Part shown: positions 1-64,000 of the stretch, piece after piece
Numbering within the stretch: position 1 is the stretch's first letter
Layout: each line of letters begins with the position of its first letter
From: Alphaproteobacteria bacterium
Lineage (GTDB): Bacteria > Pseudomonadota > Alphaproteobacteria > SP197
Length of the DNA: 64,000 nucleotides
Assembly (NCBI GenBank): GCA_964291265.2
Contig: OZ219747.1
Location: forward strand, 2,752,001 to 2,816,000
Direction of reading: 5' to 3'
Made by a program: the position numbers and the translations under genes
The notes under the pieces: model-generated
The model's input: only the letters and a program-made list of their open reading frames with translations
Databases searched by the model: none
What the model was told of the DNA's origin: nothing

Positions 1-885
1 ACAGGCAACGGCCTCCAGCGTGTCCATCATCTCATCTGGTGTATCCACCGCAATGACGTTGTGGCGGCGGAAGACGGCATCCAGAATCCTCTCGTCACCG
101 GCGATGGCACCGCTGTGGGTGAAGGCGAAGGCGCGGGATGTCGCAGAACGGGCCAGCTTGAGGGCGACAAGGGGAATGCCGGCGGAGTCGGCAGCCTCGA
201 TGGCAGCGAGGAAGCGTTCACCGTCGCGCACGGTTTCCAGGACCATGGCAATGGCCGACGTGGTCTCCTCGGTGACGAGATGGTCGAGGTAGTCGGCGAC
301 GCCTGTCACGAGTTCGTTTCCGGCCGATATGCCCGTGGAAAAGTGCATGGAACGCTTGTTGGCGCCGAGGCCGGACCATGTCGAACCGCTGTGGGAGACA
401 AGGCCGACGCGGCCTGGCCGGTCCAGTCCCGGAAGATCGGACAGGGAGAGACGGACATCCGATCTGGTGTTGAAGAGGCCCATGCAGTTGGCGCCGCAGA
501 CTGCCATGCCCGCTTCCCTGGCCATGGCGGCTATCCGCCCCGGCAGTGTCCGGCCACCATCTTCCGCCGTGACCAGGCGGCCGAGCAGGACGGCGCCCTT
601 CACGCCCGCGGCGGCGGCATCCTCCATGGCTGCAGCGACGCTTGAATCCGACACCGCCATGATGGCGCAGTGAGGGGTTTCGGGAACGTCTTTCAGCGAC
701 GCATGACAGGGACGACCCAGCACCTCGTCATGACCGGGATTGATGGCAACGACGGTACCCGTGAATCGTGGTCCTGCAGCATGTTCGATGATCCGCCGGC
801 CTGCCGCGCCCTCTCTGGGGGTGGCTCCGACAACTGCCACTCTTCGCGGGTTCAGCAGCGCCTCGAGAGCCGTCATCCTCGACAT
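1..885 (-). CDS. Acetate--CoA ligase (NDP-forming acyl-CoA synthetase) family protein, 3' end outside window
   Basis: Manual translation from ATG at 885: MSRMTALEALLNPRRVAVVGAT...GANCMG...VSHSGS...SAGNE...THSGAIAG. These are CoA-binding and ligase motifs. The frame is open to position 1, so it is absent from the ORF track. Confidence 0.85.
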   Translation of the reverse strand, partial: MSRMTALEALLNPRRVAVVGATPREGAAGRRIIEHAAGPRFTGTVVAINPGHDEVLGRPCHASLKDVPETPHCAIMAVSDSSVAAAMEDAAAAGVKGAVLLGRLVTAEDGGRTLPGRIAAMAREAGMAVCGANCMGLFNTRSDVRLSLSDLPGLDRPGRVGLVSHSGSTWSGLGANKRSMHFSTGISAGNELVTGVADYLDHLVTEETTSAIAMVLETVRDGERFLAAIEAADSAGIPLVALKLARSATSRAFAFTHSGAIAGDERILDAVFRRHNVIAVDTPDEMMDTLEAVAC

Positions 886-944
886 TCCGTCTCAACACGG
901 GCATGGAACGGTCTCGCAGTCCCGGGGTCAAGAGCGAAACAGGC

Positions 945-1664
945 ATGACAGGTCGACTTATCCTGATCGGCACACCGATCGGCAATCTCGGTGACCTGTC
1001 GCCGCGCGCCCGGGACGCCCTGGGTTCGCTCGACGCCCTGGCCTGCGAGGATACCCGCCGCACGCGCACGATCCTTGAGCGTTTCGGAATCGCCCGTCCA
1101 CGCATCGTGTTGTCGTGCCACGAATACAACGAGGAACGTTCCGTCGACCGCATGGAGCGACTTCTCGACGAGGGGCTGACGGTCGGACTGGTAAGCGATG
1201 CCGGCATGCCGGGCATCAGCGATCCGGGCTATCTCGCGGTACGGATGGCAACGCGGCGCGGCTACCCGGTCGAGGTCATCCCCGGGCCCAGTGCCGTCAT
1301 CACGGCCCTGGCCGTATCAGGCCTTCCCATGTCGAGTTTTTCATTTCTCGGCTTTGCGCCCCGCAAGACAGCGAGGCGCCGCAGATTCCTGGAACCCCTA
1401 TCCGGGCTGGAGCCGACTCTCGTCCTCTTCGAATCGCCCCGGCGTCTGGGTGGCCTGCTTGCCGACGCCCTGGTGGTGCTCGGCGACCGCCGCGCCTCGG
1501 TGTCGATCGAACTCACCAAGATGTTCGAGGGAACCGAACGCGGCTGGCTCGCCGATCTCGCGGATCACTTCGCCGCGACGGTTCCGAAGGGGGAAGTCAC
1601 CGTGGTCATCGCCGGCAACAACGGGAAGTTCATCCGCACCGAGGGAAGTCAGGGACAGGGATAG
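945..1664 (+). CDS. rsmI: 16S rRNA (cytidine1402-2'-O)-methyltransferase
   Basis: GTPIGNLGDLS, ACEDTR, LVSDAGMPGISDPG, FESPRR, ELTKMFE motifs. Confidence 0.95.
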   Translation: MTGRLILIGTPIGNLGDLSPRARDALGSLDALACEDTRRTRTILERFGIARPRIVLSCHEYNEERSVDRMERLLDEGLTVGLVSDAGMPGISDPGYLAVRMATRRGYPVEVIPGPSAVITALAVSGLPMSSFSFLGFAPRKTARRRRFLEPLSGLEPTLVLFESPRRLGGLLADALVVLGDRRASVSIELTKMFEGTERGWLADLADHFAATVPKGEVTVVIAGNNGKFIRTEGSQGQG

Positions 1665-2692
1665 GTGTAGCGGCGGTGGGTTTCCTCGATGGCCTCGACC
1701 AGCTCTTCGGGCAGTTCGACATCGACGCTGGCAAGGTCGTTTGCGAGCTGTTCCTCGTTCATCGCTCCGATGATGGTCGAGGTCGTGAAGGGCTGCCGGT
1801 TGACCCAGGCCAGCGCCATGATGCCGGGATCGAGGTCGAAGCGGCGCGCCAGATCGACGTAGGCGCGGATCGCCGGTTCGGCGTTGGGCGGTCCGAGATA
1901 GCGCCGGTTCGAAGGATACATGGTCATGCGGGCGCCGGCCGGCCGGGCGCCATCGAGGTACTTGCCCGAGAGGGCCCCGGCCGCCATGGGTGCGTAGGCG
2001 AGAAGCCCGACCTGTTCATGCCGCGTGATCTCGGCGCACCCGGCCTCGAACGACCTGTTGAGCAGGCTGTAGGGATTCTGGTTCGACACGATGCGCGGCA
2101 GCCCCAGGGTCTCGGAGAGATGGAGGAAGCGCATGGTGCCCCAGGGCGTCTCGTTGGAGATGCCGATGAATCGCACCTTGCCAGCCTTCACGATACCGTC
2201 GAGGGCCTCCAGGGCCTCCTCGAGAGGTGTCCAGTCATCGGTCTCGCAATAGCGGTATCCCAGGCGCCCGAAGAAGGTCGTGGGTCGTTCCGGCCAGTGA
2301 AGCTGGTAGAGATCCACGTAGTCGGTCTGCAGGCGCCGGAGACTGGCATCGATGGCCCGCTCGACATGCCATCTCGTAAAGCGCGGCTTGCCATCGCGGA
2401 TGTAGGAGAAGTGATCGCCCGGCCCGGCAATCTTCGAGGCGAGGATCACCCGGTCGCGGTTGGTCCGGCCCTTCAGCCATGTGCCGATGACCTCCTCGCT
2501 TCTGCCGTAGTGCTCGGCGCTTGACGGCACCGCATACATCTCGGCGGTATCGATGAAATTCACGCCGTGTTCGAAGGCCTGGTCCATCTGCCGGTGACCC
2601 TCGGCCTCGGTGCTGTTGCTGCCCCAGTTCATGCTGCCGAGACACAGCAGTGAGACCTCGACCCCGGTACGTCCAAGTTGCCGATACTTCAT
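1649..2692 (-). CDS. Aldo/keto reductase, Tas-like
   Basis: MKYRQLGRTG...GVNFIDTAEMY...DYVDLYQLHWPER...IGISNETPWG; start set at ATG 2692. Confidence 0.9.
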   Translation of the reverse strand: MKYRQLGRTGVEVSLLCLGSMNWGSNSTEAEGHRQMDQAFEHGVNFIDTAEMYAVPSSAEHYGRSEEVIGTWLKGRTNRDRVILASKIAGPGDHFSYIRDGKPRFTRWHVERAIDASLRRLQTDYVDLYQLHWPERPTTFFGRLGYRYCETDDWTPLEEALEALDGIVKAGKVRFIGISNETPWGTMRFLHLSETLGLPRIVSNQNPYSLLNRSFEAGCAEITRHEQVGLLAYAPMAAGALSGKYLDGARPAGARMTMYPSNRRYLGPPNAEPAIRAYVDLARRFDLDPGIMALAWVNRQPFTTSTIIGAMNEEQLANDLASVDVELPEELVEAIEETHRRYTYPCP

Positions 2693-3319
2693 GCTGACCG
2701 GATTTCCTTCCCTGATGCGGGCGTCATCATGGACCGGGCTCCCCGCACCGTCCACCACCGCCGCGCAATCGGGAGGCCCACCAGGGGCACGGCATGGCAC
2801 ATCGATGTTGGCGAGGACGGGAATGTGCCACGCGTGATGTCGATGCCCCTCTCCGCCGAGGCCTCGTTCGAGACCTTCGACAAGGGACAAGGGGCGCATC
2901 GAGCGTGAGCCACCGTGCCGTGCTCGACATCTCCGGCGCTCACGTGACGACTGTGCCGCTCACCGCGGTTGCCGCCAGGCCGCCTGCCTGGAGCGTGAAC
3001 GCGAGGTCCGCAAGGCGCGAGAGCGCAGCCTCCGGTCAACCCGGTGCCTCGCCTCACCCGGTCTCGAACGCGCCGGACCGGGGGTGCTTCCGGCGCTCGC
3101 CGAACGACCATCGGGTCATGGAGAGTCGCCCTCGCTGCGGACGCGACGTTGCCCGCGACAGGAACCGCTGCAGGGTCCATGTCATCTGCCGCGCCACCTC
3201 TCCCGCCTGACGAACGCCGCCATCGCCATCGTTCGCTCACGGCGGATGCTTGAGCTCCGTGTCCGCGACAACCGGCATGACGCCGCCCGCACCCGGGACG
3301 CACGCGACGCGATCCTTGC

Positions 3320-3705
3320 CCGAAGTTCCAGCACCGATCAGACGTATCGTTATGAATGTATTGACGTTTGGGAGAATCTGGTGTGTCGCTACTGGGAACG
3401 CTAGAGGCGCACGCCGAGGTGGTTCAGGGCCTCTTTCTGGAGCGTCGTGGGCCGCATGGTGACCTGGAAGGGCCGCGGGGTTTCGACTTTCTTCATGGGC
3501 CAGGAGGAGAGATTGTTGGCGGGGGGCTCATGCGGTTGGGGACGATGTCTGTGTACATGGCAACGTATATGAGGGCGACAGCCGCCTGTGTCAACAGAGT
3601 GTTTCACCGTTACATGGGAACTTCTGCATGTCGCTTCTGTGCGATTTTATCAGTAAGATCAACTAGTTGATGTGGTTGTAGCGCTGGAATCGTCCGGAAC
3701 TTCGG
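3320..3705 (-). mobile_element. 386-bp MITE derived from an IS1634-family element (copy 1)
   Basis: 10-bp terminal inverted repeats CCGAAGTTCC/GGAACTTCGG and 6-bp TSD CCTTGC (3314-3319, 3706-3711). Internal remnants resemble a transposase N-terminus (MYxDIVPNR) and C-terminus (RPTTLQKEALNHLGVRL). Paralog at 17937-18322. Confidence 0.85.
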
Positions 3706-3948
3706 CCTTGCCTTGCCCGGAGGATGAATTGCCACTCCTCACCCCTGAGCGATGCGCCGGGAAGGCGCCGCCGGACGGCGCGACAAGGTGAGCCGTGCCC
3801 GAGCAGCCCTGATGCACCAGAAGTTGCCGCTGACAGCGGCACGCAGGGAACCCCGGGGTGCGTCTCAGGCATGCCCGATCCCTGCCAAATCAGCACTGAG
3901 GGCTCGACAACAAGATTCTGTTAGTGACGGCCGGAGCGCCGTCACTAA

Positions 3949-5610
3949 GGGTGTGAGTTTAGTATGGCAGTTATGCGCTTAAGTTATGGGCTTAGTTCAA
4001 TTGTTTCATCTCATGCGGCCAGCGCCGGGGTGTGATGTGGGTTGATGTTGTCGTTGGCTGGTGCGTCGTCTGCCCCGATCATGGCTGTCCACGCGCTCTC
4101 GAAGCGGCCGGATTTGATGAGGGCGCGGAAGGTGAGAACGGCTTGTCCGCCGACGATGCGCCAGCGCATGCCGGAGCGCTTCATGCGCTGTGTGACGAGG
4201 GTCTTGTTGGCTGCCTCGACAACTCCCGAGCCGATGGCGATCCCCTGTTGCTTCAGTGCGTGGTAGCGCATGCGGTGGCGATGCTTGCGGAAGAAGGCCA
4301 GTTCCCTGTCGATGTCGGCTCGGCCCGCCGGCTTGGCGGTGTCGCGAAGGTGGCGCAGCGCCCGGATCACCTTGTCGATGCCGCGGGGGTCGTGACGCAG
4401 GATCTCGCGGTACTTCTCGAACCAGTGGGGCGCCGCTGCATGGTCGGCCGCCACGCGCAGATGCTCGCAGGCATGCCAGAAGTCGATCACCTCGGTTTCG
4501 GGTTCAAGACCAGAGAGGAAGGTCCAGTTGTCGGCGGCGGCGTCGGCGATGGCGCTGATCCTGATCTCGGGACGCTTGCGCCTGATATGCGCGACCTCGC
4601 TTGCCAGCTGCGCCTTCAGCGTGCACTTGCCGCGCTCGGGCATGCGGCCGAGATAGACGGTCTTCAGGCGCTCACCGTCGGCGTCGTGGAAGGAGACTGT
4701 GCCACAGGCCGCCTCGCGCCAGCAGGCCTCGCTACGGCCGTCCTCGCCGGCCCGCAGCGCCACCATGACGCCGTCGAGCGAGACCGAGGCGGTGACCGCG
4801 TCCTGCGGAATGTCCTCGGCTTCCCGGATGCCATCCAGGGCCTGCGGGCCGAGACCTTCCCAACGCTCCTGCATGGTCAGGCTCAAGCGCTGCAAGGTGC
4901 TCACAGACGGCGTCATGGCGCCGAGCTTGCCGAAGAACGCTTCCGCTTCCCGCGCCGTGCAGTGGACCATCATCATCAGCCCAAGCTGAGCCGCCGGCCG
5001 TGTCAGGTAGTCGTCGACGAGGCCCAGGCTTTCGTCCACCGGCATCAACGACCGGCGGTGCCCGCCGGTACGGTAGCGCGCACGCTGAAAGGTCACCGGG
5101 CCGAGCGAGGTCATGATCGTCTTCGGCGTCGGCGCCACACGGAACCAGTTCTGCCCGTCCCGTTCGATCCGCGGCGCACCGTCGTCCCGGGCCTCGGCAC
5201 AGGCACCCAGGATCTCGCAACCAAGCGCGTGCACGCTCTCAAGCACCCGCCGCTCCGCTTCCTCGAAGGCCTCGGCAGAGCACTCTGAACCGAGCTGTCG
5301 ATGACACACCGCGGTCACTTGCGTGACCGCTTCGACAACCCGAGGCGGCAAGCCGAGAAGATCGATGGACGCGGAAGGCCGAAGCTGTGACACTGACATG
5401 GGAGCGCTCCTGATGTTGTGGTTTCAAGCTAGCATCATATCGCATCTTGCGGTGCGGAGCGTTCCCGCATCCACCGCCAAGCCCTGCTGTCGTGACAAAA
5501 TCCGGTCCTGAAACGGGCAATTGTCACGAAACCCCGTTTTCGCCGCTCCATCGCGACCGTACAACCGTGATAAATCAATGACTTGGCTTCTCCATACGAG
5601 AACTGCACCC
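3949..5610 (-). mobile_element. ISKra4/IS256-superfamily-like insertion sequence, 1662 bp
   Basis: Imperfect TIRs GGGTGTGAGTTTAGTATGG / CCATACGAGAACTGCACCC; 8-bp TSD GTCACTAA at 3941-3948 and 5611-5618. Confidence 0.85.
4011..5399 (-). CDS. ISKra4-like (UPF0236-type) DDE transposase
   Basis: SLDGVMV, IADAAADNW, DFWHACEHL, IGSGVVEAANK, RMKRSGMRW motifs; 462 aa intact. Confidence 0.85.
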   Translation of the reverse strand: MSVSQLRPSASIDLLGLPPRVVEAVTQVTAVCHRQLGSECSAEAFEEAERRVLESVHALGCEILGACAEARDDGAPRIERDGQNWFRVAPTPKTIMTSLGPVTFQRARYRTGGHRRSLMPVDESLGLVDDYLTRPAAQLGLMMMVHCTAREAEAFFGKLGAMTPSVSTLQRLSLTMQERWEGLGPQALDGIREAEDIPQDAVTASVSLDGVMVALRAGEDGRSEACWREAACGTVSFHDADGERLKTVYLGRMPERGKCTLKAQLASEVAHIRRKRPEIRISAIADAAADNWTFLSGLEPETEVIDFWHACEHLRVAADHAAAPHWFEKYREILRHDPRGIDKVIRALRHLRDTAKPAGRADIDRELAFFRKHRHRMRYHALKQQGIAIGSGVVEAANKTLVTQRMKRSGMRWRIVGGQAVLTFRALIKSGRFESAWTAMIGADDAPANDNINPHHTPALAA

Positions 5611-5977
5611 GTCACTAACCCGGTTCCGTCACCAAGGGGGAATGATAGTGGAATGGATTTCGCGGAAGACGAGCGCTGATGGAGAAGCACGAAGACTCCG
5701 GCGGCGGATTGAGGTCTGTCTCCCACGCCCGACGGGAAGACTGCCGTCATGGCGTTGGGCGACCGTCCCGCTGCTCTGCTCCTCGGACGATGGGCCTTGT
5801 GCTCGGTCAAAATGAGAGGTAAGACGAATGGGTACGGTAACCGGGTGTTGCCGGCTGGCCGACGGTTTCATCCGGGACACCCCGATGGAACTTGGGTGAC
5901 GCGATCTACCGGCGGTTCCTGCGATTGGTTTTCGAGTGTCGGCTGCTCGGTCCAGCAAACGAAGGGAGAAGAATCAC

Positions 5978-6187
5978 ATGGAGCGGGAATCAACACGCCG
6001 AAACTCAACGTCAGGACGCGAACAGCAGCACGCCGAAATGCTCGAGGCCGCGCTCGCTCAGCCGGGGGTTTGGGAAGTGATGGAGGTTCACCGGGGTTGG
6101 CAGGCGGCTGACCGGGGCTTAAACATCTATCGCTCCGCCACGAAAGAGGCGCGGTTGACGACTACGACGACCTCTTCCAATTTCTAA
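5978..6187 (+). CDS. Small hypothetical protein upstream of the Clp-fold protease
   Basis: GGGAG RBS upstream of ATG 5978; 69 aa; ends 27 nt before the next gene. Confidence 0.5.
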   Translation: MERESTRRNSTSGREQQHAEMLEAALAQPGVWEVMEVHRGWQAADRGLNIYRSATKEARLTTTTTSSNF

Positions 6188-6214
6188 CGAACTGAAAGCG
6201 AGAGGGATGTCGCA

Positions 6215-7216
6215 GTGCCGATCTGGAGCCATATCCTCAAGGAACTGGAGCAAACGGATACACAGAATGGTATGGTGGATTTCGACCGTGTTCGTCGAAC
6301 TTACCTTGCCAGGTTGCATCAACATACCGGACGGAATGTGATTCTCTATGCATCCGGGTGGCTCCAAAAAAATGAGGAGGCGCCAGCACTGTTTTCCATT
6401 GGCGATGAAGATGTTCAGGCGTTCATGGAAGTCAGTTACGAATTGGAAGGCGATCAGCTTGATCTGATCCTGCACAGCCCGGGTGGTTCTCCCGAAGCGA
6501 CCGAAGCGGTTGTCTTGTATTTGAGACAGCGGTTCTCCAACATTCGTGTGATCGTGCCGCAACTTGCAATGTCCGCGGCTACAATGATTGCCTGCGCCGC
6601 CGACGACATCGTACTCGGTAAGCATTCGTTTCTCGGCCCGACCGATCCGCAGGTCTTGTTGCAGACATCCTTGGGTTTAAGGGGGGTCCCCGCTCAGGTG
6701 GTGCTGGATCAGTTTGACCGGGCGCAACGGGAGTGCGCAGACCCGGCAAAGCTCTCCGCTTGGTTGCCAATGTTGGGACAATACGGGCCGGACCTCCTGG
6801 TTCAGTGCGAGTCCGCCTTGGAAATGTCGAGGGATCTGGTGAAAACCTGGCTCGAAACTTACATGTTCAAGTGCGATAAGGATCGATCGGGGAAGGCGGA
6901 GAGTGTGGCCGAGTGGCTGGCCGGTCACGGGAACTTCAAGAGCCATTCGAGACATATTCCCCGAACAGAAATTGAGGAGCGCAAATTAGCGGTGTCTCGG
7001 CTGGAACAAGATCAGGATCTTCAGGACTTGGCGCTTTCCGTGTTTCACGCGACGACGCACACTTTCTCTGGCACTCCTGCGGCCAAAATCGTCGAGAACC
7101 ACAAGGGTCGCGCCTTCATCAAGCGTTTCGCGGTCACTCCGATGCCTGCCGTCCAGATCGGCGTCGCACAGCCAGGTCCAGGAGCACCATCGCCGCTCCC
7201 AAGTTCACCGGAATAA
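6215..7216 (+). CDS. SDH-family ClpP-fold serine protease
   Basis: DLILHSPGG, AMSAATMIA (Ser nucleophile), LGPTDPQ, HSRHI motifs; visibly more AT-rich than the flanks. Confidence 0.8.
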   Translation: MPIWSHILKELEQTDTQNGMVDFDRVRRTYLARLHQHTGRNVILYASGWLQKNEEAPALFSIGDEDVQAFMEVSYELEGDQLDLILHSPGGSPEATEAVVLYLRQRFSNIRVIVPQLAMSAATMIACAADDIVLGKHSFLGPTDPQVLLQTSLGLRGVPAQVVLDQFDRAQRECADPAKLSAWLPMLGQYGPDLLVQCESALEMSRDLVKTWLETYMFKCDKDRSGKAESVAEWLAGHGNFKSHSRHIPRTEIEERKLAVSRLEQDQDLQDLALSVFHATTHTFSGTPAAKIVENHKGRAFIKRFAVTPMPAVQIGVAQPGPGAPSPLPSSPE

Positions 7217-7272
7217 ACGAATAGAGGGGCTCGTCAATGCCTGTCCACTGCAGGAAGTTCATTAAGAGTTTG

Positions 7273-7406
7273 ATAACTACTCACCCCTTGTTGGGGTCTG
7301 GTTGTCCGTAGTGCTCATTGAGGATGTCTACGGCCTTTTCGTCGAAGGCGATCTGGATGGCAACGGGAGGGTTGTAGCCGATTGCGTCCATGGAGGTGAG
7401 GAAGCA
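7273..7406 (-). mobile_element. IS66-family 3' end remnant
   Basis: Manual translation FLTSMDAIGYNPPVAIQIAF...KG-stop resembles an IS66 transposase C-terminus; followed by end-like GGGGTGAGTAGTTAT. Confidence 0.5.
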
Positions 7407-8124
7407 TCAGATGTCCTGACTTCGAGAGTGTTAGTGGTCAAGAAGCGTGAACCCCTGGCGACCGCTCAGGCGGGCTTCTCGGGCAGTTCGTAGAACATGC
7501 GGAGTTCGGTTCCTGGAAAGCGTGTGCGGGTATCGTTGAGTTCCTGCAGCAGCCAACCCTGCGATGGCGTCGTCGTCGGCGTTGCATGCGGTTCCGAGGA
7601 TGCGTATCCGGAGGATTCCCCGTTCGGGGTCGGGGAGGATATCGGCGTCGGCCTGCAGGAGTGCGCGGAGGTGTCTTCGCGGTCGCTGTTTCTTGCCCTG
7701 CTCCCTGGCCACGGCCGCCATCATCCGGGTTTCGGCGCGGTAGGCGATCATGCGCAGGATGTCGAGCCAGTGCCGTTCCCGGGACGCCAGGGCATCGAGG
7801 GCCTGATCGTCTCTGAGATCCTTGATGCGGACATGCTTCGGGGTCTCCTTGCGTTCTTGTTGCAGGGTCTTGATCCTGGCTTCGAGTGTCTCCTTCTCGG
7901 CCTGCAGTTGTCCGACTTTCCGGAGGATTGCGTTGGAGGGTTCGGGCTTGCGTTCCAGTTCGGCGATCCGGTTGCGGAGCGTGCCGAGTGCCTGCCGGCG
8001 GCGGCGCAGCTCGCGGTCCCTGTTGCGCCAGTCCGGGTTGATGACCTGTGCGTCCGGATCCTGGGGGACCAGACCGTGCACCGGCAGGGAGTCGAGGTGG
8101 AATTCTTCCCGGGCATACTTGAAG
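7407..8124 (-). pseudogene. C-terminal fragment of a putative transposase (RMIAYRAET family), frameshifted
   Basis: FKYAREEFHLDSL...VINPDWR...ILRMIAYRAETRM...ADILPDPERGILRIRIL, then ELNDTRTRFPGTELRMFY in a shifted frame; terminal motif GTCAGGACATCTGA at 7407-7420. Confidence 0.7.
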
Positions 8125-8483
8125 ATCTCAAGGCCCAGCAGTACAGGGCCCGTCTCGTCGTCCGGATTCGGGAATTTTTCGAACACCACGATGCGCTGTG
8201 CCTGCCGACCCTGCCCGTCGCTGCCCCGGCATTCGGGGAAACGGATCTCACCGTTGGCGCAAGACGGATCTCCGCGCAGGACGCCATGACGGTGATGCCG
8301 TGGATCGCCAATCTGACCGGCCTGCCGGCAGTCTCCGTCCCCTCGGGACGCAATGCAGCGGGGCTGCCGGTTGCGCTGACCCTCATGGGCCGCCCCTTCG
8401 GGGAAGAGGCCATTCTCGACATGGCCGCAACGTTCCAGTCCGTCACGGACTGGCATACCCTCAAGCCCGGCATGGTGACATGA
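8125..8483 (+). pseudogene. Amidase (GatA-like) 3' fragment, truncated by the transposase remnant
   Basis: DALCLPTLP...ANLTGLPAVSVPSG...GLPVALTLMGRPFGEEAIL...DWH is an amidase C-terminus. Confidence 0.8.
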
Positions 8484-8803
8484 CTTCCGGCTCCGCTGCA
8501 AGCGTTGTGGTGGAGAGGGCCTTTGCCCGGATGGACCGATGCCGGTGGCCAGGCAGCGCTCCGGGGCGAGTTCCCTGGCCCGGGCCAGGATGGCGACTTG
8601 CCGGTTCGCCATGCGATGGGTGGCACGGGAGTCCAAGTACATGAATCCAGACAATACAACGTCATCAAAGACTGATGATTCACACTCCGAGTCCTGCCCG
8701 CCCGCCGAGGGGAAAACGGACCTGGGAGCGAACCTCGCAGCGAGCAGAACGCTTCAGACTGGCATCACAAGAGGCTGGCATCACAAGAGGAAGGAGTGAG
8801 TCC

Positions 8804-11131
8804 GTGTCCGCATTCAAGCACATCCTGTTCAGCACAGTCCTCCTGGCACTGCTCCCCGCCTGTGGGGGTGGCGGCGGCGGTGGTGGCGGTGGCGGTGGTG
8901 GAGGTGGCGGGACCATCGATTTGGCGCCAACCGACCCGGAGTATCACCTCGGCACAGCGCGTTTCACGACTAGTCAGCCCGACGTTCTGGAACAGATCGG
9001 GGTGCACCATGCCTACGCGCTGGGCCTCACCGGGCGGGGCGTGCGCATCGGCATCGAAGACAGCATCGTTGATTACACGCAGCGCGGAGAATTCGGGAAC
9101 CGGGTCGCGTTGCGCCATGCCGACGGAGCCGACCTGGCGTATCCGCACCCCTTGGCGGAGGAGATCGGAAGCGACGTGGACCGATGCACAAGAGCCGGCA
9201 CATGCACGAGATTCCGGGACAACAGCCGGGGCGACGACGAGGCGGTCAATCTCTGGGTACGCCGGATCGTGAGTCGGGACGGTTGGCCCACGAGAGACAA
9301 TTCCGTGTTTGTGGTCGACGACCATTTCAGTGCCAGCGATCTCATCGAGGCGTTCAGTCGATGGTCCGAGGTACCGACGCCCTATGGTGACGCGGCACAT
9401 GGGACAACCGTCGCCTCGATTGCGGCCGGGACCAATCTCGGCGTCGCGCCGGGCGCAACGATCATCCCGGTTGCGGTGGACTTTGCCGCCCGACAGCAAC
9501 GGGAGACCAGCTATGCAGACGCAGTCTTGCGATCCGTGATCGCCTCGCTCCCGGACCCGGACCGTCGTGAGGTCGACAACATGCTTGCCGATACCTACCG
9601 GCAGCAGCACGCGAAGTTCGATATCATCAATCGATCCTTCAGCATCGACCTGTTCGACCCCGCCGTCATCGCGGCAGAAATCGAATCCGAGCTTCGGTGG
9701 TATCGGCAATACCTGCCAAGGACGCTCGATGCCAGCTTGCAGATAGGTACGCCGAACAGCCGAAAGACGATCATCGTTTACTCCGCCGGCAACGATGGGC
9801 AACCCTGGTCCGGACTGGGAGCGGATCTTCCCTTCTATATCCCCGAACTGCGCGGACACTCCCTGGCGGTTGTGGCGACGGACCCCAGGACGGGCACCAT
9901 TGCAGACTACTCCAACCACTGCGGTCCGGTCCCGAACGACTGGAGCGCCGCGCGGCATGGACGGCACTATTGCCTTGCCGCTCCCGGCACGGTCCGGGGT
10001 TTGGTGCCCAATCCCAATCGTCCCGGTACGGGTGATGTGACAAGCGGTCTGAGAGGAACCAGCTATTCCGCGCCTCTGGTATCCGGTTCTCTCGCATTGC
10101 TGAAAGAGCACTTCCGGGGGACGCGCGGCAACACCCAGATCGTCAAGCGCATGATCGACACCGCCGATCGGAGCGGACGGTACGCCGACATCGAGATCTA
10201 TGGTGCAGGCCATCTCGATCTTGAGGCGGCGCTGTCCCCGGTCGGTGCGCTCAGCGTCGGACGCTCGGGAGATGCGCTGAGCCGCACATCGTTCCAGGCC
10301 CCGATGGCGTTCGGTTCGGTCGCCCGGCGCGTCGGCTCAATCGAACTGGCGGCCTTCGACGAGCAGGAATTTCCGTTCTGGGTTCCTCTATCCGCGCTGA
10401 TCTCGGACGGAGCGGCGGGGCGGTCTCCGATCCCTCGATTCGAGGATGCGAAGACGTCAGCCATGCCCGCGCCGGGCCTCGAGATTCTCGACCTTCACTG
10501 GACGGGGTTGGACGGTGACGGCAATGACCAGGCATTGAACAGTGGACGCTGGGTGATGGGATTCGGCCCGACATCGGCCAGTCTCGCGCACCGACCGTTC
10601 CATGGCGGTTGGGGCTATGGCTTGAGTTTTGACGACGCCGGGCACCTGGGAGCGGAGACCTCGGGCGCGTTCGGGACGGATCCGCGATCCGGCATGGTGT
10701 GGGTTTCGCGCACCTTTCAGCAGGGACTGCACGATGACTGGACACTGAAGGCCACCGGCACGGCGGCGCTCAGCCTCCCGCAATACGAGGAAGACGCGGT
10801 GTTCCGTGCGAGCCCTTCCATGATGTCCGCGATGATGTTGCGAGTGGGCAACGAGAGCACGGGGGTCGCGGTCGAACAGCCGTTGCGAGCGGAGTCGGGG
10901 ATGGGTCGATTCCGGGTCGAGAACGGCAGGATCGAGAATGGGAAGCGGTTGTACGACGAGTTTCGTGTTCCGCTGCGTCCCGACGGGCGGGAAGTGCGCA
11001 TGACGCTGCGCCATGACTTCGCCGCCCTTGGCGGGAAGATCGCGATGGAGGTGGGCGCCGCGGTGAACGCCGGCCACGTCCAGGGCAGGCGCGCGGCAAA
11101 CGTGGGACTCGCATACCGCGCGACCTGGTGA
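8804..11131 (+). CDS. S8 (subtilisin-like) serine peptidase, predicted lipoprotein with poly-Gly linker
   Basis: GTG 8804 after AGGAG; signal ...LLALLPAC then ~18 Gly; catalytic motifs GIEDS, HGTTVASIAAG, SAGN, GTSYSAP; beta-rich C-terminus ending in W. Confidence 0.85.
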   Translation: MSAFKHILFSTVLLALLPACGGGGGGGGGGGGGGGGTIDLAPTDPEYHLGTARFTTSQPDVLEQIGVHHAYALGLTGRGVRIGIEDSIVDYTQRGEFGNRVALRHADGADLAYPHPLAEEIGSDVDRCTRAGTCTRFRDNSRGDDEAVNLWVRRIVSRDGWPTRDNSVFVVDDHFSASDLIEAFSRWSEVPTPYGDAAHGTTVASIAAGTNLGVAPGATIIPVAVDFAARQQRETSYADAVLRSVIASLPDPDRREVDNMLADTYRQQHAKFDIINRSFSIDLFDPAVIAAEIESELRWYRQYLPRTLDASLQIGTPNSRKTIIVYSAGNDGQPWSGLGADLPFYIPELRGHSLAVVATDPRTGTIADYSNHCGPVPNDWSAARHGRHYCLAAPGTVRGLVPNPNRPGTGDVTSGLRGTSYSAPLVSGSLALLKEHFRGTRGNTQIVKRMIDTADRSGRYADIEIYGAGHLDLEAALSPVGALSVGRSGDALSRTSFQAPMAFGSVARRVGSIELAAFDEQEFPFWVPLSALISDGAAGRSPIPRFEDAKTSAMPAPGLEILDLHWTGLDGDGNDQALNSGRWVMGFGPTSASLAHRPFHGGWGYGLSFDDAGHLGAETSGAFGTDPRSGMVWVSRTFQQGLHDDWTLKATGTAALSLPQYEEDAVFRASPSMMSAMMLRVGNESTGVAVEQPLRAESGMGRFRVENGRIENGKRLYDEFRVPLRPDGREVRMTLRHDFAALGGKIAMEVGAAVNAGHVQGRRAANVGLAYRATW

Positions 11132-11135
11132 TCCG

Positions 11136-11561
11136 ATGGCGAGGCTTCGCTGGCTGGCGTTCGGTTGCGTGGCCGTGCTGACGTCGGCCTGCGCCTTCGA
11201 AGCGGGATCGGAGCCGACACCTGCCGCATCGGAGTTGGGCCCTCCCGTGGCGCTGAAAGGCGCCGTCTACACCCCCGCCAGCATCGGCTCGCGGGGGTGT
11301 GTTCTCTACCGGGTGAGCATTCCGGGCGGCCGAGCACCCGCCGCCCTCATGTACCGAAGCATGGACGGAGAGTTCGCCTTTGGCCGTCCGGAATGCTGTG
11401 TCGCCGCCACCTTCGCGCAACATGACAGCGGTAAGGCCGGATTCTCGGTCGCGCGGCGGTTCGTGGTCAGCTCGCGTCCAATCCGGCAAGCGGAATCCGC
11501 CGCAACCCGCAACGCGGGTTCCTGTCCCGGGACGAGGCCCGTCACCTCCATGCCGAACTGA
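11136..11561 (+). CDS. Hypothetical protein, possible lipoprotein
   Basis: Starts 4 nt after the S8 stop; basic then hydrophobic N-terminus with lipobox-like LTSAC. Confidence 0.5.
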   Translation: MARLRWLAFGCVAVLTSACAFEAGSEPTPAASELGPPVALKGAVYTPASIGSRGCVLYRVSIPGGRAPAALMYRSMDGEFAFGRPECCVAATFAQHDSGKAGFSVARRFVVSSRPIRQAESAATRNAGSCPGTRPVTSMPN

Positions 11562-11649
11562 ACCGGATGATCACATCGCCGAACGCCCGAAGCGATCAGC
11601 CCGGGCCGGCATCATGCGCCTGCTCTTGCCATACGGGATGTCGTTGCAG

Positions 11650-11850
11650 GGAGATTCGCACTCTCAGGTGGTCGCGCCGACACGCTCGACAGCAAGGCCC
11701 ACCAGATCATCGCACGTTGAGCCCGGGACGGACAGCGATCATGTCTTTCCGTCGCACTCCGATCCGACCCTTACCCATATCCAGCGTCCAGCAGCTGTGG
11801 TTCACCCTCCGCGAACGGGTCGGTGTCGAGGATGTACGCTTGCATGACCC
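11650..11850 (+). pseudogene. Tyrosine recombinase (phage integrase) remnant
   Basis: HVFPS and LWFTLRERVGVEDVRLHD in different frames resemble the WxxxRxxxGLEDVRLHDLRH box; boundaries approximate. Confidence 0.45.
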
Positions 11851-12298
11851 AGGTCCTCCTCAACGGTGTATCGCTTGTTGACAGTGGCGAGACTCCGACG
11901 TTTCGATGACCCTGCGCCATGCCTGTTGTTGCCGAGAGGGATGTGTCGAAGCGGCGTCGGAACGGGTCGGGATCATGATATCGGGCGCGGTATCCTCAAG
12001 ACCTCACTCAGGGCCGGTCCAACCCGGTTTCGTTCGATCACCGGTGCGCAGCCCGGCCCTCACCGACTGGAAGGTGCATTCCCATTCCCGACCTCGGCGC
12101 CGGGCACAGGAGGACCGCGCTTAACCCTGCCGAGCGCGTGATCAGGCAGGGCGATCGGGTGAGGACATTCTCATTCTGCCATCAGGCTGATCGCTAAGCC
12201 GGGCAGATGCGCGCTTCGCTCTCCTGCCAGCGCAGTGCGCCGCACAGCATGAGGCTGTCTTCGGGAACCGGACCCGGCCGGTGTGCGCCCTCGAGGCC

Positions 12299-12584
12299 CT
12301 GTGCCTGCCGACCCTGCCCGTCGCTGCCCCGGCATTCGGGGAAACGGATCCGGCCGTTGGCGCAAGACGGATCTCCGCGCAGGACGCCATGACGGTGATG
12401 CCGTGGATCGCCAATTTGACCGGCCTGCCGGCAGTCTCCGTCCCCTCGGGACGCAATGCGCTGACCCTCATGGGGTAGACCCATTCGGGCAAGAGGCCAT
12501 TCGACATGGCCGGAACGTTCCAGTCCGTTACGGACTGGCATACCCTCAAGCCCGGCATGATGGCATGGTTTCCGGCGCTGCTGC
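12299..12584 (+). repeat. Degenerate direct repeat of the amidase 3' end (8196-8499)
   Basis: Long near-identical stretches (CTGTGCCTGCCGACCCTGCCCG... to ...TGGCATACCCTCAAGCCCGGCATG), with small deletions in this copy. Confidence 0.9.
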
Positions 12585-12607
12585 GCAGGATGCGGATGGC
12601 GTGAGCG

Positions 12608-13816
12608 ATGGACGAGAGACTTCTTGACGTGATGACCCGTGCGGAGCGGGAGAGGGTGATGGCGCCTGTCGACGAAGCCCTGACACTCCCGGCACAGGCC
12701 TTCACGGACGACGCCTGGCATGCGCTCGAGGTGGAGCGCATCTTTGCGCGGAACTGGACTGCCGTCATGTTCGCCGCGGAGCTTCCGGACGCCGGCGATG
12801 CCCGGCCGTTCGATCTCCTCGATCAGCCGCTGCTGGCCGTCAGGGGAAGCGGTGGGACGTTGCGCGTCTTTCACAACATCGTTCCCTATGACGGCTGTCT
12901 GGCGCTGCTGCGTCCGGCAAGCGGGCTGGATTGCATCGACACGCCCTACCATGGCCTTCGCTATGACCTCGACGGACGCCTCGTGGGCGCTCCCTACTGG
13001 GACGGCAATCCCGAGGCCGGGCCGGAGGCCCTGGACGGACGGCCATGCGATCTCGTCGAGGTTGCGAGTGCCGAGCGGTTTGGCACGCTCTTCGTCAATC
13101 CCGATGGTGCAGCAGGCGATGTCGATGGATGGTTGATGCCCTGGCGCCGCCTCGTGGGCGCCGACTTTGCCATCGACCGTCTGGTTCCCGCCCGGGACAG
13201 CGGCGGTCAACCGCTTATCGAACGGAGAATCGTCAACACCAACTGGAAGACCTACCAGGAAAACGCGTCCATCAACCTCCTTCACGAGGCCTTCACGCAC
13301 CACATCTATCGCACGTCACAAGAGGTTCCGCGGGTCGGAGCGTCACGAGAGCCCCGTTTTGAATTCACCATGGAGGGACCACTCCTCGCGTTCGCCCATT
13401 CCCGCGATCAGTCCGGCGCCACATATGACGAGGTCCACCTTCCCTCGGCCGGTCATGACATCGGCACTGTGCCGGAAAGGGGTTACTTCACGACGCTCTA
13501 TCCCAACGTCAACATTCCCCTGCTCGACACGTTCGCCAAGGTCAACATCGCCCTTCCGCGGGGACCGGGTGTCACGGAACTGAGGCACCTGCGGTTCTAT
13601 GCGCCCGAGGCGCTCGAGGATCCCGCCTTCCAGGATCAGGAACGGCAGGTGCAGCAACTGTTCGACATCATACACGCGGAAGACAGGATCATGATCGAGG
13701 CCGTACAGGCTGCCCGCAGCAGCCCTGTGTGCCGCCAGCACTATTACTCACCTTTCTGGGACAGGCTCCACCATCGTTTCAACCAGCTTGTCATGGCGGA
13801 CATGGAGCGTGCCTGA
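12608..13816 (+). CDS. Ring-hydroxylating (Rieske-type) oxygenase alpha-subunit homolog with degenerate Rieske motif
   Basis: TLPAQAF, EVERIFARNW, FHN...PYHG.RYDLDG, NWKTYQEN...H....H, LYPN, EDRIMIEAVQ. Confidence 0.8.
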   Translation: MDERLLDVMTRAERERVMAPVDEALTLPAQAFTDDAWHALEVERIFARNWTAVMFAAELPDAGDARPFDLLDQPLLAVRGSGGTLRVFHNIVPYDGCLALLRPASGLDCIDTPYHGLRYDLDGRLVGAPYWDGNPEAGPEALDGRPCDLVEVASAERFGTLFVNPDGAAGDVDGWLMPWRRLVGADFAIDRLVPARDSGGQPLIERRIVNTNWKTYQENASINLLHEAFTHHIYRTSQEVPRVGASREPRFEFTMEGPLLAFAHSRDQSGATYDEVHLPSAGHDIGTVPERGYFTTLYPNVNIPLLDTFAKVNIALPRGPGVTELRHLRFYAPEALEDPAFQDQERQVQQLFDIIHAEDRIMIEAVQAARSSPVCRQHYYSPFWDRLHHRFNQLVMADMERA

Positions 13817-13854
13817 TGGGCACCCGGCATGGTGACTTCCATGGAGCGGAGTCT

Positions 13855-15954
13855 TCAGGAGAGTCGGCGAAGCCGGCTTCCATCGGGGTCGGCCACCAGG
13901 AGGTGCGGGCTTGCGGACCCGATCCGCACCTCACGGGCACACGGCTGTGGTGTGACGGAGCCGCCGACCAGATCGATCGAGATGACAGGGTGACCGGACC
14001 AGGGCACGGCAAGGTTTCGAGACTGGTTCTCCGGCACCGCCAGCACCAGTGGGTTGCCGGCTTCCTTCATCTCCAGGCATCGCCCGCCCGCCAGATCCCT
14101 GGCGGCGCAGGGTGAAATCCCGTCGTCGACGATGTCGAGAGCGGCATGCATGTGGCGCACCACGTGGTAGCCGGGCCGCGGGTTGCAGAGACGGTCGAGA
14201 ACGCCCGATCGGGGGAAATAACCCCGATCGATGTCGACCAGGGTGTCGGCGAACACGGTGACATCGGCAAAGGACACCGCGGCCGCCATCGCCTCGGCAA
14301 TCCGTCTGGCGGTGAGGGCGTCGTCCATGACCGGGCTTGCCGGATTTGTTCCGGCCATGCGCATGTGGACATGGGCCTTGAGGCCAAGGCCGGTGGCCAC
14401 GGCACTGGCCGCTGCCACCGTTTCCCAGACCGGCATGTCAAGGGTGAGTCGGAAGACCACGCCGGCCAGCACGCCATCGAGTTCGGGCCGCCTTGCGATC
14501 GTGGCGATCTCTTCCGTGTCGCGGACAAGGAACCCCTGGTTGATCGAGTGGTAGTACTTGCCCGCTTCGGCGCGTTGTTCGTCGATCGAGCGCAGGCGTG
14601 ACAGGACGAGGGGAACACCAGCCCGGGAGGCGGCAGAGGCGATGGCGCCGATGTCACGATCGATGACATCGGGATTGATGGCAACGTCCCAGGTTCGGAA
14701 GAGGTCGCGATGGGCCATGAGGCGCTCTGCCAGGTCGCGTGTGGGAGGGCCGAATGACATGAGCGTGAAGAGGTGTCCGTGTTCCGCCAGCACGCTCATG
14801 CGCGCCACGTTCGCCCCGTTCACGAGATCGCGCATGGGCACCCTCAGCGGTCGTACCGCCATGTCCCAGAGGGCGAGCAGCGGGTAGTCGTTGCGCACGG
14901 TCTTTCGGTCGAACTCGTCGAGACCACCGGTGGGAGGAATCTCGACGATTTCCATCCAGTTGTGGCGCATGTCGAACCCGAATCCGGTCCGTCCGTTGCA
15001 GCGCGGATGGATGGCGGCGAGGCGATGGCCCGGCCGTGTGTCCGCCGGCGGACCGGCGTCGAGGGTGTTTCCCCACGTGCGCACGATCTCGACCATGTGC
15101 CCGTCCTCGTGGACATGGCAGACCGCGTAGCCGAGCTTGGGTCGATCGTTGCGTCCGAATTCGGTTTCGGCGCCGGGCGCGGCCCTCAGCATCTCGGCGT
15201 AGTCGAAGCGCACGAAGGCGGTCGATGGCAGGATGTAGCAGTCGGTCGTGTCGAGCCGGAGATACCAGAAATTGTGAACATGTCCGGCAATCAGGGCTTC
15301 GATCCGGTGCTGCCTGGCGAGGTCGAGGAGCCATGAGCGACCGGGTTCGCCGATGTTGTCGTAGGTCTCCTCCTCGTCCGCGTCCAGGAGACAGGGTGGA
15401 TAATGGCTGAACAGGAAGACGCGGCGGCCGTGGTGGTTGCGGAGATCGGCCTCCAGCCAAGCGCGCTGGCGTTCCTCGGCTTCCAGGTGCGAGTTGATGA
15501 CCTGGGCGTTGATGATGACGAAATGGCACTCCTGATGATCAAACGACGTGAACTGGTCGCCGAAATGGCGTTGCCAAAGGGCGAGATGATTCTCGTTGAT
15601 CCGGGCAGCAGGGGCCCAGTCGTTGGGCTTGTCACCGACATCGTGGTTGCCGGGCGTGAGCCAGGCAGGATGGCGGAGGGTATCGAACACCTCGAAGAAG
15701 CGCCGGGCCGCATCGGCGTAGAGTCCCGGGATCGCCGGTACAGGATGGACGATGTCGCCGACGTGAACGACAAAGGCAAGATCGCGCGCGTTGAGGTCCC
15801 GGATGACATGGCGCATGCGCCGGTTGGCAAGGCGTCCCGATTCGAACGGCGAATTCGTCTCGTCCTCACCCTGGTTGACGTGGGTGTCGGTGATGATGCC
15901 GAAACTGAAGAGGCGCCTGCCAGGGGCAGTGGATCGATTCAGGGACCTGGTCAC
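13855..15954 (-). CDS. Calcineurin-like metallophosphoesterase with C-terminal extension
   Basis: ITDTH, GDIVH, GNHD, HYPP, GHVH motifs; GTG 15954 preceded by GGAG. Confidence 0.85.
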   Translation of the reverse strand: MTRSLNRSTAPGRRLFSFGIITDTHVNQGEDETNSPFESGRLANRRMRHVIRDLNARDLAFVVHVGDIVHPVPAIPGLYADAARRFFEVFDTLRHPAWLTPGNHDVGDKPNDWAPAARINENHLALWQRHFGDQFTSFDHQECHFVIINAQVINSHLEAEERQRAWLEADLRNHHGRRVFLFSHYPPCLLDADEEETYDNIGEPGRSWLLDLARQHRIEALIAGHVHNFWYLRLDTTDCYILPSTAFVRFDYAEMLRAAPGAETEFGRNDRPKLGYAVCHVHEDGHMVEIVRTWGNTLDAGPPADTRPGHRLAAIHPRCNGRTGFGFDMRHNWMEIVEIPPTGGLDEFDRKTVRNDYPLLALWDMAVRPLRVPMRDLVNGANVARMSVLAEHGHLFTLMSFGPPTRDLAERLMAHRDLFRTWDVAINPDVIDRDIGAIASAASRAGVPLVLSRLRSIDEQRAEAGKYYHSINQGFLVRDTEEIATIARRPELDGVLAGVVFRLTLDMPVWETVAAASAVATGLGLKAHVHMRMAGTNPASPVMDDALTARRIAEAMAAAVSFADVTVFADTLVDIDRGYFPRSGVLDRLCNPRPGYHVVRHMHAALDIVDDGISPCAARDLAGGRCLEMKEAGNPLVLAVPENQSRNLAVPWSGHPVISIDLVGGSVTPQPCAREVRIGSASPHLLVADPDGSRLRRLS

Positions 15955-17119
15955 GACAGTGCTCCAGTGACGTTGGTGGAGTGGTCCGGCAGTCTGGGTT
16001 GCTTTTTGACCGCCGGTCAATCGGCCAGAACGCGAGCACGGAACAACGGCGTCCGGAAGGGAGGATCCCATGCCAGGCTCATGCGTGAACTTGCCCTGAG
16101 GGTGGGCTGTAAGGTCCTGCGTGATCCGGACCTCGCAGAGCACACCATCGAAACGCCGCTTGCCAAGACGAAGGCGCCGTTTCTCGAGGCTGGAGAGTCC
16201 ATCCTGGTCTCGATCCTGTGTGTCGGAAACGGATTGCTGGACGGCAGGCTCCGACTGGCGCCGTCAGCCCCGTCGGATACGGCGGGCCGGTGCGGGACCC
16301 CGTCACGCTTCAGGCACGTGGATGCCGCCAGGTACACCGGCGCCACCCGGAACCTCCGGCCGAAGAAGCGCACCGAGGGCGGAGTCGTCCGGCTCCTGCA
16401 CTCAGCACAGCAGAAGCTGAAGCGGCGGATGTCGCCGCGAAGAGCAGGCGCAAGCGCGTGCGGCTTGCGCGGATACCGCGCGCTGTGAAGACGACCGCCG
16501 CAATGCGGGCATCCCTCCAGGCGGCAGCGGTTGGCCTCGGCCGCATCAATCCTCTCAAGGAGAGGCCAGACATGGGCGCCAGGACTTTCCTACGCTACGG
16601 CTGATTTTTCGGGAAGCCGATGAATCGCGCCCGAATCGGCCATCTGATCTTTCGCGAGGCCGACGAATCGAGGCCGAATCGGGATGTCCTGGACGGATTC
16701 CGTGGCTTCAGTGCCGTCCGCATGGCGACACCGGCAGCGTTTTCGGCCCGGATGCTTGGTTCTTGATGTTCTAGCAGCGTTCCGGGGTCCCCGGACGCTC
16801 AAGGCGTCTCAGGGCCGGGTCAGGGCGTTGATGGCCTCGCGACGGTCCAGTTGTAGGCGGCGAGGCTTTCGGCCTCGCGGCGGTTGGCGAAGATCACCGC
16901 GAGCGCGATGTTGTTGAGGCTGGCCCGGTTCGCCGGGCCGTTGTCGGTGCGGGTCAGGCAGGCGTCTTCGCCGAAGACGCAATCCCTTTGTCGATGGTTC
17001 AGATTTTCCACGGCCCAGTGGCGGCGGTTCAGTCGCAGCAACTCTTCCGGCGACGTGGCCCCCGTATCGAGAGAGGTGATGATGTAATCGGTTTCCGTGT
17101 AATCCTTCTCTTCTTGCTT

Positions 17120-17335
17120 CCCGGCATCGCCGGAGCCTTTCTTCCCGGCATCGCCGGGGCCTTTCTTCCCGGCATCGCCGGAGCCTTTCTTCCCGGCATC
17201 GCCGGGGCCTTCCTTCCCGGCATCGCCGGGGCCTTCCTTCCCGGCATCGCCGGGGCCTTCCTTCCCGGCATCGCCGGAGCCTTCCTTCCCGGCATCGCCG
17301 GAGCCTTCCTTCCCGGCATCGCCGGAGCCTTTCTT
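17120..17335. repeat. 24-bp coding VNTR, 9 units (K[KE]G[SP]GDAG)
   Basis: Unit CCCGGCATCGCCGGRGCCTTYCTT in tandem. Confidence 0.95.
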
Positions 17336-17936
17336 CCACGGCTCCCGATAGCGGGTGATGCGGGCGACCTGACGGACGCCCGGATAGTTGATCAGACCGT
17401 CCAACGGGACGAGGACGCTGATCGAACGCTGCTCCAGTCGACCGTGCGCCTTGTCGAACGGCTCCGTGAAGTGGCCGGTAGCGTCTTTTTGCCAATTGAT
17501 GCTGTCGAGGATGGCGAAGGTCTCCGGAGCGTTGCCCTTGACGACGAAGACGTAATCCGCGCGTTGTGTGATCAGCTTTGCGGTATGGCGTGTCGTGTGC
17601 AGCGCGTCGAGGGTGATCACCTTGCCGCCGATGTCGCTGCGCTCCAGGAGATCGTGCATGGCCGCCAGTTCGCCGCCTTCGTCGTTGAAGTTCAGGAGGG
17701 AAAAGGGCGCGCCGGTCTCATGGTCGACAAGGGCCACGGTCTCTCAGACGGCCATCGCCGTTGCGGTTGGCGCCGCGGATGCGCTTGCCGTCGGCGGCGA
17801 GTGCACGGGCGAGGTGAAGCCGAGGCCGGGACCAGCGGGTGAGCACATCCTCCAGAGCCTCGGGGTCGATCGACTGGATAACCCGGTGGATGGTGGACTT
17901 GGAGACGGGCTCGCGAAGCCCCGTCTTCGGGTTAAG

Positions 17937-18322
17937 CCGAAGTTCCGGACGATTTTAGCAATACAACCACACCAACTAGTTGATCTTACTGATAAAATCG
18001 CACAGAGACAACATGCAAGAGTTCCCATGTAACGGTGAAACACCATGTTGACACAGGCAGCTGTTGCCCCCATGTACGTTGCCATGTACGTGGACATCGT
18101 CCCCAACCGCATGAGCCCCCCGCCACCAGTCTCTCCTCCTGGCCCATGGAGAACGTCGAAACCCTGCGGCCCTTCCAGGTCACCACGCGGCCCACGACGC
18201 TCCATAAAAAAGCCCTGAACCACCTCGGCGTGCGCCTCTAGCGTTCCCAGTAGCGACACACGCGATTCTCTCAATCGTCAATACATTCATAACGATACCT
18301 CTGAACGGTGCTGGAACTTCGG
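17937..18322 (+). mobile_element. 386-bp IS1634-derived MITE (copy 2)
   Basis: TIRs CCGAAGTTCC/GGAACTTCGG; TSD GTTAAG (17931-17936, 18323-18328); empty site visible in ISAs1 copy 2 near 48706. Confidence 0.92.
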
Positions 18323-19339
18323 GTTAAGCCACGCGCCGATGGCCTCCAACTCCTCCTGGGACAGGGACCGCGCGAACTGCGCGGCGGCGACACAGCCCTT
18401 CATGTTGGCGAACTCGGCGAGCACGTGCACGGTGAGCACCGATGCCGCGGTATGCTTCCTTCCCTGCGCCCGGCGGAAGTCGGGAATGGCCGCGAGCTCG
18501 GCGTAGAGCGAGCGCAGCACCTTGGGGTCCCGGGGCGCCAGTTCGGGGCATGAGGGCGGCGCCACGTCGGGGGGAAGCGGCAGCGGGCTCGACAGCAGCG
18601 CCCGGGCATCGCGCCTCAGTGCCGTAACGTAGATATCCTTGGGCTTGCCGTGAGGATCGGTGTAACGCCCGTTGGAGCGGGCAAACCCCTTGGTCTCACC
18701 CAGACACGTCCAGCCCGCAGCCTTCAACATCGTGCCGGCAAAGATCTCCGGATCGCAGAACGTCTCCGCCAGCAGCACCCCGTGGCCGTGCACCTGCAGC
18801 CAATCGTCACAGAGCCGGCGCGTCATGCACGCAAGGAAACAGGAAGCAAGGTTCGCAAACACCCCGGGCTTGGAGAGGATCAAGAACCGCGTGTTGTTGG
18901 CTACCATCGAGAGCCGCTGGAACTGCTGCTCCGGCTTCCAGCCGGTCCACTGGTCGCGGGGAGCGCACTTGAAGGCGCCGTTCTGCCACGCCGCCAGCCC
19001 CAGCCAATGGCCCCTGAAGGTCGCAAGGTAGCGCAGACCGCGACCCGCCAGGCGACGGAAGCCGAGATAGTGGTGCTTGTTCATCAGCGCGTCCCACAGC
19101 GGACGCTCCTCCGGCCTCGCCAGGCGAACATCGACCTCAGACAGGGAAAAACCCTCAGGTGCTTCCTGATGGATCGGGACAGCTTCCATGAGCTTGCGAA
19201 TCGACATGACCGGACCGTCGCACATCCCAAGCGGGATGGCCAGCGGAAAATGTCCGCGCGCGTGCAACATACGAACGCCTGACGTCAAGTGAAATCAAGC
19301 GAATTCCAGCGTGGGAAGGCCTTGCATGGGCGCAGGAAA

Positions 19340-20032
19340 GTATGGGACCCGGGAAGGAAACGTGCGACACTGACTGGCCTCCGGTGATCTCACCGTCACG
19401 GAGACAAGCCCCTCGGCCGACTTCTTGCAAGTCGGTCGAGGGGCAATCACCCCAGACCAGCAGACAATTCAAGCAGAACCGACGGAATCCACGTCAAAAA
19501 TCGCGCAAACGCTTAACGTTCGGCCTGAAGCCGTTCTTCGTCAAGCAGATCAGCGTGGTCGAACAGGTTCGCCACATGACAAGGTTCATCGAGCCATGCC
19601 GCACTTCACAAGCCCAATGACAATGCGGGTCCGCTTCTCAATGTTCATCTGACCGTCAGCGAGGCCTGACGGAATGCATTGCAGTCCCGAGCCGTTCAGG
19701 GCGAGAGGCCTCCTGGACACGGGCGCGAGCGTGACGTGCGTTGACCCAAGCGTGCCACGCGCATTGGGACTGACGACACCGACAGGCGAAGCGTCGCGTC
19801 AATTCTCACCGCCTCAACACAAGACGGACCCGTCCCCGCCAACGAATACGATTGCGGTTTGATCATTTTCGCGACGTTCAAAGAGAACCCGTACTTTATC
19901 CGCAATCTGGCCGTTACAGAGGCGCCACTGTTCGAACGACAGGGGGTTCATGCCCTCATAGGTCGGGACGTATTGGCGAATTGCGTACTGATTTACAACG
20001 GGACTACCAAGCACTACATCTTGGCCTTCTGA
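19340..20032 (+). pseudogene. Degraded small-protein plus retropepsin-like aspartyl protease gene pair
   Basis: MPHFTSPM from 19596; LLDTGASVTCVD and HALIGRDVLANCVLIYNG lie in different frames; upstream remnant FGLKPFFVKQI. Confidence 0.65.
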
Positions 20033-20168
20033 TCCCGGTTGATCACGCTTCGGCACTTTCCTGGTTAATCCCCTTGCGTTGTCGGATCACCTCGCACTCA
20101 TCGATGCCGCCCGACGCAGCACAAGACACCTGGCGCTTTGGCGAGGGAAGGTGCTCCCTCCAGCACGA

Positions 20169-23100
20169 TTATTCTTCCGCCAGGAGTTCTGCCAGGGTTG
20201 AATGTGAATTGTCATTCTCCGATGGCATGGCGTGTTCCGGCCACATTTCAAACAGTGGGTTGCCCGGGGACCAGAATTCAACGCTCTCCGAGTGCTCTTC
20301 GTAGTATCGTGCGTTTGTGGAAACGCGTACTTCCTCCATCATGCCCGGTGCTCGCAGGGCGTAAGCACCAGCTTCCAGGCGCCGAATCTGCATACCGGGG
20401 GGTGTCAGGCCAGCCGTTCTGATGATCCTGTCAAGATCATTCATCGTCATGGCAGGTTGTGGCCGCTCTGGCATCTCGAGAGCACTGTCCGTTACGTCGT
20501 CGATGTCGAAGCCGCCTCCTCCGTGTTCATCGGCGTCGTACATCAGATCGTCGAGAATCTCCGACCGCTCGTCGGAGTTACGTGATCTGCCAGTGAGCAC
20601 GGCCTCTGATATCTTTCCCGATAGCCTGGAGAGGATCGGCTGCAACGGTCCCACCACCGTCTCGAAGAGTCTGATGCGTTCCCGAACGGCAAGGTAGACG
20701 TCCGTCTCGACCGTGCCCTCGTAGTGCAGATTGACGATGCGAATGGTGGAGTGTTCCTGGCCCAGGCGATCGATGCGTCCGATGCGCTGCTCCACGCGCA
20801 TGGGGTTCCACGGCATGTCATAGTTCACAAGTGCTCCGCAGAACTGGAAATTGAGACCTTCGGCCGCGGCATCGGTACACAGCAGCACATCTGCAGCCCG
20901 GTCACGAAAGCGCCGCCTCGCATCGTCTCTGGTGATCCGCCGCCAAGTGCCATCACTGCCGGGTATCTCTCCCCCGCGCCCCGAAAAGCACAGCACCCTC
21001 AGTTGCGTACTGCTGGTCAATTCCTGGCGCAGGAAGTCCATGGTGTCGGCAAACTGGGTGAAGACCATGACCTGGCCAAAGCCGTCAGTCATGAGGTCTC
21101 GAAGAACCTTGAGAAGGCTGTCGAGCTTGCTGTCGGGAGGCAGTGCAGAGATGTCGGCCAGGAGCGCATCGATCGTTTCTCGTTGCTCCTGTGCAAGGAT
21201 TGAACTCTCGAGACCCTCGATCGCGTCCAGATCGATCCCATCATGCGAGAGGTCGTCGTCTGGCATGTCTTCTTCATCGAACATGGATCCTTCGTCGGCG
21301 CCTTCGAGAAGCGCACCCTGGCGCTTCATCAGCGTCTTCTCCAGGGCAAGGAAACTGCTGGCGAGGCGGCGACGGTACACCGTCATCACGAACCCGACGG
21401 CAGACCGGTCCTGACTGCCGGCCTGTTGGTACGTCTCGCTGATGTAGTCCTCGACGGCATCACAGAGGGCGCGTTCCCCTGTGCTCATGCGAATGAAACA
21501 GTCATCGACCCTGCGCTTGGCGATCGGAGTCGAGAGCATCCCCGCCTTGAAGTAGCGTCGAAGAAGCTCGCGCGTATGTCTCGAGACGAGGCGACGTATC
21601 GGAGTGTTCGCTTTCATGATGGCGATGGCCGCATGCCGTTCATCCGTCTCCAGATCGCCCCGGGGAATGTTCACGGGGTCGCGAAGAGCTCTCATGACCT
21701 TCCCGGTCTTCATGGGAGACAGCTTCGACAGACTGCGGCTTTCATCGATGCCGACCTTGCCGTAGGCCCGTTCAACCGACTGGAAGAGTGCTGCCATTCG
21801 GTTCAGCGCTTCCGTTGAGGGATTGGGGTGCCCCAGGTCTTCAAAGAACCGCAAGAACTCCTTGCTGCTCCACTCTGACGGAAGGCCAAGGAGGTTCAGC
21901 AGGTCCCACGTCTCGATGGGATGAACCTGCATGGGTGTCGCCGTGAGCAGGAGAAGTCCTTGTGTTTTTTCCTTCAGGCCCTGCATGAGTCTGAGCAGGG
22001 TGTTCGGCCCCCCTTCCCGTGCGCTGCCGGCGCCTCGCCTGCGGGCGTGATGGGCTTCGTCGAGGACCACGAGATCCCAGGGTTCTGCCTGTTCGAGAAG
22101 TTCTGCCGCCCGGTCCTGGCGCCGCATGAGCTGGCTCGAGGCGATGACGACGGGTTCGTCGTGCCAGCCTTCACGGCTGACGACACGCTCGTGGTTTCCT
22201 TGCAGGGCGGGAGAGGGATACCAGGAAAGCCTGCGCCCATCATAGATGGGCCAGTTGAGGTTGAACTTTTCGCGCAACTCGATCTGCCATTGGCGCAGCA
22301 CGGCCTTGGGCGCCAGTATCAGGATGCGTTGGGCGCGTCGCGCCAGCCAGGCCTGGCGCAACAGCAGACCGGCCTGAATGGTCTTGCCGAGGCCGACCTC
22401 GTCGGCGATCAGGAGTTGCGGTGGCCAGTTGCGGTAAAGACGATCGAAGGCCCTGATCTGGTGCGGCCAGGGTTGCACCGGTGCGGTCGCTTCACCGATC
22501 AGGTCACCTCCGCCAGGCCACGATGGCGCATCGTGGATGAACGCCCAGATCCGGTCCCGCAACGACACCGCTGGAGACCATTCGTCCACCTTGTCGGAGC
22601 CGCTGTCCGGGCTGACGGGAACTGCGACATCCTCCAGTCGTCGTGGTTTGCCATGGTCCGGCATGAAACGCATCAGGTCACGGCGCACGGCTTCCGGGAC
22701 GTCCAGCACCATCACCCGGTCGGTGGTCCTTGCGGCCCAGAGGCGCGCGAAGTTCTCTTCCTGCACCGCAACCCGTTCCGGTTCCGGACCCCAACTGGCA
22801 AAGACACTGATGGTCTCCCAGTTGGTCTTCCAACCGGCAGTGGTTTCATTCAGACTCCCCGTCCAGGCGATGCGATCACCCGCCCGGTCCTCGATGATCC
22901 CGGTCTTTGCGTGAAAGATGCCGTCATCGGGAACCGGCTTGCCGTTCATGCAGGGAACCGCAACCTTCACCTCGAGATTGCCGCGCGCCACCATCCAGGC
23001 CAGCAGTTCCAGTGCGTCAGCCGTCTCCATATCGGGCGCCGCAAGGGGCCGGGAGGTCAAGCGCCGCTCGACACAGTCGCGGAGTTCCTCACCTTGGGTG

Positions 23101-23333
23101 ATTGCATCGATCTCGGGTTGATCGAGGGTGCAGCCGACGATGAGGCGCATGCGCCCCTCATTGCGGACCAGTCCCTCGATGCCGCGGGCCGCCAGCACCA
23201 GGGCGCCAGCGGTGAAGTACCCCGTCAGCCGATTGTAGTAGCGGGCGTTCTCCAGGGCCGGGACATAGAACAGGCGGACAAGATCACCGTCACGGGGCGT
23301 GTACTCGAGCTCCCAGGGATAGTCTCTCAGCAT
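20169..23333 (-). CDS. SNF2-family helicase with N-terminal PLD-like nuclease domain
   Basis: FHAKTGIIED...TGSLNET (HKD-like); LIADEVGLGKT, DEAHH, LTATPMQ, EGLNFQ, WNPMRVEQRIGRIDRLGQ. Confidence 0.92.
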   Translation of the reverse strand: MLRDYPWELEYTPRDGDLVRLFYVPALENARYYNRLTGYFTAGALVLAARGIEGLVRNEGRMRLIVGCTLDQPEIDAITQGEELRDCVERRLTSRPLAAPDMETADALELLAWMVARGNLEVKVAVPCMNGKPVPDDGIFHAKTGIIEDRAGDRIAWTGSLNETTAGWKTNWETISVFASWGPEPERVAVQEENFARLWAARTTDRVMVLDVPEAVRRDLMRFMPDHGKPRRLEDVAVPVSPDSGSDKVDEWSPAVSLRDRIWAFIHDAPSWPGGGDLIGEATAPVQPWPHQIRAFDRLYRNWPPQLLIADEVGLGKTIQAGLLLRQAWLARRAQRILILAPKAVLRQWQIELREKFNLNWPIYDGRRLSWYPSPALQGNHERVVSREGWHDEPVVIASSQLMRRQDRAAELLEQAEPWDLVVLDEAHHARRRGAGSAREGGPNTLLRLMQGLKEKTQGLLLLTATPMQVHPIETWDLLNLLGLPSEWSSKEFLRFFEDLGHPNPSTEALNRMAALFQSVERAYGKVGIDESRSLSKLSPMKTGKVMRALRDPVNIPRGDLETDERHAAIAIMKANTPIRRLVSRHTRELLRRYFKAGMLSTPIAKRRVDDCFIRMSTGERALCDAVEDYISETYQQAGSQDRSAVGFVMTVYRRRLASSFLALEKTLMKRQGALLEGADEGSMFDEEDMPDDDLSHDGIDLDAIEGLESSILAQEQRETIDALLADISALPPDSKLDSLLKVLRDLMTDGFGQVMVFTQFADTMDFLRQELTSSTQLRVLCFSGRGGEIPGSDGTWRRITRDDARRRFRDRAADVLLCTDAAAEGLNFQFCGALVNYDMPWNPMRVEQRIGRIDRLGQEHSTIRIVNLHYEGTVETDVYLAVRERIRLFETVVGPLQPILSRLSGKISEAVLTGRSRNSDERSEILDDLMYDADEHGGGGFDIDDVTDSALEMPERPQPAMTMNDLDRIIRTAGLTPPGMQIRRLEAGAYALRAPGMMEEVRVSTNARYYEEHSESVEFWSPGNPLFEMWPEHAMPSENDNSHSTLAELLAEE

Positions 23334-26269
23334 CAGGGGAGCTCATCGTCCTTCCAGAGCTTGAGCTGCTCCGGTTCATCAATACGATCACTGAAGGCGA
23401 GACGGCTCAGATTGTAGAGAACCTCGAAGTCACTTCCGGAGGCAGCCACGTCACCTTCGAGTTCGATGCCGGTGAAGACCCTGGAGACCGGCAGGACTTC
23501 GAGCACCGCTGCGAGCGATGCCACGAACTGCTGGTCCTGATCCACAGCAAACCGGCTGAGCATGTCCCGTGCCGGATCCAGGGATTGTCGCATACGCGCC
23601 AGGTTCGCTGCGTGATGGATGGCGTCAATCATGCCGCGCGAACCATCGGCAGGCCCGAGTGCTCCCTTGGCTGCCCGCTGCGTGCTGTCCCAGAGGGTCA
23701 GATCACTTCCCTTCTTGCCGGCAAGCCTGCCGACGATGTCGCTGTCGAGATCGGCGCCGACGGCTCTGGCCAGACGCAAGGCTTCGTCATAGGCAAAGAC
23801 CGGCGCCCGAAAGGCGTCCCATGCAAGGACGAAGAAGGCCGTTGCAGGGTCGAGATCGGTTCTGGCTTTCTGATGCGTCAACTGTTCAAGGCGCCAGCGC
23901 TTCACTTCCTGGCGCGCCGCATCGAGCGCGTCTTCCGGTGTGGCGGCATAAGGGTCCCATTCTTCCGGGAACACCTTCAGCTGGCGTCTGCGTTCCCGAG
24001 GCGTGTCGCGCGGCGTGCCGCGCCGCAACGGCCAATGGCGCGAGAACACCTCGAGGGCCGGGCCGAAGGAGGCCAGGTAGAGATCGACGCCGGCAATGCC
24101 CGACTCCTGATAGCTCTCGATCTCCTTGCGGACGGCCTTCGCCACGTCGCCTTCCACATCTTCCCAGTAGACATCGTCACCGGCCGTCGCGCCGGAGGTC
24201 CGTGGCCGGCAGGCCAGGAAGATCGTGCTCTTGGCCGCCGCCTTGTCCTTGATGTGAAGGCTGCCTTCAGCTTCCGTGTTGATCGGCCACGATGCGGTGA
24301 TGACGAATCCGGCATCCATCAGGCCCATGGTGAGCGCATCCCACGCTCCGGTCGCCTTGTGGGTGAACATCAGGGTCATGATGCCGTCGGGCTTCAGGAC
24401 CCGGCGACACTCGGCAAAGATCGACGCCATGCGCTCCTGATAGTCGCGCCCGGCACGCGCCCTCGTTCCCTTCTGGCCTCGAAACCGCGCCGGATTCGCC
24501 ACCGCCTCGTTCTCCTTGTCGGTGAGGTTGCGACGGAAGAGCTCGGGGAAGACATGGCCGGCCGTGCGTTTGAGCCAGACATAGAAGAAGTCCGACAATT
24601 CGGCATACATGACGTTGTCGTAGTAGGGCGGGTCCATGACCACGGCATCGATGCTGCCGTCCTCGATGTGATCGAGGGCGTCACCGGACTTGCAGGTGAT
24701 GGTGATCGGCGGTGGTGCATGCTGGGTGGCGAACAGGCCGCCCTTGTCGCCGGCTTCCGGACGGACCAGTGACACGAGCTCCTTGATGCACTTCGCGGTC
24801 TGGCCGATGGCCCAGTCATACCCGACGCCGGCAACGAGAGGGGCCATTTCGGCATAGGACCACTTGAACGAGAAATCATGACGGTCGAATGCTCCCAACA
24901 ACACTTCTCGGTTGACGTGCCAGCGGGTCATCCGCGCGTTGTAGTTCAAGAGCTTGTCGAGCGAGAGCGCCAGGTACCCATACGCTGCCAGGCGGATGTC
25001 GGTCAGTTTGCCGGCCTGACGGTCGGCCTCCAGCATCTCGCGGAAGATCTCGACGCTCGTGCCGTGGCACAGCAACTGGCGCGGCGAGAACAGATCGCGC
25101 CACAGCGGCATCCCGTATCGTTGTGGCTCGGCGGTCTTGTTGCCATCCGGAATCCGCTCGCTTGGGATGATGTCGAACGCCTCCCATTCGGGGAGCTTCT
25201 CGTCGAGGAGCGCCGCAATCTCGGCACCGTTGTCGTCTTCCGGCCACGGCGCCCGGTAGCCGCGAACCCACCTGGATTTGCCGAGCTTGCCGGACTTGAG
25301 CTTCCTTCCGGGCATGCGTTTCTTGTAGACGACGGCGTAGAGCTGCTCACCCATCTCGCCTGCCTGAGCCTGGCGCTTGATTTCATCGCCATCGATGACC
25401 CGGTTGCAGTCCGACCAGGGACAGGCGCCGTCCCCGCGCGACACCGTACCCGGTGACTGGTCCCGTGCCTCGCCCACGATCTCGAACGAACAGACCCGGC
25501 CGTTCGACCCAGACCCCGTACCTGTCTCCGGCTTCAGCCGGACTCCGGTGCCGCCCGGTGCGAGCCGCCAATTCGGCGACAAAGGCACCAAACCCGCGCA
25601 ATACGGGCAGGAAATCGTCCGTGCCCAGAGGAAATTGGTCGATACGGCATCCGCATCAGGCTCGTCGGGAAAACACCTCGCGAGCCGCTCCTCCCTCTTG
25701 ACGACCAACCGCTGCGAAAGTTTGGCGAATTCGCATATGAGGTCAGCACCATATCGCGATGGCCACTCTACCGTTGCCTGCATGATTAGGGCAGCGACTG
25801 GATTCAAATCGTTCGCAACCACCGTTGCGCGAAGACGAGCCGCTTCGAAGGGAATGCTGCCCCCGCCCGCGGTCGGATCAAGTATCGCGAGGTTTTCTGG
25901 TAGCTCTCCCGAATTGGATGTCATCCACCCGATGTCATTCTCATTGGGATCGTAACTGAATGCTCGCGAGTAGCTGTATGCTTGACCTTCAAACCGCTCA
26001 CCCCGTCGTCGCGCAACATCGATCCTTCGGCGGGTGGCCACCGGGTCCCCGTGAATTCCCAGCACGTGCAGGAAGCGTTCGCGGTCGGCATCGGCTGGCA
26101 GCAACGACGCCAACACCGCTGCCCGCGCTGCGACCAGAGGTCGCCGTGCCCACCAGACGTGGAGACGGTTCGGCGCCGGGAACGGTGTCATGGGTGTACG
26201 TTCACGCAGGCTTTCGATGCCAAGCTCTGCGATGGGCAGCCAGCGTTCGATGAGGCGGGTGTCGTCCAT
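23333..26269 (-). CDS. DUF1156-type adenine-specific DNA methyltransferase
   Basis: LHVWWARRPLVAARA, LDPTAGGGSIPFEA (motif I), MDPPYYDNV (motif IV), CPYC/CPWSDC Zn ribbon. Confidence 0.9.
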   Translation of the reverse strand: MDDTRLIERWLPIAELGIESLRERTPMTPFPAPNRLHVWWARRPLVAARAAVLASLLPADADRERFLHVLGIHGDPVATRRRIDVARRRGERFEGQAYSYSRAFSYDPNENDIGWMTSNSGELPENLAILDPTAGGGSIPFEAARLRATVVANDLNPVAALIMQATVEWPSRYGADLICEFAKLSQRLVVKREERLARCFPDEPDADAVSTNFLWARTISCPYCAGLVPLSPNWRLAPGGTGVRLKPETGTGSGSNGRVCSFEIVGEARDQSPGTVSRGDGACPWSDCNRVIDGDEIKRQAQAGEMGEQLYAVVYKKRMPGRKLKSGKLGKSRWVRGYRAPWPEDDNGAEIAALLDEKLPEWEAFDIIPSERIPDGNKTAEPQRYGMPLWRDLFSPRQLLCHGTSVEIFREMLEADRQAGKLTDIRLAAYGYLALSLDKLLNYNARMTRWHVNREVLLGAFDRHDFSFKWSYAEMAPLVAGVGYDWAIGQTAKCIKELVSLVRPEAGDKGGLFATQHAPPPITITCKSGDALDHIEDGSIDAVVMDPPYYDNVMYAELSDFFYVWLKRTAGHVFPELFRRNLTDKENEAVANPARFRGQKGTRARAGRDYQERMASIFAECRRVLKPDGIMTLMFTHKATGAWDALTMGLMDAGFVITASWPINTEAEGSLHIKDKAAAKSTIFLACRPRTSGATAGDDVYWEDVEGDVAKAVRKEIESYQESGIAGVDLYLASFGPALEVFSRHWPLRRGTPRDTPRERRRQLKVFPEEWDPYAATPEDALDAARQEVKRWRLEQLTHQKARTDLDPATAFFVLAWDAFRAPVFAYDEALRLARAVGADLDSDIVGRLAGKKGSDLTLWDSTQRAAKGALGPADGSRGMIDAIHHAANLARMRQSLDPARDMLSRFAVDQDQQFVASLAAVLEVLPVSRVFTGIELEGDVAASGSDFEVLYNLSRLAFSDRIDEPEQLKLWKDDELP

Positions 26270-26276
26270 GAGTGTC

Positions 26277-27359
26277 TCAGGCTGCATGGGCGGAGAGGTG
26301 CGTGGCATCGCCGAACAGCTCGACCGTCCAGGGATCCGGTGAATGGAACGGGCGGCGCAAGCGGATGCCGTGCTGTCTGTCAGGCAGGCGCTGAAGACGC
26401 ACTGCGCTCTCTTTCAGGGTTCTTTCGACCGCGCGATCCGGATGCCTGAAGGAGGCTTGCTTCGATGTCCCGTTTCTGGTGATCCAGGCGCGGCTCGTTT
26501 CATTCAGGATACGCTTGGCGTCCTCTGTCCCTGGCAGGATGCGGCCTCCTCTCATCCAGGGCGCCAGAACGGCGGTAGCCTGGGTTTCCACCATGGCGTG
26601 CCAGACCGCGGGCACATGCGCATTCTCGGAGCCGTGGTGTGGCACCTTGAACACGGACGCCCTGCCGCCCGGACGCACGGTGTCATTCACAATGATGGAC
26701 CATCCGCGTCTTTCCATGTCGGACCCGAGGAGAAGCGATGTCCCCATGGCGTCAACCCACAGGACAACCGCGGCCTCGTTGGGGGAAAGATCGCGGATAC
26801 GGTTCCTCGCTTCCCTCTCCCTTGGCATCAGACCATGAAGTGCCTTCAAGAACGCCTGGAATACCGTGTCCGACGGAGAAAGAGACCATACCTCGCAGTC
26901 CGGACTGCGATACACCCTGCGGTTGGCGATGGCGTGGACTGGCTTCCTTGCCCTGTCGGCCAGGAGTGACATGACGCCATGGATTTCCCGTACTCCCGAA
27001 TGGCCGACCGGGACATGATTCGCCTCGAGGGCGCCGATCATGCCGAGAAACTCCGCCGTACACAGCGCGCCGGCGCAGCAGAATTCGGCAATTGGCGCGG
27101 CCTCGAGAATGTTGACCAATCCCCTGATGTGGTCGTCATGCCAATGCGTTGCGACAACGATACCGATCGACTCGGCCGGATCGACACCAATCCGCTCAAG
27201 GTAGTGCAGGGCCGAAGGCGTACCCCGCGAATCGACGCAGGAGTCGATCACCACCCACACACCCCTTCCAGGGTGCACGACCATGCCTTCTCCATAGCCG
27301 GGGCCAAACAACGTGAGTTCGATCTCGTCCTCCCGGGGAGGCCGCTCGGTGCCGGTCAC
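26277..27359 (-). CDS. MBL-fold metallo-hydrolase (ComEC/Rec2-like nuclease)
   Basis: GPGYGE, THWHDDHIRG (HxHxDH), LLLGSD, KVPHHGS; GTG start overlaps the upstream TGA. Confidence 0.85.
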   Translation of the reverse strand: MTGTERPPREDEIELTLFGPGYGEGMVVHPGRGVWVVIDSCVDSRGTPSALHYLERIGVDPAESIGIVVATHWHDDHIRGLVNILEAAPIAEFCCAGALCTAEFLGMIGALEANHVPVGHSGVREIHGVMSLLADRARKPVHAIANRRVYRSPDCEVWSLSPSDTVFQAFLKALHGLMPREREARNRIRDLSPNEAAVVLWVDAMGTSLLLGSDMERRGWSIIVNDTVRPGGRASVFKVPHHGSENAHVPAVWHAMVETQATAVLAPWMRGGRILPGTEDAKRILNETSRAWITRNGTSKQASFRHPDRAVERTLKESAVRLQRLPDRQHGIRLRRPFHSPDPWTVELFGDATHLSAHAA

Positions 27360-27949
27360 GATGTCCAGGCCGCCATGACCGACCGGGCCCACTCGCGGCC
27401 CTTGCGATAGTCATCCTGTGTCATCCTCGGGAGATCGCGAAAGACGATCCTGGACACCCTGGTGACGGTTCCTTCGCTGGAGCGCTCCATCCCGATGACC
27501 CAGCGGAAAATGCTGCCGATGACCATGCGTCCACGGTGGCGATCGGAGAGTTCCGAGAGAGGGATGATGGCTTCAGTGCTCTCATGCTCGTGACCGGCCG
27601 TGATGTCAGTCAGCATGGCCACGATGTCATCATCGCGAATCTCCACCACGTGCCCTTCCCATTCCTGCAGGGGATGCAGCGTCGCCATGCGACGCGCCTG
27701 GATGAACCTGGGAGGGAAGCTGATGCACACTTGTTGATGTTCACCATTTGTCCCGCGGGCCGCCGAGGTCTCCGTGTTGCATGCAACACGATTGCTCGCC
27801 TGGTGAGGCGATGGCAGATGGAACCTAGTCGACAGCGCACGCTCGACTTCCTGATCGGCCCTTGCCACGAGGCCATGGCCCAGGTCCCCGCTCTCGTCGG
27901 CAGACGTGTCGAGTTGTTGCCCTGCGGTCGACTGTTTGAATGGCGCCAT
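27356..27949 (-). CDS. Hypothetical protein with beta-rich C-terminal domain
   Basis: In operon, preceded by GAGG; C-terminal LQEWEGHVVEI...IFRWVIG...VSRIVFRDLP. Confidence 0.7.
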   Translation of the reverse strand: MAPFKQSTAGQQLDTSADESGDLGHGLVARADQEVERALSTRFHLPSPHQASNRVACNTETSAARGTNGEHQQVCISFPPRFIQARRMATLHPLQEWEGHVVEIRDDDIVAMLTDITAGHEHESTEAIIPLSELSDRHRGRMVIGSIFRWVIGMERSSEGTVTRVSRIVFRDLPRMTQDDYRKGREWARSVMAAWTS

Positions 27950-27968
27950 GGTACCTCGGCCTCGGTTT

Positions 27969-28664
27969 CTAGGTTGCGAGAGACATCACGTGATCGACGA
28001 TCTCATCCGCACGTCGAAGGGATTCGTCGAACCTTTGTTCGAGCAGGTCGAGGACGTGTGCCGCCCCGCCTGGGGTCGAGTCACGGACATCATAGTGATC
28101 ATTGACACGCACGTAGATCCCCTTTCTTCCATCACCGACCCTGGCAGAGGGTTGCACCGTCACGTCGATATGCCCGCCATGAGGCCTGTTCGTCAGTTCC
28201 GTCTGTCGCATGGTAAGCGACACCATGCCACTGCTGTCGTCAGTCAAGCGCAGTATCCCGGCAATCCCTTCCCATGGTTCGGGCGGCGCCAGCATTCTGC
28301 CAACTCGCTGCTGTGCTTCGGCACTTGCTGCACGGAAGTGGATCTCTCGGTTGATGCCGAAAGCACCGACAGGCGTGTGATGCAGAAGTTCGCGGAAGGT
28401 GCGCAGGACGAGATCACGCAGGCGCACGTGAGGTCCCTGTTGGGTATCGGCCTGGAATTGATCGGTCGTTGCTTGAATGCTGACCCACTCGGTCGCAAAG
28501 GCCGTCAAATGCGGATGTGCGACGTTCAGAGTGGCGGTTTCGTGAGCGCCGGGCAGAAGCCCGTGCATGGCGAACCAGGCGGGTGTGAGGATCGCCGGAT
28601 TGAAGGTCCCGCGAAGCACGATTCCTGCGCTGCTGACTTCGGGTTCGATGCGCATGCCCGTCAT
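27969..28664 (-). CDS. Hypothetical protein (possibly TIGR04255-like)
   Basis: ATGA overlap with the upstream stop; IVLRGTFNPAILTPAWF, TPVGAFGIN, VNDHY; family call tentative. Confidence 0.65.
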   Translation of the reverse strand: MTGMRIEPEVSSAGIVLRGTFNPAILTPAWFAMHGLLPGAHETATLNVAHPHLTAFATEWVSIQATTDQFQADTQQGPHVRLRDLVLRTFRELLHHTPVGAFGINREIHFRAASAEAQQRVGRMLAPPEPWEGIAGILRLTDDSSGMVSLTMRQTELTNRPHGGHIDVTVQPSARVGDGRKGIYVRVNDHYDVRDSTPGGAAHVLDLLEQRFDESLRRADEIVDHVMSLAT

Positions 28665-29140
28665 CTTCCGGGCGCCGCAAGAAGGCACCGCAGGGCTGTC
28701 AGCACCCGGCGCGGATGCTTGCGGTGCATCGCCATCCCCAGCCAGTAGGCTGCCTCCTCGCGCCCCATCGCGTCGATGCCTTCGGCAACGGCCCTCATGT
28801 TGTCACGGCTGCGCATGGGCGCAAGCGCTCGGAAGAGCAGGCCCAGGTTCAAGGCAAGATCCTCCGTCAGAGCGTGCGCCTCAACGGCTGAACCGTGCGA
28901 TGGACCAGGCGTGATGCCGGCCCTGGCGAGACTCTTGAGGACACGGTGTTCCACCAGTTCAAGATTGCGTCCGCGAAGCCCCGCGACACGCACGCGACGC
29001 CTGACATGGGGCGACGCGGCTGCAGGAAGCTGCCAGACCTCGTAGCCGGTGTCTGCAGGACCGTGGCGGCGCAGACGCAACTCGTAGCGCGGCGCTGAAT
29101 TGGGCGTGTCGCGACGGACGACGGGTCCGGGACCCGGCAT
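28661..29140 (-). CDS. Small accessory protein of the DUF499 system (DUF3780-position gene)
   Basis: Abuts the DUF499 stop; C-terminal GIDAMGREEAAYWLGMA...ALRCLL. Confidence 0.7.
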   Translation of the reverse strand: MPGPGPVVRRDTPNSAPRYELRLRRHGPADTGYEVWQLPAAASPHVRRRVRVAGLRGRNLELVEHRVLKSLARAGITPGPSHGSAVEAHALTEDLALNLGLLFRALAPMRSRDNMRAVAEGIDAMGREEAAYWLGMAMHRKHPRRVLTALRCLLAAPGR

Positions 29141-32100
29141 TCAGGCCCTCGCAACTGCTGTCGCCACGACATAGGCCGCGGCGGGGGCATACTTGCCGAG
29201 ACGCTCGGTGAATTTCTCCACCGCGTCACCCTCCATCACCAACCCCTGGGTGAAGTCCAGTTCGAAGGTCACCTCAAGGTTGCTCGACTGCGCAGCCCTG
29301 AATTGCTGTGAAAGGAACTCGCGCACCGGCTGGGCATCCTGGACAGGTCCGGTGAACTCCAGTTGGAACGACCCTCCTTCGCCAGTGTCGTAACCACCCG
29401 CCATGAAGATCGTCTTCGAGGCGCCGGGGAGGGCGCCAACAGCGTTGAAAAGGCGAAAGGCGTCGTTCGAGTCGTACATCTTGATGGTGAGCGAGGCGAT
29501 GGCTTCGACCTTCTTCTCCCGCGCCTGTTCCCAGACCCTCCCCAACGCTTCACGGAACACGCCCTCCACGGTGAAGGTCAGATCACCTTTGCCTTCATCG
29601 TCTTCATCATGGGTGGTGTCGTCTTCATCATCCTGTTGATCATTCTCGTCGTCGTCCTCGTCCTTGTCGTCGTCGGCTGGTGGACGAGGCCACACGCCGG
29701 ATTTCCTGGCAAAGTCCATGGTCAGGATCATGGACTGCTCATCGATCACGATGTGCGCCATCGGATCGCCGGGACCACACAGCAGGTCATCCCGCCGGTA
29801 GATGTAGTACCCCCCTTCAATACCGAGTCGCAGGCCCTGGATGAAAATGTCATCACCGATCAGCATGGGAAGTGACGTGTTGCGGCGGAACTCGTCCCGC
29901 AACGATCCGACGGTGATCTGTCCCTTGTTCTTCAGCGGCGTGCGGTCGCGCACGTAGGCGGGCGAATCCGGACTGTCCTCAGTGAGGCGCAGCTTTCTGA
30001 GGTCACGCAACACGCGCTCGACCTGTCGTTGCCCCTCGCCCGGCCGGTCGGACGTGGATTGGGTGTCGATCGCCGAGTGACCCAGATCGACCTGACCGCC
30101 CTCGATGCCATGGGGCGTGGGGTAGAAGACGTGTCGGTAGCACTGCTGAATGGCGATGGCGAGTTCCTGTTCGGACTTTGCCTCGAGCTCCCGCACCTTC
30201 TCTTGCTGATGGTCCGCCAGTTGGGTCAGCCGTTCAGGCCGTTTCATCTCGCGCAGGGCAAGGCGCCTGAGCACCTTGCCGCGCATGTCATCCACACGTG
30301 CGTCTTCGGCCACCACGAACACCAGATTGTTCTTCAATTTGCGGAGTGCGGAAGCTTGCGAACCAGTCCTTGAGTAGATGCGCTCCACCAGATCGGGAAC
30401 ACTGTCGATCGAAGACCCGATGGAGACTGCCTCGAACCCCATGAGAGCCAGCTTCGGACGGCCATCAGCGACATCGTCGGGTACATCGGAAGGAACTCCC
30501 GGAAACCGCACGACATCGAATGTTCGACCGTCGAAGATCTGCCCGATCCGGTCGTTCAGTTCGGAGCGGGCCTCCTGCCTGTCGACGGTGTCCTCGGTCC
30601 GGCGAATCATCTGCTGAAGGTTCGCTTCGGCACGAAACCGCATGGTCGCACCCGGACGGTCGTCAAGGTAGGCGGAGTCGGCGATGAACTTCTTGCGGGC
30701 ATCTTCGATGAAACTGATGTCGGTTTCCGGCCCCAGAATCGCAAAGCGCAACTCTTCCGGAGACAGACCCTTCAGGGAGTCGTTGAAGGCAAGGGAATGA
30801 ATGAAGATGGTGCGGGCGACGTGGGTGGCAAAGGGCTGCAGGCCGCCATGATGCGTTGCATCGATGTGCTGGGCCAGAGCAGTCCTCTCGGTTCCGGGAG
30901 AGACGATATCGTTGGAAATCGCCGGCCGAAAGGCCGACTGGTTGAGTCGTGTCACGATCTCCTGGCGGATCGGTTCGTGACCCGGATCAATGTGGTGGAG
31001 GTGGATGGCGGTCGTGTGGGCGGGCCTCTGGCTCCAGAGGTGGGAGAGCGTGTGCGCCAGCAGTCGCAACATGCCACGCACACGCTGGAAGCTGTCGAGC
31101 GTTGCTGTCTTGCCGGTCAGGGTGGCCAGGACATCTGGATGCAAGGGATAGCTGGACCGCAGGGACTCGACGGTCTCAGGTCTCCGAACATCGTCCGGGA
31201 GCGCTTCCCTGTGGGTGTTCCACACGTCACGATAGGCATCGGCGACCACGCTTGCCGCGGTCTCGTCGATTGATTCGAACAGGCGTCGCTTGAGAACCTG
31301 GATGGTCTCGTGTTCTTCCGTCGGATTGAGCAATGTCGCCGTGCGCCCGGCAACACTCTCCAGTTCGTTCATCATGTCGGCGATGAACTGGTTTTCCTGG
31401 CTGTAGGCATCGCGGGCGCGCCCGTCCTTGCCGATCGCCAGGGTGAAGACGACCACCGCATGGGGTGTGCTTTCCACCGCCTTGCAGAGAGAGGTCAGGA
31501 AGGCCGTGAGCTGTCCCCGGGCATTGTCGTTTCCCTGAACCTTGCGCAGGTAAACCGACAGTTCATCAAGCAGGATCAACGCAGGCTCGCCGCCAAACAG
31601 CTCACGCAAGGTCTCCGATCCCGGCGCCACGCGGGTCTCGTCGCTCTTGCGGACACGTTCGTAACCCTCGGGCCCCGCAAGAGCCGACGCGATCTCGCCC
31701 CACGGTGTGAAGGCGAGGTGGCCGGCTTCCATAAGGCGGCCATTGGTGGGATCGGCATTCTCGCCGTCGAAGGCCGCGATCCTCACCCCCGCCCCGGGAA
31801 GGAGCGCAGGATCGATGAACTCCCCGATGCCCGCCACATCCCCGTGACTGCGTGCAGCATGACAGAGTGCAATCAGCGCATGCGTCTTGCCGCCGCCATA
31901 GGATGTGTCGAGACGGAAGATCGATGCGACCTCGCCACCCGTTCCACTGAGACGGCGACACACGTTGCTGATGAGATTCTTCAGACCTTCAGTTGGATAG
32001 GTGCTGGCGAAGAACCGCCCCGGATCAAGATAGCCGGCCGGTGCCTTGCCGGTGATGACCTGGGCGAGATCGGCGGCGAAATCGGCCTCGGTCAGCGTTC

Positions 32101-32155
32101 CATCCAGGATGTCCTGTCTCAGGCGACAGGTGTCGAAGACCGTCGGAACCGTCAT
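29141..32155 (-). CDS. DUF499 AAA+ ATPase
   Basis: FAADLAQV, FFASTYPTEGL, Walker A TSYGGGKTH, TPWGEIA, Walker B LILLDE, YPLHP, FQRVRGMLRLL. Confidence 0.92.
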   Translation of the reverse strand: MTVPTVFDTCRLRQDILDGTLTEADFAADLAQVITGKAPAGYLDPGRFFASTYPTEGLKNLISNVCRRLSGTGGEVASIFRLDTSYGGGKTHALIALCHAARSHGDVAGIGEFIDPALLPGAGVRIAAFDGENADPTNGRLMEAGHLAFTPWGEIASALAGPEGYERVRKSDETRVAPGSETLRELFGGEPALILLDELSVYLRKVQGNDNARGQLTAFLTSLCKAVESTPHAVVVFTLAIGKDGRARDAYSQENQFIADMMNELESVAGRTATLLNPTEEHETIQVLKRRLFESIDETAASVVADAYRDVWNTHREALPDDVRRPETVESLRSSYPLHPDVLATLTGKTATLDSFQRVRGMLRLLAHTLSHLWSQRPAHTTAIHLHHIDPGHEPIRQEIVTRLNQSAFRPAISNDIVSPGTERTALAQHIDATHHGGLQPFATHVARTIFIHSLAFNDSLKGLSPEELRFAILGPETDISFIEDARKKFIADSAYLDDRPGATMRFRAEANLQQMIRRTEDTVDRQEARSELNDRIGQIFDGRTFDVVRFPGVPSDVPDDVADGRPKLALMGFEAVSIGSSIDSVPDLVERIYSRTGSQASALRKLKNNLVFVVAEDARVDDMRGKVLRRLALREMKRPERLTQLADHQQEKVRELEAKSEQELAIAIQQCYRHVFYPTPHGIEGGQVDLGHSAIDTQSTSDRPGEGQRQVERVLRDLRKLRLTEDSPDSPAYVRDRTPLKNKGQITVGSLRDEFRRNTSLPMLIGDDIFIQGLRLGIEGGYYIYRRDDLLCGPGDPMAHIVIDEQSMILTMDFARKSGVWPRPPADDDKDEDDDENDQQDDEDDTTHDEDDEGKGDLTFTVEGVFREALGRVWEQAREKKVEAIASLTIKMYDSNDAFRLFNAVGALPGASKTIFMAGGYDTGEGGSFQLEFTGPVQDAQPVREFLSQQFRAAQSSNLEVTFELDFTQGLVMEGDAVEKFTERLGKYAPAAAYVVATAVARA

Positions 32156-32659
32156 CGCCCGGCCCCTCTCCATCTGATCATCCCGTCACGTGTTGTCGGT
32201 CGCATCACTCTTTCGGCACACCACAATTGCAGGTCGAGCATGTTGTCTGCTGCGCGTGTTCCATCGCATGGTCTCATGGTCAACACTGGATGCTCCCTGG
32301 AAACCGGACTGAAGACTGAACCACATGGGCCAACCTGTCCAACAGCTTGTCTTCGGGCATCCCGACTCTCTACCAATGCAGGGAGAGACGATTGGGGGGA
32401 CGCCGGGCTCACGGGTGGAGTGTTTTCGGGCGAAAGTCCCGCCAGGAAGAAAGGGCCACCGCCACGCCTTCCGCGAGCCATGCGTCGATCGCCGCAGGGG
32501 CCGGGCACGGAGCCACGAGATGCTTGTGAAACCGGAGTGCCGAGGTCGTCCGCCAGGCCGCAAGCAATACCCCGCGCACTGCGTTGGTGAGGCAGACAGG
32601 GGCTCCGCGGAGTCTGAGAACCATGGCACGTCCACCGGGACCCGGGAGGTCTTTGAAAC

Positions 32660-32990
32660 TCAGACATCTTGACCTCGTCCGACGTCAAGTGAGGCGATTG
32701 TGGAGTGTTGCGCCGTCGATGTCGTAAGGCGGAGGCTTGTTCCCGGATGGACGGTCCTGGTCTGGTCGAGTTCTTCGATCAGCGCCAGCAGTGCCTTTGT
32801 CGTTGCGTTGTTGGCCAGGCCGAGGATGCCGCTTTCGTGGTTCGGCTCAATGCTGGCATCGGCGGTCATCGGGGCGGTGATGAGGGTGCGGAGAGTGTTG
32901 GGTCGCGCCTTTCCCCGGATTGTTGACGGGTGTCATGGGCGGCATGGCAGTGGAAGGGCTCGAGAGTGGAGAAGCACCACGCCTGATCGC
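32660..32990 (-). pseudogene. Second C-terminal remnant of the same transposase family as 7407-8124
   Basis: ADASIEPNHESGIL...ELDQTRTVHPGTSLRL aligns with ADADILPDPERGIL...ELNDTRTRFPGTELRM; terminal motif GTCAAGATGTCTGA at 32660-32673. Confidence 0.6.
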
Positions 32991-32999
32991 CGATGACGG

Positions 33000-33370
33000 G
33001 CCCACGAGAAGGACGAGACGATGGGTATGGCATGGGCTCCCTGGAGGTGACCGTTCGGTCACCGGGTGTCAGGCACCGGACACGCGCGCGAAACCGTGAC
33101 CGTTGCGCCACGGGGCACGCTCACCATTCGACACTCGAGCGTCGTTCCGGCGTCGCTTCAGCCGGCGAGCGCCACGTCAGCCGGGTCGACATGGAGGCCC
33201 GGACGATCTCCGGGGCGCACAGCCGTGCGCGCCGGCAGTGCACCCGGAACTCCCGGTCGCCGTCGCGCCCCGCCATGAGGCGGCAGCGGACATGCGTACC
33301 GCTGACGTGGCGCTCCCTGACCACGCCTTCGCCGAGTGCCGCGGACACGTGTCGCCAGAATGCCGCGCTC
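33000..33370 (+). pseudogene. Possible highly degraded Cre-like tyrosine recombinase
   Basis: Fragments ISG/HS/VRAGSA and WRSLTTP in shifting frames resemble ISGHSLRVGSA...WKSPTMP; weak. Confidence 0.3.
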
Positions 33371-33659
33371 GCGCTCGAGATCGTTCGAATCAGGCGCCCT
33401 GTCGGCAAGCCCCTTGTTGTCATGGAAGGCGCCGGACTGGCGGAACAGCACGTTCCCCGGTGCCGTCCTTCCGTGATCGACACGGGCGATGATCGCGCTG
33501 TTGCGCAGGTTCAACAATGGGCACGTGAGGCTGCAAGGGAAACTCGCAGGGTGCGGCGCCAACATGCCGGAGCGCACCTGCCTCGAGGCGGTCAGGCGCG
33601 GTCTCCTGAGCGGCATGGAGCAGGCGGTGCCAAGGTGTTGATCCTGCCGGCAGAACAAT

Positions 33660-33911
33660 CGATTGCTTCCTCGATGGCCGGATGGTCCCGATGAGATCGT
33701 GCCATTGGTCGGTCACTTCATCCCGCCGCCAGCGGTCATCGAGCCGCTGCCTGGCGGCCCGCGACCCGAGCGGAGCGTTGAACAGGCGCCTGGCATTGAA
33801 CGGTGGATCGGTGGCGATGCAGTCCACGCTCTCCGAGTTCATGTCGCCCAGGACGTGGATGTTGTCGGCGACAAGGAGCGCCCGGTGGTCCCAGTTGGGT
33901 CCGTCACCCAT
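33660..33911 (-). pseudogene. N-terminal fragment of an N4/N6 DNA methyltransferase
   Basis: DNIHVLGDMNSESVDCIATDPPFN...APLGSRAA...DDRW; similarity stops after ~80 codons. Confidence 0.65.
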
Positions 33912-34234
33912 CGTTCATCACCGGCGCTTTCATGGAAGCGTTCGAGCGTTGTCGGCAATGGCGGCGGCCAGCCATATACCGGCTTCGCTCCTCCTGGCGT
34001 GCTGCACAGGGCGCGGGCCAGACCGATGGCGATTCCCGCCCGGGCGGCCATCGCGGCGAGGAGCGCGGTGGCCCGAACCATGAGGGTGCGGCAGAGCGTT
34101 GCCGTGACACGCGATTCCAGGGCGCTCGGGTCCGCCTTGGCGGCAGGATCGCCCTCGCCGGCGCGGACCGCTCCGGTCATGGCCGCGCTGATCTGCTCGC
34201 GGGCGGCGTCCAGGGGGTCGAAGGCGGCTGTCAT
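33839..34234 (-). CDS. Small hypothetical coiled-coil/membrane protein, possibly degraded
   Basis: ATG overlaps the upstream stop; AKADxxALESR followed by a hydrophobic stretch. Confidence 0.35.
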   Translation of the reverse strand: MTAAFDPLDAAREQISAAMTGAVRAGEGDPAAKADPSALESRVTATLCRTLMVRATALLAAMAARAGIAIGLARALCSTPGGAKPVYGWPPPLPTTLERFHESAGDERWVTDPTGTTGRSLSPTTSTSWAT

Positions 34235-34932
34235 GGATCGCGTTCGATTCCGGCGGCGGTCTCGGCGAGCGCGCGGCGGCGGATCAGGCCCTGGGCCAGG
34301 AGTTCCTCGCGCGCTTCGGCGGCGTCGTGGCAGGCCCTCTCCCACAGCTCTCGGCTCTGCTGCTCTTCGGACTCCCAATGGGGTCGGTCGGGATGACCGG
34401 CGGGAAGAGTGGCGAGCGTGCTTCGGGCCCTCTTGAGGGTCCGCTGAATCGATCTGTGGCAAACGTGGCCTCGGTCGCCGAGTCTCCGTTGCGCATGAAC
34501 TGCCTCCCGGTCGGGGCGGTAGATCTTCTCGTATCTCTCCCGCAGGCGGTGTTCTTCCGCTTCGAGGCGGTGGACCTCGTCGAGACGGCCCGTCGTCAGG
34601 GATGCGTGGCGGGCGTCCTCAAGAGCATTCTGAACCTTGATGATCGCAACGCTGATGTCCATCCTGGCTCCGTGGTCGTACTCGACGATCTCTTCTCCGG
34701 GCCGCAGCCAGAGATGCGCCTCCTCGTCCTGGAGAGCGCGGAGCGCCCCGAGGAGGCGCGCGGCCTCCGGACCGTCGCCGAGGGCCTCGATCTCCTCGGC
34801 GTAGACGGCGATGAGCGCCTGGACCTTCCGCATCCTGGCGGCGCGGCGGATGATGTGGTTCTCCAGGGTTTCGCCGGGAAGTCTCGGCGGTGGCGAGTGC
34901 CGCCACGAGGCGAAATCCAGGACCTTGTCCAT
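34231..34932 (-). CDS. Hypothetical helical protein
   Basis: GGAGG RBS before ATG 34932; GC-rich codon usage; 233 aa. Confidence 0.6.
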   Translation of the reverse strand: MDKVLDFASWRHSPPPRLPGETLENHIIRRAARMRKVQALIAVYAEEIEALGDGPEAARLLGALRALQDEEAHLWLRPGEEIVEYDHGARMDISVAIIKVQNALEDARHASLTTGRLDEVHRLEAEEHRLRERYEKIYRPDREAVHAQRRLGDRGHVCHRSIQRTLKRARSTLATLPAGHPDRPHWESEEQQSRELWERACHDAAEAREELLAQGLIRRRALAETAAGIERDP

Positions 34933-36307
34933 GTTGTCCTCCCTTCCCCGGTTGCCGGGAACCTGCTGCTTGAGCGTTTGTGATCGTATCACGGGCTCCA
35001 AGCGGTGGTGGAGAGGCAGGTCAGCGGTGGCCGGCGTCGCGGCGGCATTCGGGGAGGAGCGCCAGGAGGCACTGTCAGGTGGACAGGTCGAACTCCACGG
35101 GACCCGGCTGGCGTTTCCGAAGAGCAGGATCGTACTGGCGGTAGAGGCGTGACGCCATGCCGAGGTAGAGCGTCACCTGGTAGCGCTCGCAGAGCGTGAT
35201 CGTCCTCCTGTCATGCCGGCTCTTCGCCTCGCCGACGATCAGGCGGCGGGGCGCGCTCGCGGAAGATGACGTCCGGATTGCCGACCAGGCCATCGGTGAT
35301 GAGCGACCAGCTCGCGCGGCGCCGGCCGAGGCCGCTGGCGATCACCTTCACGCGGGCCGGGTCGATGCCCCAGCGTCGGTCGATGCGTGCGCCGCGGCGA
35401 CGGCGAGAACCGCCGCGGCTGCCGTGAGGGCGACGGGGTCGCTGGCCAGCGGCGTCATGCCATCCGGGCGATCGCCAGGATCACGGTCGCGGCGGCGATG
35501 AGGGCCGCCGTGACGACCCAGCCCCAGCGGGTGCGGGGCAGCGCGCCGGCGGCTGGTGTTGAGACCTTCGCGCCAGCGGATGCCGCGTCGCGCTGCACGG
35601 GCGGCGGAAGGCCGCACGGTCTGCGGAACGTCCCGCCGTTCCAAATCGCCGCCGACAGAGGGTGCTGACCGGGTGTCGGCGCGGCGAACGCCGGTGATCC
35701 ATGGCGCATGGCGTGGCGGAGAGCGGTGGTGCGAAGGTGATCGCCAGCGGCGGAAGCCGGTCGCACGGCTCGCGGGAGTGTCAGGTGCCGCGGGTCATTC
35801 AACCGGACACATTCACTCGCCGCGAAAAGAAACGGAACCGCTGCCATCCGCACAACGGGCACGACAAGCCGAAAGAGAACATCTGGCCTGAGACCACTGC
35901 GCAAGAACCGGAAACGCGTCCTCAACCGGTGGCAATCACCGCGTGACCGAATGCCTACCCCTGGCGCGGTAGGGAGGGTGTCATGGCGAGCCAAAAGCGG
36001 AACATGTTATAGTGGACACGCTTATCAAGCGGAACCCGCGCTGAAACAGGCAGAAACACAGGAAAACAGTCGATTTCCTGAGCGGTGCGATAGGCCCCAT
36101 CAGAAGAGCTGGTCAGGATGTCCGAGACTCACGTGCCTGCCAAGTCAAGCAGCGCAGGATCAACAAACCAACGATATCAAAACCGCACCCACCGCGACCA
36201 ACGTCAACACAGACTCAAACCTGACGAGGGACCTGGGCAGTTATGACGAATGTCGGAAGTGGAATGAAACCCTCGTCCCTCGCTTGCTGATGAAACCAGT
36301 ATGGTCT

Positions 36308-36323
36308 ATATATCCGGTTATAT
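36308..36323. promoter_or_regulatory. Putative TA autorepression operator
   Basis: AT-rich palindrome ATATATCCGGTTATAT (7 of 8 pairs) just upstream of the antitoxin RBS. Confidence 0.5.
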
Positions 36324-36339
36324 GAATCGGAGGTCGACT

Positions 36340-36642
36340 GTGACCAATGCCGCACAGCAAAGGGCGACCAGGAACTACCGTGCCCGTCTGCAACAGCGTG
36401 GCTTCAAACGATTCGAGGTGATGGCTCTCGAAACGGACCGGGAAATGCTGCGCACACTCGCACGTCGCTTGGCCGAAGACGGGCCTGAAGCGGACCATGC
36501 CCGGGCTACGGTCAAAGCGCTGGTTGCGGACGGACCACCAAAGGCTGGCAGGATTCTCGCGGCGCTCCGTCGCTCGCCGCTGGTCGGGGCCGATCTCGAC
36601 CTGTCGCGACCGCGTATCGAAGGGCGCAGGATCGACCTTTGA
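36340..36642 (+). CDS. Antitoxin of a type II TA pair
   Basis: GTG after GGAGG; YRARLQQRGFKRFEV...SPLVGADLDLSR; overlaps the toxin start. Confidence 0.75.
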   Translation: MTNAAQQRATRNYRARLQQRGFKRFEVMALETDREMLRTLARRLAEDGPEADHARATVKALVADGPPKAGRILAALRRSPLVGADLDLSRPRIEGRRIDL

Positions 36643-37061
36643 CGCGCTGTCTGCTTGACACCAATATCATCAGCAACGCCGTCAAGCCGCAGCCATCTAC
36701 ACGCTTGATTGACTGGATGGCCAGTCAGCGGGACGAAGACCTGTTTGTCGCCTCGCTGACCATCGCAGAGATCCGGCGCGGCATTCTCGAACTGTCCAGC
36801 GGTCGGAAGAGGGATGCTCTCGAGGCCTGGTTCGCAGGCGAGGAAGGGCCGCAGGCATTGTTCGCTGGGCGAATACTGCCGTTTGACGATAGAGCCGGTC
36901 TGATCTGGGCGCGCCTGATGGCACAGGGCAAGGCCGAGGGCCGCCCGCGCAGCGCTCTCGACATGATCCTCGCCGCCGTGGCGGAGGTGAACGACTGCGT
37001 GGTTGTGACGGATAACGAACGGGATTTCAGAGGGCTTCAGATCGTCAACCCCTTGCGGTAG
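36639..37061 (+). CDS. vapC: VapC-family PIN-domain toxin
   Basis: LLDTNIIS, AEIRRG, ILPFD, DMILAA, VTDNERDF. Confidence 0.88.
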   Translation: MTRCLLDTNIISNAVKPQPSTRLIDWMASQRDEDLFVASLTIAEIRRGILELSSGRKRDALEAWFAGEEGPQALFAGRILPFDDRAGLIWARLMAQGKAEGRPRSALDMILAAVAEVNDCVVVTDNERDFRGLQIVNPLR

Positions 37062-37299
37062 AAAGCTGCGGACTTCATCGTGGCCGGACGCGAACTGCCG
37101 CTCATGGTGCCGCTCATGGCGAAAGCCGATGATCTGGCACAGGCGCGTCCGCTCAGAACCAGCATCGTCCCGGTGCGCCGCGGCAAGCGCCGGGGAGACC
37201 ACCGTGCGGCCGCGGGGGTGCGCCGAAGGCCGCTTTGCCCCTGGTCTCCAGGAGCTTCACCGTACGGAAGACGGTAGACCGCGAGACATTGAAGGCCTG

Positions 37300-38440
37300 T
37301 GGCCTGTGGAATTTCACGATGGCAGCCACCTGATCTCATCATGGAGAAGGACAAGGCGATGGGTGTTGCTTCGGCGGGCTGGAGCGGCAGGGAGGGTGTC
37401 ACGGTCAGCCAACAATGGAACATGCGATATTGGACGCACTTGTCGCCGCATGTCAAGCGGAATCCGCGCCAAAACGACCGGAAGCACAGGAAAACAACGG
37501 ACTTCCTGGCAGGGACGATATGCCTCCTCGGGAGACCAGGTCAGGATGTCTGAAACTATCCTTCGCTCGTGCGAATCCCGGACATCGAGGACATGTCTAT
37601 TCGATACACCCGCGATCTTGCGGAACTCGGAGCGCCGGGTCAGCCGGGTGCTGGGGCAGCACCGCTTGACCCAGCGCCGCATCCCGCGTGGTCGTGACGA
37701 CGGGGAACCCTTGGTCGCCGACATGATTGAGCTTAGGCCCGTCAGCATGGCCGTGAGGGCAATCGGCGGATCGCGGTCCTGCTTCGCGGGTGAGGTCAAC
37801 GGCAAACGGGTCGAGCGCCTGTGGCGGCGCGAGCCCGGCAAACAACCGGAACAGGTCCGTCTCGGGCTCGACGGCGGCTCCTGTATCAGGCCGCGCGCCG
37901 AGCTGAGAGAACTCGCATGGCCCTGCGTTCTGTCCTTCACCGGACATGCGGCGGGCGGACCTTCCGCATGCTCAACGCCCCCGACGAGTTCATCCGTGAG
38001 GGACTCGCGATCCGGGTTCGGCGCGAGCTCTCCTCGATCGGCGTCATCGATGTGCTGGCCGACCTTGCTCATCTTGAGCGACGTTCCCGGCCTGAATCCG
38101 CTTCGACAATGGACCGGAGCTCGTCGGCACGGCTGGGCCCGGAATGACTTCATCCAGCCGGGTTCACCCTGGAAAAGCGGCTGCATCGAGAGTTTCAATG
38201 CCAGGTTCCGCGACGGGGAGACTTTCGGCAGTCTCAAGGAAGCCGGCATCTTCGTTGAAGCATGGCGCCGCTGCGACAACGCCATACGACCATATGAAAA
38301 CTGAGGGATGTCAGCCGCCAGCACCCGAGAAGGTCGTCACGCGAGGTTGGCCGCCCGGCTCTGCCAGGCTCCGTCGAACGGCCAGGGTGATCGTCAAGGC
38401 GCTGACGTTCACCTTGGGACCAGTCGACGGGGGCAGGTCA
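37300..38440 (+). mobile_element. Degraded IS3-family element
   Basis: Frameshifted OrfB motifs GQHRLTQR, VNGKRVERLWRRE, IQPGSPW...ESFNARFRD; right end GGGGGCAGGTCA; left boundary approximate. Confidence 0.75.
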
Positions 38441-38767
38441 ATGAAGACAACGGGTTTCATCTGTCCTGGACGCACGGGATGTTCCATGGTCTCGAATCTC
38501 CTGCGCGAGGCCTTCGATCTCGTGGTTCACGATATCGCTGCTGAACGTGTCGACACCCTGGCGCGCCCGGGCGCTGTTCCCGCCTTGTCACCGGCACACG
38601 CGGCGGCCCAAGCGGAGATGGTGATCACCATGCTACCCGGCCCGGCCAGTGTCCGCGACCTCATCACGGGGCAGGAAGGCGTCCTCGCCACGGCGCGGCT
38701 GGGAACCATCGTCATGGACATGAGCGCCATCGACCCTGGAACCACGGACGCCATGACGGAACTCTGC
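38441..38767 (+). pseudogene. 5' fragment copy of the dehydrogenase gene at 40400
   Basis: High nucleotide similarity to 40400-40729; NAD-binding motif mutated (ICPGRTG versus IGLGRMG). Confidence 0.85.
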
Positions 38768-39211
38768 AAGGCCAGCATCCGCCACCCGTGGCCAGACCAG
38801 CGCCTCGTCGTCAGGACCTGAGGGAGGGCCGGATGCGGACAGCGCAGGTCCGGATCTATGCGGGGGATCGGGGAAACCCGGCTCCCTGCTGCGGTCCACG
38901 CTCAACCGCGAGTCATGGCTCGCCGGGCGCGAGAACGAGTTCGACGAGCTTGTGACCGAAGAACCGGCGTCGAGCGAATTGCCAGTCGAGGCCGCCTGTA
39001 GCAGGATGAACCCGACATTCGGAGGGTGCCATGACCGGTTCGAAACAGCGTGATGAGGCAACGGATACCGACCCCGAAGCCCCGATGACACGGTCAATCG
39101 GGGTGGGCTTGTCGCCTGCCGTGGAGACAATGTTCGGCGCACTGGTGGACGAACAGGCCGCCGGAGCGAAGTCCACCGAAGAGCCCGAAGCCCGCCGCGC
39201 CGCGCGGCCCG

Positions 39212-39824
39212 GTGCCGCCTGACCTCGAAGCCCTTCTTCGGGAGGGCGAATCCCCGACGGTGCTGCTCGATGCTAACGTTCTTCTCGACGTGTTCCTGCA
39301 AAGAGAGAATGCGGTTCCGGCGGCACGCGTGCTTTCCTTCGCTGAAGCAGGCGTCGTCAGAGGCCATGCCTGCGCCTCCGCCTTCAGGGGTGATTTGTCA
39401 CCACGGGGCCGGGAAGGGGTCGGCGCGAACACCTCCTCGTTGCCCAGCTCATGCGGTTTCTGAATGTCCTGCCGCTGACGGAAGAGGTGCTCGACACGGC
39501 GCTCGGCCATGAGCGCCTCTCTCGTTCGAAGACGCCCAGGTCGCGGCGGCGGGCGACCTTGCGGGCGTTGACGCGATCCTGACCAGCGACGGCGGGTTCC
39601 TCCGTGGACACGATCTGGCCTCCACACCGCGGGATCTGGTGGCGCTCCTGGAAGCCCATCTGGGCCAGCGTCCTGTCTGTCGCGTCGTCAAGGTCACGCC
39701 GGCAGGCACGTTCCGCGTCGAAATCGCCGACCCGGCGGGCGGCTGGCGTCAGACCCTGCCATTGTCGGGTTTCCCGACCGAGGAGGAGGCCGAGCGCGCC
39801 GCTGGGCTGCGGCAAGAGGAGTAA
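39212..39824 (+). pseudogene. PIN-domain protein, frameshifted
   Basis: VLLDANVLLDVFLQR, then FEDAQVAAA...DAILTSD in another frame. Confidence 0.65.
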
Positions 39825-40189
39825 CGGCGCCTCAGAGGCTCCCGCCGGCCGCGTACAGCCCCAGTACCGACATCACGGCCGAGCCCACGCTCTGCGGATC
39901 GAGATCGTCCCGCCAGGGATTCAGCGCTGCGATCCGCTCGGTTTCCCGCTTCGCGATGCGCCTGGCGGTCTCCTCGCTCATGTTCACTTCGACGGTTAGG
40001 CGGGACTCGTCGGGACTTCCCAGATGGACGATTTACCGTTCCTCTCCCACGTTCTTGACTGTCGCCATGACGAACCGGTCCCGTTGCAACCTCTCCAAAG
40101 GTTAGGATGTCTGCACCCGGAGCGTCAATCGAAGTGCAGCTCCGCGGTGCATCGCCCGACCTCGGTGACGGCCCCTCGTCACTTGGATG

Positions 40190-40399
40190 AAGGAGACGAT
40201 GGGCCATGAAGCATGGCGGCGCCGCGACGACGCCATACGACCGCATGGCAGCTCAGGGATGCCGGCCGCCGGCACCCGGGACGATCGTCACGCCAGGCTG
40301 GCCGTTCGGCGAAGCGTAGCGGAGCCGAGCGGCCAGCCTGGCGGAGAAATCGTCGATGCGCTAACGTTCACCTTGGGATCAGTCGACGGGGGCAGGTCA
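40190..40399 (+). mobile_element. Second copy of the IS3 3' end remnant
   Basis: Similar to ~38215-38440; ends GTCGACGGGGGCAGGTCA immediately before ATG 40400. Confidence 0.7.
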
Positions 40400-41335
40400 A
40401 TGGGGACAACGGGTTTCATCGGTCTTGGGCGCATGGGATGCTCCATGGCCTCGAATCTCGTGCGCAAGGGGTTCGACCTGGTGGTTCACGACATCGTGGC
40501 GGATCGTGTCGACACCCTGGCGCGCCTGGGCGCCGTTCCCGCCTCATCACCGGCACAGCAGGTGGCGGCCCGGGCGGAGGTGGTGATGACCATGCTCCCG
40601 GGCCCGGCCAGTGTCCGTGACGTCATCACGGGGCGGCACGGCGTCCTCGCCACGGCGCGGCAGGGAACCATCGTCGTGGACATGAGCACCGTCGACCCTG
40701 GAACCACGGACGCCATGGCGGAACTCTGCAGGGACAGGGGGCTGGAATTCATCGACGCGCCGGTCGGACGCCTTGCCTCCCATGCCGATGCCGGAGAGTC
40801 CCTCTTCATGGTGGGAGGTACATCGGACAGTCTCGAGCGCGTCCGGCCGCTTCTCGAGGCCATGGGGACGGCGCTCTTCCACTGTGGCCCCTGCGGTACG
40901 GGAACACGCACGAAACTCGTCAACAACTTCATGTCCACGGCATCCTGCCAGATCAATGCCGAGGCGCTCGTTCTCGCGGCATCCTTCGGACTCGATCTCG
41001 ACAGGACACTCGATGTGATCTGTGGCACGTCGGCCGTCAACGGGCAGATCAGTTCGGCATGGCCCGTCAAGGTGCTTGCCGATGACACCTCCCCCGGGTT
41101 CACCATCGACCTGGCGCACAAGGATCTCTCGCTCGTGGTCGAGGCCGCGAACGCTGCGGGTGTGCCGATGCCCATGGCCGCCACGGCCCGCGAGACCTAC
41201 AGCGTGGCGAAGGTACGCGGATATGGTGGCAAGGACTTTTCGGCCATGCTCGATGCGCACTGCGACGTGACCGGCACCCCGAGGCCCCGCCTTGTCGCCA
41301 ACTCGACATACCGCACCGCAAAGGCCATCCCGTGA
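40400..41335 (+). CDS. NAD(P)-dependent 3-hydroxyisobutyrate/beta-hydroxyacid dehydrogenase family
   Basis: GFIGLGRMG, DMSTVDP, FIDAPVGR, KLVNN, FTIDLAHKDL. Confidence 0.9.
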   Translation: MGTTGFIGLGRMGCSMASNLVRKGFDLVVHDIVADRVDTLARLGAVPASSPAQQVAARAEVVMTMLPGPASVRDVITGRHGVLATARQGTIVVDMSTVDPGTTDAMAELCRDRGLEFIDAPVGRLASHADAGESLFMVGGTSDSLERVRPLLEAMGTALFHCGPCGTGTRTKLVNNFMSTASCQINAEALVLAASFGLDLDRTLDVICGTSAVNGQISSAWPVKVLADDTSPGFTIDLAHKDLSLVVEAANAAGVPMPMAATARETYSVAKVRGYGGKDFSAMLDAHCDVTGTPRPRLVANSTYRTAKAIP

Positions 41336-41416
41336 GGTGTATGGAGAAGCCGGACCTTGTTGAGTTCGCCTGTTTGATTTAAGTGACCGTGGGGCCACAG
41401 TCTTGCGGGCGAACGG

Positions 41417-42829
41417 GTGATGTCCGAGATCAGGTACGTTTCGACCCGCGGAGGGACGGCAGAAGCAGGCTTCGAGGAAATCCTGCTGGGTGGATTGGCC
41501 CCCGATGGAGGTCTGTGGATTCCGCAGTCGTGGCCCTGGTTCGAGGCCCGGGACTTTCGGGCCATGCAGGGCATGACATACGCCGAGATCGTCGCGCGTG
41601 TCATGCAGCCCTTCGTCACCGGCTGGATCGGGCCGGACGAGCTGCTCTCGACGACGCGCCGGGCCTATGCGCGATTCGACCATCCGGCCGTCATACCCAT
41701 GGTGCAGACGGCGGACAACGGCTGGCTCCTCGAGCTGTTCCATGGTCCGACATTCGCCTTCAAGGACCTGGCCCTGCAGCTTCTCGCCCGGCTCATGGAC
41801 CGGGCGCTCGAGAAGAGGGGTGAGCGGGCCACCATTCTCGGGGCAACGTCGGGAGATACCGGCTCGGCGGCCATCGCCGGGTGCGCCGGGCGGCGCAACA
41901 TGGACATCTTCATACTGTTTCCCAAGGGCAGGGTAAGCGAGACCCAGCGGCGCCAGATGACCACGGTGGTCGCCGGCAATGTCCACTGTATCGCCGTTGA
42001 AGGGACGTTCGACGACTGCCAGTCCCTGGTGAAGACCATGTTCAGGGACGCCGTCTTCGCGACATCCCGCAGGCTGACGGCGGTCAACTCCATCAACTGG
42101 ACGCGGATCGTGGCGCAGGCGGCCTATTGCGTGGCCGCAGCCGTCCGCCTCGGCGCACCGGACCGCAAGGTGGCCTTCTCCATCCCTTCCGCCAATTTCG
42201 GCGCCTGTCTTGCGGCCTGGTGTGCTGTCAGAATGGGGCTTGGCGTTGACCGTCTGGTGGTGGCGACCAATGCCAACGATCTCCTGCACCGCTTCTTCCA
42301 GACCGGGCACTACACGCCCCGTGATGTCGTGGCGACTCTGTCGCCGAGCATGGACATCCAGATCTCGAGCAACTTCGAACGTCTTCTCTGCGAACTCTAC
42401 GATCGTGACGGCAGTTCCATCCAGCGCCTGATGGAACGCCTGCCACGTCTGGGATCGTTCGACGTGACGGCACGGGTTCTGATGCGGGCGCGTTCCATCA
42501 TCTCCAGCCATCGCCTTGATGACGACGGAATCATCGACGAGATGCGGCGCATGCGGCGCGAGCATGGCGTCATGGTGGATCCCCACACTGCCTGCGGTAC
42601 GGCGGCTGCACGCGAGGTCGGGATCGGTCCTGACGTGCCGATGATCACGCACGCCCAGGCCCATCCGGCAAAGTTCCCGGAAGCCGTTGCCGCTGCGCTG
42701 GGCGAACCGCCGGAAACACCTGCGAAACTCTCGGGAATTCGCGGACTGACGGAAAACATGACGATCTTGCCAAACGACCTCGATATCGTGCAGGGTTACG
42801 TCCGCGACAACACGGAGACGGACGGTTGA
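41417..42829 (+). CDS. thrC: Threonine synthase
   Basis: YVSTRG, GLAPDGGL, LELFHGPTFAFKD, GATSGDTGSAA, NSINW, SSNFER. Confidence 0.95.
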   Translation: MMSEIRYVSTRGGTAEAGFEEILLGGLAPDGGLWIPQSWPWFEARDFRAMQGMTYAEIVARVMQPFVTGWIGPDELLSTTRRAYARFDHPAVIPMVQTADNGWLLELFHGPTFAFKDLALQLLARLMDRALEKRGERATILGATSGDTGSAAIAGCAGRRNMDIFILFPKGRVSETQRRQMTTVVAGNVHCIAVEGTFDDCQSLVKTMFRDAVFATSRRLTAVNSINWTRIVAQAAYCVAAAVRLGAPDRKVAFSIPSANFGACLAAWCAVRMGLGVDRLVVATNANDLLHRFFQTGHYTPRDVVATLSPSMDIQISSNFERLLCELYDRDGSSIQRLMERLPRLGSFDVTARVLMRARSIISSHRLDDDGIIDEMRRMRREHGVMVDPHTACGTAAAREVGIGPDVPMITHAQAHPAKFPEAVAAALGEPPETPAKLSGIRGLTENMTILPNDLDIVQGYVRDNTETDG

Positions 42830-42857
42830 TCGAGCGGTCGATGCCTGCCGGGCACTC

Positions 42858-44144
42858 TTGAGTCTGGATGTCACTCGCCTCGCTAACGGTCTGAGGATCG
42901 TCACCGACAGGGTCGAGGGCGTCGACTCTGCCGCGGTGGGTATCTGGGTCAATGTCGGCGCGCGCGACGAACCTGATCATCTCCAGGGTATCTCCCACCT
43001 TCTCGAACACATGGCCTTCAAGGGCACAAAACGACGCAATGCGCGCATGATTGCCCAGGAGATCGAGGATGTCGGCGGATACGTGAACGCCTACACCACC
43101 CGCGAGAACACGGCGTACCACGCCAGGGTTCTCGGGGACGACGTGCCGCTGGCCATCGACGTTCTCGCAGACATCCTGCAGAACTCCGTCTTCGACGAGT
43201 GCGAACTCACGAAGGAGCGGTGGGTGGTCGAACAGGAGATCGCCCAGGTTTTCGACACGCCGGATGATCTCGTCTTCGATCTCTTCCAGGAGTGCGCCTT
43301 TCCCGACCAGCCCATGGGGCGCTCCATCCTCGGCACGCCGGAGAGCCTTGCCGACATGACCAGGCAGACCCTGCTCGACCACATGACCGGCCACTACACC
43401 GCCGAGAGCATGGTGCTGTCGGCTGCCGGAGCCGTCGATCACGGAAAGATCGTCCGTCTGGCGGAGGACCGGTTCTGCGACCTGCCGCATTCCAACGGTC
43501 ATATGCCGCGTCCCGCCACCTATGCCGGAGGGGCCATCGACCACAGTGATGACGTCGAGCAGGTCCATCTCGTCATGGGATGCCCGGGGTTCGCAGTTCG
43601 TGATGACAACTACTACCCGGTCCAGTTCCTGAGCAATGCTCTCGGCGGCGGCATGTCGTCGCGTCTCTTCCAGGAGATTCGCGAGGACCGCGGACTCGCC
43701 TACGCCATCTACTCGTTTCACTCGGCCTTCGAAGACAGCGGTCTCTTTGGCATCTATGCCGGGTGTGCCGAAGCGGATGCCCGGGAGGTGACGAACCTGA
43801 TCGTCGATGCGATCGCGCGAACGGCGGACGGCCTTGCCGAAGACGAGATCGAACGGGCCCGCACGCAGATGAAGGCGGGACTTCTGATGGCGCGTGAGAG
43901 CACGACCGCGCGGTGCGAGGCACTGGCGCGCCAGATGCTCGTCTTCGGGCGCACCGTTTCGGAGGAAGAGATCATCGGCAAGATCGAGTCCGTGCGCGCG
44001 GCGGACATCCGCGAGTGTGCCGACGTCCTGTTCCAGGGCGTCCGTCCTGCAGTGGCCTGCATCGGACCCGAGGAGGGCATTGTTCCCTGCGGGCGAATCC
44101 TGTCGGGCCTGGGCAAGGGAGAGGGCGTGTGTTCGCCTTCATGA
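42858..44144 (+). CDS. M16 family (pitrilysin-like) peptidase
   Basis: HLLEHMAFKG inverted zinc motif, NAYT, SSRLFQEIRE. Confidence 0.93.
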   Translation: MSLDVTRLANGLRIVTDRVEGVDSAAVGIWVNVGARDEPDHLQGISHLLEHMAFKGTKRRNARMIAQEIEDVGGYVNAYTTRENTAYHARVLGDDVPLAIDVLADILQNSVFDECELTKERWVVEQEIAQVFDTPDDLVFDLFQECAFPDQPMGRSILGTPESLADMTRQTLLDHMTGHYTAESMVLSAAGAVDHGKIVRLAEDRFCDLPHSNGHMPRPATYAGGAIDHSDDVEQVHLVMGCPGFAVRDDNYYPVQFLSNALGGGMSSRLFQEIREDRGLAYAIYSFHSAFEDSGLFGIYAGCAEADAREVTNLIVDAIARTADGLAEDEIERARTQMKAGLLMARESTTARCEALARQMLVFGRTVSEEEIIGKIESVRAADIRECADVLFQGVRPAVACIGPEEGIVPCGRILSGLGKGEGVCSPS

Positions 44145-44746
44145 GGAAACAGGCGTCGCGGCAGCAGCCGGCCCTTCTCGAGAGCGCGAGGCTCGTCCTT
44201 CGCCCTCCTGCCATCGATGACTGGCCGCAATGGGCCAGGTTGCGCCATGAAAGCCGGGAGTTCCTGCAGCCTTGGGAACCGACATGGCCACGCAACGCCC
44301 TGACCAGAGGCGCCTTCACCCGAAACATCAAGCTGCAGGCGCGCGATCGTGAGGCCGGAACGGCTTTCAGCTGGTTTCTGATCCGGCGAGATGACGATGC
44401 GCTGATGGGTGGCGTGGCGGTGAGCGACATTCGTCGCGGCGTGGCAAGTTCGGGAACACTCGGATACTGGATTGGCCGTTCCTACGCCCGCCAGGGATAC
44501 ATGAGCGAGGCCGTGGAGGCGGTGATCGACCATGCCTTCGAAGGGTTCGGCCTGCATCGCCTCGAGGCAGCCTGCCTGCCAGCCAACGAGGCAAGCCGCC
44601 GGCTTCTTGCCTCCCGGGGGTTCAGCCTCGAGGGGATTGGCCGCAGCTACCTCAAGATCGACGGCGACTGGCGCGATCACCTGTTGTTTTCCCTGGTCGA
44701 TTTCGAATGGCGTTCCCCCGACCCGCTTCTCGGGCCGAAGCCCTGA
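44141..44746 (+). CDS. rimJ: RimJ-family GNAT N-acetyltransferase
   Basis: FLQPWEP, LGYWIG, GLHRLEAACLP.N, YLKIDGDWRDH; ATGA overlap with the M16 stop. Confidence 0.85.
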   Translation: MRKQASRQQPALLESARLVLRPPAIDDWPQWARLRHESREFLQPWEPTWPRNALTRGAFTRNIKLQARDREAGTAFSWFLIRRDDDALMGGVAVSDIRRGVASSGTLGYWIGRSYARQGYMSEAVEAVIDHAFEGFGLHRLEAACLPANEASRRLLASRGFSLEGIGRSYLKIDGDWRDHLLFSLVDFEWRSPDPLLGPKP

Positions 44747-45064
44747 GAGCGTGAATCGCGGGTCCTTCCCGTCGTGGGTGGCATGCACCTGTCTCTCGCA
44801 TCGCAAGCGGGTGCGAGGACGGCAGGACTTTCCTACGCTACGGCTGATTTTTCGGGAAGCCGATGAATCGCGCCCGAATCGGCCATCTGATCTTTCGCGA
44901 GGCCGACGAATCGAGGCCGAATCGGGATGTCCTGGACGGATTCCGTGGCTTCAGTGCCGTCCGCATGGCGACACCGGCAGCGTTTTCGGCCCGGATGCTT
45001 GGTTCTTGATGTTCTAGCAGCGTTCCGGGGTCCCCGGACGCTCAAGGCGTCTCAGGGCCGGGTC

Positions 45065-47647
45065 CTGCCCATTAGTCACAAAAGGTGTCATTACAAGTGA
45101 ACTGAGAGGGGGTCTTCGCCACTGCCGCCGCCTGCCAGAAGCACGCCCGGCGATCGTGCGGACCGAATGCTTGACAAGACCAGCGCACCCTGTCAGGCTG
45201 CCCAACGTCATGGACTACACTCCCCTGCCGATCCGGTCAACATTGGACCAACCCGAGGCCCTGGCCCGGCTGCAGCCGATCCTGGATGGCTCGTCGAGCC
45301 GCTGGGCCGCAACCCGCGCCACCTGTGCCGCCTTTGCGCTGCGCGACGGGCGCGGACATCTGCGCCTGCAGAGCTGCCTGTCGGCGCTTGAAGCCCTGGA
45401 CCGGGCCGGGCGCATCCGGCTGCCGCCGGCGCGTCCGGGGCCGGCGCACCGGGCGCCGCGCACGGATCCCCGGACGCGGCCGGCGCCGCCGTTGCCGGAG
45501 GTCCCGGACCAGGCGGGGCAGATCCCCGACCTTGCGGTGTCGCCGGTGACCGACCGCGCCGGCAAGCACACGTGGGCGGCGATGATGGCCCGGGAGCATC
45601 CTCTCGGTCCGGTGCGGGCGGCGGGATCGCAGATCCGCTACGTCCTGACCTCGGGCGAGGGGGTTCTCGGCGGCTTCCTGTGTGCGGCGCCGACCCGTGT
45701 GCAGGCGGCGCGGGATCGCTGGATCGGCTGGACCCCGGCGCAGTGTGCGGCGGGGCGGCACCGCATCGTCGGCCTGGCGCGCTTCCTGATCCGGCCGGCT
45801 CTTGGGCGCTGCCGCAACCTCGCGTCGCGGGCGCTCGGCCTGTGCCTGCGCCGGGTGGTTGGGGACTACGAGGCCCTCTACGGTCTGCGTCCGGTACTCA
45901 TCGAAACGTATGTCGGTCCCGAGCACGACGGCACCAGCTGCCGGGCGAGTGGATGGATCCGGGTCGGGCAGACGGCCGGTCGCGACCGTCATCGCCGGCC
46001 GGTGGCGGTCAAGCAGGTCTGGCTACGCCCGCTCAGCACCGACTGGCGTTGGCAGCTGGGGGTCCGGGTGGAGCCGTTGACGCCGTGGGCGGGTCTGGAC
46101 AGCACCCGGTGGGCGGAGCAGGAACTGGCCGGAGCGGACTTCGGCGATGTCCGGCTGAGCCGGCGTCTTGTACAATCGGCTGCTCTGCTGGCGCAGACGC
46201 CTTCGAAGACCTTCGTGACCGCAGCCCGGGGAGATGCAGCGATGGTGACCGGCTATTATCGTCTGATTGAGCACCCCGATAGCGCCGCCGTCTCGGCACA
46301 GGCGATCCTCGCTCCGCATCGCAAGCGGACCCGTCAGCGGATCCAGGGACAGGACACGGTGCTGCTGATCCAGGACGGCTCCGACATCAACCTGGCGACG
46401 CACCAGGCCTGCGAGGGTCTCGGCGTGATCTCCCGCAACCGGGGATCCAAGGGCACTCTCGGTCTGCATCTGCACACGACCCTCGCCGTGGCGGCGGACG
46501 GCATCCCGTTGGGCGTGCCACGGATCGAGTTCGATGCGCCGCCGCTCGAGGGCGCCGCCGACGACGACCGTGACACCAAGACCCAGCGCTGGGTCCGGGG
46601 ACTGGAAGACAGCGGGGCCCTGATCGACGGATTGCACGAGGTTCGGGCCGTGGCCGTCATGGATCGCGAAGGCGATGCCTTCGAGGTCCTGGAGGCCTGG
46701 CGGCGCCTGGAAGGGCGGATCCACATCCTCGTGCGGGCCCGTCATGACCGCAGTCTCGGCAAGGGACGATTGAAGCTGTTCGAACGCATGCGCCGACAGC
46801 CGGTCCGGGAGGCCTGGACGGTATCGGTGCCGCGGTTGTCGGTACGGCGGGCGACGGGGTCGCAGTCGGCCTTCATCGGACGGGCCGCGCGCACCGCTCC
46901 CTGCGCCCTGCGCTGGAAGAGCCTCGAGATACCGGTTCCCGAAGGACGCGCCGAACCGGGCGCGCGGGCGATCCGCCTGTCACTGGTCCATGTCCAGGAA
47001 ACCGCCGATCCCGAGGACGGAGCGAAGCCGCTGGAATGGCTGCTCCTGACCTCGCTGCCGGTGAGCGATGCCTGCCAGGCCCGGGAAGTGGTCGGCTTCT
47101 ACGAGCGGCGCTGGCGCATCGAGGAGTTCTTCCGCATCCTCAAGTCCGGCTGCGACGTGGAGACGGGAGCCCATCGCACGCGGGAACGCGTCGAACGGGC
47201 CGTCGCCCTGCGCGCCGTCATCGCCTGGAGACTGTCGGTCCTGGCCCTGCTCGGGCGCGAGACGCCGGGGCTCGAGCCCGGGGTGCTGTTCTCCGAAGCC
47301 GAGCTGGCGGTGATCGCGGACTTTGCCCGGCAGCGCCGCCTGGAGGCGCCCGACAACCTCGGCGCCGCCATCACCCTCCTGGCCCGCATGGGCGGGTACC
47401 TCCAGCGCCGGCACGACGCACCGCCCGGCGCCCACGTGGTCTGGGAAGGATACAGCCACCTCGCGCTCGGCGCCGACATCGTCGAGCGGGCCCGGCAGGT
47501 CGGCCACCAGAGCGAGGTGAAGCGCTGGATCTCGGGCTGAGGGCTGAGGCAAGGGCGCCTCGACCCACACCTTTCGCTTACCTCACGGCACCCTCAATGT
47601 GTGGCAAAAGTGCACTTGTAATGACAGGGTTTGTGACTAATGGGCAG
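45065..47647 (+). mobile_element. IS4-family (IS50-like) element, 2583 bp
   Basis: TIRs CTGCCCATTAGTCACAAAnnnTGTCATTACAAGTG (35 bp, 3 mismatches); 8-bp TSD GCCGGGTC (45057-45064, 47648-47655). Confidence 0.93.
45210..47540 (+). CDS. IS4-family transposase with N-terminal DUF4338 (DruA-like) domain
   Basis: RDRWIGW...RFLI...NLASR...IETYV...GQTAGR; then FGDVRLSRRL, IQDGS, MDREGD, YERRWRIEEFFRILKSGC. Confidence 0.88.
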   Translation: MDYTPLPIRSTLDQPEALARLQPILDGSSSRWAATRATCAAFALRDGRGHLRLQSCLSALEALDRAGRIRLPPARPGPAHRAPRTDPRTRPAPPLPEVPDQAGQIPDLAVSPVTDRAGKHTWAAMMAREHPLGPVRAAGSQIRYVLTSGEGVLGGFLCAAPTRVQAARDRWIGWTPAQCAAGRHRIVGLARFLIRPALGRCRNLASRALGLCLRRVVGDYEALYGLRPVLIETYVGPEHDGTSCRASGWIRVGQTAGRDRHRRPVAVKQVWLRPLSTDWRWQLGVRVEPLTPWAGLDSTRWAEQELAGADFGDVRLSRRLVQSAALLAQTPSKTFVTAARGDAAMVTGYYRLIEHPDSAAVSAQAILAPHRKRTRQRIQGQDTVLLIQDGSDINLATHQACEGLGVISRNRGSKGTLGLHLHTTLAVAADGIPLGVPRIEFDAPPLEGAADDDRDTKTQRWVRGLEDSGALIDGLHEVRAVAVMDREGDAFEVLEAWRRLEGRIHILVRARHDRSLGKGRLKLFERMRRQPVREAWTVSVPRLSVRRATGSQSAFIGRAARTAPCALRWKSLEIPVPEGRAEPGARAIRLSLVHVQETADPEDGAKPLEWLLLTSLPVSDACQAREVVGFYERRWRIEEFFRILKSGCDVETGAHRTRERVERAVALRAVIAWRLSVLALLGRETPGLEPGVLFSEAELAVIADFARQRRLEAPDNLGAAITLLARMGGYLQRRHDAPPGAHVVWEGYSHLALGADIVERARQVGHQSEVKRWISG

Positions 47648-49590
47648 GCCGGGTCAGGGCGTTGATGGCCTCGCGACGGTCCAGTTGTAGGCGGCGCCGG
47701 GTTTCGGCGAGGCTTTCGGCCTCGCGGCGGTTGGCGAAGATCACCGCGAGCGCGATGTTGTTGAGGCTGGCCCGGTTCGCCGGGCCGTTGTCAGTGCGGG
47801 TCAGGCAGGCGTCTTCGCCGAAGACGCAATCCCTTTGTCGATGGTTCAGATTTTCCACGGCCCAGTGGCGGCGGTTCAGTCGCAGCAACTCTTCCGGCGA
47901 CGTGGCCCCCGTATCGAGAGAGGTGATGATGTAATCGGTTTCCGTGTAATCCTTCTCTTCTTCCTTCCCGGCATCGCCGGAGCCTTTCTTCCCGGCATCG
48001 CCGGGGCCTTTCTTCCCGGCATCGCCGGAGCCTTCCTTCCCGGCATCGCCGGGGCCTTCCTTCCCGGCATCGCCGGAGCCTTCCTTCCCGGCATCGCCGG
48101 AGCCTTTCTTCCACGGCTCCCGATAGCGGGTGATGCGGGCGACCTGACGGACGCCCGGATAGTTGATCAGACCGTCCAACGGGACGAGGACGCTGATCGA
48201 ACGCTGCTCCAGTCGACCGTGCGCCTTGTCGAACGGCTCCGTGAAGTGGCCGGTAGCGTCTTTTTGCCAATTGATGCTGTCGAGGATGGCGAAGGTCTCC
48301 GGGGCGTTGCCCTTGACGACGAAGACGTAATCCGCGCGTTGTGTGATCAGCTTCGCGGTATGGCGTGTCGTGTGCAGCGCGTCGAGGGTGATCACCTTGC
48401 CGCCGATGTCGCTGCGCTCCAGGAGATCGTGCATGGCCGCCAGTTCGCCGCCTTCGTCGTTGAAGTTCAGGAGGGAAAAGGGCGCGCCGGTCTCATGGTC
48501 GACAAGGGCCACGGTCTCTCAGACGGCCATCGCCGTTGCGGTTGGCGCCGCGGATGCGCTTGCCGTCGGCGGCGAGTGCACGGGCGAGGTGAAGCCGAGG
48601 CCGGGACCAGCGGGTGAGCACATCCTCCAGAGCCTCGGGGTCGATCGACTGGATAACCCGGTGGATGGTGGACTTGGAGACGGGCTCGCGAAGCCCCGTC
48701 TTCGGGTTAAGCCACGCGCCGATGGCCTCCAACTCCTCCTGGGACAGGGACCGCGCGAACTGCGCGGCGGCGACACAGCCCTTCATGTTGGCGAACTCGG
48801 CGAGCACGTGCACGGTGAGCACCGATGCCGCGGTATGCTTCCTTCCCTGCGCCCGGCGGAAGTCGGGAATGGCCGCGAGCTCGGCGTAGAGCGAGCGCAG
48901 CACCTTGGGGTCCCGGGGCGCCAGTTCGGGGCATGAGGGCGGCGCCACGTCGGGGGGAAGCGGCAGCGGGCTCGACAGCAGCGCCCGGGCATCGCGCCTC
49001 AGTGCCGTAACGTAGATATCCTTGGGCTTGCCGTGAGGATCGGTGTAACGCCCGTTGGAGCGGGCAAACCCCTTGGTCTCACCCAGACACGTCCAGCCCG
49101 CAGCCTTCAACATCGTGCCGGCAAAGATCTCCGGATCGCAGAACGTCTCCGCCAGCAGCACCCCGTGGCCGTGCACCTGCAGCCAATCGTCACAGAGCCG
49201 GCGCGTCATGCACGCAAGGAAACAGGAAGCAAGGTTCGCAAACACCCCGGGCTTGGAGAGGATCAAGAACCGCGTGTTGTTGGCTACCATCGAGAGCCGC
49301 TGGAACTGCTGCTCCGGCTTCCAGCCGGTCCACTGGTCGCGGGGAGCGCACTTGAAGGCGCCGTTCTGCCACGCCGCCAGCCCCAGCCAATGGCCCCTGA
49401 AGGTCGCAAGGTAGCGCAGACCGCGACCCGCCAGGCGACGGAAGCCGAGATAGTGGTGCTTGTTCATCAGCGCGTCCCACAGCGGACGCTCCTCCGGCCT
49501 CGCCAGGCGAACATCGACCTCAGACAGGGAAAAACCCTCAGGTGCTTCCTGATGGATCGGGACAGCTTCCATGAGCTTGCGAATCGACAT
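47637..49590 (-). pseudogene. DUF4338-ISAs1 transposase split by one frameshift near 48520 (pseudogene or recoded)
   Basis: Upstream ORF: HHYLG...NNTRFLIL...AETFCDP plus PDFRRAQGRKH...ADGKRIRG. Downstream ORF: TLDALH, VKGN, HGRLEQR, HWAVEN...FGED. Confidence 0.8.
47967..48110. repeat. 24-bp coding VNTR, 6 units
   Basis: Same unit as 17120-17335. Confidence 0.95.
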
Positions 49591-49850
49591 GACCGGACCG
49601 TCGCACATCCCAAGCGGGATGGCCAGCGGAAAATGTCCGCGCGCGTGCAACATACGAACGCCTGACGTCAAGTGAAATCAAGCGAATTCCAGCGTGGGAA
49701 GGCCTTGGCGAGGACGGCAGCAATGGGTGCATGCATGGCAGAAATCGGCAAGGATGGTCCTGTATCGGCCACGATCAGGTGGAATCGGCCCCTGCCGCAG
49801 TCTTCGAGATCCGGTCGTCCGACGGTGCGGATGGTACCGCCGGCGTCAGG

Positions 49851-50438
49851 TCAGTTCGGCTTGCCGGTGGCGCCCACGTCGGTGGCCAGCATGGCCGGGT
49901 CGATGCCGAGTTTCGTCAGCGCCCCCGTCCACTTGCTGGCGAGGTCACTGTGGAAGAGGAGCCCGGGATCGGCGTCGCAGACGAGCCAGCCGTTGTTCTG
50001 GATCTCGGCATCGAGCTGGCCAGGCGCCCACCCGGCATAGCCGAGGGCCAACAGACTGTTGCGGGGTCCGTCCCCCCGGATCATGGCCTTGAGGACATCG
50101 ACAGTGGCTGTGAGGGCGATGCCGCCGGAAATCTGCAACGTTCCGTCACGCATGTAGTCGTCGGAATGCAGCACAAACCCCCGCCCTGTCTCCACGGGAC
50201 CGCCGAAGTGCACGCGGATTGCATCGCCGCTGTCGCCTGGATCGAGACCGAGGCGTTCGACGACATCGCCGACGGTGATGCGCTCCAGTGACTTGTTGAC
50301 GACAAGGCCCATCGCCCCCTTGTCGCTGTGGGAGCACATGTAGATCACGGTCCGTTCAAATCGCGGATCACCGATCGTCGGCATGGCGATCAGACAACGT
50401 CCTTCGAGCTGACTGTCATCGTCGATTGGTTCGTTCAT
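49851..50438 (-). CDS. YqgE/AlgH family protein
   Basis: LIAMP...DPRFERTVIY, GAMGLVVN, GGPVE..RGFVLH, GYAGWAPGQL. Confidence 0.92.
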   Translation of the reverse strand: MNEPIDDDSQLEGRCLIAMPTIGDPRFERTVIYMCSHSDKGAMGLVVNKSLERITVGDVVERLGLDPGDSGDAIRVHFGGPVETGRGFVLHSDDYMRDGTLQISGGIALTATVDVLKAMIRGDGPRNSLLALGYAGWAPGQLDAEIQNNGWLVCDADPGLLFHSDLASKWTGALTKLGIDPAMLATDVGATGKPN

Positions 50439-50581
50439 GAATCCATGTCCATGGCCGGGGGTCAGCATAGCCGTTGCGGCTGACCTTTGCATCTCCGGAG
50501 CCTGAGGGGGTTGAGGAAGGATGTCGGTCGGTCCATATACCATGACACAGGTCACCCAACCCGGACGAGAGGAACGAGACC

Positions 50582-51064
50582 ATGATGATCAGCGTCGGCG
50601 ACAACATGCCATCGGGAACACTTCACACCATGACGGCGGACGGTCCGGCACCGATCTCGACCGACGAGATCTTCGCCGGGAAGAAAGTCGTCCTCTTCTC
50701 CGTTCCCGGCGCCTTTACCCCCACCTGTTCGAACGAGCACCTGCCCGGGTTTGTCACCCATGCCGACGCGATCAGGGCCAGGGGCGTGGACACCATTGCC
50801 TGCATGGCGGTCAACGACGCCTTCGTCATGGGGGCCTGGGGTGAACTCCAGAAGGTCGGCGACAGTGTGGTCATGCTGGCCGACGGCAATGCCGACTACT
50901 CGAGGGCGCTGGGGCTGGAGCTCGATCTCTCCGGAGTCGCCTTCGGCGTGCGCGGCAAGCGGTTCTCGCTCCTCGTCGAGGATGGCGTCGTCAAGCAGGT
51001 CAATGTCGACGAAGACGGCTTTTCCGCGACCAGTGCAGAGACCATGCTTGAACAACTGGGCTGA
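50582..51064 (+). CDS. Peroxiredoxin (Prx5-like)
   Basis: VPGAFTPTCS..HLPG, VNDAFVM.AW. Confidence 0.92.
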   Translation: MMISVGDNMPSGTLHTMTADGPAPISTDEIFAGKKVVLFSVPGAFTPTCSNEHLPGFVTHADAIRARGVDTIACMAVNDAFVMGAWGELQKVGDSVVMLADGNADYSRALGLELDLSGVAFGVRGKRFSLLVEDGVVKQVNVDEDGFSATSAETMLEQLG

Positions 51065-51227
51065 CAGGTCCGGTTCGCCTGATCGGACCTGCGACCGGAT
51101 CCCGGCTGCCGAGAACCGGCCACCATGCTCCTCCGTTCTCCGGCACACAGGTGACGTGACGGGCGCCGCACGTGGCGTGCAGTGACTTGATCCTTTAGTA
51201 TCCCCGGCATTTCCGGGTGATCGGACA

Positions 51228-53144
51228 GTGACGGAAACTCCTCTTCTCGACACGATCTGGGTTCCAGGCGATCTCAGAAAACTGCCGGTTGATGCGCTCG
51301 GGCAGGTCGCCGACGAATTGCGGGCCGAAACCATTGATGCGGTGTCGATCACCGGAGGCCATCTTGGAGCCGGTCTCGGGGTGGTCGAGTTGACCGTGGC
51401 GCTCCACTATCTCTTCGACACGCCTGACGACCGAATCATCTGGGATGTCGGCCATCAGGTCTACCCCCACAAGATACTGACCGGGCGACGGGACCGAATC
51501 CGCACCCTGCGCAAGGGAGGCGGCCTGTCGGGATTCACCAAGCGATCGGAGAGCGAGTACGATCCGTTCGGTGCAGCGCACGCGTCGACGTCGATATCGG
51601 CGGCTCTCGGGTTCTCCGTGGCACGCGACCTCCAGGAGAAGTCGAACAGGGTGGTCGCCGTCATCGGCGACGGCGCCATGACCGGGGGCATGGCTTTCGA
51701 GGGCCTCAACAATGCCGGTGCGAGCGCCAGCAAGCTGATCGTCATCCTCAATGACAACGACATGTCGATCGCCCCGCCCGTCGGCGCGCTGTCGGCCTAC
51801 CTGTCGCGGCTCATCTCGTCGAAGTCCTACCGATCCCTGCGCGAAATCGGCCTGCAGGTTTCGGAGCGGTTTCCCGATACCGTCAGGAAGACCGCGCACA
51901 GGGCGGAAAGCTATGTGCGAGGCATGCTGACCGGAGGCACGCTGTTTGAGGAGCTCGGTTTCTTCTATGTCGGGCCCATAGACGGTCACAACCTGGACCA
52001 CCTGATCCCCGTGCTGCGCAATGTTCGCGACGACACGAGCGAGGGACCGGTTCTCATCCACGCCGTCACCCGGAAGGGAAAGGGCTACGCTCCGGCGGAA
52101 GGGTCGAGCGACAGGTATCACGGGGTCGGCAAGTTCGATGTGGCGACAGGCGAGATCGTCAAGAGCACCAGCAACAAGCCGAGCTGGACAAGGGTGTTCG
52201 CTGACAGTCTGATAGACGAGGCGAGGCGCGACGAATCGATCGTGGCCATCACGGCGGCAATGCCGTCAGGGACCGGCGTTGACCGATTCGGCGACGTGTT
52301 TCCAAAGCGCATGTTCGATGTGGGGCTGGCCGAACAGCACGCGGTCACCTTTGCAGCGGGGCTGGCGGCCGAAGGGATGAAGCCCTTTGCAGCCATCTAC
52401 TCGACCTTTCTGCAGCGGGCCTTCGATCAGATTGTCCACGACGTCGCCATCCAGGGCCTGCCGGTACGCTTTGCCATGGACCGTGCCGGATTCGTGGGCG
52501 CGGACGGTCAGACCCACTGCGGCGCCTTCGACATTGCCTACATGGGCTGTCTGCCAGGCATGGTTGTCATGGCGCCCGCCGATGAGGCGGAGCTCGTGCA
52601 CATGGTGGCAACGGCCGTGGCCATCGATGATCGTCCGAGCGCCTTTCGCTATCCACGCGGCTCCGGGACCGGAGCGGCCTTGCCGGAACAGGGTGAACCT
52701 CTCGAAGTCGGGCGCGGCCGGATCATGCGCGAAGGCTCCCGTGTCGCGCTGCTCTCCTATGGCGCCCGGTTGCAGGACGCGCTGGAAGCGGCACTGGTGC
52801 TGGACGCCAGGGGGCTTTCGACGACCGTCGCCGATGCCCGTTTCGCCAAGCCTGTCGATGGCGATCTGATCATGCGTCTGGCATCCAGCCACGAGGTTCT
52901 CGTGACGGTGGAGGAGGGTTCGATCGGCGGCTTTTCCACCCAGGTCATGCACGTCCTTGCCGGTGCCGGCCATTTTGATGCCGGTCTGATTTTCAGACCG
53001 GTGATCATGCCCGATACCTTCCTCGACCAGGATACGCCGGAGAGACAGGTGCGCCAGGCGGGGCTCGATGCGTCGGGGATTGTCTCCACGGTCCTCGCCG
53101 CGCTGGGTGTGGACGAACACCGGCAGGCGAGGGGCAGTTCATGA
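51228..53144 (+). CDS. dxs: 1-deoxy-D-xylulose-5-phosphate synthase
   Basis: [46 protein letters not shown]. Confidence 0.97.
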
Positions 53145-53172
53145 GTCGCGTGTCCTGAACATCGAGACTGTC

Positions 53173-54012
53173 GTGACCGACGATCCCTGGGAACATGTCA
53201 ACGGCATCATCGCGCGATCCGGCACGTCATTCCTGTGGAGCATGAAGGTGATCGCGCCGGAGCGCCGGCGGGCCATGCACGCAATCTATGCCTTCTGTCG
53301 GGAAGTCGATGACATCGCGGACACTCCGGGCGACGTGGCATCCAGGAAGGCTGCTCTCGATGCATGGCGCGAGGAGATCGGCCGACTCTATGGCGGTTCT
53401 CCCACCACGCCGACCGCTCATGCGCTTGATCAGGCGGTCAGGCGCTTTGAACTCCCCAGGGAAGAGTTCCTGGCCATCATCGACGGCGTGGAAACAGATG
53501 TTTCTCCGGGAGTGGAAATGCCCGCAACGGACGATCTCTTCGCCTACTGCCGTCGTGTCGCGGGCGCGGTCGGCGTGCTGATCATCCATGTCTTCGGCAT
53601 CACTGGACACCCGGGACCGGTCATGGCCCGGACCATGGGAAACGCGTTCCAGATCACGAATATCCTGCGTGACCTCGAGGACGACGCCAAGGAAGGCAGA
53701 CTGTACGTGCCCAGGGACATCCTGACGAAGCACGGAATCGGGGTTGTCTCTCCCGGCGAGGTCCTGAAACACCCGGCCTTTGCTGACGTCTGCGCCGAAT
53801 TGGCGTCGATGGCCCGGCGCCACTACGTGGAGGCGGACCGGCTCCTGAGCGAGATCGGTCGACGGCGCATCAGGCCGATCGTGGCCATGATGAAGGTATA
53901 CAGCGAGACCCTCGATCTTCTGGAGCAGCGGGGCTGGACTCGACTCGACGTTCCGGTGAAGCCACCCAAGGTGCGTCTGGTATGGCTTGCGCTCAGATAC
54001 GGGCTCTTCTGA
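53173..54012 (+). CDS. hpnD: Presqualene diphosphate synthase (squalene/phytoene synthase family)
   Basis: SGTSF, YAFCREVDDIAD, YCRRVAGAVG, QITNILRD, GRLYVP; start codon uncertain. Confidence 0.8.
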   Translation: MTDDPWEHVNGIIARSGTSFLWSMKVIAPERRRAMHAIYAFCREVDDIADTPGDVASRKAALDAWREEIGRLYGGSPTTPTAHALDQAVRRFELPREEFLAIIDGVETDVSPGVEMPATDDLFAYCRRVAGAVGVLIIHVFGITGHPGPVMARTMGNAFQITNILRDLEDDAKEGRLYVPRDILTKHGIGVVSPGEVLKHPAFADVCAELASMARRHYVEADRLLSEIGRRRIRPIVAMMKVYSETLDLLEQRGWTRLDVPVKPPKVRLVWLALRYGLF

Positions 54013-54024
54013 AGGCCAGGCCCT

Positions 54025-55278
54025 GTGCCTGTTGTCCACATTGTCGGCGCCGGTCTCGCGGGTCTGTCGGCCGCCGTCTGCCTGGCGGGCAGCGGGCAGC
54101 GGGTGGTGCTTCACGAGGCAGCGGCGCAGGCCGGGGGACGATGTCGCTCGCTTCTTGATTCCCGGCTCAAGTGCCGGATTGACAACGGCAATCATCTGTT
54201 GATGACCGGCAACCGTCACACGCTCCTGTACCTCGATGCCATCGGTGCGGCAGACCAGGTCACGGGACCTGTACCGGCAGCGTATCCCTTTGTCGACGTG
54301 CGCGACGCGCGGCAGTGGACCGTGCGTCCTGGAAGGGGACGGATACCATGGTGGATCCTCGATTCAGGACGCCGTGTTCCGCTCACCACGCCGGCACAGT
54401 ACTTGTCGGTGCTTTCTGTCATCACCGCCGGTGAAGGCCGGACGGTGGGAGAGTGCGTGAGGCGATCGGGAAGACTCCAGACGTGTTTCTGGGAACCTCT
54501 GACCGTGGCCGTTCTCAACACGCCGCTTGCGGAAGCTTCGGCGGGTCTGTTGCGCCAGGCGCTGAGAAGAACGCTCATGAAGGGAGAGTCCTGGTGTCGT
54601 CCTCTCGTTGCCCGACACTCGCTCTCGGCCACCTTCATCGATCCGGCTCTGGGATACCTCGCGTCGAAGGGAGTCGACATCAGGATGTCCAGCCGGCTCA
54701 GCGCCTTGCAGACGTCAGCCGGCAGGGTGGAAAGGCTGGACTTTGCCTCCACCAACATCACCCTTCTTGAAGGGGACAACGTGATCCTTGCCTTGCCGGC
54801 GTCGGTCGCCGGTGGTCTTGTGGCGGGCCTCGAGGTCCCGCGCAGGCATCAGGTGATCGTCAATGTCCACTTTCGCCTGCCCGGGCCGTCCGTGCTTCCC
54901 GGAGGACAGCCCTTTGTCGGACTGATCGGTGGCATGGCCCAATGGATCTTTGTACGGGACCAGGTTGTTTCCGTCACGGTCAGCGCGGCAAACGACATGA
55001 TTCACCGGACACTGCGCGATATCGCGATGGCGGCATGGCGTGATGTGGCTGCGGTCCTCGATTCCGATCCGAATTCACTGCCGCCCTGGCGGGTCATCAG
55101 GGAGCGCCGGGCGACGATTTCGCAGGACCCAGACACCATCGCCATGCGTCCCGCAACCCGCACCCCGCTGGCCAACATGCACCTGGCCGGTGACTGGACG
55201 GATACCGGGCTTCCGGCGACAATCGAGGGAGCCGTTCTTTCCGGCAAGCGCGCCGCCCGGGCCTGTGAGGCGGCATGA
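54025..55278 (+). CDS. hpnE: Hydroxysqualene dehydroxylase
   Basis: GAGLAGLSAA, GGRCRS, IDNGNHLL, AGDWTDTGLPATIEGAV.SG; follows hpnD. Confidence 0.85.
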   Translation: MPVVHIVGAGLAGLSAAVCLAGSGQRVVLHEAAAQAGGRCRSLLDSRLKCRIDNGNHLLMTGNRHTLLYLDAIGAADQVTGPVPAAYPFVDVRDARQWTVRPGRGRIPWWILDSGRRVPLTTPAQYLSVLSVITAGEGRTVGECVRRSGRLQTCFWEPLTVAVLNTPLAEASAGLLRQALRRTLMKGESWCRPLVARHSLSATFIDPALGYLASKGVDIRMSSRLSALQTSAGRVERLDFASTNITLLEGDNVILALPASVAGGLVAGLEVPRRHQVIVNVHFRLPGPSVLPGGQPFVGLIGGMAQWIFVRDQVVSVTVSAANDMIHRTLRDIAMAAWRDVAAVLDSDPNSLPPWRVIRERRATISQDPDTIAMRPATRTPLANMHLAGDWTDTGLPATIEGAVLSGKRAARACEAA

Positions 55279-56084
55279 CGTCAGGAGGCAAGCGCGGTTC
55301 TCCATTTGAGGTCTTCCGCGTCTTTCTCGTCCTGGGTCTCACCTCGTTCGGAGGGCCCGTGGCCCACCTCGGCTACTTTCGCGAGGCCTTTGTCGTGCGG
55401 CTTCAATGGATGAGCGACAGGGCATATGGCGATGTCGTCGCCCTGGGTCAGATCCTTCCCGGTCCCGCCTCGAGTCAGGTCGGCATGGCGATCGGGCTCA
55501 TGCGCGCCGGTTACGGCGGACTGTTGGCGGCATGGCTTGGATTCACGCTCCCTTCGGCGTTTCTTCTCACCGCCTTCGCCTTCGGGGCCGGCGAGCTCGA
55601 GGCGGCCCTGGGTTCCGGCTGGACAAACGGGTTGAAGGCCGCGGCGGTCGCTGTCGTCGCCCACGCTCTCGTCGGCATGGCGCGCAGTCTGGCGGCCGAC
55701 CGCAAGAGGGCCACGATCGCAGTCGCCGGCATGATTGGCGCCATGTTGATTCCCTTCGCCAGCGGGCAATTGATGGTCATCCTCGGAGGAGGGCTTGCCG
55801 GTCTTGTCTGGTTGCGCGATGAGGCGCCGCCGCACGGGGAAGAACTGATGGCGATTCCCGTCGGCCGCCCGGCTGCCATTCTGGCCCTGCTCGTCTTCTT
55901 CCTTCTCCTGGCCATTCTTCCGGTGGTGTCCGGTCTTGTCGTGGTGTCGGCGGCGATTTAGAACGGCGGGATATTGGCGGAGAACCGCTCTTTTGGGCGC
56001 TGATCGTGTGAGTGGGTGACCACGACAGGAGAACGTGCGGCATTGGACGAAGGTCCGCCCGGTCTTTGTTTTCTGCCTATTGTT

Positions 56085-57040
56085 GGATCCCATTGGTCTT
56101 GCATTGACGTTGACGATGTCGTTCCGGTCGGCGTTTTCTGGCGTTCGGCGTTTGTGGAACGTGATGTGGGAGGGGAGCTTCAGGCTTTTGCGCGTGGTTT
56201 CGTTCTGGCGTTCTCCGGCCTCGTCGTGGTTCGTCGGGCGGGACGATCTCGAGGCTGGAGAGCTGACGGTTTCTGTTGCGCTGGGCGAAGAGGCTGCGTG
56301 CGTTGCGGTTGCGGCGGCGCAGGGTGCGGCAGGCGTCGAGTGTTTTCGGGCGGATGCTGCGACCTGTGAGCCAGTCCGGCGGCGGATCGGGCGTTGCTGC
56401 GGCTCAGCGGCTGCGGCAGTCTCGTGATGTGGTGTCGTTTGGACGGCCCGGGGGTTTCCCGGGGAGGCTGAGAGGCGCGTCGGGGTGAGACGTTCTCATT
56501 CCTGGATGGTAACGCGTGACCGCGTTCAAGGGTCTTGCGAGATTACGTGTCCCTTCCGTAGCCGCGTGGCGGTTCGATGTCCTCGAGAGCCTCGATGTCG
56601 GCATCGGCGACGCTCTGCAGGCGTTCTCCGTAAGGCGTGTCACGGAGGGTTTCGGGGATGCTGTCGAGGCGGTCACGCCATTCGTCCTGCAGGGTGCGGC
56701 AGGCGTCGAGTGTTTTCGGGCGGATGCTGCGACCTGTAAGCCAGTCCGGCCAGCGGCTGCGGCAGTCTCGTGATGCGGTGTCGTTTGGACGGCCCGGGAG
56801 TTTCCCGGGGAGGCTGAGCGGCGCGTCGGGGTGAGACGTTCTCATTCCTGGATGGTAACGCGTGACCGCGTTCAAGGGTCTTGCGGGATCACGTATCCCT
56901 TCCGTAGCCGCGTGGCGGTTCGATGTCCTCGAGGGCCTCGATGTCGGCATCGGCGACGCTCTGCAGGCGTTCTCCGTAAGGCGTGTCACGGAGGCTTTCG
57001 GGGATGCTGTCGAGGTGGTCACGCCATTCGTCCTGCAGGG
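56085..57040. repeat. Degenerate partial copy of the Toprim gene plus ~346-bp tandem duplication
   Basis: ~56100-56435 resembles 57230-57360 joined to 57610-57815; blocks at 56433/56779 and 56678/57024 repeat with offset 346. Confidence 0.85.
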
Positions 57041-57179
57041 CGCGCAGTTCGGCCACGGCGTCGTTCCAGCGTTGCGGTCGCGAGCGCCGGTCACGGTGCT
57101 TTGGGGTGTGGACGGGAGGGATGCCGGCCTTGCGCCGTTCCCGGTATCGCCGCTGCTTTTCGGCGGGCGTGAGGGGCAT
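56889..57179 (-). CDS. IS21-associated small hypothetical protein
   Basis: AAGGAG RBS; MPLTPAEKQRRYR...RSRPQRW...EPPRGYGRD. Confidence 0.75.
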   Translation of the reverse strand: MPLTPAEKQRRYRERRKAGIPPVHTPKHRDRRSRPQRWNDAVAELRALQDEWRDHLDSIPESLRDTPYGERLQSVADADIEALEDIEPPRGYGRDT

Positions 57180-57205
57180 GAGTGGTCTCCTTGTGACGGA
57201 CGTGG

Positions 57206-58099
57206 TCATGATCTCGCTTGTGGTTCTTTGGTCCTGGCGTTGACGACGTCGTTCCAGTCGGCGTTTTCCGGCGGTCTGCGTCTGTGGAACGAGACGTGGG
57301 AGGGGAGCTTCATCTTTTTGCGCAGGGTTTCGGCCTGTCGCTCTCCGGCCTCGTCGTGGTCCTGGGCGAGGACGATGGTCCTGACGTTGGGCAGGCTGCT
57401 TGCGGCGAGGCTGATCTGTTCGTGCTGTCTTCGCGAGGGTGCCCCGGCGGTGGAGAGGAAGGCGTGGCTGGGGGGACATTGGTCGATCTGGGCCAGGCTG
57501 AGGGCGTCGACGGCGCTTTCGGTGATGACGAGGGCCTCGAGGTCCGCGGCGGTTCCGGCGCGGACGGCGAACAGGCTTCGGGTTCCACCGGTGGCGAAGC
57601 GTTTCGGTCCGTCGGGGGGACCGATCTCGAAGCCGGTGAGCTTTCGCTTCCTGTTGCGATGGGCGAAGAGGACGCGTCCGTTGTGGTCGCGGCGGACCAG
57701 GGGGCGGCAGGTGTCGAGGGTCTCCGGGAGGATGCCGCGCCCGGTGAGCCAGTCCGGGGCCGCATCGGGCGTTGCCGCGGCCCAGAGGCTGCGGAAGTCG
57801 CGTGGCGCGGTGTCGGGTGCTGTGAAGCGGGTGCAGATGTCGGCGAAGGCCAGTCCGCGGTTGAGCATGAAGTCGATGACGGTTCCGTTGTCTTCATCGT
57901 TCTGGGTGTTGAAGTAGACCCAGTGTCCGTTGTTGAGGCACTTCGTGACGAGCTTCGGCAGGCCGGGTGCGCACAGGACGGGGTTGGCGCGTGTCGAGGC
58001 CTGTTCGTCGCGGACGTATCCCCAGTCGGCGGCGATGCGTTCGAACGGCATGCGCTTGACGGCGTCGAAGTCGACGCGGCGGGGTTTATCGGGTTTCAC
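57206..58099 (-). CDS. Toprim-domain primase-like protein (DUF3991/Toprim type)
   Basis: GHWVYF...DNGTVIDF, ITESAVDALS, STAG, LAQDHDEAG (DxD), DWNDVV; GTG start overlaps the istB end. Confidence 0.8.
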   Translation of the reverse strand: MKPDKPRRVDFDAVKRMPFERIAADWGYVRDEQASTRANPVLCAPGLPKLVTKCLNNGHWVYFNTQNDEDNGTVIDFMLNRGLAFADICTRFTAPDTAPRDFRSLWAAATPDAAPDWLTGRGILPETLDTCRPLVRRDHNGRVLFAHRNRKRKLTGFEIGPPDGPKRFATGGTRSLFAVRAGTAADLEALVITESAVDALSLAQIDQCPPSHAFLSTAGAPSRRQHEQISLAASSLPNVRTIVLAQDHDEAGERQAETLRKKMKLPSHVSFHRRRPPENADWNDVVNARTKEPQARS

Positions 58100-58787
58100 G
58101 CCTGAGCCGCCAGGAGTCGCTGTCGATGGAGATGAGGGTTGCGTCGTGCATGAGCCGGTCGACGGTGCCGGCGATGCCGGAGGCGCTGGGGAAGACGCGG
58201 TCCCACTGGGCGAAGGCGAGGCTTGTCGTGACCATGGTCGAGCGGCGCTGATAGCGCCGCGAGACGATGGCGTAGAGGATGTCGGCATGGTGGCTTTCGA
58301 GGGTCACGTAGCCGATTTCGTCGAGGATGAGCAGGCGGGGCCTGGCGAGGATCGCGAGGCGGCGGCGCAGCTCGCTGCGCGAGACGGTCTCGGCGAGTGC
58401 CTCGAGCAGTTCCGGCGCCTTCTCGAAGCGGACGGTGTGGCCGTGCAGCAGGGCCTGGTGCGCCACGTTGGCGGCGATCATGGTCTTTCCGGTGCCCTGC
58501 CCGCCGACGAGCACGGCGTTGTCCGCACGGTCGACGAAGCCGAGGCCGAGGAGCGCTTCGACATGAGCCCGGCTGATGTCGCGCGGCCATGTCCAGTCGA
58601 AGTCCGCCAGGGGCTTGAAGGCGGGCAGCCGCGCCGCGGCGCGGCGGCGCTCGTGGCTGCGGGCCCTGCGGGCCTGTTCCTCGCCGCTGACCACCTCCTC
58701 GATCCATGCGGTCCCGGCGACCTCGTCCCAGCGTTCGACGAGCCCGTGGAGGCCGAGCGCCCGGGCACGCTCCCTGAGCTCGCTCAT
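58086..58787 (-). CDS. istB: IS21 helper ATPase
   Basis: KPLADFDW, GGQGTGKT, LLILDEIGY, RRYQRRS, VDRL; ATGA overlap with istA. Confidence 0.92.
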   Translation of the reverse strand: MSELRERARALGLHGLVERWDEVAGTAWIEEVVSGEEQARRARSHERRRAAARLPAFKPLADFDWTWPRDISRAHVEALLGLGFVDRADNAVLVGGQGTGKTMIAANVAHQALLHGHTVRFEKAPELLEALAETVSRSELRRRLAILARPRLLILDEIGYVTLESHHADILYAIVSRRYQRRSTMVTTSLAFAQWDRVFPSASGIAGTVDRLMHDATLISIDSDSWRLRRETR

Positions 58788-60277
58788 GTCTTGTTCCTGG
58801 CGCTGGCTTCGGGCCTGTCGTAGGCGTCGAGAGCGGTCCCCCGCGGCGTCGTGCCACGGCCGCCGCGGCCGTCGTCGGCGATGCTGAGGGGCGGCAGGCC
58901 CTGCTCCCGGCGGCGCTCCTCGATGATGACGCGCACGGTTTCGGGGTGGCACGAGCCGCGCTCCAGCGCCGTGGCGACAGCCCGGTCGAGAGCGTCGGCG
59001 CCGTGCGCGTTGAGAAGCGTCTCCAGCATCCGGGCGCAGGAGGCCACGTTGCGCCCGTTGGTCCCGGCGCGCGCCAGCATCTCCTCGGCCCGCGGCACGG
59101 TGCGCAGGACCCGGTCGCGGACGCTCATGGAGCGGGCCCGCCGCTTGCCCGCGGCGATCGCCCTGGCATGCTCCGGATCGGTGACGGCCTGCTTCCTGTT
59201 GTAGGAGCGTCGGTGGCGCGCGACCTCGTCGGCGCCGTCGAGGATGCGAACCTCGTCGCGGTCGGCGACCAGCGTCAGCAGGGCCTTGGAGAAGCTACCC
59301 GGAACGCTGTAGTCGTTGGTGTCGAAGCGGGCGTGGCAGGTCTTGTCGATGCGCACCGGGCGGACCTCGTGATGCGGGAAGGGATCGGCGGGAAGGACGA
59401 TCAGGTGCTCCCTCTCCCGGGCGAAGGCGTCCCGCACCAGGAGACTGTCGTCGTCCGGCCAGGGCCGCTCCGCGGCGGCGCCGAAGCACCACTCCCGAAC
59501 TGCGGCGTTGAGCTCGCCGAGCGGGACCGTGATGTCGCGCCCGGCGAAGAACCCGGTGCGCGCGAAGCGCACACGGCGTTCCACGCGGCCCTTCTCCTGC
59601 GGGCTCCTGGGCCAGGCGGCGCTCGGTTCGAAGGCATAGTGGGCCGCGAGGCCGAGCAGCATCGGATGATAGGTGACCGCCTTGCCGCGGCGCGTCACCA
59701 CGGCACTCTTCAGGTTGTCGTACAGAAGCCTCCGCGGCACACCCCCGAATGCCGCGAAAGCCTCGACATGGCCTTGCAGGAAGCTGGCCATCCGCGCGTC
59801 GTGGAACAGGCTCAGGACAGTCTGGCGCGAGTAGCTGAGGGTGACGAGAAGCCCCATGAGCCTGCGCTCCGCCCGGCCGATGCGGACCTTCCCGAACTCG
59901 GCCCAGTCAACCTGCGCCTGCTCGCCCGGAAGGAAGCTCAGCCGCAGCGACGGCTCGGGCCTCTTCACCGGCCTCAGCCCAAGGCGGCGCAGGTCGTGAC
60001 GGAAGTGATCCTCGCCGCCGCGGTAGCCCAGAGCCACGACCTGTCGCCAGAGCGTGCTGGCCGGAAGGTCCGGCGACGCCTCAAGACGCTCCCCGAGGAA
60101 GGCAACGAAGGGGTCGATGAGCTTGGCCCGCGGCCGCCGCTCCTGCCCCGACGCCTTGAGCGCCCGCGTCACCGTGCCGTGGTGCACGCCGAGATGCCGG
60201 GCAATCGTCCCCACAGCCCAGCCCTCGGCCCGCGACAGCCGCACGATCGTCGCCCGCGTGTCCTCGTCGATCGCCAT
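58784..60277 (-). CDS. istA: IS21 transposase
   Basis: N-terminal HTH, PGEQAQVDW, LSYSR, YDNLKSAV, KGRVER, NDYSVP. Confidence 0.93.
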   Translation of the reverse strand: MAIDEDTRATIVRLSRAEGWAVGTIARHLGVHHGTVTRALKASGQERRPRAKLIDPFVAFLGERLEASPDLPASTLWRQVVALGYRGGEDHFRHDLRRLGLRPVKRPEPSLRLSFLPGEQAQVDWAEFGKVRIGRAERRLMGLLVTLSYSRQTVLSLFHDARMASFLQGHVEAFAAFGGVPRRLLYDNLKSAVVTRRGKAVTYHPMLLGLAAHYAFEPSAAWPRSPQEKGRVERRVRFARTGFFAGRDITVPLGELNAAVREWCFGAAAERPWPDDDSLLVRDAFAREREHLIVLPADPFPHHEVRPVRIDKTCHARFDTNDYSVPGSFSKALLTLVADRDEVRILDGADEVARHRRSYNRKQAVTDPEHARAIAAGKRRARSMSVRDRVLRTVPRAEEMLARAGTNGRNVASCARMLETLLNAHGADALDRAVATALERGSCHPETVRVIIEERRREQGLPPLSIADDGRGGRGTTPRGTALDAYDRPEASARNKT

Positions 60278-60309
60278 GAACTCCCTCCCTTTGGTTCCTC
60301 AACGCCGCA

Positions 60310-60840
60310 TCACGGGTCCCTCAGCACCACATGCGTCACGACCCGTCCGCATCTGGCGCACCGAAGCGGCGATTCGCGCCGCTCTTGCGCCTTCACAACC
60401 GCAGGTAGGGAGGTCGGCAGCAGTCGGGAAGGGTGGTCCGTAACGATTTCTTCAGAACCGGCGTCTCCAGACACCGCCGGAACGTCGCCAAGCAGCACCA
60501 CAGCAGACGTCTGCGTGCCCATGATCTCGGCAACCATCGCCGCCCTGGCCTTCAACGCACGCGCCTCCTCCGCCTTGCGGAGCCGGTAACGCCGCTGGCG
60601 GTGACGGCCCGTCTCACGGCCCTTCAGCGTGCTCTGGTAGCGACGACGCGACGCGCGGCGCCGCTCGATCCGGGACCGCTCCCTGCACTCCTTGGAGCAA
60701 TACACATGTCCCCGGTCACACGACCGGCAGAGAACAACCTGCCGCTGACACCGCCTGCAGTTGAACAGTCGTCCTGTCGTGCACACCGTCCGTCTCGAGA
60801 GCGGGGGTGGACCCGGACGCAAAATGGCTCGACAATACAC
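60310..60840 (-). CDS. Cys-rich (Zn-binding) hypothetical protein upstream of istA
   Basis: CRRC...CRSCDRGHVYCSKEC and C-terminal CARCGR; start uncertain. Confidence 0.65.
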   Translation of the reverse strand: MYCRAILRPGPPPLSRRTVCTTGRLFNCRRCQRQVVLCRSCDRGHVYCSKECRERSRIERRRASRRRYQSTLKGRETGRHRQRRYRLRKAEEARALKARAAMVAEIMGTQTSAVVLLGDVPAVSGDAGSEEIVTDHPSRLLPTSLPAVVKAQERRESPLRCARCGRVVTHVVLRDP

Positions 60841-61829
60841 GGGAGTTCGGTCCCCCGTGACCGGCTCGTCCGGGTGCTGCGCCGGGGGGCGTCACAACTC
60901 CGCCCGGCATCGCATCGCTCTTTCTCTTGATGCCGATCTAGCATCCACCCGGGGCGGCGGCAAAGACGCCGCCCCGGGACCGGACAACGCGACCCGCCCA
61001 CAGGGAAGACAAACAATCCCGCGAGTGCCTCGGAACCGGAACCCTCCCGGCAACCGTCACCAAGACCGAAGCAGAGGTCGACGGAACCCGAACCGGACCA
61101 AAACGACAATAGGAAAAGACGGCGGCGCTCGGGGAGACAACCAGCCGAACACTCAAACCACGACAACAGGACGTGACAATAGGACCTGACAACAGGGAAG
61201 AAACACGACCCTGACAAAGCGCGGCAAATCGCCGAAATCCCGCCGTTCTATGCAGCCATCAACACGTGGAAGGTCCATGGCCTCTCCTCGATGCATTCTA
61301 TCGCGCGGGTTCGATGGTCTTCGGTGGCGGCCATGTTGTCTTGCCCCTTCTCGAGGCCGAGGTCGTGGACACCGGCATGGTCGACCGCGAGGTCTTTCTT
61401 GCCGGATACGGCGCGGCGCAGGCGGTTCCCGGGCCGTTGTTCACATTCGCTGCCTACCTGGGCGCCGTGATGGAGACGCCACCGTCTGCATGGGCGGCCT
61501 TGCTGGCGTTGTTGGCGATCTTCTTCCCTTCGGCCCTTCTCATTGTCGGCGGCCTGCACTTCCAGGGACACTTGCGCCTCGCGCCCACGTCCCGGCGCGC
61601 CCTTGCCGGCGCCAACGCCGCGGTCGTGGGACTGCTTGCCGCAGTGTTCCATGACCCCGTCCTCCCTGCCGGCCTCATCTCGCCCCTCGCGACCGCCATC
61701 GCCGCAGCCTCCTTCGTGGTGCTCGCGGCCTGGAACGCGCCCCCCTGGGCGGTCGTGCTGCTCGCTGGCATCGCCGGTTTCCTCGTCCTGTGACAAGGGA
61801 GCCCCAGCGCTCCCGAAGAGCCGATTAAC

Positions 61830-63512
61830 TCAGTACCAGGCATCCTCCATTGATGCCTTGCGCCGAGCCACGAAATCGTCGAGGGCCTCTGCGACCGCGT
61901 CATCGATCGATGGCGCCTCGAAGGACTCGATCATGGTCTTCCACACGGTGTTGGCCCGTTCCTCCATCCGCGGCGATCCGTCACCGGTCCAGGCTTCCCA
62001 GGGGCCGGGTTCCGGTATCGCGGGCATGAAGTTCGCAGTCTTATAACGGCGCAGTGTGTGGGCCGTCGCGAGGTGGTTCTGGCCGGGGGCCGCCTCGACA
62101 TAGGCGTCGGCTGCGAGATCCTCGGCTTCGGTGCGGAATCCCTTGAGCATGCGGAGCATCATGCCGCAGTGGTCGACATCCATGACGAACTTCTCGTAGG
62201 ACATGGTGAGTCCGGCCTCGAGCCATCCAGCGGCATGCCAGATCTGGTGGGCACCGGAGATCATCGTGGCCCACATGGCGCTGGCGGCGTCCTGCATCGC
62301 CTGTCCGTCAGGCGTGTTGGAAGCCGTGATCTGGCCACCGCCGGAACGCACGGGAACGCGAAGCCTGCGGCCGAGTTGTGCCAGGGCGAGCGTCACGAGG
62401 TTGGCCTCGGGCGTGCCGAAGGTCAGCGCTCCTGACTTGAGGTTCATGGTGGCGTGGAAACTGCCGAGAACGCAGGGGCAGCCGGGGCGGACAAGCTGGG
62501 CGAGGGCGATGCCCGCCATGCCTTCCGCCAGCGTCTGGGCGCAGATCGCCGCCGGGGTGAGCGGACCCATGGCGCCGCCGATGACCGACGGAGAGACCGC
62601 GACACACTGGTTGGCCTCCGCATAGACCCTGAGGGCTCCCGACATGGTGGCGTCGTAGACCAGCGGTGAATTGACATTGATGTTGGCCTGGATGACCGCG
62701 TTGTCCTCAAGCACCTGCGGGGAGAACGCGATCCGGGCCATGTCGATCGAATCACGCGCACGCTGCGGCGTCGTCACCGCTCCCATGAAGGGCTTGTCGG
62801 AGAGCGTGAGGTGAGCCAGCACCATGTCGAGATGGCGCTTGTTGACAGGGATGTCGACAGGTTCGCACACAGTGCCGCCCGAATGACCGAGCCACGGGGT
62901 CATGAACGTGAGACGGACGAAGTTCCTGAAGTCCTCGAGCGAGGCATAGCGCCGCCCGCGGTCAAGATCGGTCACGAAGGGTGAACCGTAGCCCGGCATC
63001 AGCACCACGTGATCGCCGCCCAGCGTGACGCTTCGTTGACCGAGCCACGGGGTCATGAACGTGAGACGGACGAAGTTCCTGAAGTCCTCGAGCGAGGCAT
63101 AGCGCCGCCCGCGGTCAAGATCGGTCACGAAGGGTGAACCGTAGCCCGGCATCAGCACCACGTGATCGCCGCCCAGCGTGACGCTTCGTTCGCGATTGCG
63201 AGCGTGAAGCACGAAGGTCTCCGGTGCCGACGCGCACAAGGCGCGCGCCTGGCCCGGCTCCATCCGGACACGCTGGTTCTCGACACGCGCTCCGGCCGAG
63301 CGGAAGAGCGCCAGGGCAACGTCATCCCCGCGAAAGTCAATGCCGACGGTGTCGAGGATCCAGTCCGCCTGCTTCTCGATGGCCTCGAGCATGTCCTCGC
63401 CAAGAGGTTCAAAGGCAGGCAGGCGCCGCCTCGTCAATGTCGTCGGTGCCGTGCCGGGGGAAGATCTTCCTCGGCGCCGCGGGGAACGCTGCCTGCCGCC
63501 TGCCGTCGTCAT
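61830..63512 (-). CDS. Trimethylamine methyltransferase (MttB) family protein, non-pyrrolysine, with internal 51-aa duplication
   Basis: SDKPFMG, NVNSPL..D, GAMGP, FGTPE, HAAGWLEAGL..SYEKF; no in-frame TAG. Confidence 0.9.
   Translation of the reverse strand: MTTAGGRQRSPRRRGRSSPGTAPTTLTRRRLPAFEPLGEDMLEAIEKQADWILDTVGIDFRGDDVALALFRSAGARVENQRVRMEPGQARALCASAPETFVLHARNRERSVTLGGDHVVLMPGYGSPFVTDLDRGRRYASLEDFRNFVRLTFMTPWLGQRSVTLGGDHVVLMPGYGSPFVTDLDRGRRYASLEDFRNFVRLTFMTPWLGHSGGTVCEPVDIPVNKRHLDMVLAHLTLSDKPFMGAVTTPQRARDSIDMARIAFSPQVLEDNAVIQANINVNSPLVYDATMSGALRVYAEANQCVAVSPSVIGGAMGPLTPAAICAQTLAEGMAGIALAQLVRPGCPCVLGSFHATMNLKSGALTFGTPEANLVTLALAQLGRRLRVPVRSGGGQITASNTPDGQAMQDAASAMWATMISGAHQIWHAAGWLEAGLTMSYEKFVMDVDHCGMMLRMLKGFRTEAEDLAADAYVEAAPGQNHLATAHTLRRYKTANFMPAIPEPGPWEAWTGDGSPRMEERANTVWKTMIESFEAPSIDDAVAEALDDFVARRKASMEDAWY
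62884..63189. repeat. 153-bp tandem duplication, identical by eye
   Basis: 62884-63036 matches 63037-63189. Confidence 0.95.
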
Positions 63513-63825
63513 GCCGTGCTTCCGGTTCCCGCCTGCCCATGTGTCCCTGCCGCATGATCGAACCCGATGCCATCGGCCCGGAATCCAGCACCAGCAAGCG
63601 TTCGGTCAGCGGGTGACGATGACGAGGATGATAGCACCAACGGTGCGTTGCCCCGGAACTCGCCTGCTGTTGACGACAACAACCATTGTCGCGTTGCGGA
63701 GAACATGGATTCGACGCCGAGCATCGTGCGGGATACTCGGCGGGGGAGGGCATGACGTTGAAGGTCTGTTATCATAGAGTGACGAGGAGTGGGCAGGGCG
63801 TCTGTCGGCAAGAGGGAAACAGGTG

Positions 63826-64000
63826 ATGGTCAAGCCGGTATCGGGAATGCCGCGCCGATTGGCACTGGCTGCGGGGGCCGGTGGCGTCGTGGCGGCGCTG
63901 GTGCCGTCAGCACTTCTGGCCGATACCGAACTGACGTTCTTCCGCATCGCCACCGGCGGCACGGCCGGGACCTTCTATCCGGTGGGCGCATTGGTGGCCA
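63826..64000 (+). CDS. TAXI-family TRAP transporter solute-binding subunit, partial
   Basis: Manual translation: signal peptide then FFRIATGGTAGTFYPVG. Confidence 0.85.
   Translation, partial: MVKPVSGMPRRLALAAGAGGVVAALVPSALLADTELTFFRIATGGTAGTFYPVGALVA

Follow-up and report, generated by a model that had tools for sequence, protein, structure and literature searches.

A seven-gene DUF499/DUF1156/PLD-SNF2 operon with a three-gene MBL-hydrolase cassette between its core genes

Seven co-oriented genes (A to G) of an alphaproteobacterium were analysed within a window, i.e. the whole stretch of 64,000 nucleotides. The reading which we favour with moderate confidence divides them into two parts. 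The outer four genes (A, B, F and G, the core) would represent a DUF7680-bearing sister of the MANTIS/Gao_RL systems. The inner three (C, D and E, the trio) would be an autonomous mobile cassette that occupies a cargo site and adds a nuclease arm.

Gene layout and core genes

The operon covers 20169-32155 on the minus strand (Table 1). ORF listing and reading of the junctions confirmed the description in the earlier note of seven co-oriented, intact and tightly packed genes: every ORF is uninterrupted, and neighbouring genes abut, overlap or are separated by at most 19 nt. The start of A was placed at the ATG at 32155, downstream of a GGAGAGG motif; an alternative ATG is located at 32173. B starts at the base immediately after the stop codon of A, and the ATG of C overlaps the TGA of B (ATGA). 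D has a GAGG motif upstream and is separated from C by 19 nt. The overlap of E and D amounts to 37 nt, or to 4 nt if E starts at the GTG at 27359 (E would then comprise 360 aa). F overlaps E, and G overlaps F by 1 nt. The same codon-position GC pattern was found for all seven genes. The overlaps and short gaps fit a single transcript from A to G, and co-transcription of trio and core is probable. A promoter and terminator scan of 19500-33000 gave counts not above those of shuffled sequences. Decay of the neighbouring accessory DNA, also described previously, was seen as a split transposase, an integrase-core fragment and a group II intron fragment in the flanks.

Table 1 Genes of the operon and fragments in its flanks (positions in the window)
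Feature	Description	Position	Strand	Length (aa)	Basis
A	DUF499 AAA+ ATPase, MtsA/HmaC-like	29141-32155	-	~1004	Pfam PF04465
B	Small basic protein, DUF7680	28661-29140	-	159	Pfam PF24728
C	Protein without family match, trio gene 1	27969-28664	-	231	
D	Protein with OB/cold-shock-like barrel, trio gene 2	27356-27949	-	197	Structure model
E	ComEC-type MBL-fold metallo-hydrolase, trio gene 3	26277-27392	-	371	Pfam Lactamase_B
F	DUF1156 N6-adenine DNA methyltransferase, MtsC/HmaB-like	23333-26308	-	991	Pfam DUF1156
G	Fusion of N-terminal PLD (HKD-type) nuclease and SNF2/SF2 helicase, MtsD-like	20169-23333	-	1054	
Flank	Transposase in two pieces	16820-19288			
Flank	Integrase-core fragment	37129-38304			
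Flank	Group II intron fragment	32433-32622			

Profile searches in Pfam, PADLOC and NCBIfam agreed with all earlier family assignments except that of the small protein. A matched PF04465 (E 1.8e-42) and PADLOC HmaC (E 3.7e-104) and carries the Walker A motif GGGKT at residue 87 as well as LILLDE. F matched DUF1156 (PF06634, E 2.8e-15) and HmaB (E 5e-70), with DPPY at residue 559. For G the Pfam domains PLDc_2, SNF2-rel_dom and Helicase_C were detected together with the motifs GLGKT, DEAH and HAKTGIIED...GSLNET. Its best PADLOC matches were BrxH, PLD_Helicase (E 5.2e-71) and PbeA; HmaA was matched at E 6.8e-57. The scores with the NCBIfam models were 222.7 bits for A (NF042962, cut-off 1200), 227.7 bits for F (NF042963, cut-off 1000) and 358.7 bits for G (NF042964, cut-off 1100).

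The small protein B (pI 11.4) had been taken for DUF3780. It matched DUF7680 instead (PF24728, E 1.4e-43), and no DUF3780 match was detected in Pfam at E up to 0.01. The idea of a divergent DUF3780 found no support either, since hhalign of 16 B proteins against three DUF3780 proteins gave a probability of 0.8%, with shallow alignments. A literature search found no publication on DUF7680. The position of B, between ATPase and methylase in the usual layout of the relatives, is that of MtsB in MANTIS. Because of the DUF7680 protein and of scores far below the NCBI equivalog cut-offs, we assign the core on sequence grounds to a sister lineage of Gao_RL/MANTIS (BREX-related type 2), not to Gao_RL proper. 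Thus, of the Gao_RL architecture proposed in the earlier note, the restriction-like combination of DUF499, DUF1156 and PLD-helicase stands, and the assignment is shifted to this putative sister lineage.

The B-F junction is a general, recurrent cargo site in the DUF499 family studied here. Among 80 metagenome loci anchored on B, 57 had B and F in the same orientation. Both genes were adjacent (<200 nt) in 48 of the 57, hence A-B-F-G is the usual layout. Cargo other than the trio was found at the junction in nine of the 57, as inserts of 0.75-4.5 kb. The trio itself occurred in none of the 80 loci; most core operons are without it. In genome loci that bear the trio, extra inserts flank it on either side. 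Pfam search of 67 insert ORFs identified toxin-antitoxin families (HigB/HTH, YhaV/PrlF, PIN/Phd, SocA), OLD-type ABC ATPases, STAND-TPR, CAP12-TIR, Schlafen, TIR+SLOG and GmrSD_N and, furthermore, ThiF/multi-ubiquitin and transposases. A recurrent cargo site after the small gene fits the view that such operons gather backup effectors.

The trio: proteins, distribution and co-divergence

E matched Pfam Lactamase_B (E 9.6e-7), and its best solved relatives are the MBL domains of ComEC competence proteins (E 1.6e-9). The HxHxDH motif is intact (HWHDDH at residue 83), and PHHGS is found at residue 251. The PADLOC models LmuA-MBL and RTasMBL matched all 22 aligned members of the E family (best E 1e-14), and Avs1a matched eight of them. 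Defence-associated MBLs of the LmuA/RTasMBL kind are described as latent DNases (PMC12799240; bioRxiv 2025.09.03.673762). By analogy, E is predicted to be a DNase and a second DNA-cutting effector.

For D no family match was obtained in Pfam, PADLOC and NCBIfam, and a single PHROG was matched only at E 0.012. In the structure model the barrel and helix (residues 90-196) reached a mean pLDDT of 82-98 per ten-residue block; residues 1-25 and 44-69 were below 50, and the N-terminus is variable. Barrels of the OB or cold-shock type headed the list of fold matches; their Z of 7.2 at most is in the range called common by the tool (Z at most 8). A role in nucleic-acid binding is predicted for D.

C was matched neither by Pfam, PADLOC, NCBIfam and PHROGs nor, with tblastn, in 50,697 phage records. 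It was modelled with a pLDDT of 92, and the best fold matches were weak (McsB kinase domain with Z 8.0, then AdoMetDC and TBP). We claim no fold family for C, since Z of at most 8.0 and Foldseek TM-scores of about 0.3 fall within the stated background of the tool. None of 407 related clusters contained a Pfam domain, and the few with a name are labelled hypothetical. The name TIGR04255, given automatically to a cluster in the ESM Atlas, was discarded: none of 39 C proteins matched the NCBIfam model at E up to 1, and the term was not found in a literature search. A sensing or regulating role of C is presumed. One protein of 438 aa is an in-frame fusion of C and D. Complex prediction of C, D (85-197) and E spoke neither for nor against an interaction, as a control in which C had been exchanged reached almost the same score.

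The distribution of the trio was surveyed in 80 loci anchored on the MBL gene E. In 73 of them C, D and E were all matched and colinear. The trio is an autonomous, strictly ordered cassette and no dedicated expansion of this core, because 56 of the 80 loci are without a nearby core gene; 48 of these 56 extend by 1.5 kb or more in both directions. The same operon position as here was found in 18 loci from several phyla, and partial core matches in six. Consequently, the inner genes can still be regarded as an inserted module with a probable nuclease, as suggested before, but not as one dedicated to the core.

Housekeeping genes, genes for restriction-modification and transposases surround the core-less trios. 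Beside them two weak traces of core genes were detected, an F N-terminus at locus L013 (E 3.5e-5) and a B-like match at L046 (E 0.016). PADLOC defence models matched 13 of 32 large proteins in the neighbourhood of core-less trios, and at locus L024 the trio is embedded in an operon for Type III restriction-modification. The trio was also found on an Adhaeribacter plasmid and, with all three genes, on nine of 14 IMG/VR viral contigs. In the genome investigated here it is present as a single copy. What links the trio to a defence role is its association with defence genes; many core-less trios have ordinary metabolic genes as neighbours. In the trio tree different phyla are mixed, and rows of trio-bearing and trio-only loci interleave. 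A single capture without later movement was rejected, as the 24 embedded or partial rows do not form one clade in this tree (p-AU 0.0018).

Within the trio-bearing operons, trees of the core (A+F) and of the trio (C+E) show the same three main groups. The pairwise identities of core and trio correlate with a Spearman coefficient of 0.89 (15 trio-bearing operons, 105 non-independent pairs), and the seven-gene unit persists at identities as low as 57% for the core and 42% for the trio. In these operons trio and core show joint divergence, and therefore the seven-gene form is an old and stable lineage. The agreement of trees and identities points to long joint inheritance. The co-divergence could reflect functional coupling instead of passive carriage and is compatible with the role as "backup or guard" proposed in the earlier note.

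Explanations for the seven-gene operon

For MANTIS it is described that the methylase marks host DNA after being loaded and activated by ATPase and small protein, and that PLD-SNF2 cuts unmarked DNA (10.64898/2026.09.23.753747). The outer four genes likely work in a similar way, with F marking host DNA and G cutting unmarked DNA. The cassette is probably transcribed together with the core and would supply a second nuclease arm, independent of the PLD nuclease, which is retained. In this cassette E would cut DNA, D would bind nucleic acid and C would sense or regulate. The motif HxK...GSxNET was kept in all 16 aligned G proteins of trio-bearing operons and in all 35 from the metagenome sample. 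Because of its retention in the 16 trio-bearing operons, the MBL arm is regarded as additive and not as a replacement, and substitution of a dead PLD nuclease by the MBL was ruled out.

A bolder reading, which we put forward tentatively, considers the trio as a new autonomous anti-phage system built on a protease-free latent MBL DNase. This DNase would be kept latent and then released by the OB-fold binder D and by C, a sensor lacking recognisable relatives. In the seven-gene lineage the trio would have become, over the long term, a second arm or guard that is functionally coupled to the DUF7680-type MANTIS-like restriction system. The trio is small enough to be cloned and tested alone and inside the operon. 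Rather unlikely, in our estimation, is the view, essentially that of the earlier note, that the operon represents a distinct subtype of seven genes with the trio as an integral and functionally coupled part, where the MBL is triggered by or guards the MANTIS-like core and fires, for example, when a phage inhibits this core. The constant position and order in 18 of 80 loci, the shared tree groups with the high identity correlation and the tight junctions are in accordance with it, as are the embedded backup effectors proposed for such systems (PMC12839542). However, the 56 core-less trios, the trio inside the unrelated Type III operon, the interleaved rows with the rejected single clade, the absence from all B-anchored metagenome loci and the unrelated cargo at the same site in other loci argue against an integral part.

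We consider it unlikely that the trio is a selfish addiction cassette of toxin-antitoxin type without phage defence, in which C and/or D restrain an MBL toxin and which persists by post-segregational killing after lodging in a permissive site. HigBA, YhaV/PrlF, PIN/Phd and SocA do occur at this site in relatives, and the trio is compact with overlapping genes, is patchily distributed across phyla and on plasmid and viral contigs, and often lies among housekeeping genes. Nevertheless, three genes with an enzyme of 371 aa are atypical of type II toxin-antitoxin modules, E falls into the defence-associated MBL clade, and defence models match 13 of the 32 large neighbouring proteins; moreover, toxin-antitoxin function does not preclude abortive-infection defence. 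Very improbable is a housekeeping module that processes DNA, in repair or in degradation connected with uptake, has nothing to do with conflict and came into the operon by chance. The competence-protein domains as nearest solved relatives of E and an OB-like partner suited to general DNA metabolism would agree with such a module, but the single copy in this genome, the mixed phyla and interleaved rows in the trio tree, the recurrence within operons and islands of defence genes and the occurrence on viral contigs and a plasmid do not. The moderately favoured reading remains that of an autonomous cassette at the cargo site of a MANTIS/Gao_RL sister.

Comparison with known systems

To our knowledge, a protease is the only activation route demonstrated so far for defence-associated MBL nucleases. 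No protease family was found in A to G with Pfam at E up to 0.01, and protease-driven activation is inapplicable to E because no protease is located beside the MBL. E belongs to the same broad ComEC-like defence group as the MBLs of protease-MBL pairs (HamM with trypsin-HamA; Avs1, Lamassu and DRT variants), and in both cases a defence system that is complete in other respects has taken up an MBL. In contrast to these pairs, in which a trypsin-like protease is encoded beside the MBL and fused to the enzyme of the host system, such a partner is absent from the seven proteins, E is the last member of a fixed trio after the 231-aa protein and the OB-like protein, and the trio is also found without a nearby host system. 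An MBL trio that works without a protease would have to be controlled in another way.

Besides the MBL nuclease domain, which provides the best solved relatives of E in sequence, ComEC possesses an OB-fold domain; this would parallel the pair of D and E. Unlike ComEC, the trio proteins are soluble and separate, and competence and membrane domains are missing from them. E exceeds the solved MBL domain of 266 residues by about 100 residues. It has some 40 additional residues between the motif blocks of the alignment, and its C-terminal extension is conserved.

The embedding of backup effectors in DUF499/BREX loci is a theme already present in the literature (PMC12839542). As in the cases outlined there, core genes on both sides enclose a module of nuclease type here. 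The effector classes named are HNH, PD-(D/E)XK, HKD, TOPRIM/OLD, HEPN, PIN and Schlafen (PMC12839542), and E with its MBL fold is outside these named classes. The terms "MBL" and "lactamase" are absent from the main text of that study, of which the supplementary tables may list MBL, and a literature search for BREX, MBL and DUF499 together found nothing. The trio, one of the cargoes of this site, is a widespread MBL cassette, and two of its proteins, C and D, match nothing in PADLOC-DB 2.0, NCBIfam 20 and Pfam.

HmaC and HmaB are the best PADLOC matches of A and F and connect the core with Hma, the type 1 BREX-related systems. The type 1 helicase is reported with a C-terminal restriction-endonuclease domain and an N-terminal TUDOR domain (PMC12839542), whereas the helicase here has an N-terminal PLD nuclease. 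Furthermore, a fourth small core gene (B) is present in contrast to the three-gene Hma core.

With MANTIS/Gao_RL the core shares the DUF499 ATPase, a small protein, the DUF1156-type N6-adenine methylase and the N-terminal PLD/HKD domain with SF2 helicase (10.64898/2026.09.23.753747; PMC12839542), and the core gene order is the same in relatives of the operon. It differs in the small DUF7680 protein without detectable relation to DUF3780, in the three large proteins reaching only 19-33% of the NCBI equivalog cut-off scores, in A and F scoring higher with PADLOC HmaC and HmaB than with the DUF499 and DUF1156_MTase models, and in the interruption by three extra genes. A mechanism for methylation-based BREX-related systems has become available only recently with MANTIS, which is further characterised by hemimethylation of asymmetric sites and by a restriction for which all four proteins are required. 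DUF7680, without detectable relation to DUF3780 and found in the place of MtsB, offers a natural test of the role of the small subunit.

Gene content and layout of the operon

The genes A to G, named in the order of transcription, are seven uninterrupted ORFs of the minus strand. As read from the junctions, the ATG of B follows immediately on the stop codon of A and the ATG of C overlaps the TGA of B. C and D are separated by 19 nt, and overlaps were found at D/E, E/F and F/G. One common GC pattern over the three codon positions was observed for all seven genes, and the motif check of the window proteins found a complete set of catalytic motifs. Thus, the ORF listing and the reading of the junctions bear out the earlier note, which had described seven co-oriented, intact and closely packed genes. 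Its sole factual slip was the small protein B, taken for DUF3780, which is a DUF7680 protein. Furthermore, it had described decayed DNA around the operon; the two-piece transposase, the integrase-core fragment and the group II intron fragment in the flanks agree with this. The intron fragment is on the strand opposite to the operon, some 280 nt upstream of gene A. The three domains of the split transposase are united in one ORF of the related locus L076.

Features of the window and of three related loci (A to G assigned with Pfam, PADLOC and NCBIfam)
Feature	Position	Strand	Remarks
Split transposase	16820-19288	minus	333-aa ORF with DruA and DDE_Tnp_1_assoc; 305-aa ORF with DDE_Tnp_1
Operon A to G	20169-32155	minus	
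A		minus	DUF499 ATPase; top PADLOC model HmaC, E 3.7e-104
B		minus	DUF7680, E 1.4e-43
C		minus	231 aa; no family
D		minus	197 aa; no family
E	26277-27392	minus	MBL fold
F		minus	DUF1156 adenine methylase; HmaB, E 5e-70
G		minus	PLD, SNF2 and Helicase_C
Group II intron D1-D4 fragment	32433-32622	plus	Rfam RF02005; 50 bits, gathering score 49, E 3.8e-11
Two ORFs beside the intron fragment	32152-32688, 32993-33694		No Pfam family
Several ORFs	32.7-36.3 kb		No family match
PIN-domain ORF	36639-37061	plus	Upstream of the operon
Integrase-core ORF	37129-38304	plus	rve_3 match only; upstream of the operon
Trio C-D-E in a Type III restriction-modification operon	L024:3920-14417		Type III methylase and SoFic/PDC-S04-like gene on one side, restriction enzyme on the other
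Second cargo block, between trio and methylase	L040:11601-17039		M78 peptidase and HTH gene, multi-ubiquitin, DUF6791-ThiF, another M78 peptidase, DUF4411
Transposase ORF, 644 aa	L076:12292-14226		Breaks the methylase gene of a trio-bearing operon

Distribution of the inner genes and the cargo site

The inner genes C, D and E are an autonomous trio with a predicted MBL nuclease, carried at a general cargo site. One genome per species was scanned with an MBL alignment, the best 80 of 359 confirmed loci were retained, and the seven window proteins were used as tblastn queries on them. Of these best 80 loci, 73 have C, D and E colinear on a single strand. The full trio was not found in seven, with three cut by contig ends, three with a diverged ORF replacing D and one without C. 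All four core genes (A, B, F and G) were matched in 18 of the 80 loci, and the trio was located between B and F every time. Some core genes were matched in six loci, four of them true fragments (L003, L009, L030, L074) and two short contigs cut at their ends (L027, L055); faint core traces were seen in two more. For 56 of the 80 loci no core gene was matched, and 48 of these are flanked on each side by 1.5 kb or more of sequence. The earlier note regarded the inner genes as a module inside the operon. This holds for the embedded loci, but the trio also stands by itself.

The neighbours of core-less trios are varied, with 409 flanking proteins falling into 332 clusters. Among them are ATP synthase, ParB, tRNA synthetase, glycosyltransferases and transporters, and also restriction-modification genes and transposases. 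PADLOC defence models were matched by 13 of 32 large neighbouring proteins, the matches comprising Type III and IIG enzymes, DruE, E1-E2/JAB, a HamB-like helicase and parts of MADS. In L034, L037 and L080 the trio is located directly upstream of a methylase homologous to that of the Type III operon in L024. The trio was also found on an Adhaeribacter plasmid, where C, D and E carry the annotations hypothetical protein (two genes) and MBL hydrolase, and all three genes were present on nine of 14 IMG/VR contigs. ORFs of the fetched loci were called with a crude in-house heuristic.

Metagenome contigs were scanned with an alignment of B, and the best 80 of 448 confirmed matches were retained. B and F were co-oriented on the contig in 57 of these best 80 loci and adjacent (<200 nt) in 48 of the 57. 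The remaining nine hold inserts of 0.75-4.5 kb. A divergent layout, in which G and F are encoded on the strand opposite to A and B, was found in seven of the 80 loci (L087, L092, L095, L102, L105, L106, L132), and the contig lacked F in 16. C, D or E was detected in none of the 80 B-anchored loci; frequencies from the two lists, which derive from different anchor genes and different collections, are neither comparable nor population estimates.

Pfam was run on 67 ORFs, taken from the B-F inserts and from extra inserts of the trio-bearing genome loci. Toxin-antitoxin pairs (HigB with an HTH partner, YhaV/PrlF, PIN/Phd), SocA, OLD-type ABC ATPases, STAND-TPR proteins, CAP12-TIR, Schlafen, TIR+SLOG, GmrSD_N, ThiF/multi-ubiquitin sets and transposases were identified among them. 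Thus, the junction 3' of the small gene gathers variable conflict cargo.

Trio proteins and history of the seven-gene form

In E, HxHxDH and PHHGS are invariant throughout the family, and among proteins of solved structure its best sequence matches are the MBL nuclease domains of ComEC (E 1.6e-9). All 22 aligned family members match the defence-associated MBL models LmuA and RTasMBL of PADLOC, and eight match Avs1a. Within residues 99-111 of E, C99, C105, C106 and C111 are almost invariant in the family. The aligned ComEC MBL domain lacks this stretch, which may be a metal site or a regulatory insert; E has an insert of roughly 40 residues. In the structure model of D, the N-terminus is variable and of low confidence; the barrel and a helix are confident. 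The top fold matches are OB/cold-shock barrels (eIF5A, EF-P, Unr CSDs; Z up to 7.2), and LysRS was matched by Foldseek with E 1.4e-3. At the level of the fold only, D is predicted to be an OB/cold-shock barrel. The model of C is confident (pLDDT 92); its fold matches are weak, led by the McsB kinase domain (Z 8.0) and followed by AdoMetDC and TBP. A Pfam domain was found in none of 407 clusters related to C, and the few named ones are hypothetical. In one protein cluster of 438 aa (P0241), C (56% identity over 99% of the length) and D (47% over 163 residues) are fused in frame. Either a genuine fusion or the loss of a stop codon may account for it, and it is one isolated hint at a joint role of C and D.

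It was considered whether the MBL protein replaces the nuclease of the core. All 16 G proteins aligned from trio-bearing loci retain an intact PLD motif, and this explanation was rejected. The motif is likewise intact in all 35 G proteins aligned from the metagenome sample. Hence, the MBL would add to the core nuclease. A single clade of trios with core genes was weighed in a quick maximum-likelihood tree of C and E with 71 rows, i.e. 17 embedded loci, the window, six partial-core and 47 core-less loci. Excluded were L037, L052, L064 and L074, with stops within the matched stretch, and L022, L031, L058, L065, L073 and L075, with short or missing matches. The embedded and partial rows all fall within one starred branch of 58 rows (SH-aLRT 100), and 23 of the 24 within a subgroup of 44 rows (SH-aLRT 83), with L030 just outside. 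In this subgroup they interleave with 21 core-less rows. Ten changes of the embedded label are required, of which starred branches force six or more, and one clade of all 24 rows was rejected (p-AU 0.0018).

For 15 trio-bearing operons, the trees of the core (A+F) and of the trio (C+E) have three main groups in common. Pairwise identities range from 57 to 82% for the core and from 42 to 75% for the trio, and are correlated (Spearman coefficient 0.89; 105 pairs, which are not independent). Read most simply, this reflects an early capture of the trio, followed by inheritance and transfer as a seven-gene unit and by later escapes or core losses, in an unrooted tree that gives no direction. The seven-gene form is a stable lineage and not a one-off.

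Comparison with known systems

Auxiliary or backup effectors inside BREX and BR loci are a published theme (PMC12839542), and the cargo at the junction 3' of B agrees with it; MBL or lactamase is not mentioned in the main text of that paper. MBLs of the LmuA/RTasMBL/Avs1a kind are described as DNases that stay latent until a trypsin-like protease encoded next to them unlocks them (PMC12799240; bioRxiv 2025.09.03.673762). In contrast to these pairs, Pfam detected no protease domain in any of the seven window proteins.

No mention of DUF7680 was found in the literature searched. The family is rare in the phylum of the window and was found in three of 401 genomes sampled, one of them the genome of the window. 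Two distant DUF7680-type operons, L082 and L083 (G071 and G127), show 28% identity to A, 36% to F and 32-36% to G of the window, and the HMM match lies within a 213-aa open frame. B and F of L082 abut directly, and genes of an OLD-type ATPase and an RNA ligase are located between F and G; the F-G spacing of L083 is equal.

The core had been assigned to the Gao_RL type, which was renamed MANTIS in a 2026 preprint (10.64898/2026.09.23.753747). As described there, the methylase MtsC is loaded and activated by MtsA (DUF499) and the small MtsB and hemimethylates asymmetric 6-bp sites, and restriction by the PLD-SF2 protein MtsD requires all four proteins. The assignment fails with regard to lineage. 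The three large core proteins of the window score only 223, 228 and 359 bits, where the NCBI equivalog cut-offs are 1200, 1000 and 1100, and B showed no similarity to three DUF3780 proteins (profile-profile probability 0.8%, with shallow alignments). Judged by sequence comparison, the core is a DUF7680-type sister of MANTIS/Gao_RL and not the same lineage. With regard to architecture the assignment stands; it is common to both, and MANTIS/Gao_RL is the nearest characterised system to the core of the window.

Follow-up and report, generated by a model that had tools for sequence, protein, structure and literature searches.

IS21 is a structural model of ATPase-regulated transposition, in which the replication step has only been proposed. 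IstA and IstB are sufficient for strand transfer and integration in vitro (PMC10122671), and the element is proposed to move by copy-out/paste-in, with a one-strand bridge converted by replication to a double-stranded circle (PMC11208146, PMC7780238, PMC10122671). The literature covered leaves second-strand priming of copy-out elements to unnamed host machinery. A primase acting on copy-out/paste-in insertion sequences is described for IEE (10.1101/2023.06.07.543989), an AEP PrimPol and helicase fusion encoded elsewhere than in the element, whose loss it promotes. The element reported here, unlike IEE, carries its own primase-fold gene, predicted to adopt a TOPRIM fold. An IS21 transposon with a primase in its own operon appears to be unreported, as no description of the arrangement was found in the literature covered, which lies outside subscription journals, ISfinder and TnCentral and includes PMC8649781. 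The presence of the gene in the element's own operon makes the replication step experimentally testable.

The element spans positions 55945..61264 (5,320 bp) of the window, a 64,000-nucleotide stretch of an alphaproteobacterial contig, and is arranged as listed in Table 1. It begins with TGT, ends with ACA and is bordered on both sides by CGTGG, in keeping with the TG...CA ends and 5-bp duplication of the preliminary description. The ends pair as an inverted repeat of 50 nt with 70% complementarity and have the CA termini of IS21 elements. Members of the family have multiple internal repeats (L1/L2, R1/R2) in each end; here GC-rich repeated motifs with undelimited borders can be made out by eye in the first 50 nt. 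Pfam Chromate_transp matches both halves of the chrA gene flanking the element, and these halves rejoin in frame, as had been anticipated: the 1,197 nt taken, which run 3 nt beyond the natural stop, are otherwise stop-free.

Table 1. Features of the IS21 element and its insertion site (positions in the window).
Feature	Position	Strand	Remarks
chrA chromate transporter, 5' part	55275..55944	+	host gene interrupted by the element
Target-site duplication CGTGG, first copy	55940..55944	.	
Terminal inverted repeat (TGT...), 3' of genes	55945..55993	+	common to sister elements
Scrambled tail, no intact gene	55994..56888	-	52 indel columns among 30 copies
Small ORF, 96 aa, all-helical	56889..57179	-	stop codon in 3/30 copies
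DUF3991/Toprim gene, 297 aa, predicted T7-gp4/DnaG-type primase fold	57206..58099	-	open in 29/30 copies
istB, 233-aa AAA+ ATPase	58086..58787	-	ATGA overlap with istA; open in 30/30 copies
istA, 497-aa DDE transposase (D124, D187, E233)	58784..60277	-	open in 30/30 copies
Cys-rich ORF, ~158 aa	60310..60786	-	start inferred from sisters; open in 30/30 copies
Non-coding leader	60787..61215	-	differs among copies
Terminal inverted repeat (...ACA on +), 5' of genes	61216..61264	-	common to sister elements
Target-site duplication CGTGG, second copy	61265..61269	.	single CGTGG at the empty site in runs X2 and X3
chrA, 3' part	61265..61793	+	

All five genes of the preliminary description are present on the minus strand, with the DUF3991/Toprim gene starting at a GTG (58099) within the last 14 nt of istB. 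IstA matches the NCBIfam IS21 transposase model NF033546 (223 bits, cut-off 160) and its D124, D187 and E233 are invariant across 21 aligned rows. IstB matches Pfam PF01695 (172 bits, cut-off 24.1) and scores 192 bits against NF038214, slightly below the cut-off of 200. As in IS21 and IS5376, the IstA triad is accompanied by an istB that overlaps istA and encodes Walker A and B motifs, by TG...CA inverted repeats and by mostly 5-bp duplications (21/26), and IS5376 IstA is reported with matching D124 and E233 (PMC10122671). Unlike IS21 and IS5376, the element is 5.3 kb long, has a Cys-rich gene 5' of istA and continues 3' of istB with a primase-fold gene and a small ORF. Instead of the two genes of IS21 it holds four conserved genes, the Cys-rich ORF, istA, istB and the DUF3991/Toprim gene, plus one passenger; we treat it as an IS21 variant because its catalytic features are those of IS21. 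The leader upstream of the Cys-rich ORF gave no match to a sigma-70 consensus promoter, and the tail, a feature absent from the preliminary description, is made up of incomplete and diverged stretches duplicated from the primase gene (81-86%) and from the small ORF with its flank (97%).

The genome contains 30 full-length copies with 98-100% identity, and copies of the element make up 4.1% of it. Target duplications of 5-7 bp flank 26 of the 30 (5 bp at 21, 6 bp at four and 7 bp at one), and the empty chrA site is found in contigs of two of three public runs from a single study (X2 and X3). The distinct duplications at 26 sites and the empty site in other runs exclude an assembly artefact. The element is mobile and transposes as a unit, as the preliminary description had proposed, and is an active, many-copy IS21 transposon. 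Its target immunity looks weak because five of the 30 full copies sit within other copies. IstA has 38 matches in the genome. In run X1 the long element contigs had depths of about 1,940-2,060 against 53-65 for the flanks; this contrast is near the 38 IstA matches and was given no weight because depth is no measure of copies and the source sample may itself be X1. No circle joint occurred among the matches listed in the contigs of the three runs, a type of contig from which rare forms are dropped, and no abutted element ends occurred among the 91 end matches in the genome. No RNA holding the element was found among the matches listed; we attach no evidential weight to this or to the lack of circle joints in the contigs.

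As modelled (pLDDT 92), the DUF3991/Toprim protein has an RNA-polymerase domain and a TOPRIM fold of the T7-gp4/DnaG type. Foldseek counted 38 matches at E <= 0.001, and every one of the 26 listed is a chain of Twinkle, DnaG, T7 gp4 or the T4 primosome; no OLD/Gabija-type nuclease or topoisomerase chain is among the fold matches listed, and we discarded these assignments. T7 gp4 was the top sequence-profile match (E 2e-10), and searching solved structures with the primase as a single query sequence gave no match. Residues E194, D198, D247 and D249 align with T7 E157, D161, D207 and D209 (T7 numbering counted off the profile alignment), and D281 is presumably, by its motif, the distal Asp of the primase site; all five acidic residues are present. 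R121 aligns with T7 R84, while T7 K122 is replaced by E158, as it is by Glu throughout the family, and T7 R124 by G160; from the alignment, K166 and R167 may stand in for basic side chains of the T7 nucleotide-binding ridge. The protein shares the polymerase domain, the fold and the acidic metal-binding residues with T7 gp4, Twinkle and DnaG. Unlike them, it has no helicase or helicase-binding domain and its N-terminal domain lacks the four conserved zinc ligands: residues 1-95, a region predicted to be folded in the structure model, contain no conserved set of Cys or His.

In a comparison of seven elements the primase gene had a dN/dS of 0.39 (dS 0.48), against 0.36 (0.46) for istA and 0.32 (0.40) for istB, values that indicate purifying selection on the primase much like that on istA. 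Other genomes contain istAB followed by the Toprim gene, the arrangement that the preliminary description had suggested looking for. Among related loci found from the primase, 42 of 52 have it directly 3' of istB and the other 10 are Toprim fragments, and among loci found from IstA it follows istB in seven of the eight that hold istB. The linkage persists even where IstA identity is only 47-49%. Together with the predicted fold, the intact acidic residues and the selection on the gene, this disposes of the notion that the Toprim gene is a one-off passenger. The primase is probably optional for IS21 elements, because related elements without it exist: it is absent from all six plasmid loci opened, and from locus L208, where IstA is 44-47% identical. 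It cannot be essential, given these relatives and the dnaG and priA genes of the host genome. In the primase-less relatives an ORF of 60-75 aa occupies the slot after istB, and an acidic-Pro-Phe-like tail, which we take to resemble that of SSB, ends the ORF in four of the six IS21 loci and in both loci of the Tn6049 type.

A second IS21 group has the order istA-istB-primase in 27 of 80 metagenome loci, and inverted repeats enclose all three genes in each of the eight tested. The primase tree rejects a single clade of IS21 primases (p-AU 0.027), and a common origin for every IS21 element with a primase is not rejected on the IstB tree (p-AU 0.10); the trees favour two separate IS21 captures of the primase. 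The wider DUF3991/Toprim family, with 4,109 clusters at E <= 1e-10 and matches in 449 plasmid records, has coupling proteins, topoisomerase, Rep or trb genes as neighbours, and seven of 22 long members scanned are fused to a relaxase domain. Members on conjugative plasmids and ICEs have the same length and about 30-38% identity to the element's protein; they lie amid tra, trb and rep genes or are relaxase-fused, whereas the element's gene is in a transposon and coupled to istB. On this distribution the element's primase was likely taken from conjugative plasmids.

The layout of Cys-rich ORF, DDE transposase, AAA+ ATPase and accessory slot is shared by Tn6049-type transposons (Cupriavidus metallidurans CH34, pHS87a), a name supported by PMC4739549. 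The ~70-aa family found in the slot of the primase-less IS21 relatives also fills theirs. Their transposase (rve/IS481-like) and ATPase (AAA_22) are unrelated to those of IS21, and their Cys-rich ORF belongs to a different family. A 5.16-kb element of this type in the same genome, assigned by tblastn (47% to CH34 and to a 26.8-kb P. aeruginosa plasmid), encodes an AAA_25 helicase followed by a primase of the DUF3991/Toprim family, an arrangement also present in G301. Captures at the same position behind a transposition ATPase number at least two and probably three. The uptake of one plasmid primase family by both IS21 lineages and by a Tn6049-type transposon points to a selective advantage of a general kind.

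We propose that the primase is an optional, element-encoded primer-maker that speeds the DNA-copying step of replicative transposition, a reading that we consider evenly balanced. IstA would join one strand and the host polymerase would extend the free 3' end, displacing one of the element's strands. The primase from the same operon would then synthesise an RNA primer on the displaced strand or, at a cointegrate-type fork, on the lagging strand, and the second strand could be made without waiting for host DnaG. The primase itself would descend from plasmid proteins located beside, or fused to, relaxases. The linkage to istB, the selection on the gene, the predicted fold and the repeated capture speak for this reading; the primase-less relatives, the dnaG and priA genes of the host, the missing zinc ligands, the active-site changes in the near clade and the IstB tree speak against it. 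Biochemical work on the DUF3991/Toprim family was not found in the literature covered, in which two papers contain the term, each in tables only, and a primer-making role, if true, would be the first function for these proteins.

An unlikely but serious competitor is a non-catalytic helper role for the primase-fold protein, whose priming would have been lost or be incidental and which would bind single-stranded or forked DNA or the host replisome to steer the transpososome to forks or recruit host restart proteins. The near clade of IS21 primases sits on a long stem branch that follows the capture; D198 is Asn in 17 of its 39 proteins, and position 160, Lys or Arg in 145 of 148 family representatives, is Gly, Ala or Ser in all 39, yet the whole gene is under purifying selection. 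These features fit a drift from catalysis, and the tailed ORF found in the slot of primase-less relatives would suit a recruiting function. Against this, E194 is kept in 39/39 near relatives, D247 and D249 in 36/39 and D281 in 34/39, with mostly gaps in the remainder, none of the five acidic residues is altered in this copy, and the Tn6049-type element couples its primase with a helicase.

We regard it as improbable that the primase is stable cargo with no role in transposition, which helps plasmids, integrative elements or the host to copy single-stranded DNA. The plasmid and conjugation setting of the family, the in vitro sufficiency of IstA and IstB for integration (PMC10122671), the primase-less IS21 relatives and the acceptance by the slot of unrelated passengers such as the small ORF would all be expected of cargo. 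A cargo gene does not readily account for the constant position, the istB overlap and co-inheritance with istAB across large distances, or for repeated capture at the same position behind a transposition ATPase. Cargo would also bring little gain per copy at 30 or more copies, yet 29 of 30 are open, a weak argument because the copies are young. It is highly improbable that the excised circle is a self-replicating episome that relies on the primase, with IstB acting as a DnaC-like loader, and then reinserts: IstB resembles DnaC/DnaI loaders, copy number is high and the Tn6049-type element has both helicase and primase, but genes for a helicase or Rep are absent from this element, its 91 genomic end matches include no abutted junction, and relatives without primase or helicase are common.

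The primer-maker reading may extend, with slightly less than even confidence, to an accessory slot behind the ATPase gene of AAA+-helped DDE transposons that has been filled several times independently, giving rise to self-priming insertion sequences. The slot would be filled either by a primase of plasmid origin, alone or together with a helicase, or by a small peptide recruiting host replication proteins. If so, the element with its 30 copies would exemplify a self-priming insertion sequence that is both live and catalytically intact.

The preliminary description's five-gene transposon type did not hold. The Cys-rich ORF is general to this IS21 branch and is also present in primase-less relatives, in place in five of six, with the sixth displaced by another IS21. 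Because it precedes istA in these relatives too, it was rejected as the primase's missing zinc domain acting in trans, and an older accessory of the IS21 branch is its best explanation. It likely has a zinc-binding N-terminus and contains an Arg-rich helix and a C-terminal CxxC; its dN/dS is 0.38 over the first 70 columns and 0.60 overall. A local tblastn found it in six plasmid loci, whereas a tblastn search of the plasmid collection gave no match.

The small ORF is real but a swappable, separately acquired passenger. Of eight further assemblies that have the four-gene core, only one contains it, with a dS of 1.37 for this ORF against about 0.45 for the other genes, a threefold synonymous distance. 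It matched no Pfam or NCBIfam family, no plasmid in the collection search and no fold at E <= 0.001, and its Atlas matches were unnamed clusters only. Its most probable start is at 57179, with AAGGAG upstream. The family to which it belongs ends in PPRG[YF]GRD, 1,114 homologues were counted, and some of its members are also found behind IS110 transposases.

The element in the window is real, and belongs to IS21 by its transposase, ATPase, ends and target duplication; by gene content it is a variant. Its terminal inverted repeat is 50 nt long (70%), and the start of the DUF3991/Toprim gene overlaps the final 14 nt of istB. The element disrupts a chromate transporter gene, both halves of which match Pfam Chromate_transp and rejoin in frame once it is removed; position, ends, duplication and restorable frame stand as the preliminary description gave them. 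The roughly 900 bp ahead of the downstream end (55994-56888) form a scrambled tail in which the Toprim gene and the small ORF recur as partial, diverged copies, with 81-86% identity to the current primase gene; all 30 copies of the element have this tail. An older related element that had inserted in the end probably left it as a remnant. Outside the element, about 50 codons of a trimethylamine-methyltransferase-like ORF at 61830-63512 are tandemly duplicated, the VTLGGDHVV... segment being present twice.

Features of the IS21 element in the window
Feature	Position	Strand	Length	Remarks
IS21 element	55945-61264		5,320 bp	TGT...ACA ends
Target duplication				CGTGG, flanking both ends of the element
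Cys-rich ORF		minus	about 158 aa	
istA		minus	497 aa	
istB		minus	233 aa	
DUF3991/Toprim gene		minus	297 aa	GTG start at 58099
Small ORF		minus	96 aa	

The search for other copies in the same genome (G000), proposed earlier, found 30 of full length at 98-100% identity (29 on sequence C2, one on C1; 22 distinct sequences), and element DNA totals 197 kb, or 4.1% of the genome. The earlier view that the element moved as a unit agrees with a 5-7 bp duplication at 26/30 copies and with an empty site (55939 joined to 61265) in contigs from two of three public sequencing runs, all from a single study. Every copy has istA, istB and the Cys-rich ORF open, whereas the Toprim gene is open in 29 and the small ORF in 27. 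Five of the 30 full copies are nested inside others, and the four-gamete test fails for 1,916 of the 4,005 informative-site pairs, so the copies recombine. The nesting (G000:C2:295923-308929, 4058043-4075257, 4144635-4152391 and 4237410-4248078) also points to weak or no target immunity; its binomial p is 0.006 at a 4% target share and 0.09 at 8%, selection not being accounted for. At G000:C2:4237410-4258495, two same-direction copies lack duplications of their own but the outer flanks share GCACG; this could be a composite transposon of 21 kb or the product of a rearrangement between copies. Across the 30 copies, variation is highest at positions 60310-60840: the Cys-rich ORF leads the coding sequence with 90 variable columns per kb and its leader the non-coding sequence with 64, compared with 6-19 in the other genes, and one divergent copy accounts for part of this.

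For the Toprim protein (confident model, pLDDT 92), the fold matches listed at E <= 0.001 are Twinkle, DnaG, T7 gp4 and T4 primosome chains, and the best match of the family profile is T7 gp4 (E 2e-10). The profile alignment pairs E194, D198, D247 and D249 with T7 E157, D161, D207 and D209; the window protein retains all four as well as D281. The DUF3991/Toprim family is large, with 449 matching plasmid records. Its neighbours include coupling proteins, trb genes, type IA topoisomerase and Rep proteins, and a relaxase domain is present in 7 of 22 long members scanned. The wider family is tied to conjugation, and the two papers found to use the term DUF3991 do so within tables of conjugation-linked genes. 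No description of a primase inside IS21 was found among the papers listed in the literature searches, with ISfinder, TnCentral and most subscription journals outside their reach.

In published work, IstA and IstB suffice in vitro for integration of pre-cut ends (PMC10122671), copy-out/paste-in is proposed for IS21 (PMC11208146), and in copy-out/paste-in a double-stranded circle is made from the one-strand bridge by host replication (PMC7780238). Such replication would expose single-stranded element DNA requiring a primer, and a plasmid-type primase from the same operon as istAB would supply it. That the primase fits this priming need of the copy-out step is a reading to which we give about an even chance. 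The gene would be a booster of transposition and no requirement, since the host genome has dnaG and priA and primase-less relatives exist. Several features speak against an ordinary primase: conserved zinc ligands are missing from the N-terminal domain, T7 K122 is aligned to Glu throughout the family, D198 is replaced by Asn in 17 of 39 proteins of the near clade, and at position 160, where 145/148 family representatives have Lys or Arg, all 39 carry Gly, Ala or Ser. Set beside the acidic residues kept in the window protein, they make a non-catalytic helper conceivable, if unlikely.

With the Toprim protein as query, 52 loci were found in genome assemblies that carry the labels Alphaproteobacteria or Paracoccaceae and kin; istB is directly upstream in 42, and the remaining 10 are Toprim fragments. 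So that the Toprim gene would not itself decide the sample, 41 related genomes were also searched with IstA. Five matched besides G000, and istB was present in eight of the nine loci taken, with the Toprim gene right behind it in seven, even at 47-49% IstA identity, and absent from one. The succession of istAB and Toprim that the preliminary description proposed to look for elsewhere recurs in other genomes. The order Cys-rich ORF, istA, istB, Toprim was found in eight assemblies, two of them broken, and four of the eight hold several copies with a shared stretch of 4.1-4.6 kb, TGT...ACA ends and target duplications. Seven elements, each from a different assembly, gave dN/dS and dS of 0.39 and 0.48 for the Toprim gene, 0.36 and 0.46 for istA, and 0.32 and 0.40 for istB; for the Cys-rich ORF, dN/dS is 0.60 over the whole alignment and 0.38 when restricted to the first 70 columns. 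The dS values of the Toprim gene, istA and istB are similar. The unit that is inherited thus comprises four genes. The five-gene type first suggested was abandoned, as the small ORF follows the Toprim gene in only one of the eight assemblies (44% identical) and has a dS of 1.37 from its single pair. We consider it improbable that the primase is cargo, and very improbable that the excised circle replicates itself. IS21 is named among circle-forming families (10.1101/2023.06.07.543989). No circle joint is listed in contigs of the three runs, nor are abutted element ends present in G000.

Association of a primase with IS21 probably arose more than once. A search with distant family members placed istB directly upstream of the primase in 27 of the best 80 of 452 metagenome loci. 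Compared with the proteins of the window, identity in this second group is about 25% for IstA and about 30% for IstB, and inverted repeats enclose istA, istB and primase in 8/8 loci tested. In a quick-search primase tree (86 rows) the window clade and second clade lie apart, with plasmid and integrative-element proteins between, and a single clade of IS21 primases is rejected (p-AU 0.027; 30 of the 86 rows, LG+G4), a long stem being the caveat. The 37-row IstB tree places the window clade as sister to primase-less elements (99) but does not reject a single clade of all primase carriers (p-AU 0.10). Four second-group loci (L113, L134, L139, L141) differ from the other 19 in having an unrelated IstB lineage, yet both sets share a single primase clade; the gene must therefore have passed between IS21 lineages as well.

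The Cys-rich ORF predates the primase link, because it is present in all six primase-less IS21 elements from plasmids (IstA 44-47% identical), directly upstream of istA in five and displaced in one. Behind istB, all six have a 60-75-aa ORF in place of the primase. In primase-less IS21 and Tn6049-type elements alike (loci L149-L156), the slot after the ATPase gene is filled by an ORF of 60-75 aa, often with an acidic-Phe tail that resembles the one of SSB.

A second transposon in G000, of 5.16 kb (L053, G000:C2:460796-465956), is of Tn6049 type and has four full and two partial copies, with 5-bp duplications at the four that were read. It encodes a Cys-rich ORF, an rve-type DDE gene, an AAA_22 ATPase, an AAA_25 helicase and a DUF3991/Toprim primase of the same family, 30% identical to that of the window; the order is identical in another genome, G301. 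Tn6049-type relatives in Cupriavidus and Paraburkholderia are helicase-less and end in an ORF of about 70 aa, which in Cupriavidus is visibly of the same family as the slot ORF of primase-less IS21 elements. Locus L209 (G313:C2:254700-261000) is a chimera at 1498-5295, where istA, istB and the first 100 primase codons run into the ATPase and helicase genes of the Tn6049-type element, so modules pass between the two kinds of transposon. The window locus offers a primase with an apparently intact active site and an expansion to 30 copies; its genome has both kinds of transposon, and the trees speak for separate captures.

The small ORF belongs to a large, unnamed family ending in PPRG[YF]GRD, with 1,114 homologues, and has a helical model for which the structure search gave no fold match. 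In G000 a 78% identical copy lies behind an IS110 transposase (L054, G000:C2:3032500-3035700, and L055 hold the family), and a more distant relative lies behind a serine-recombinase-like gene. The family is an accessory common to unrelated mobile elements; the small ORF is a real gene, best read as a passenger moving among them. Its position directly behind IS110 transposases is seen in two genomes; in the second, G275 (L173-L200), the transposase is upstream in 10 of 14 scanned loci, with only one or two frames scanned per locus.
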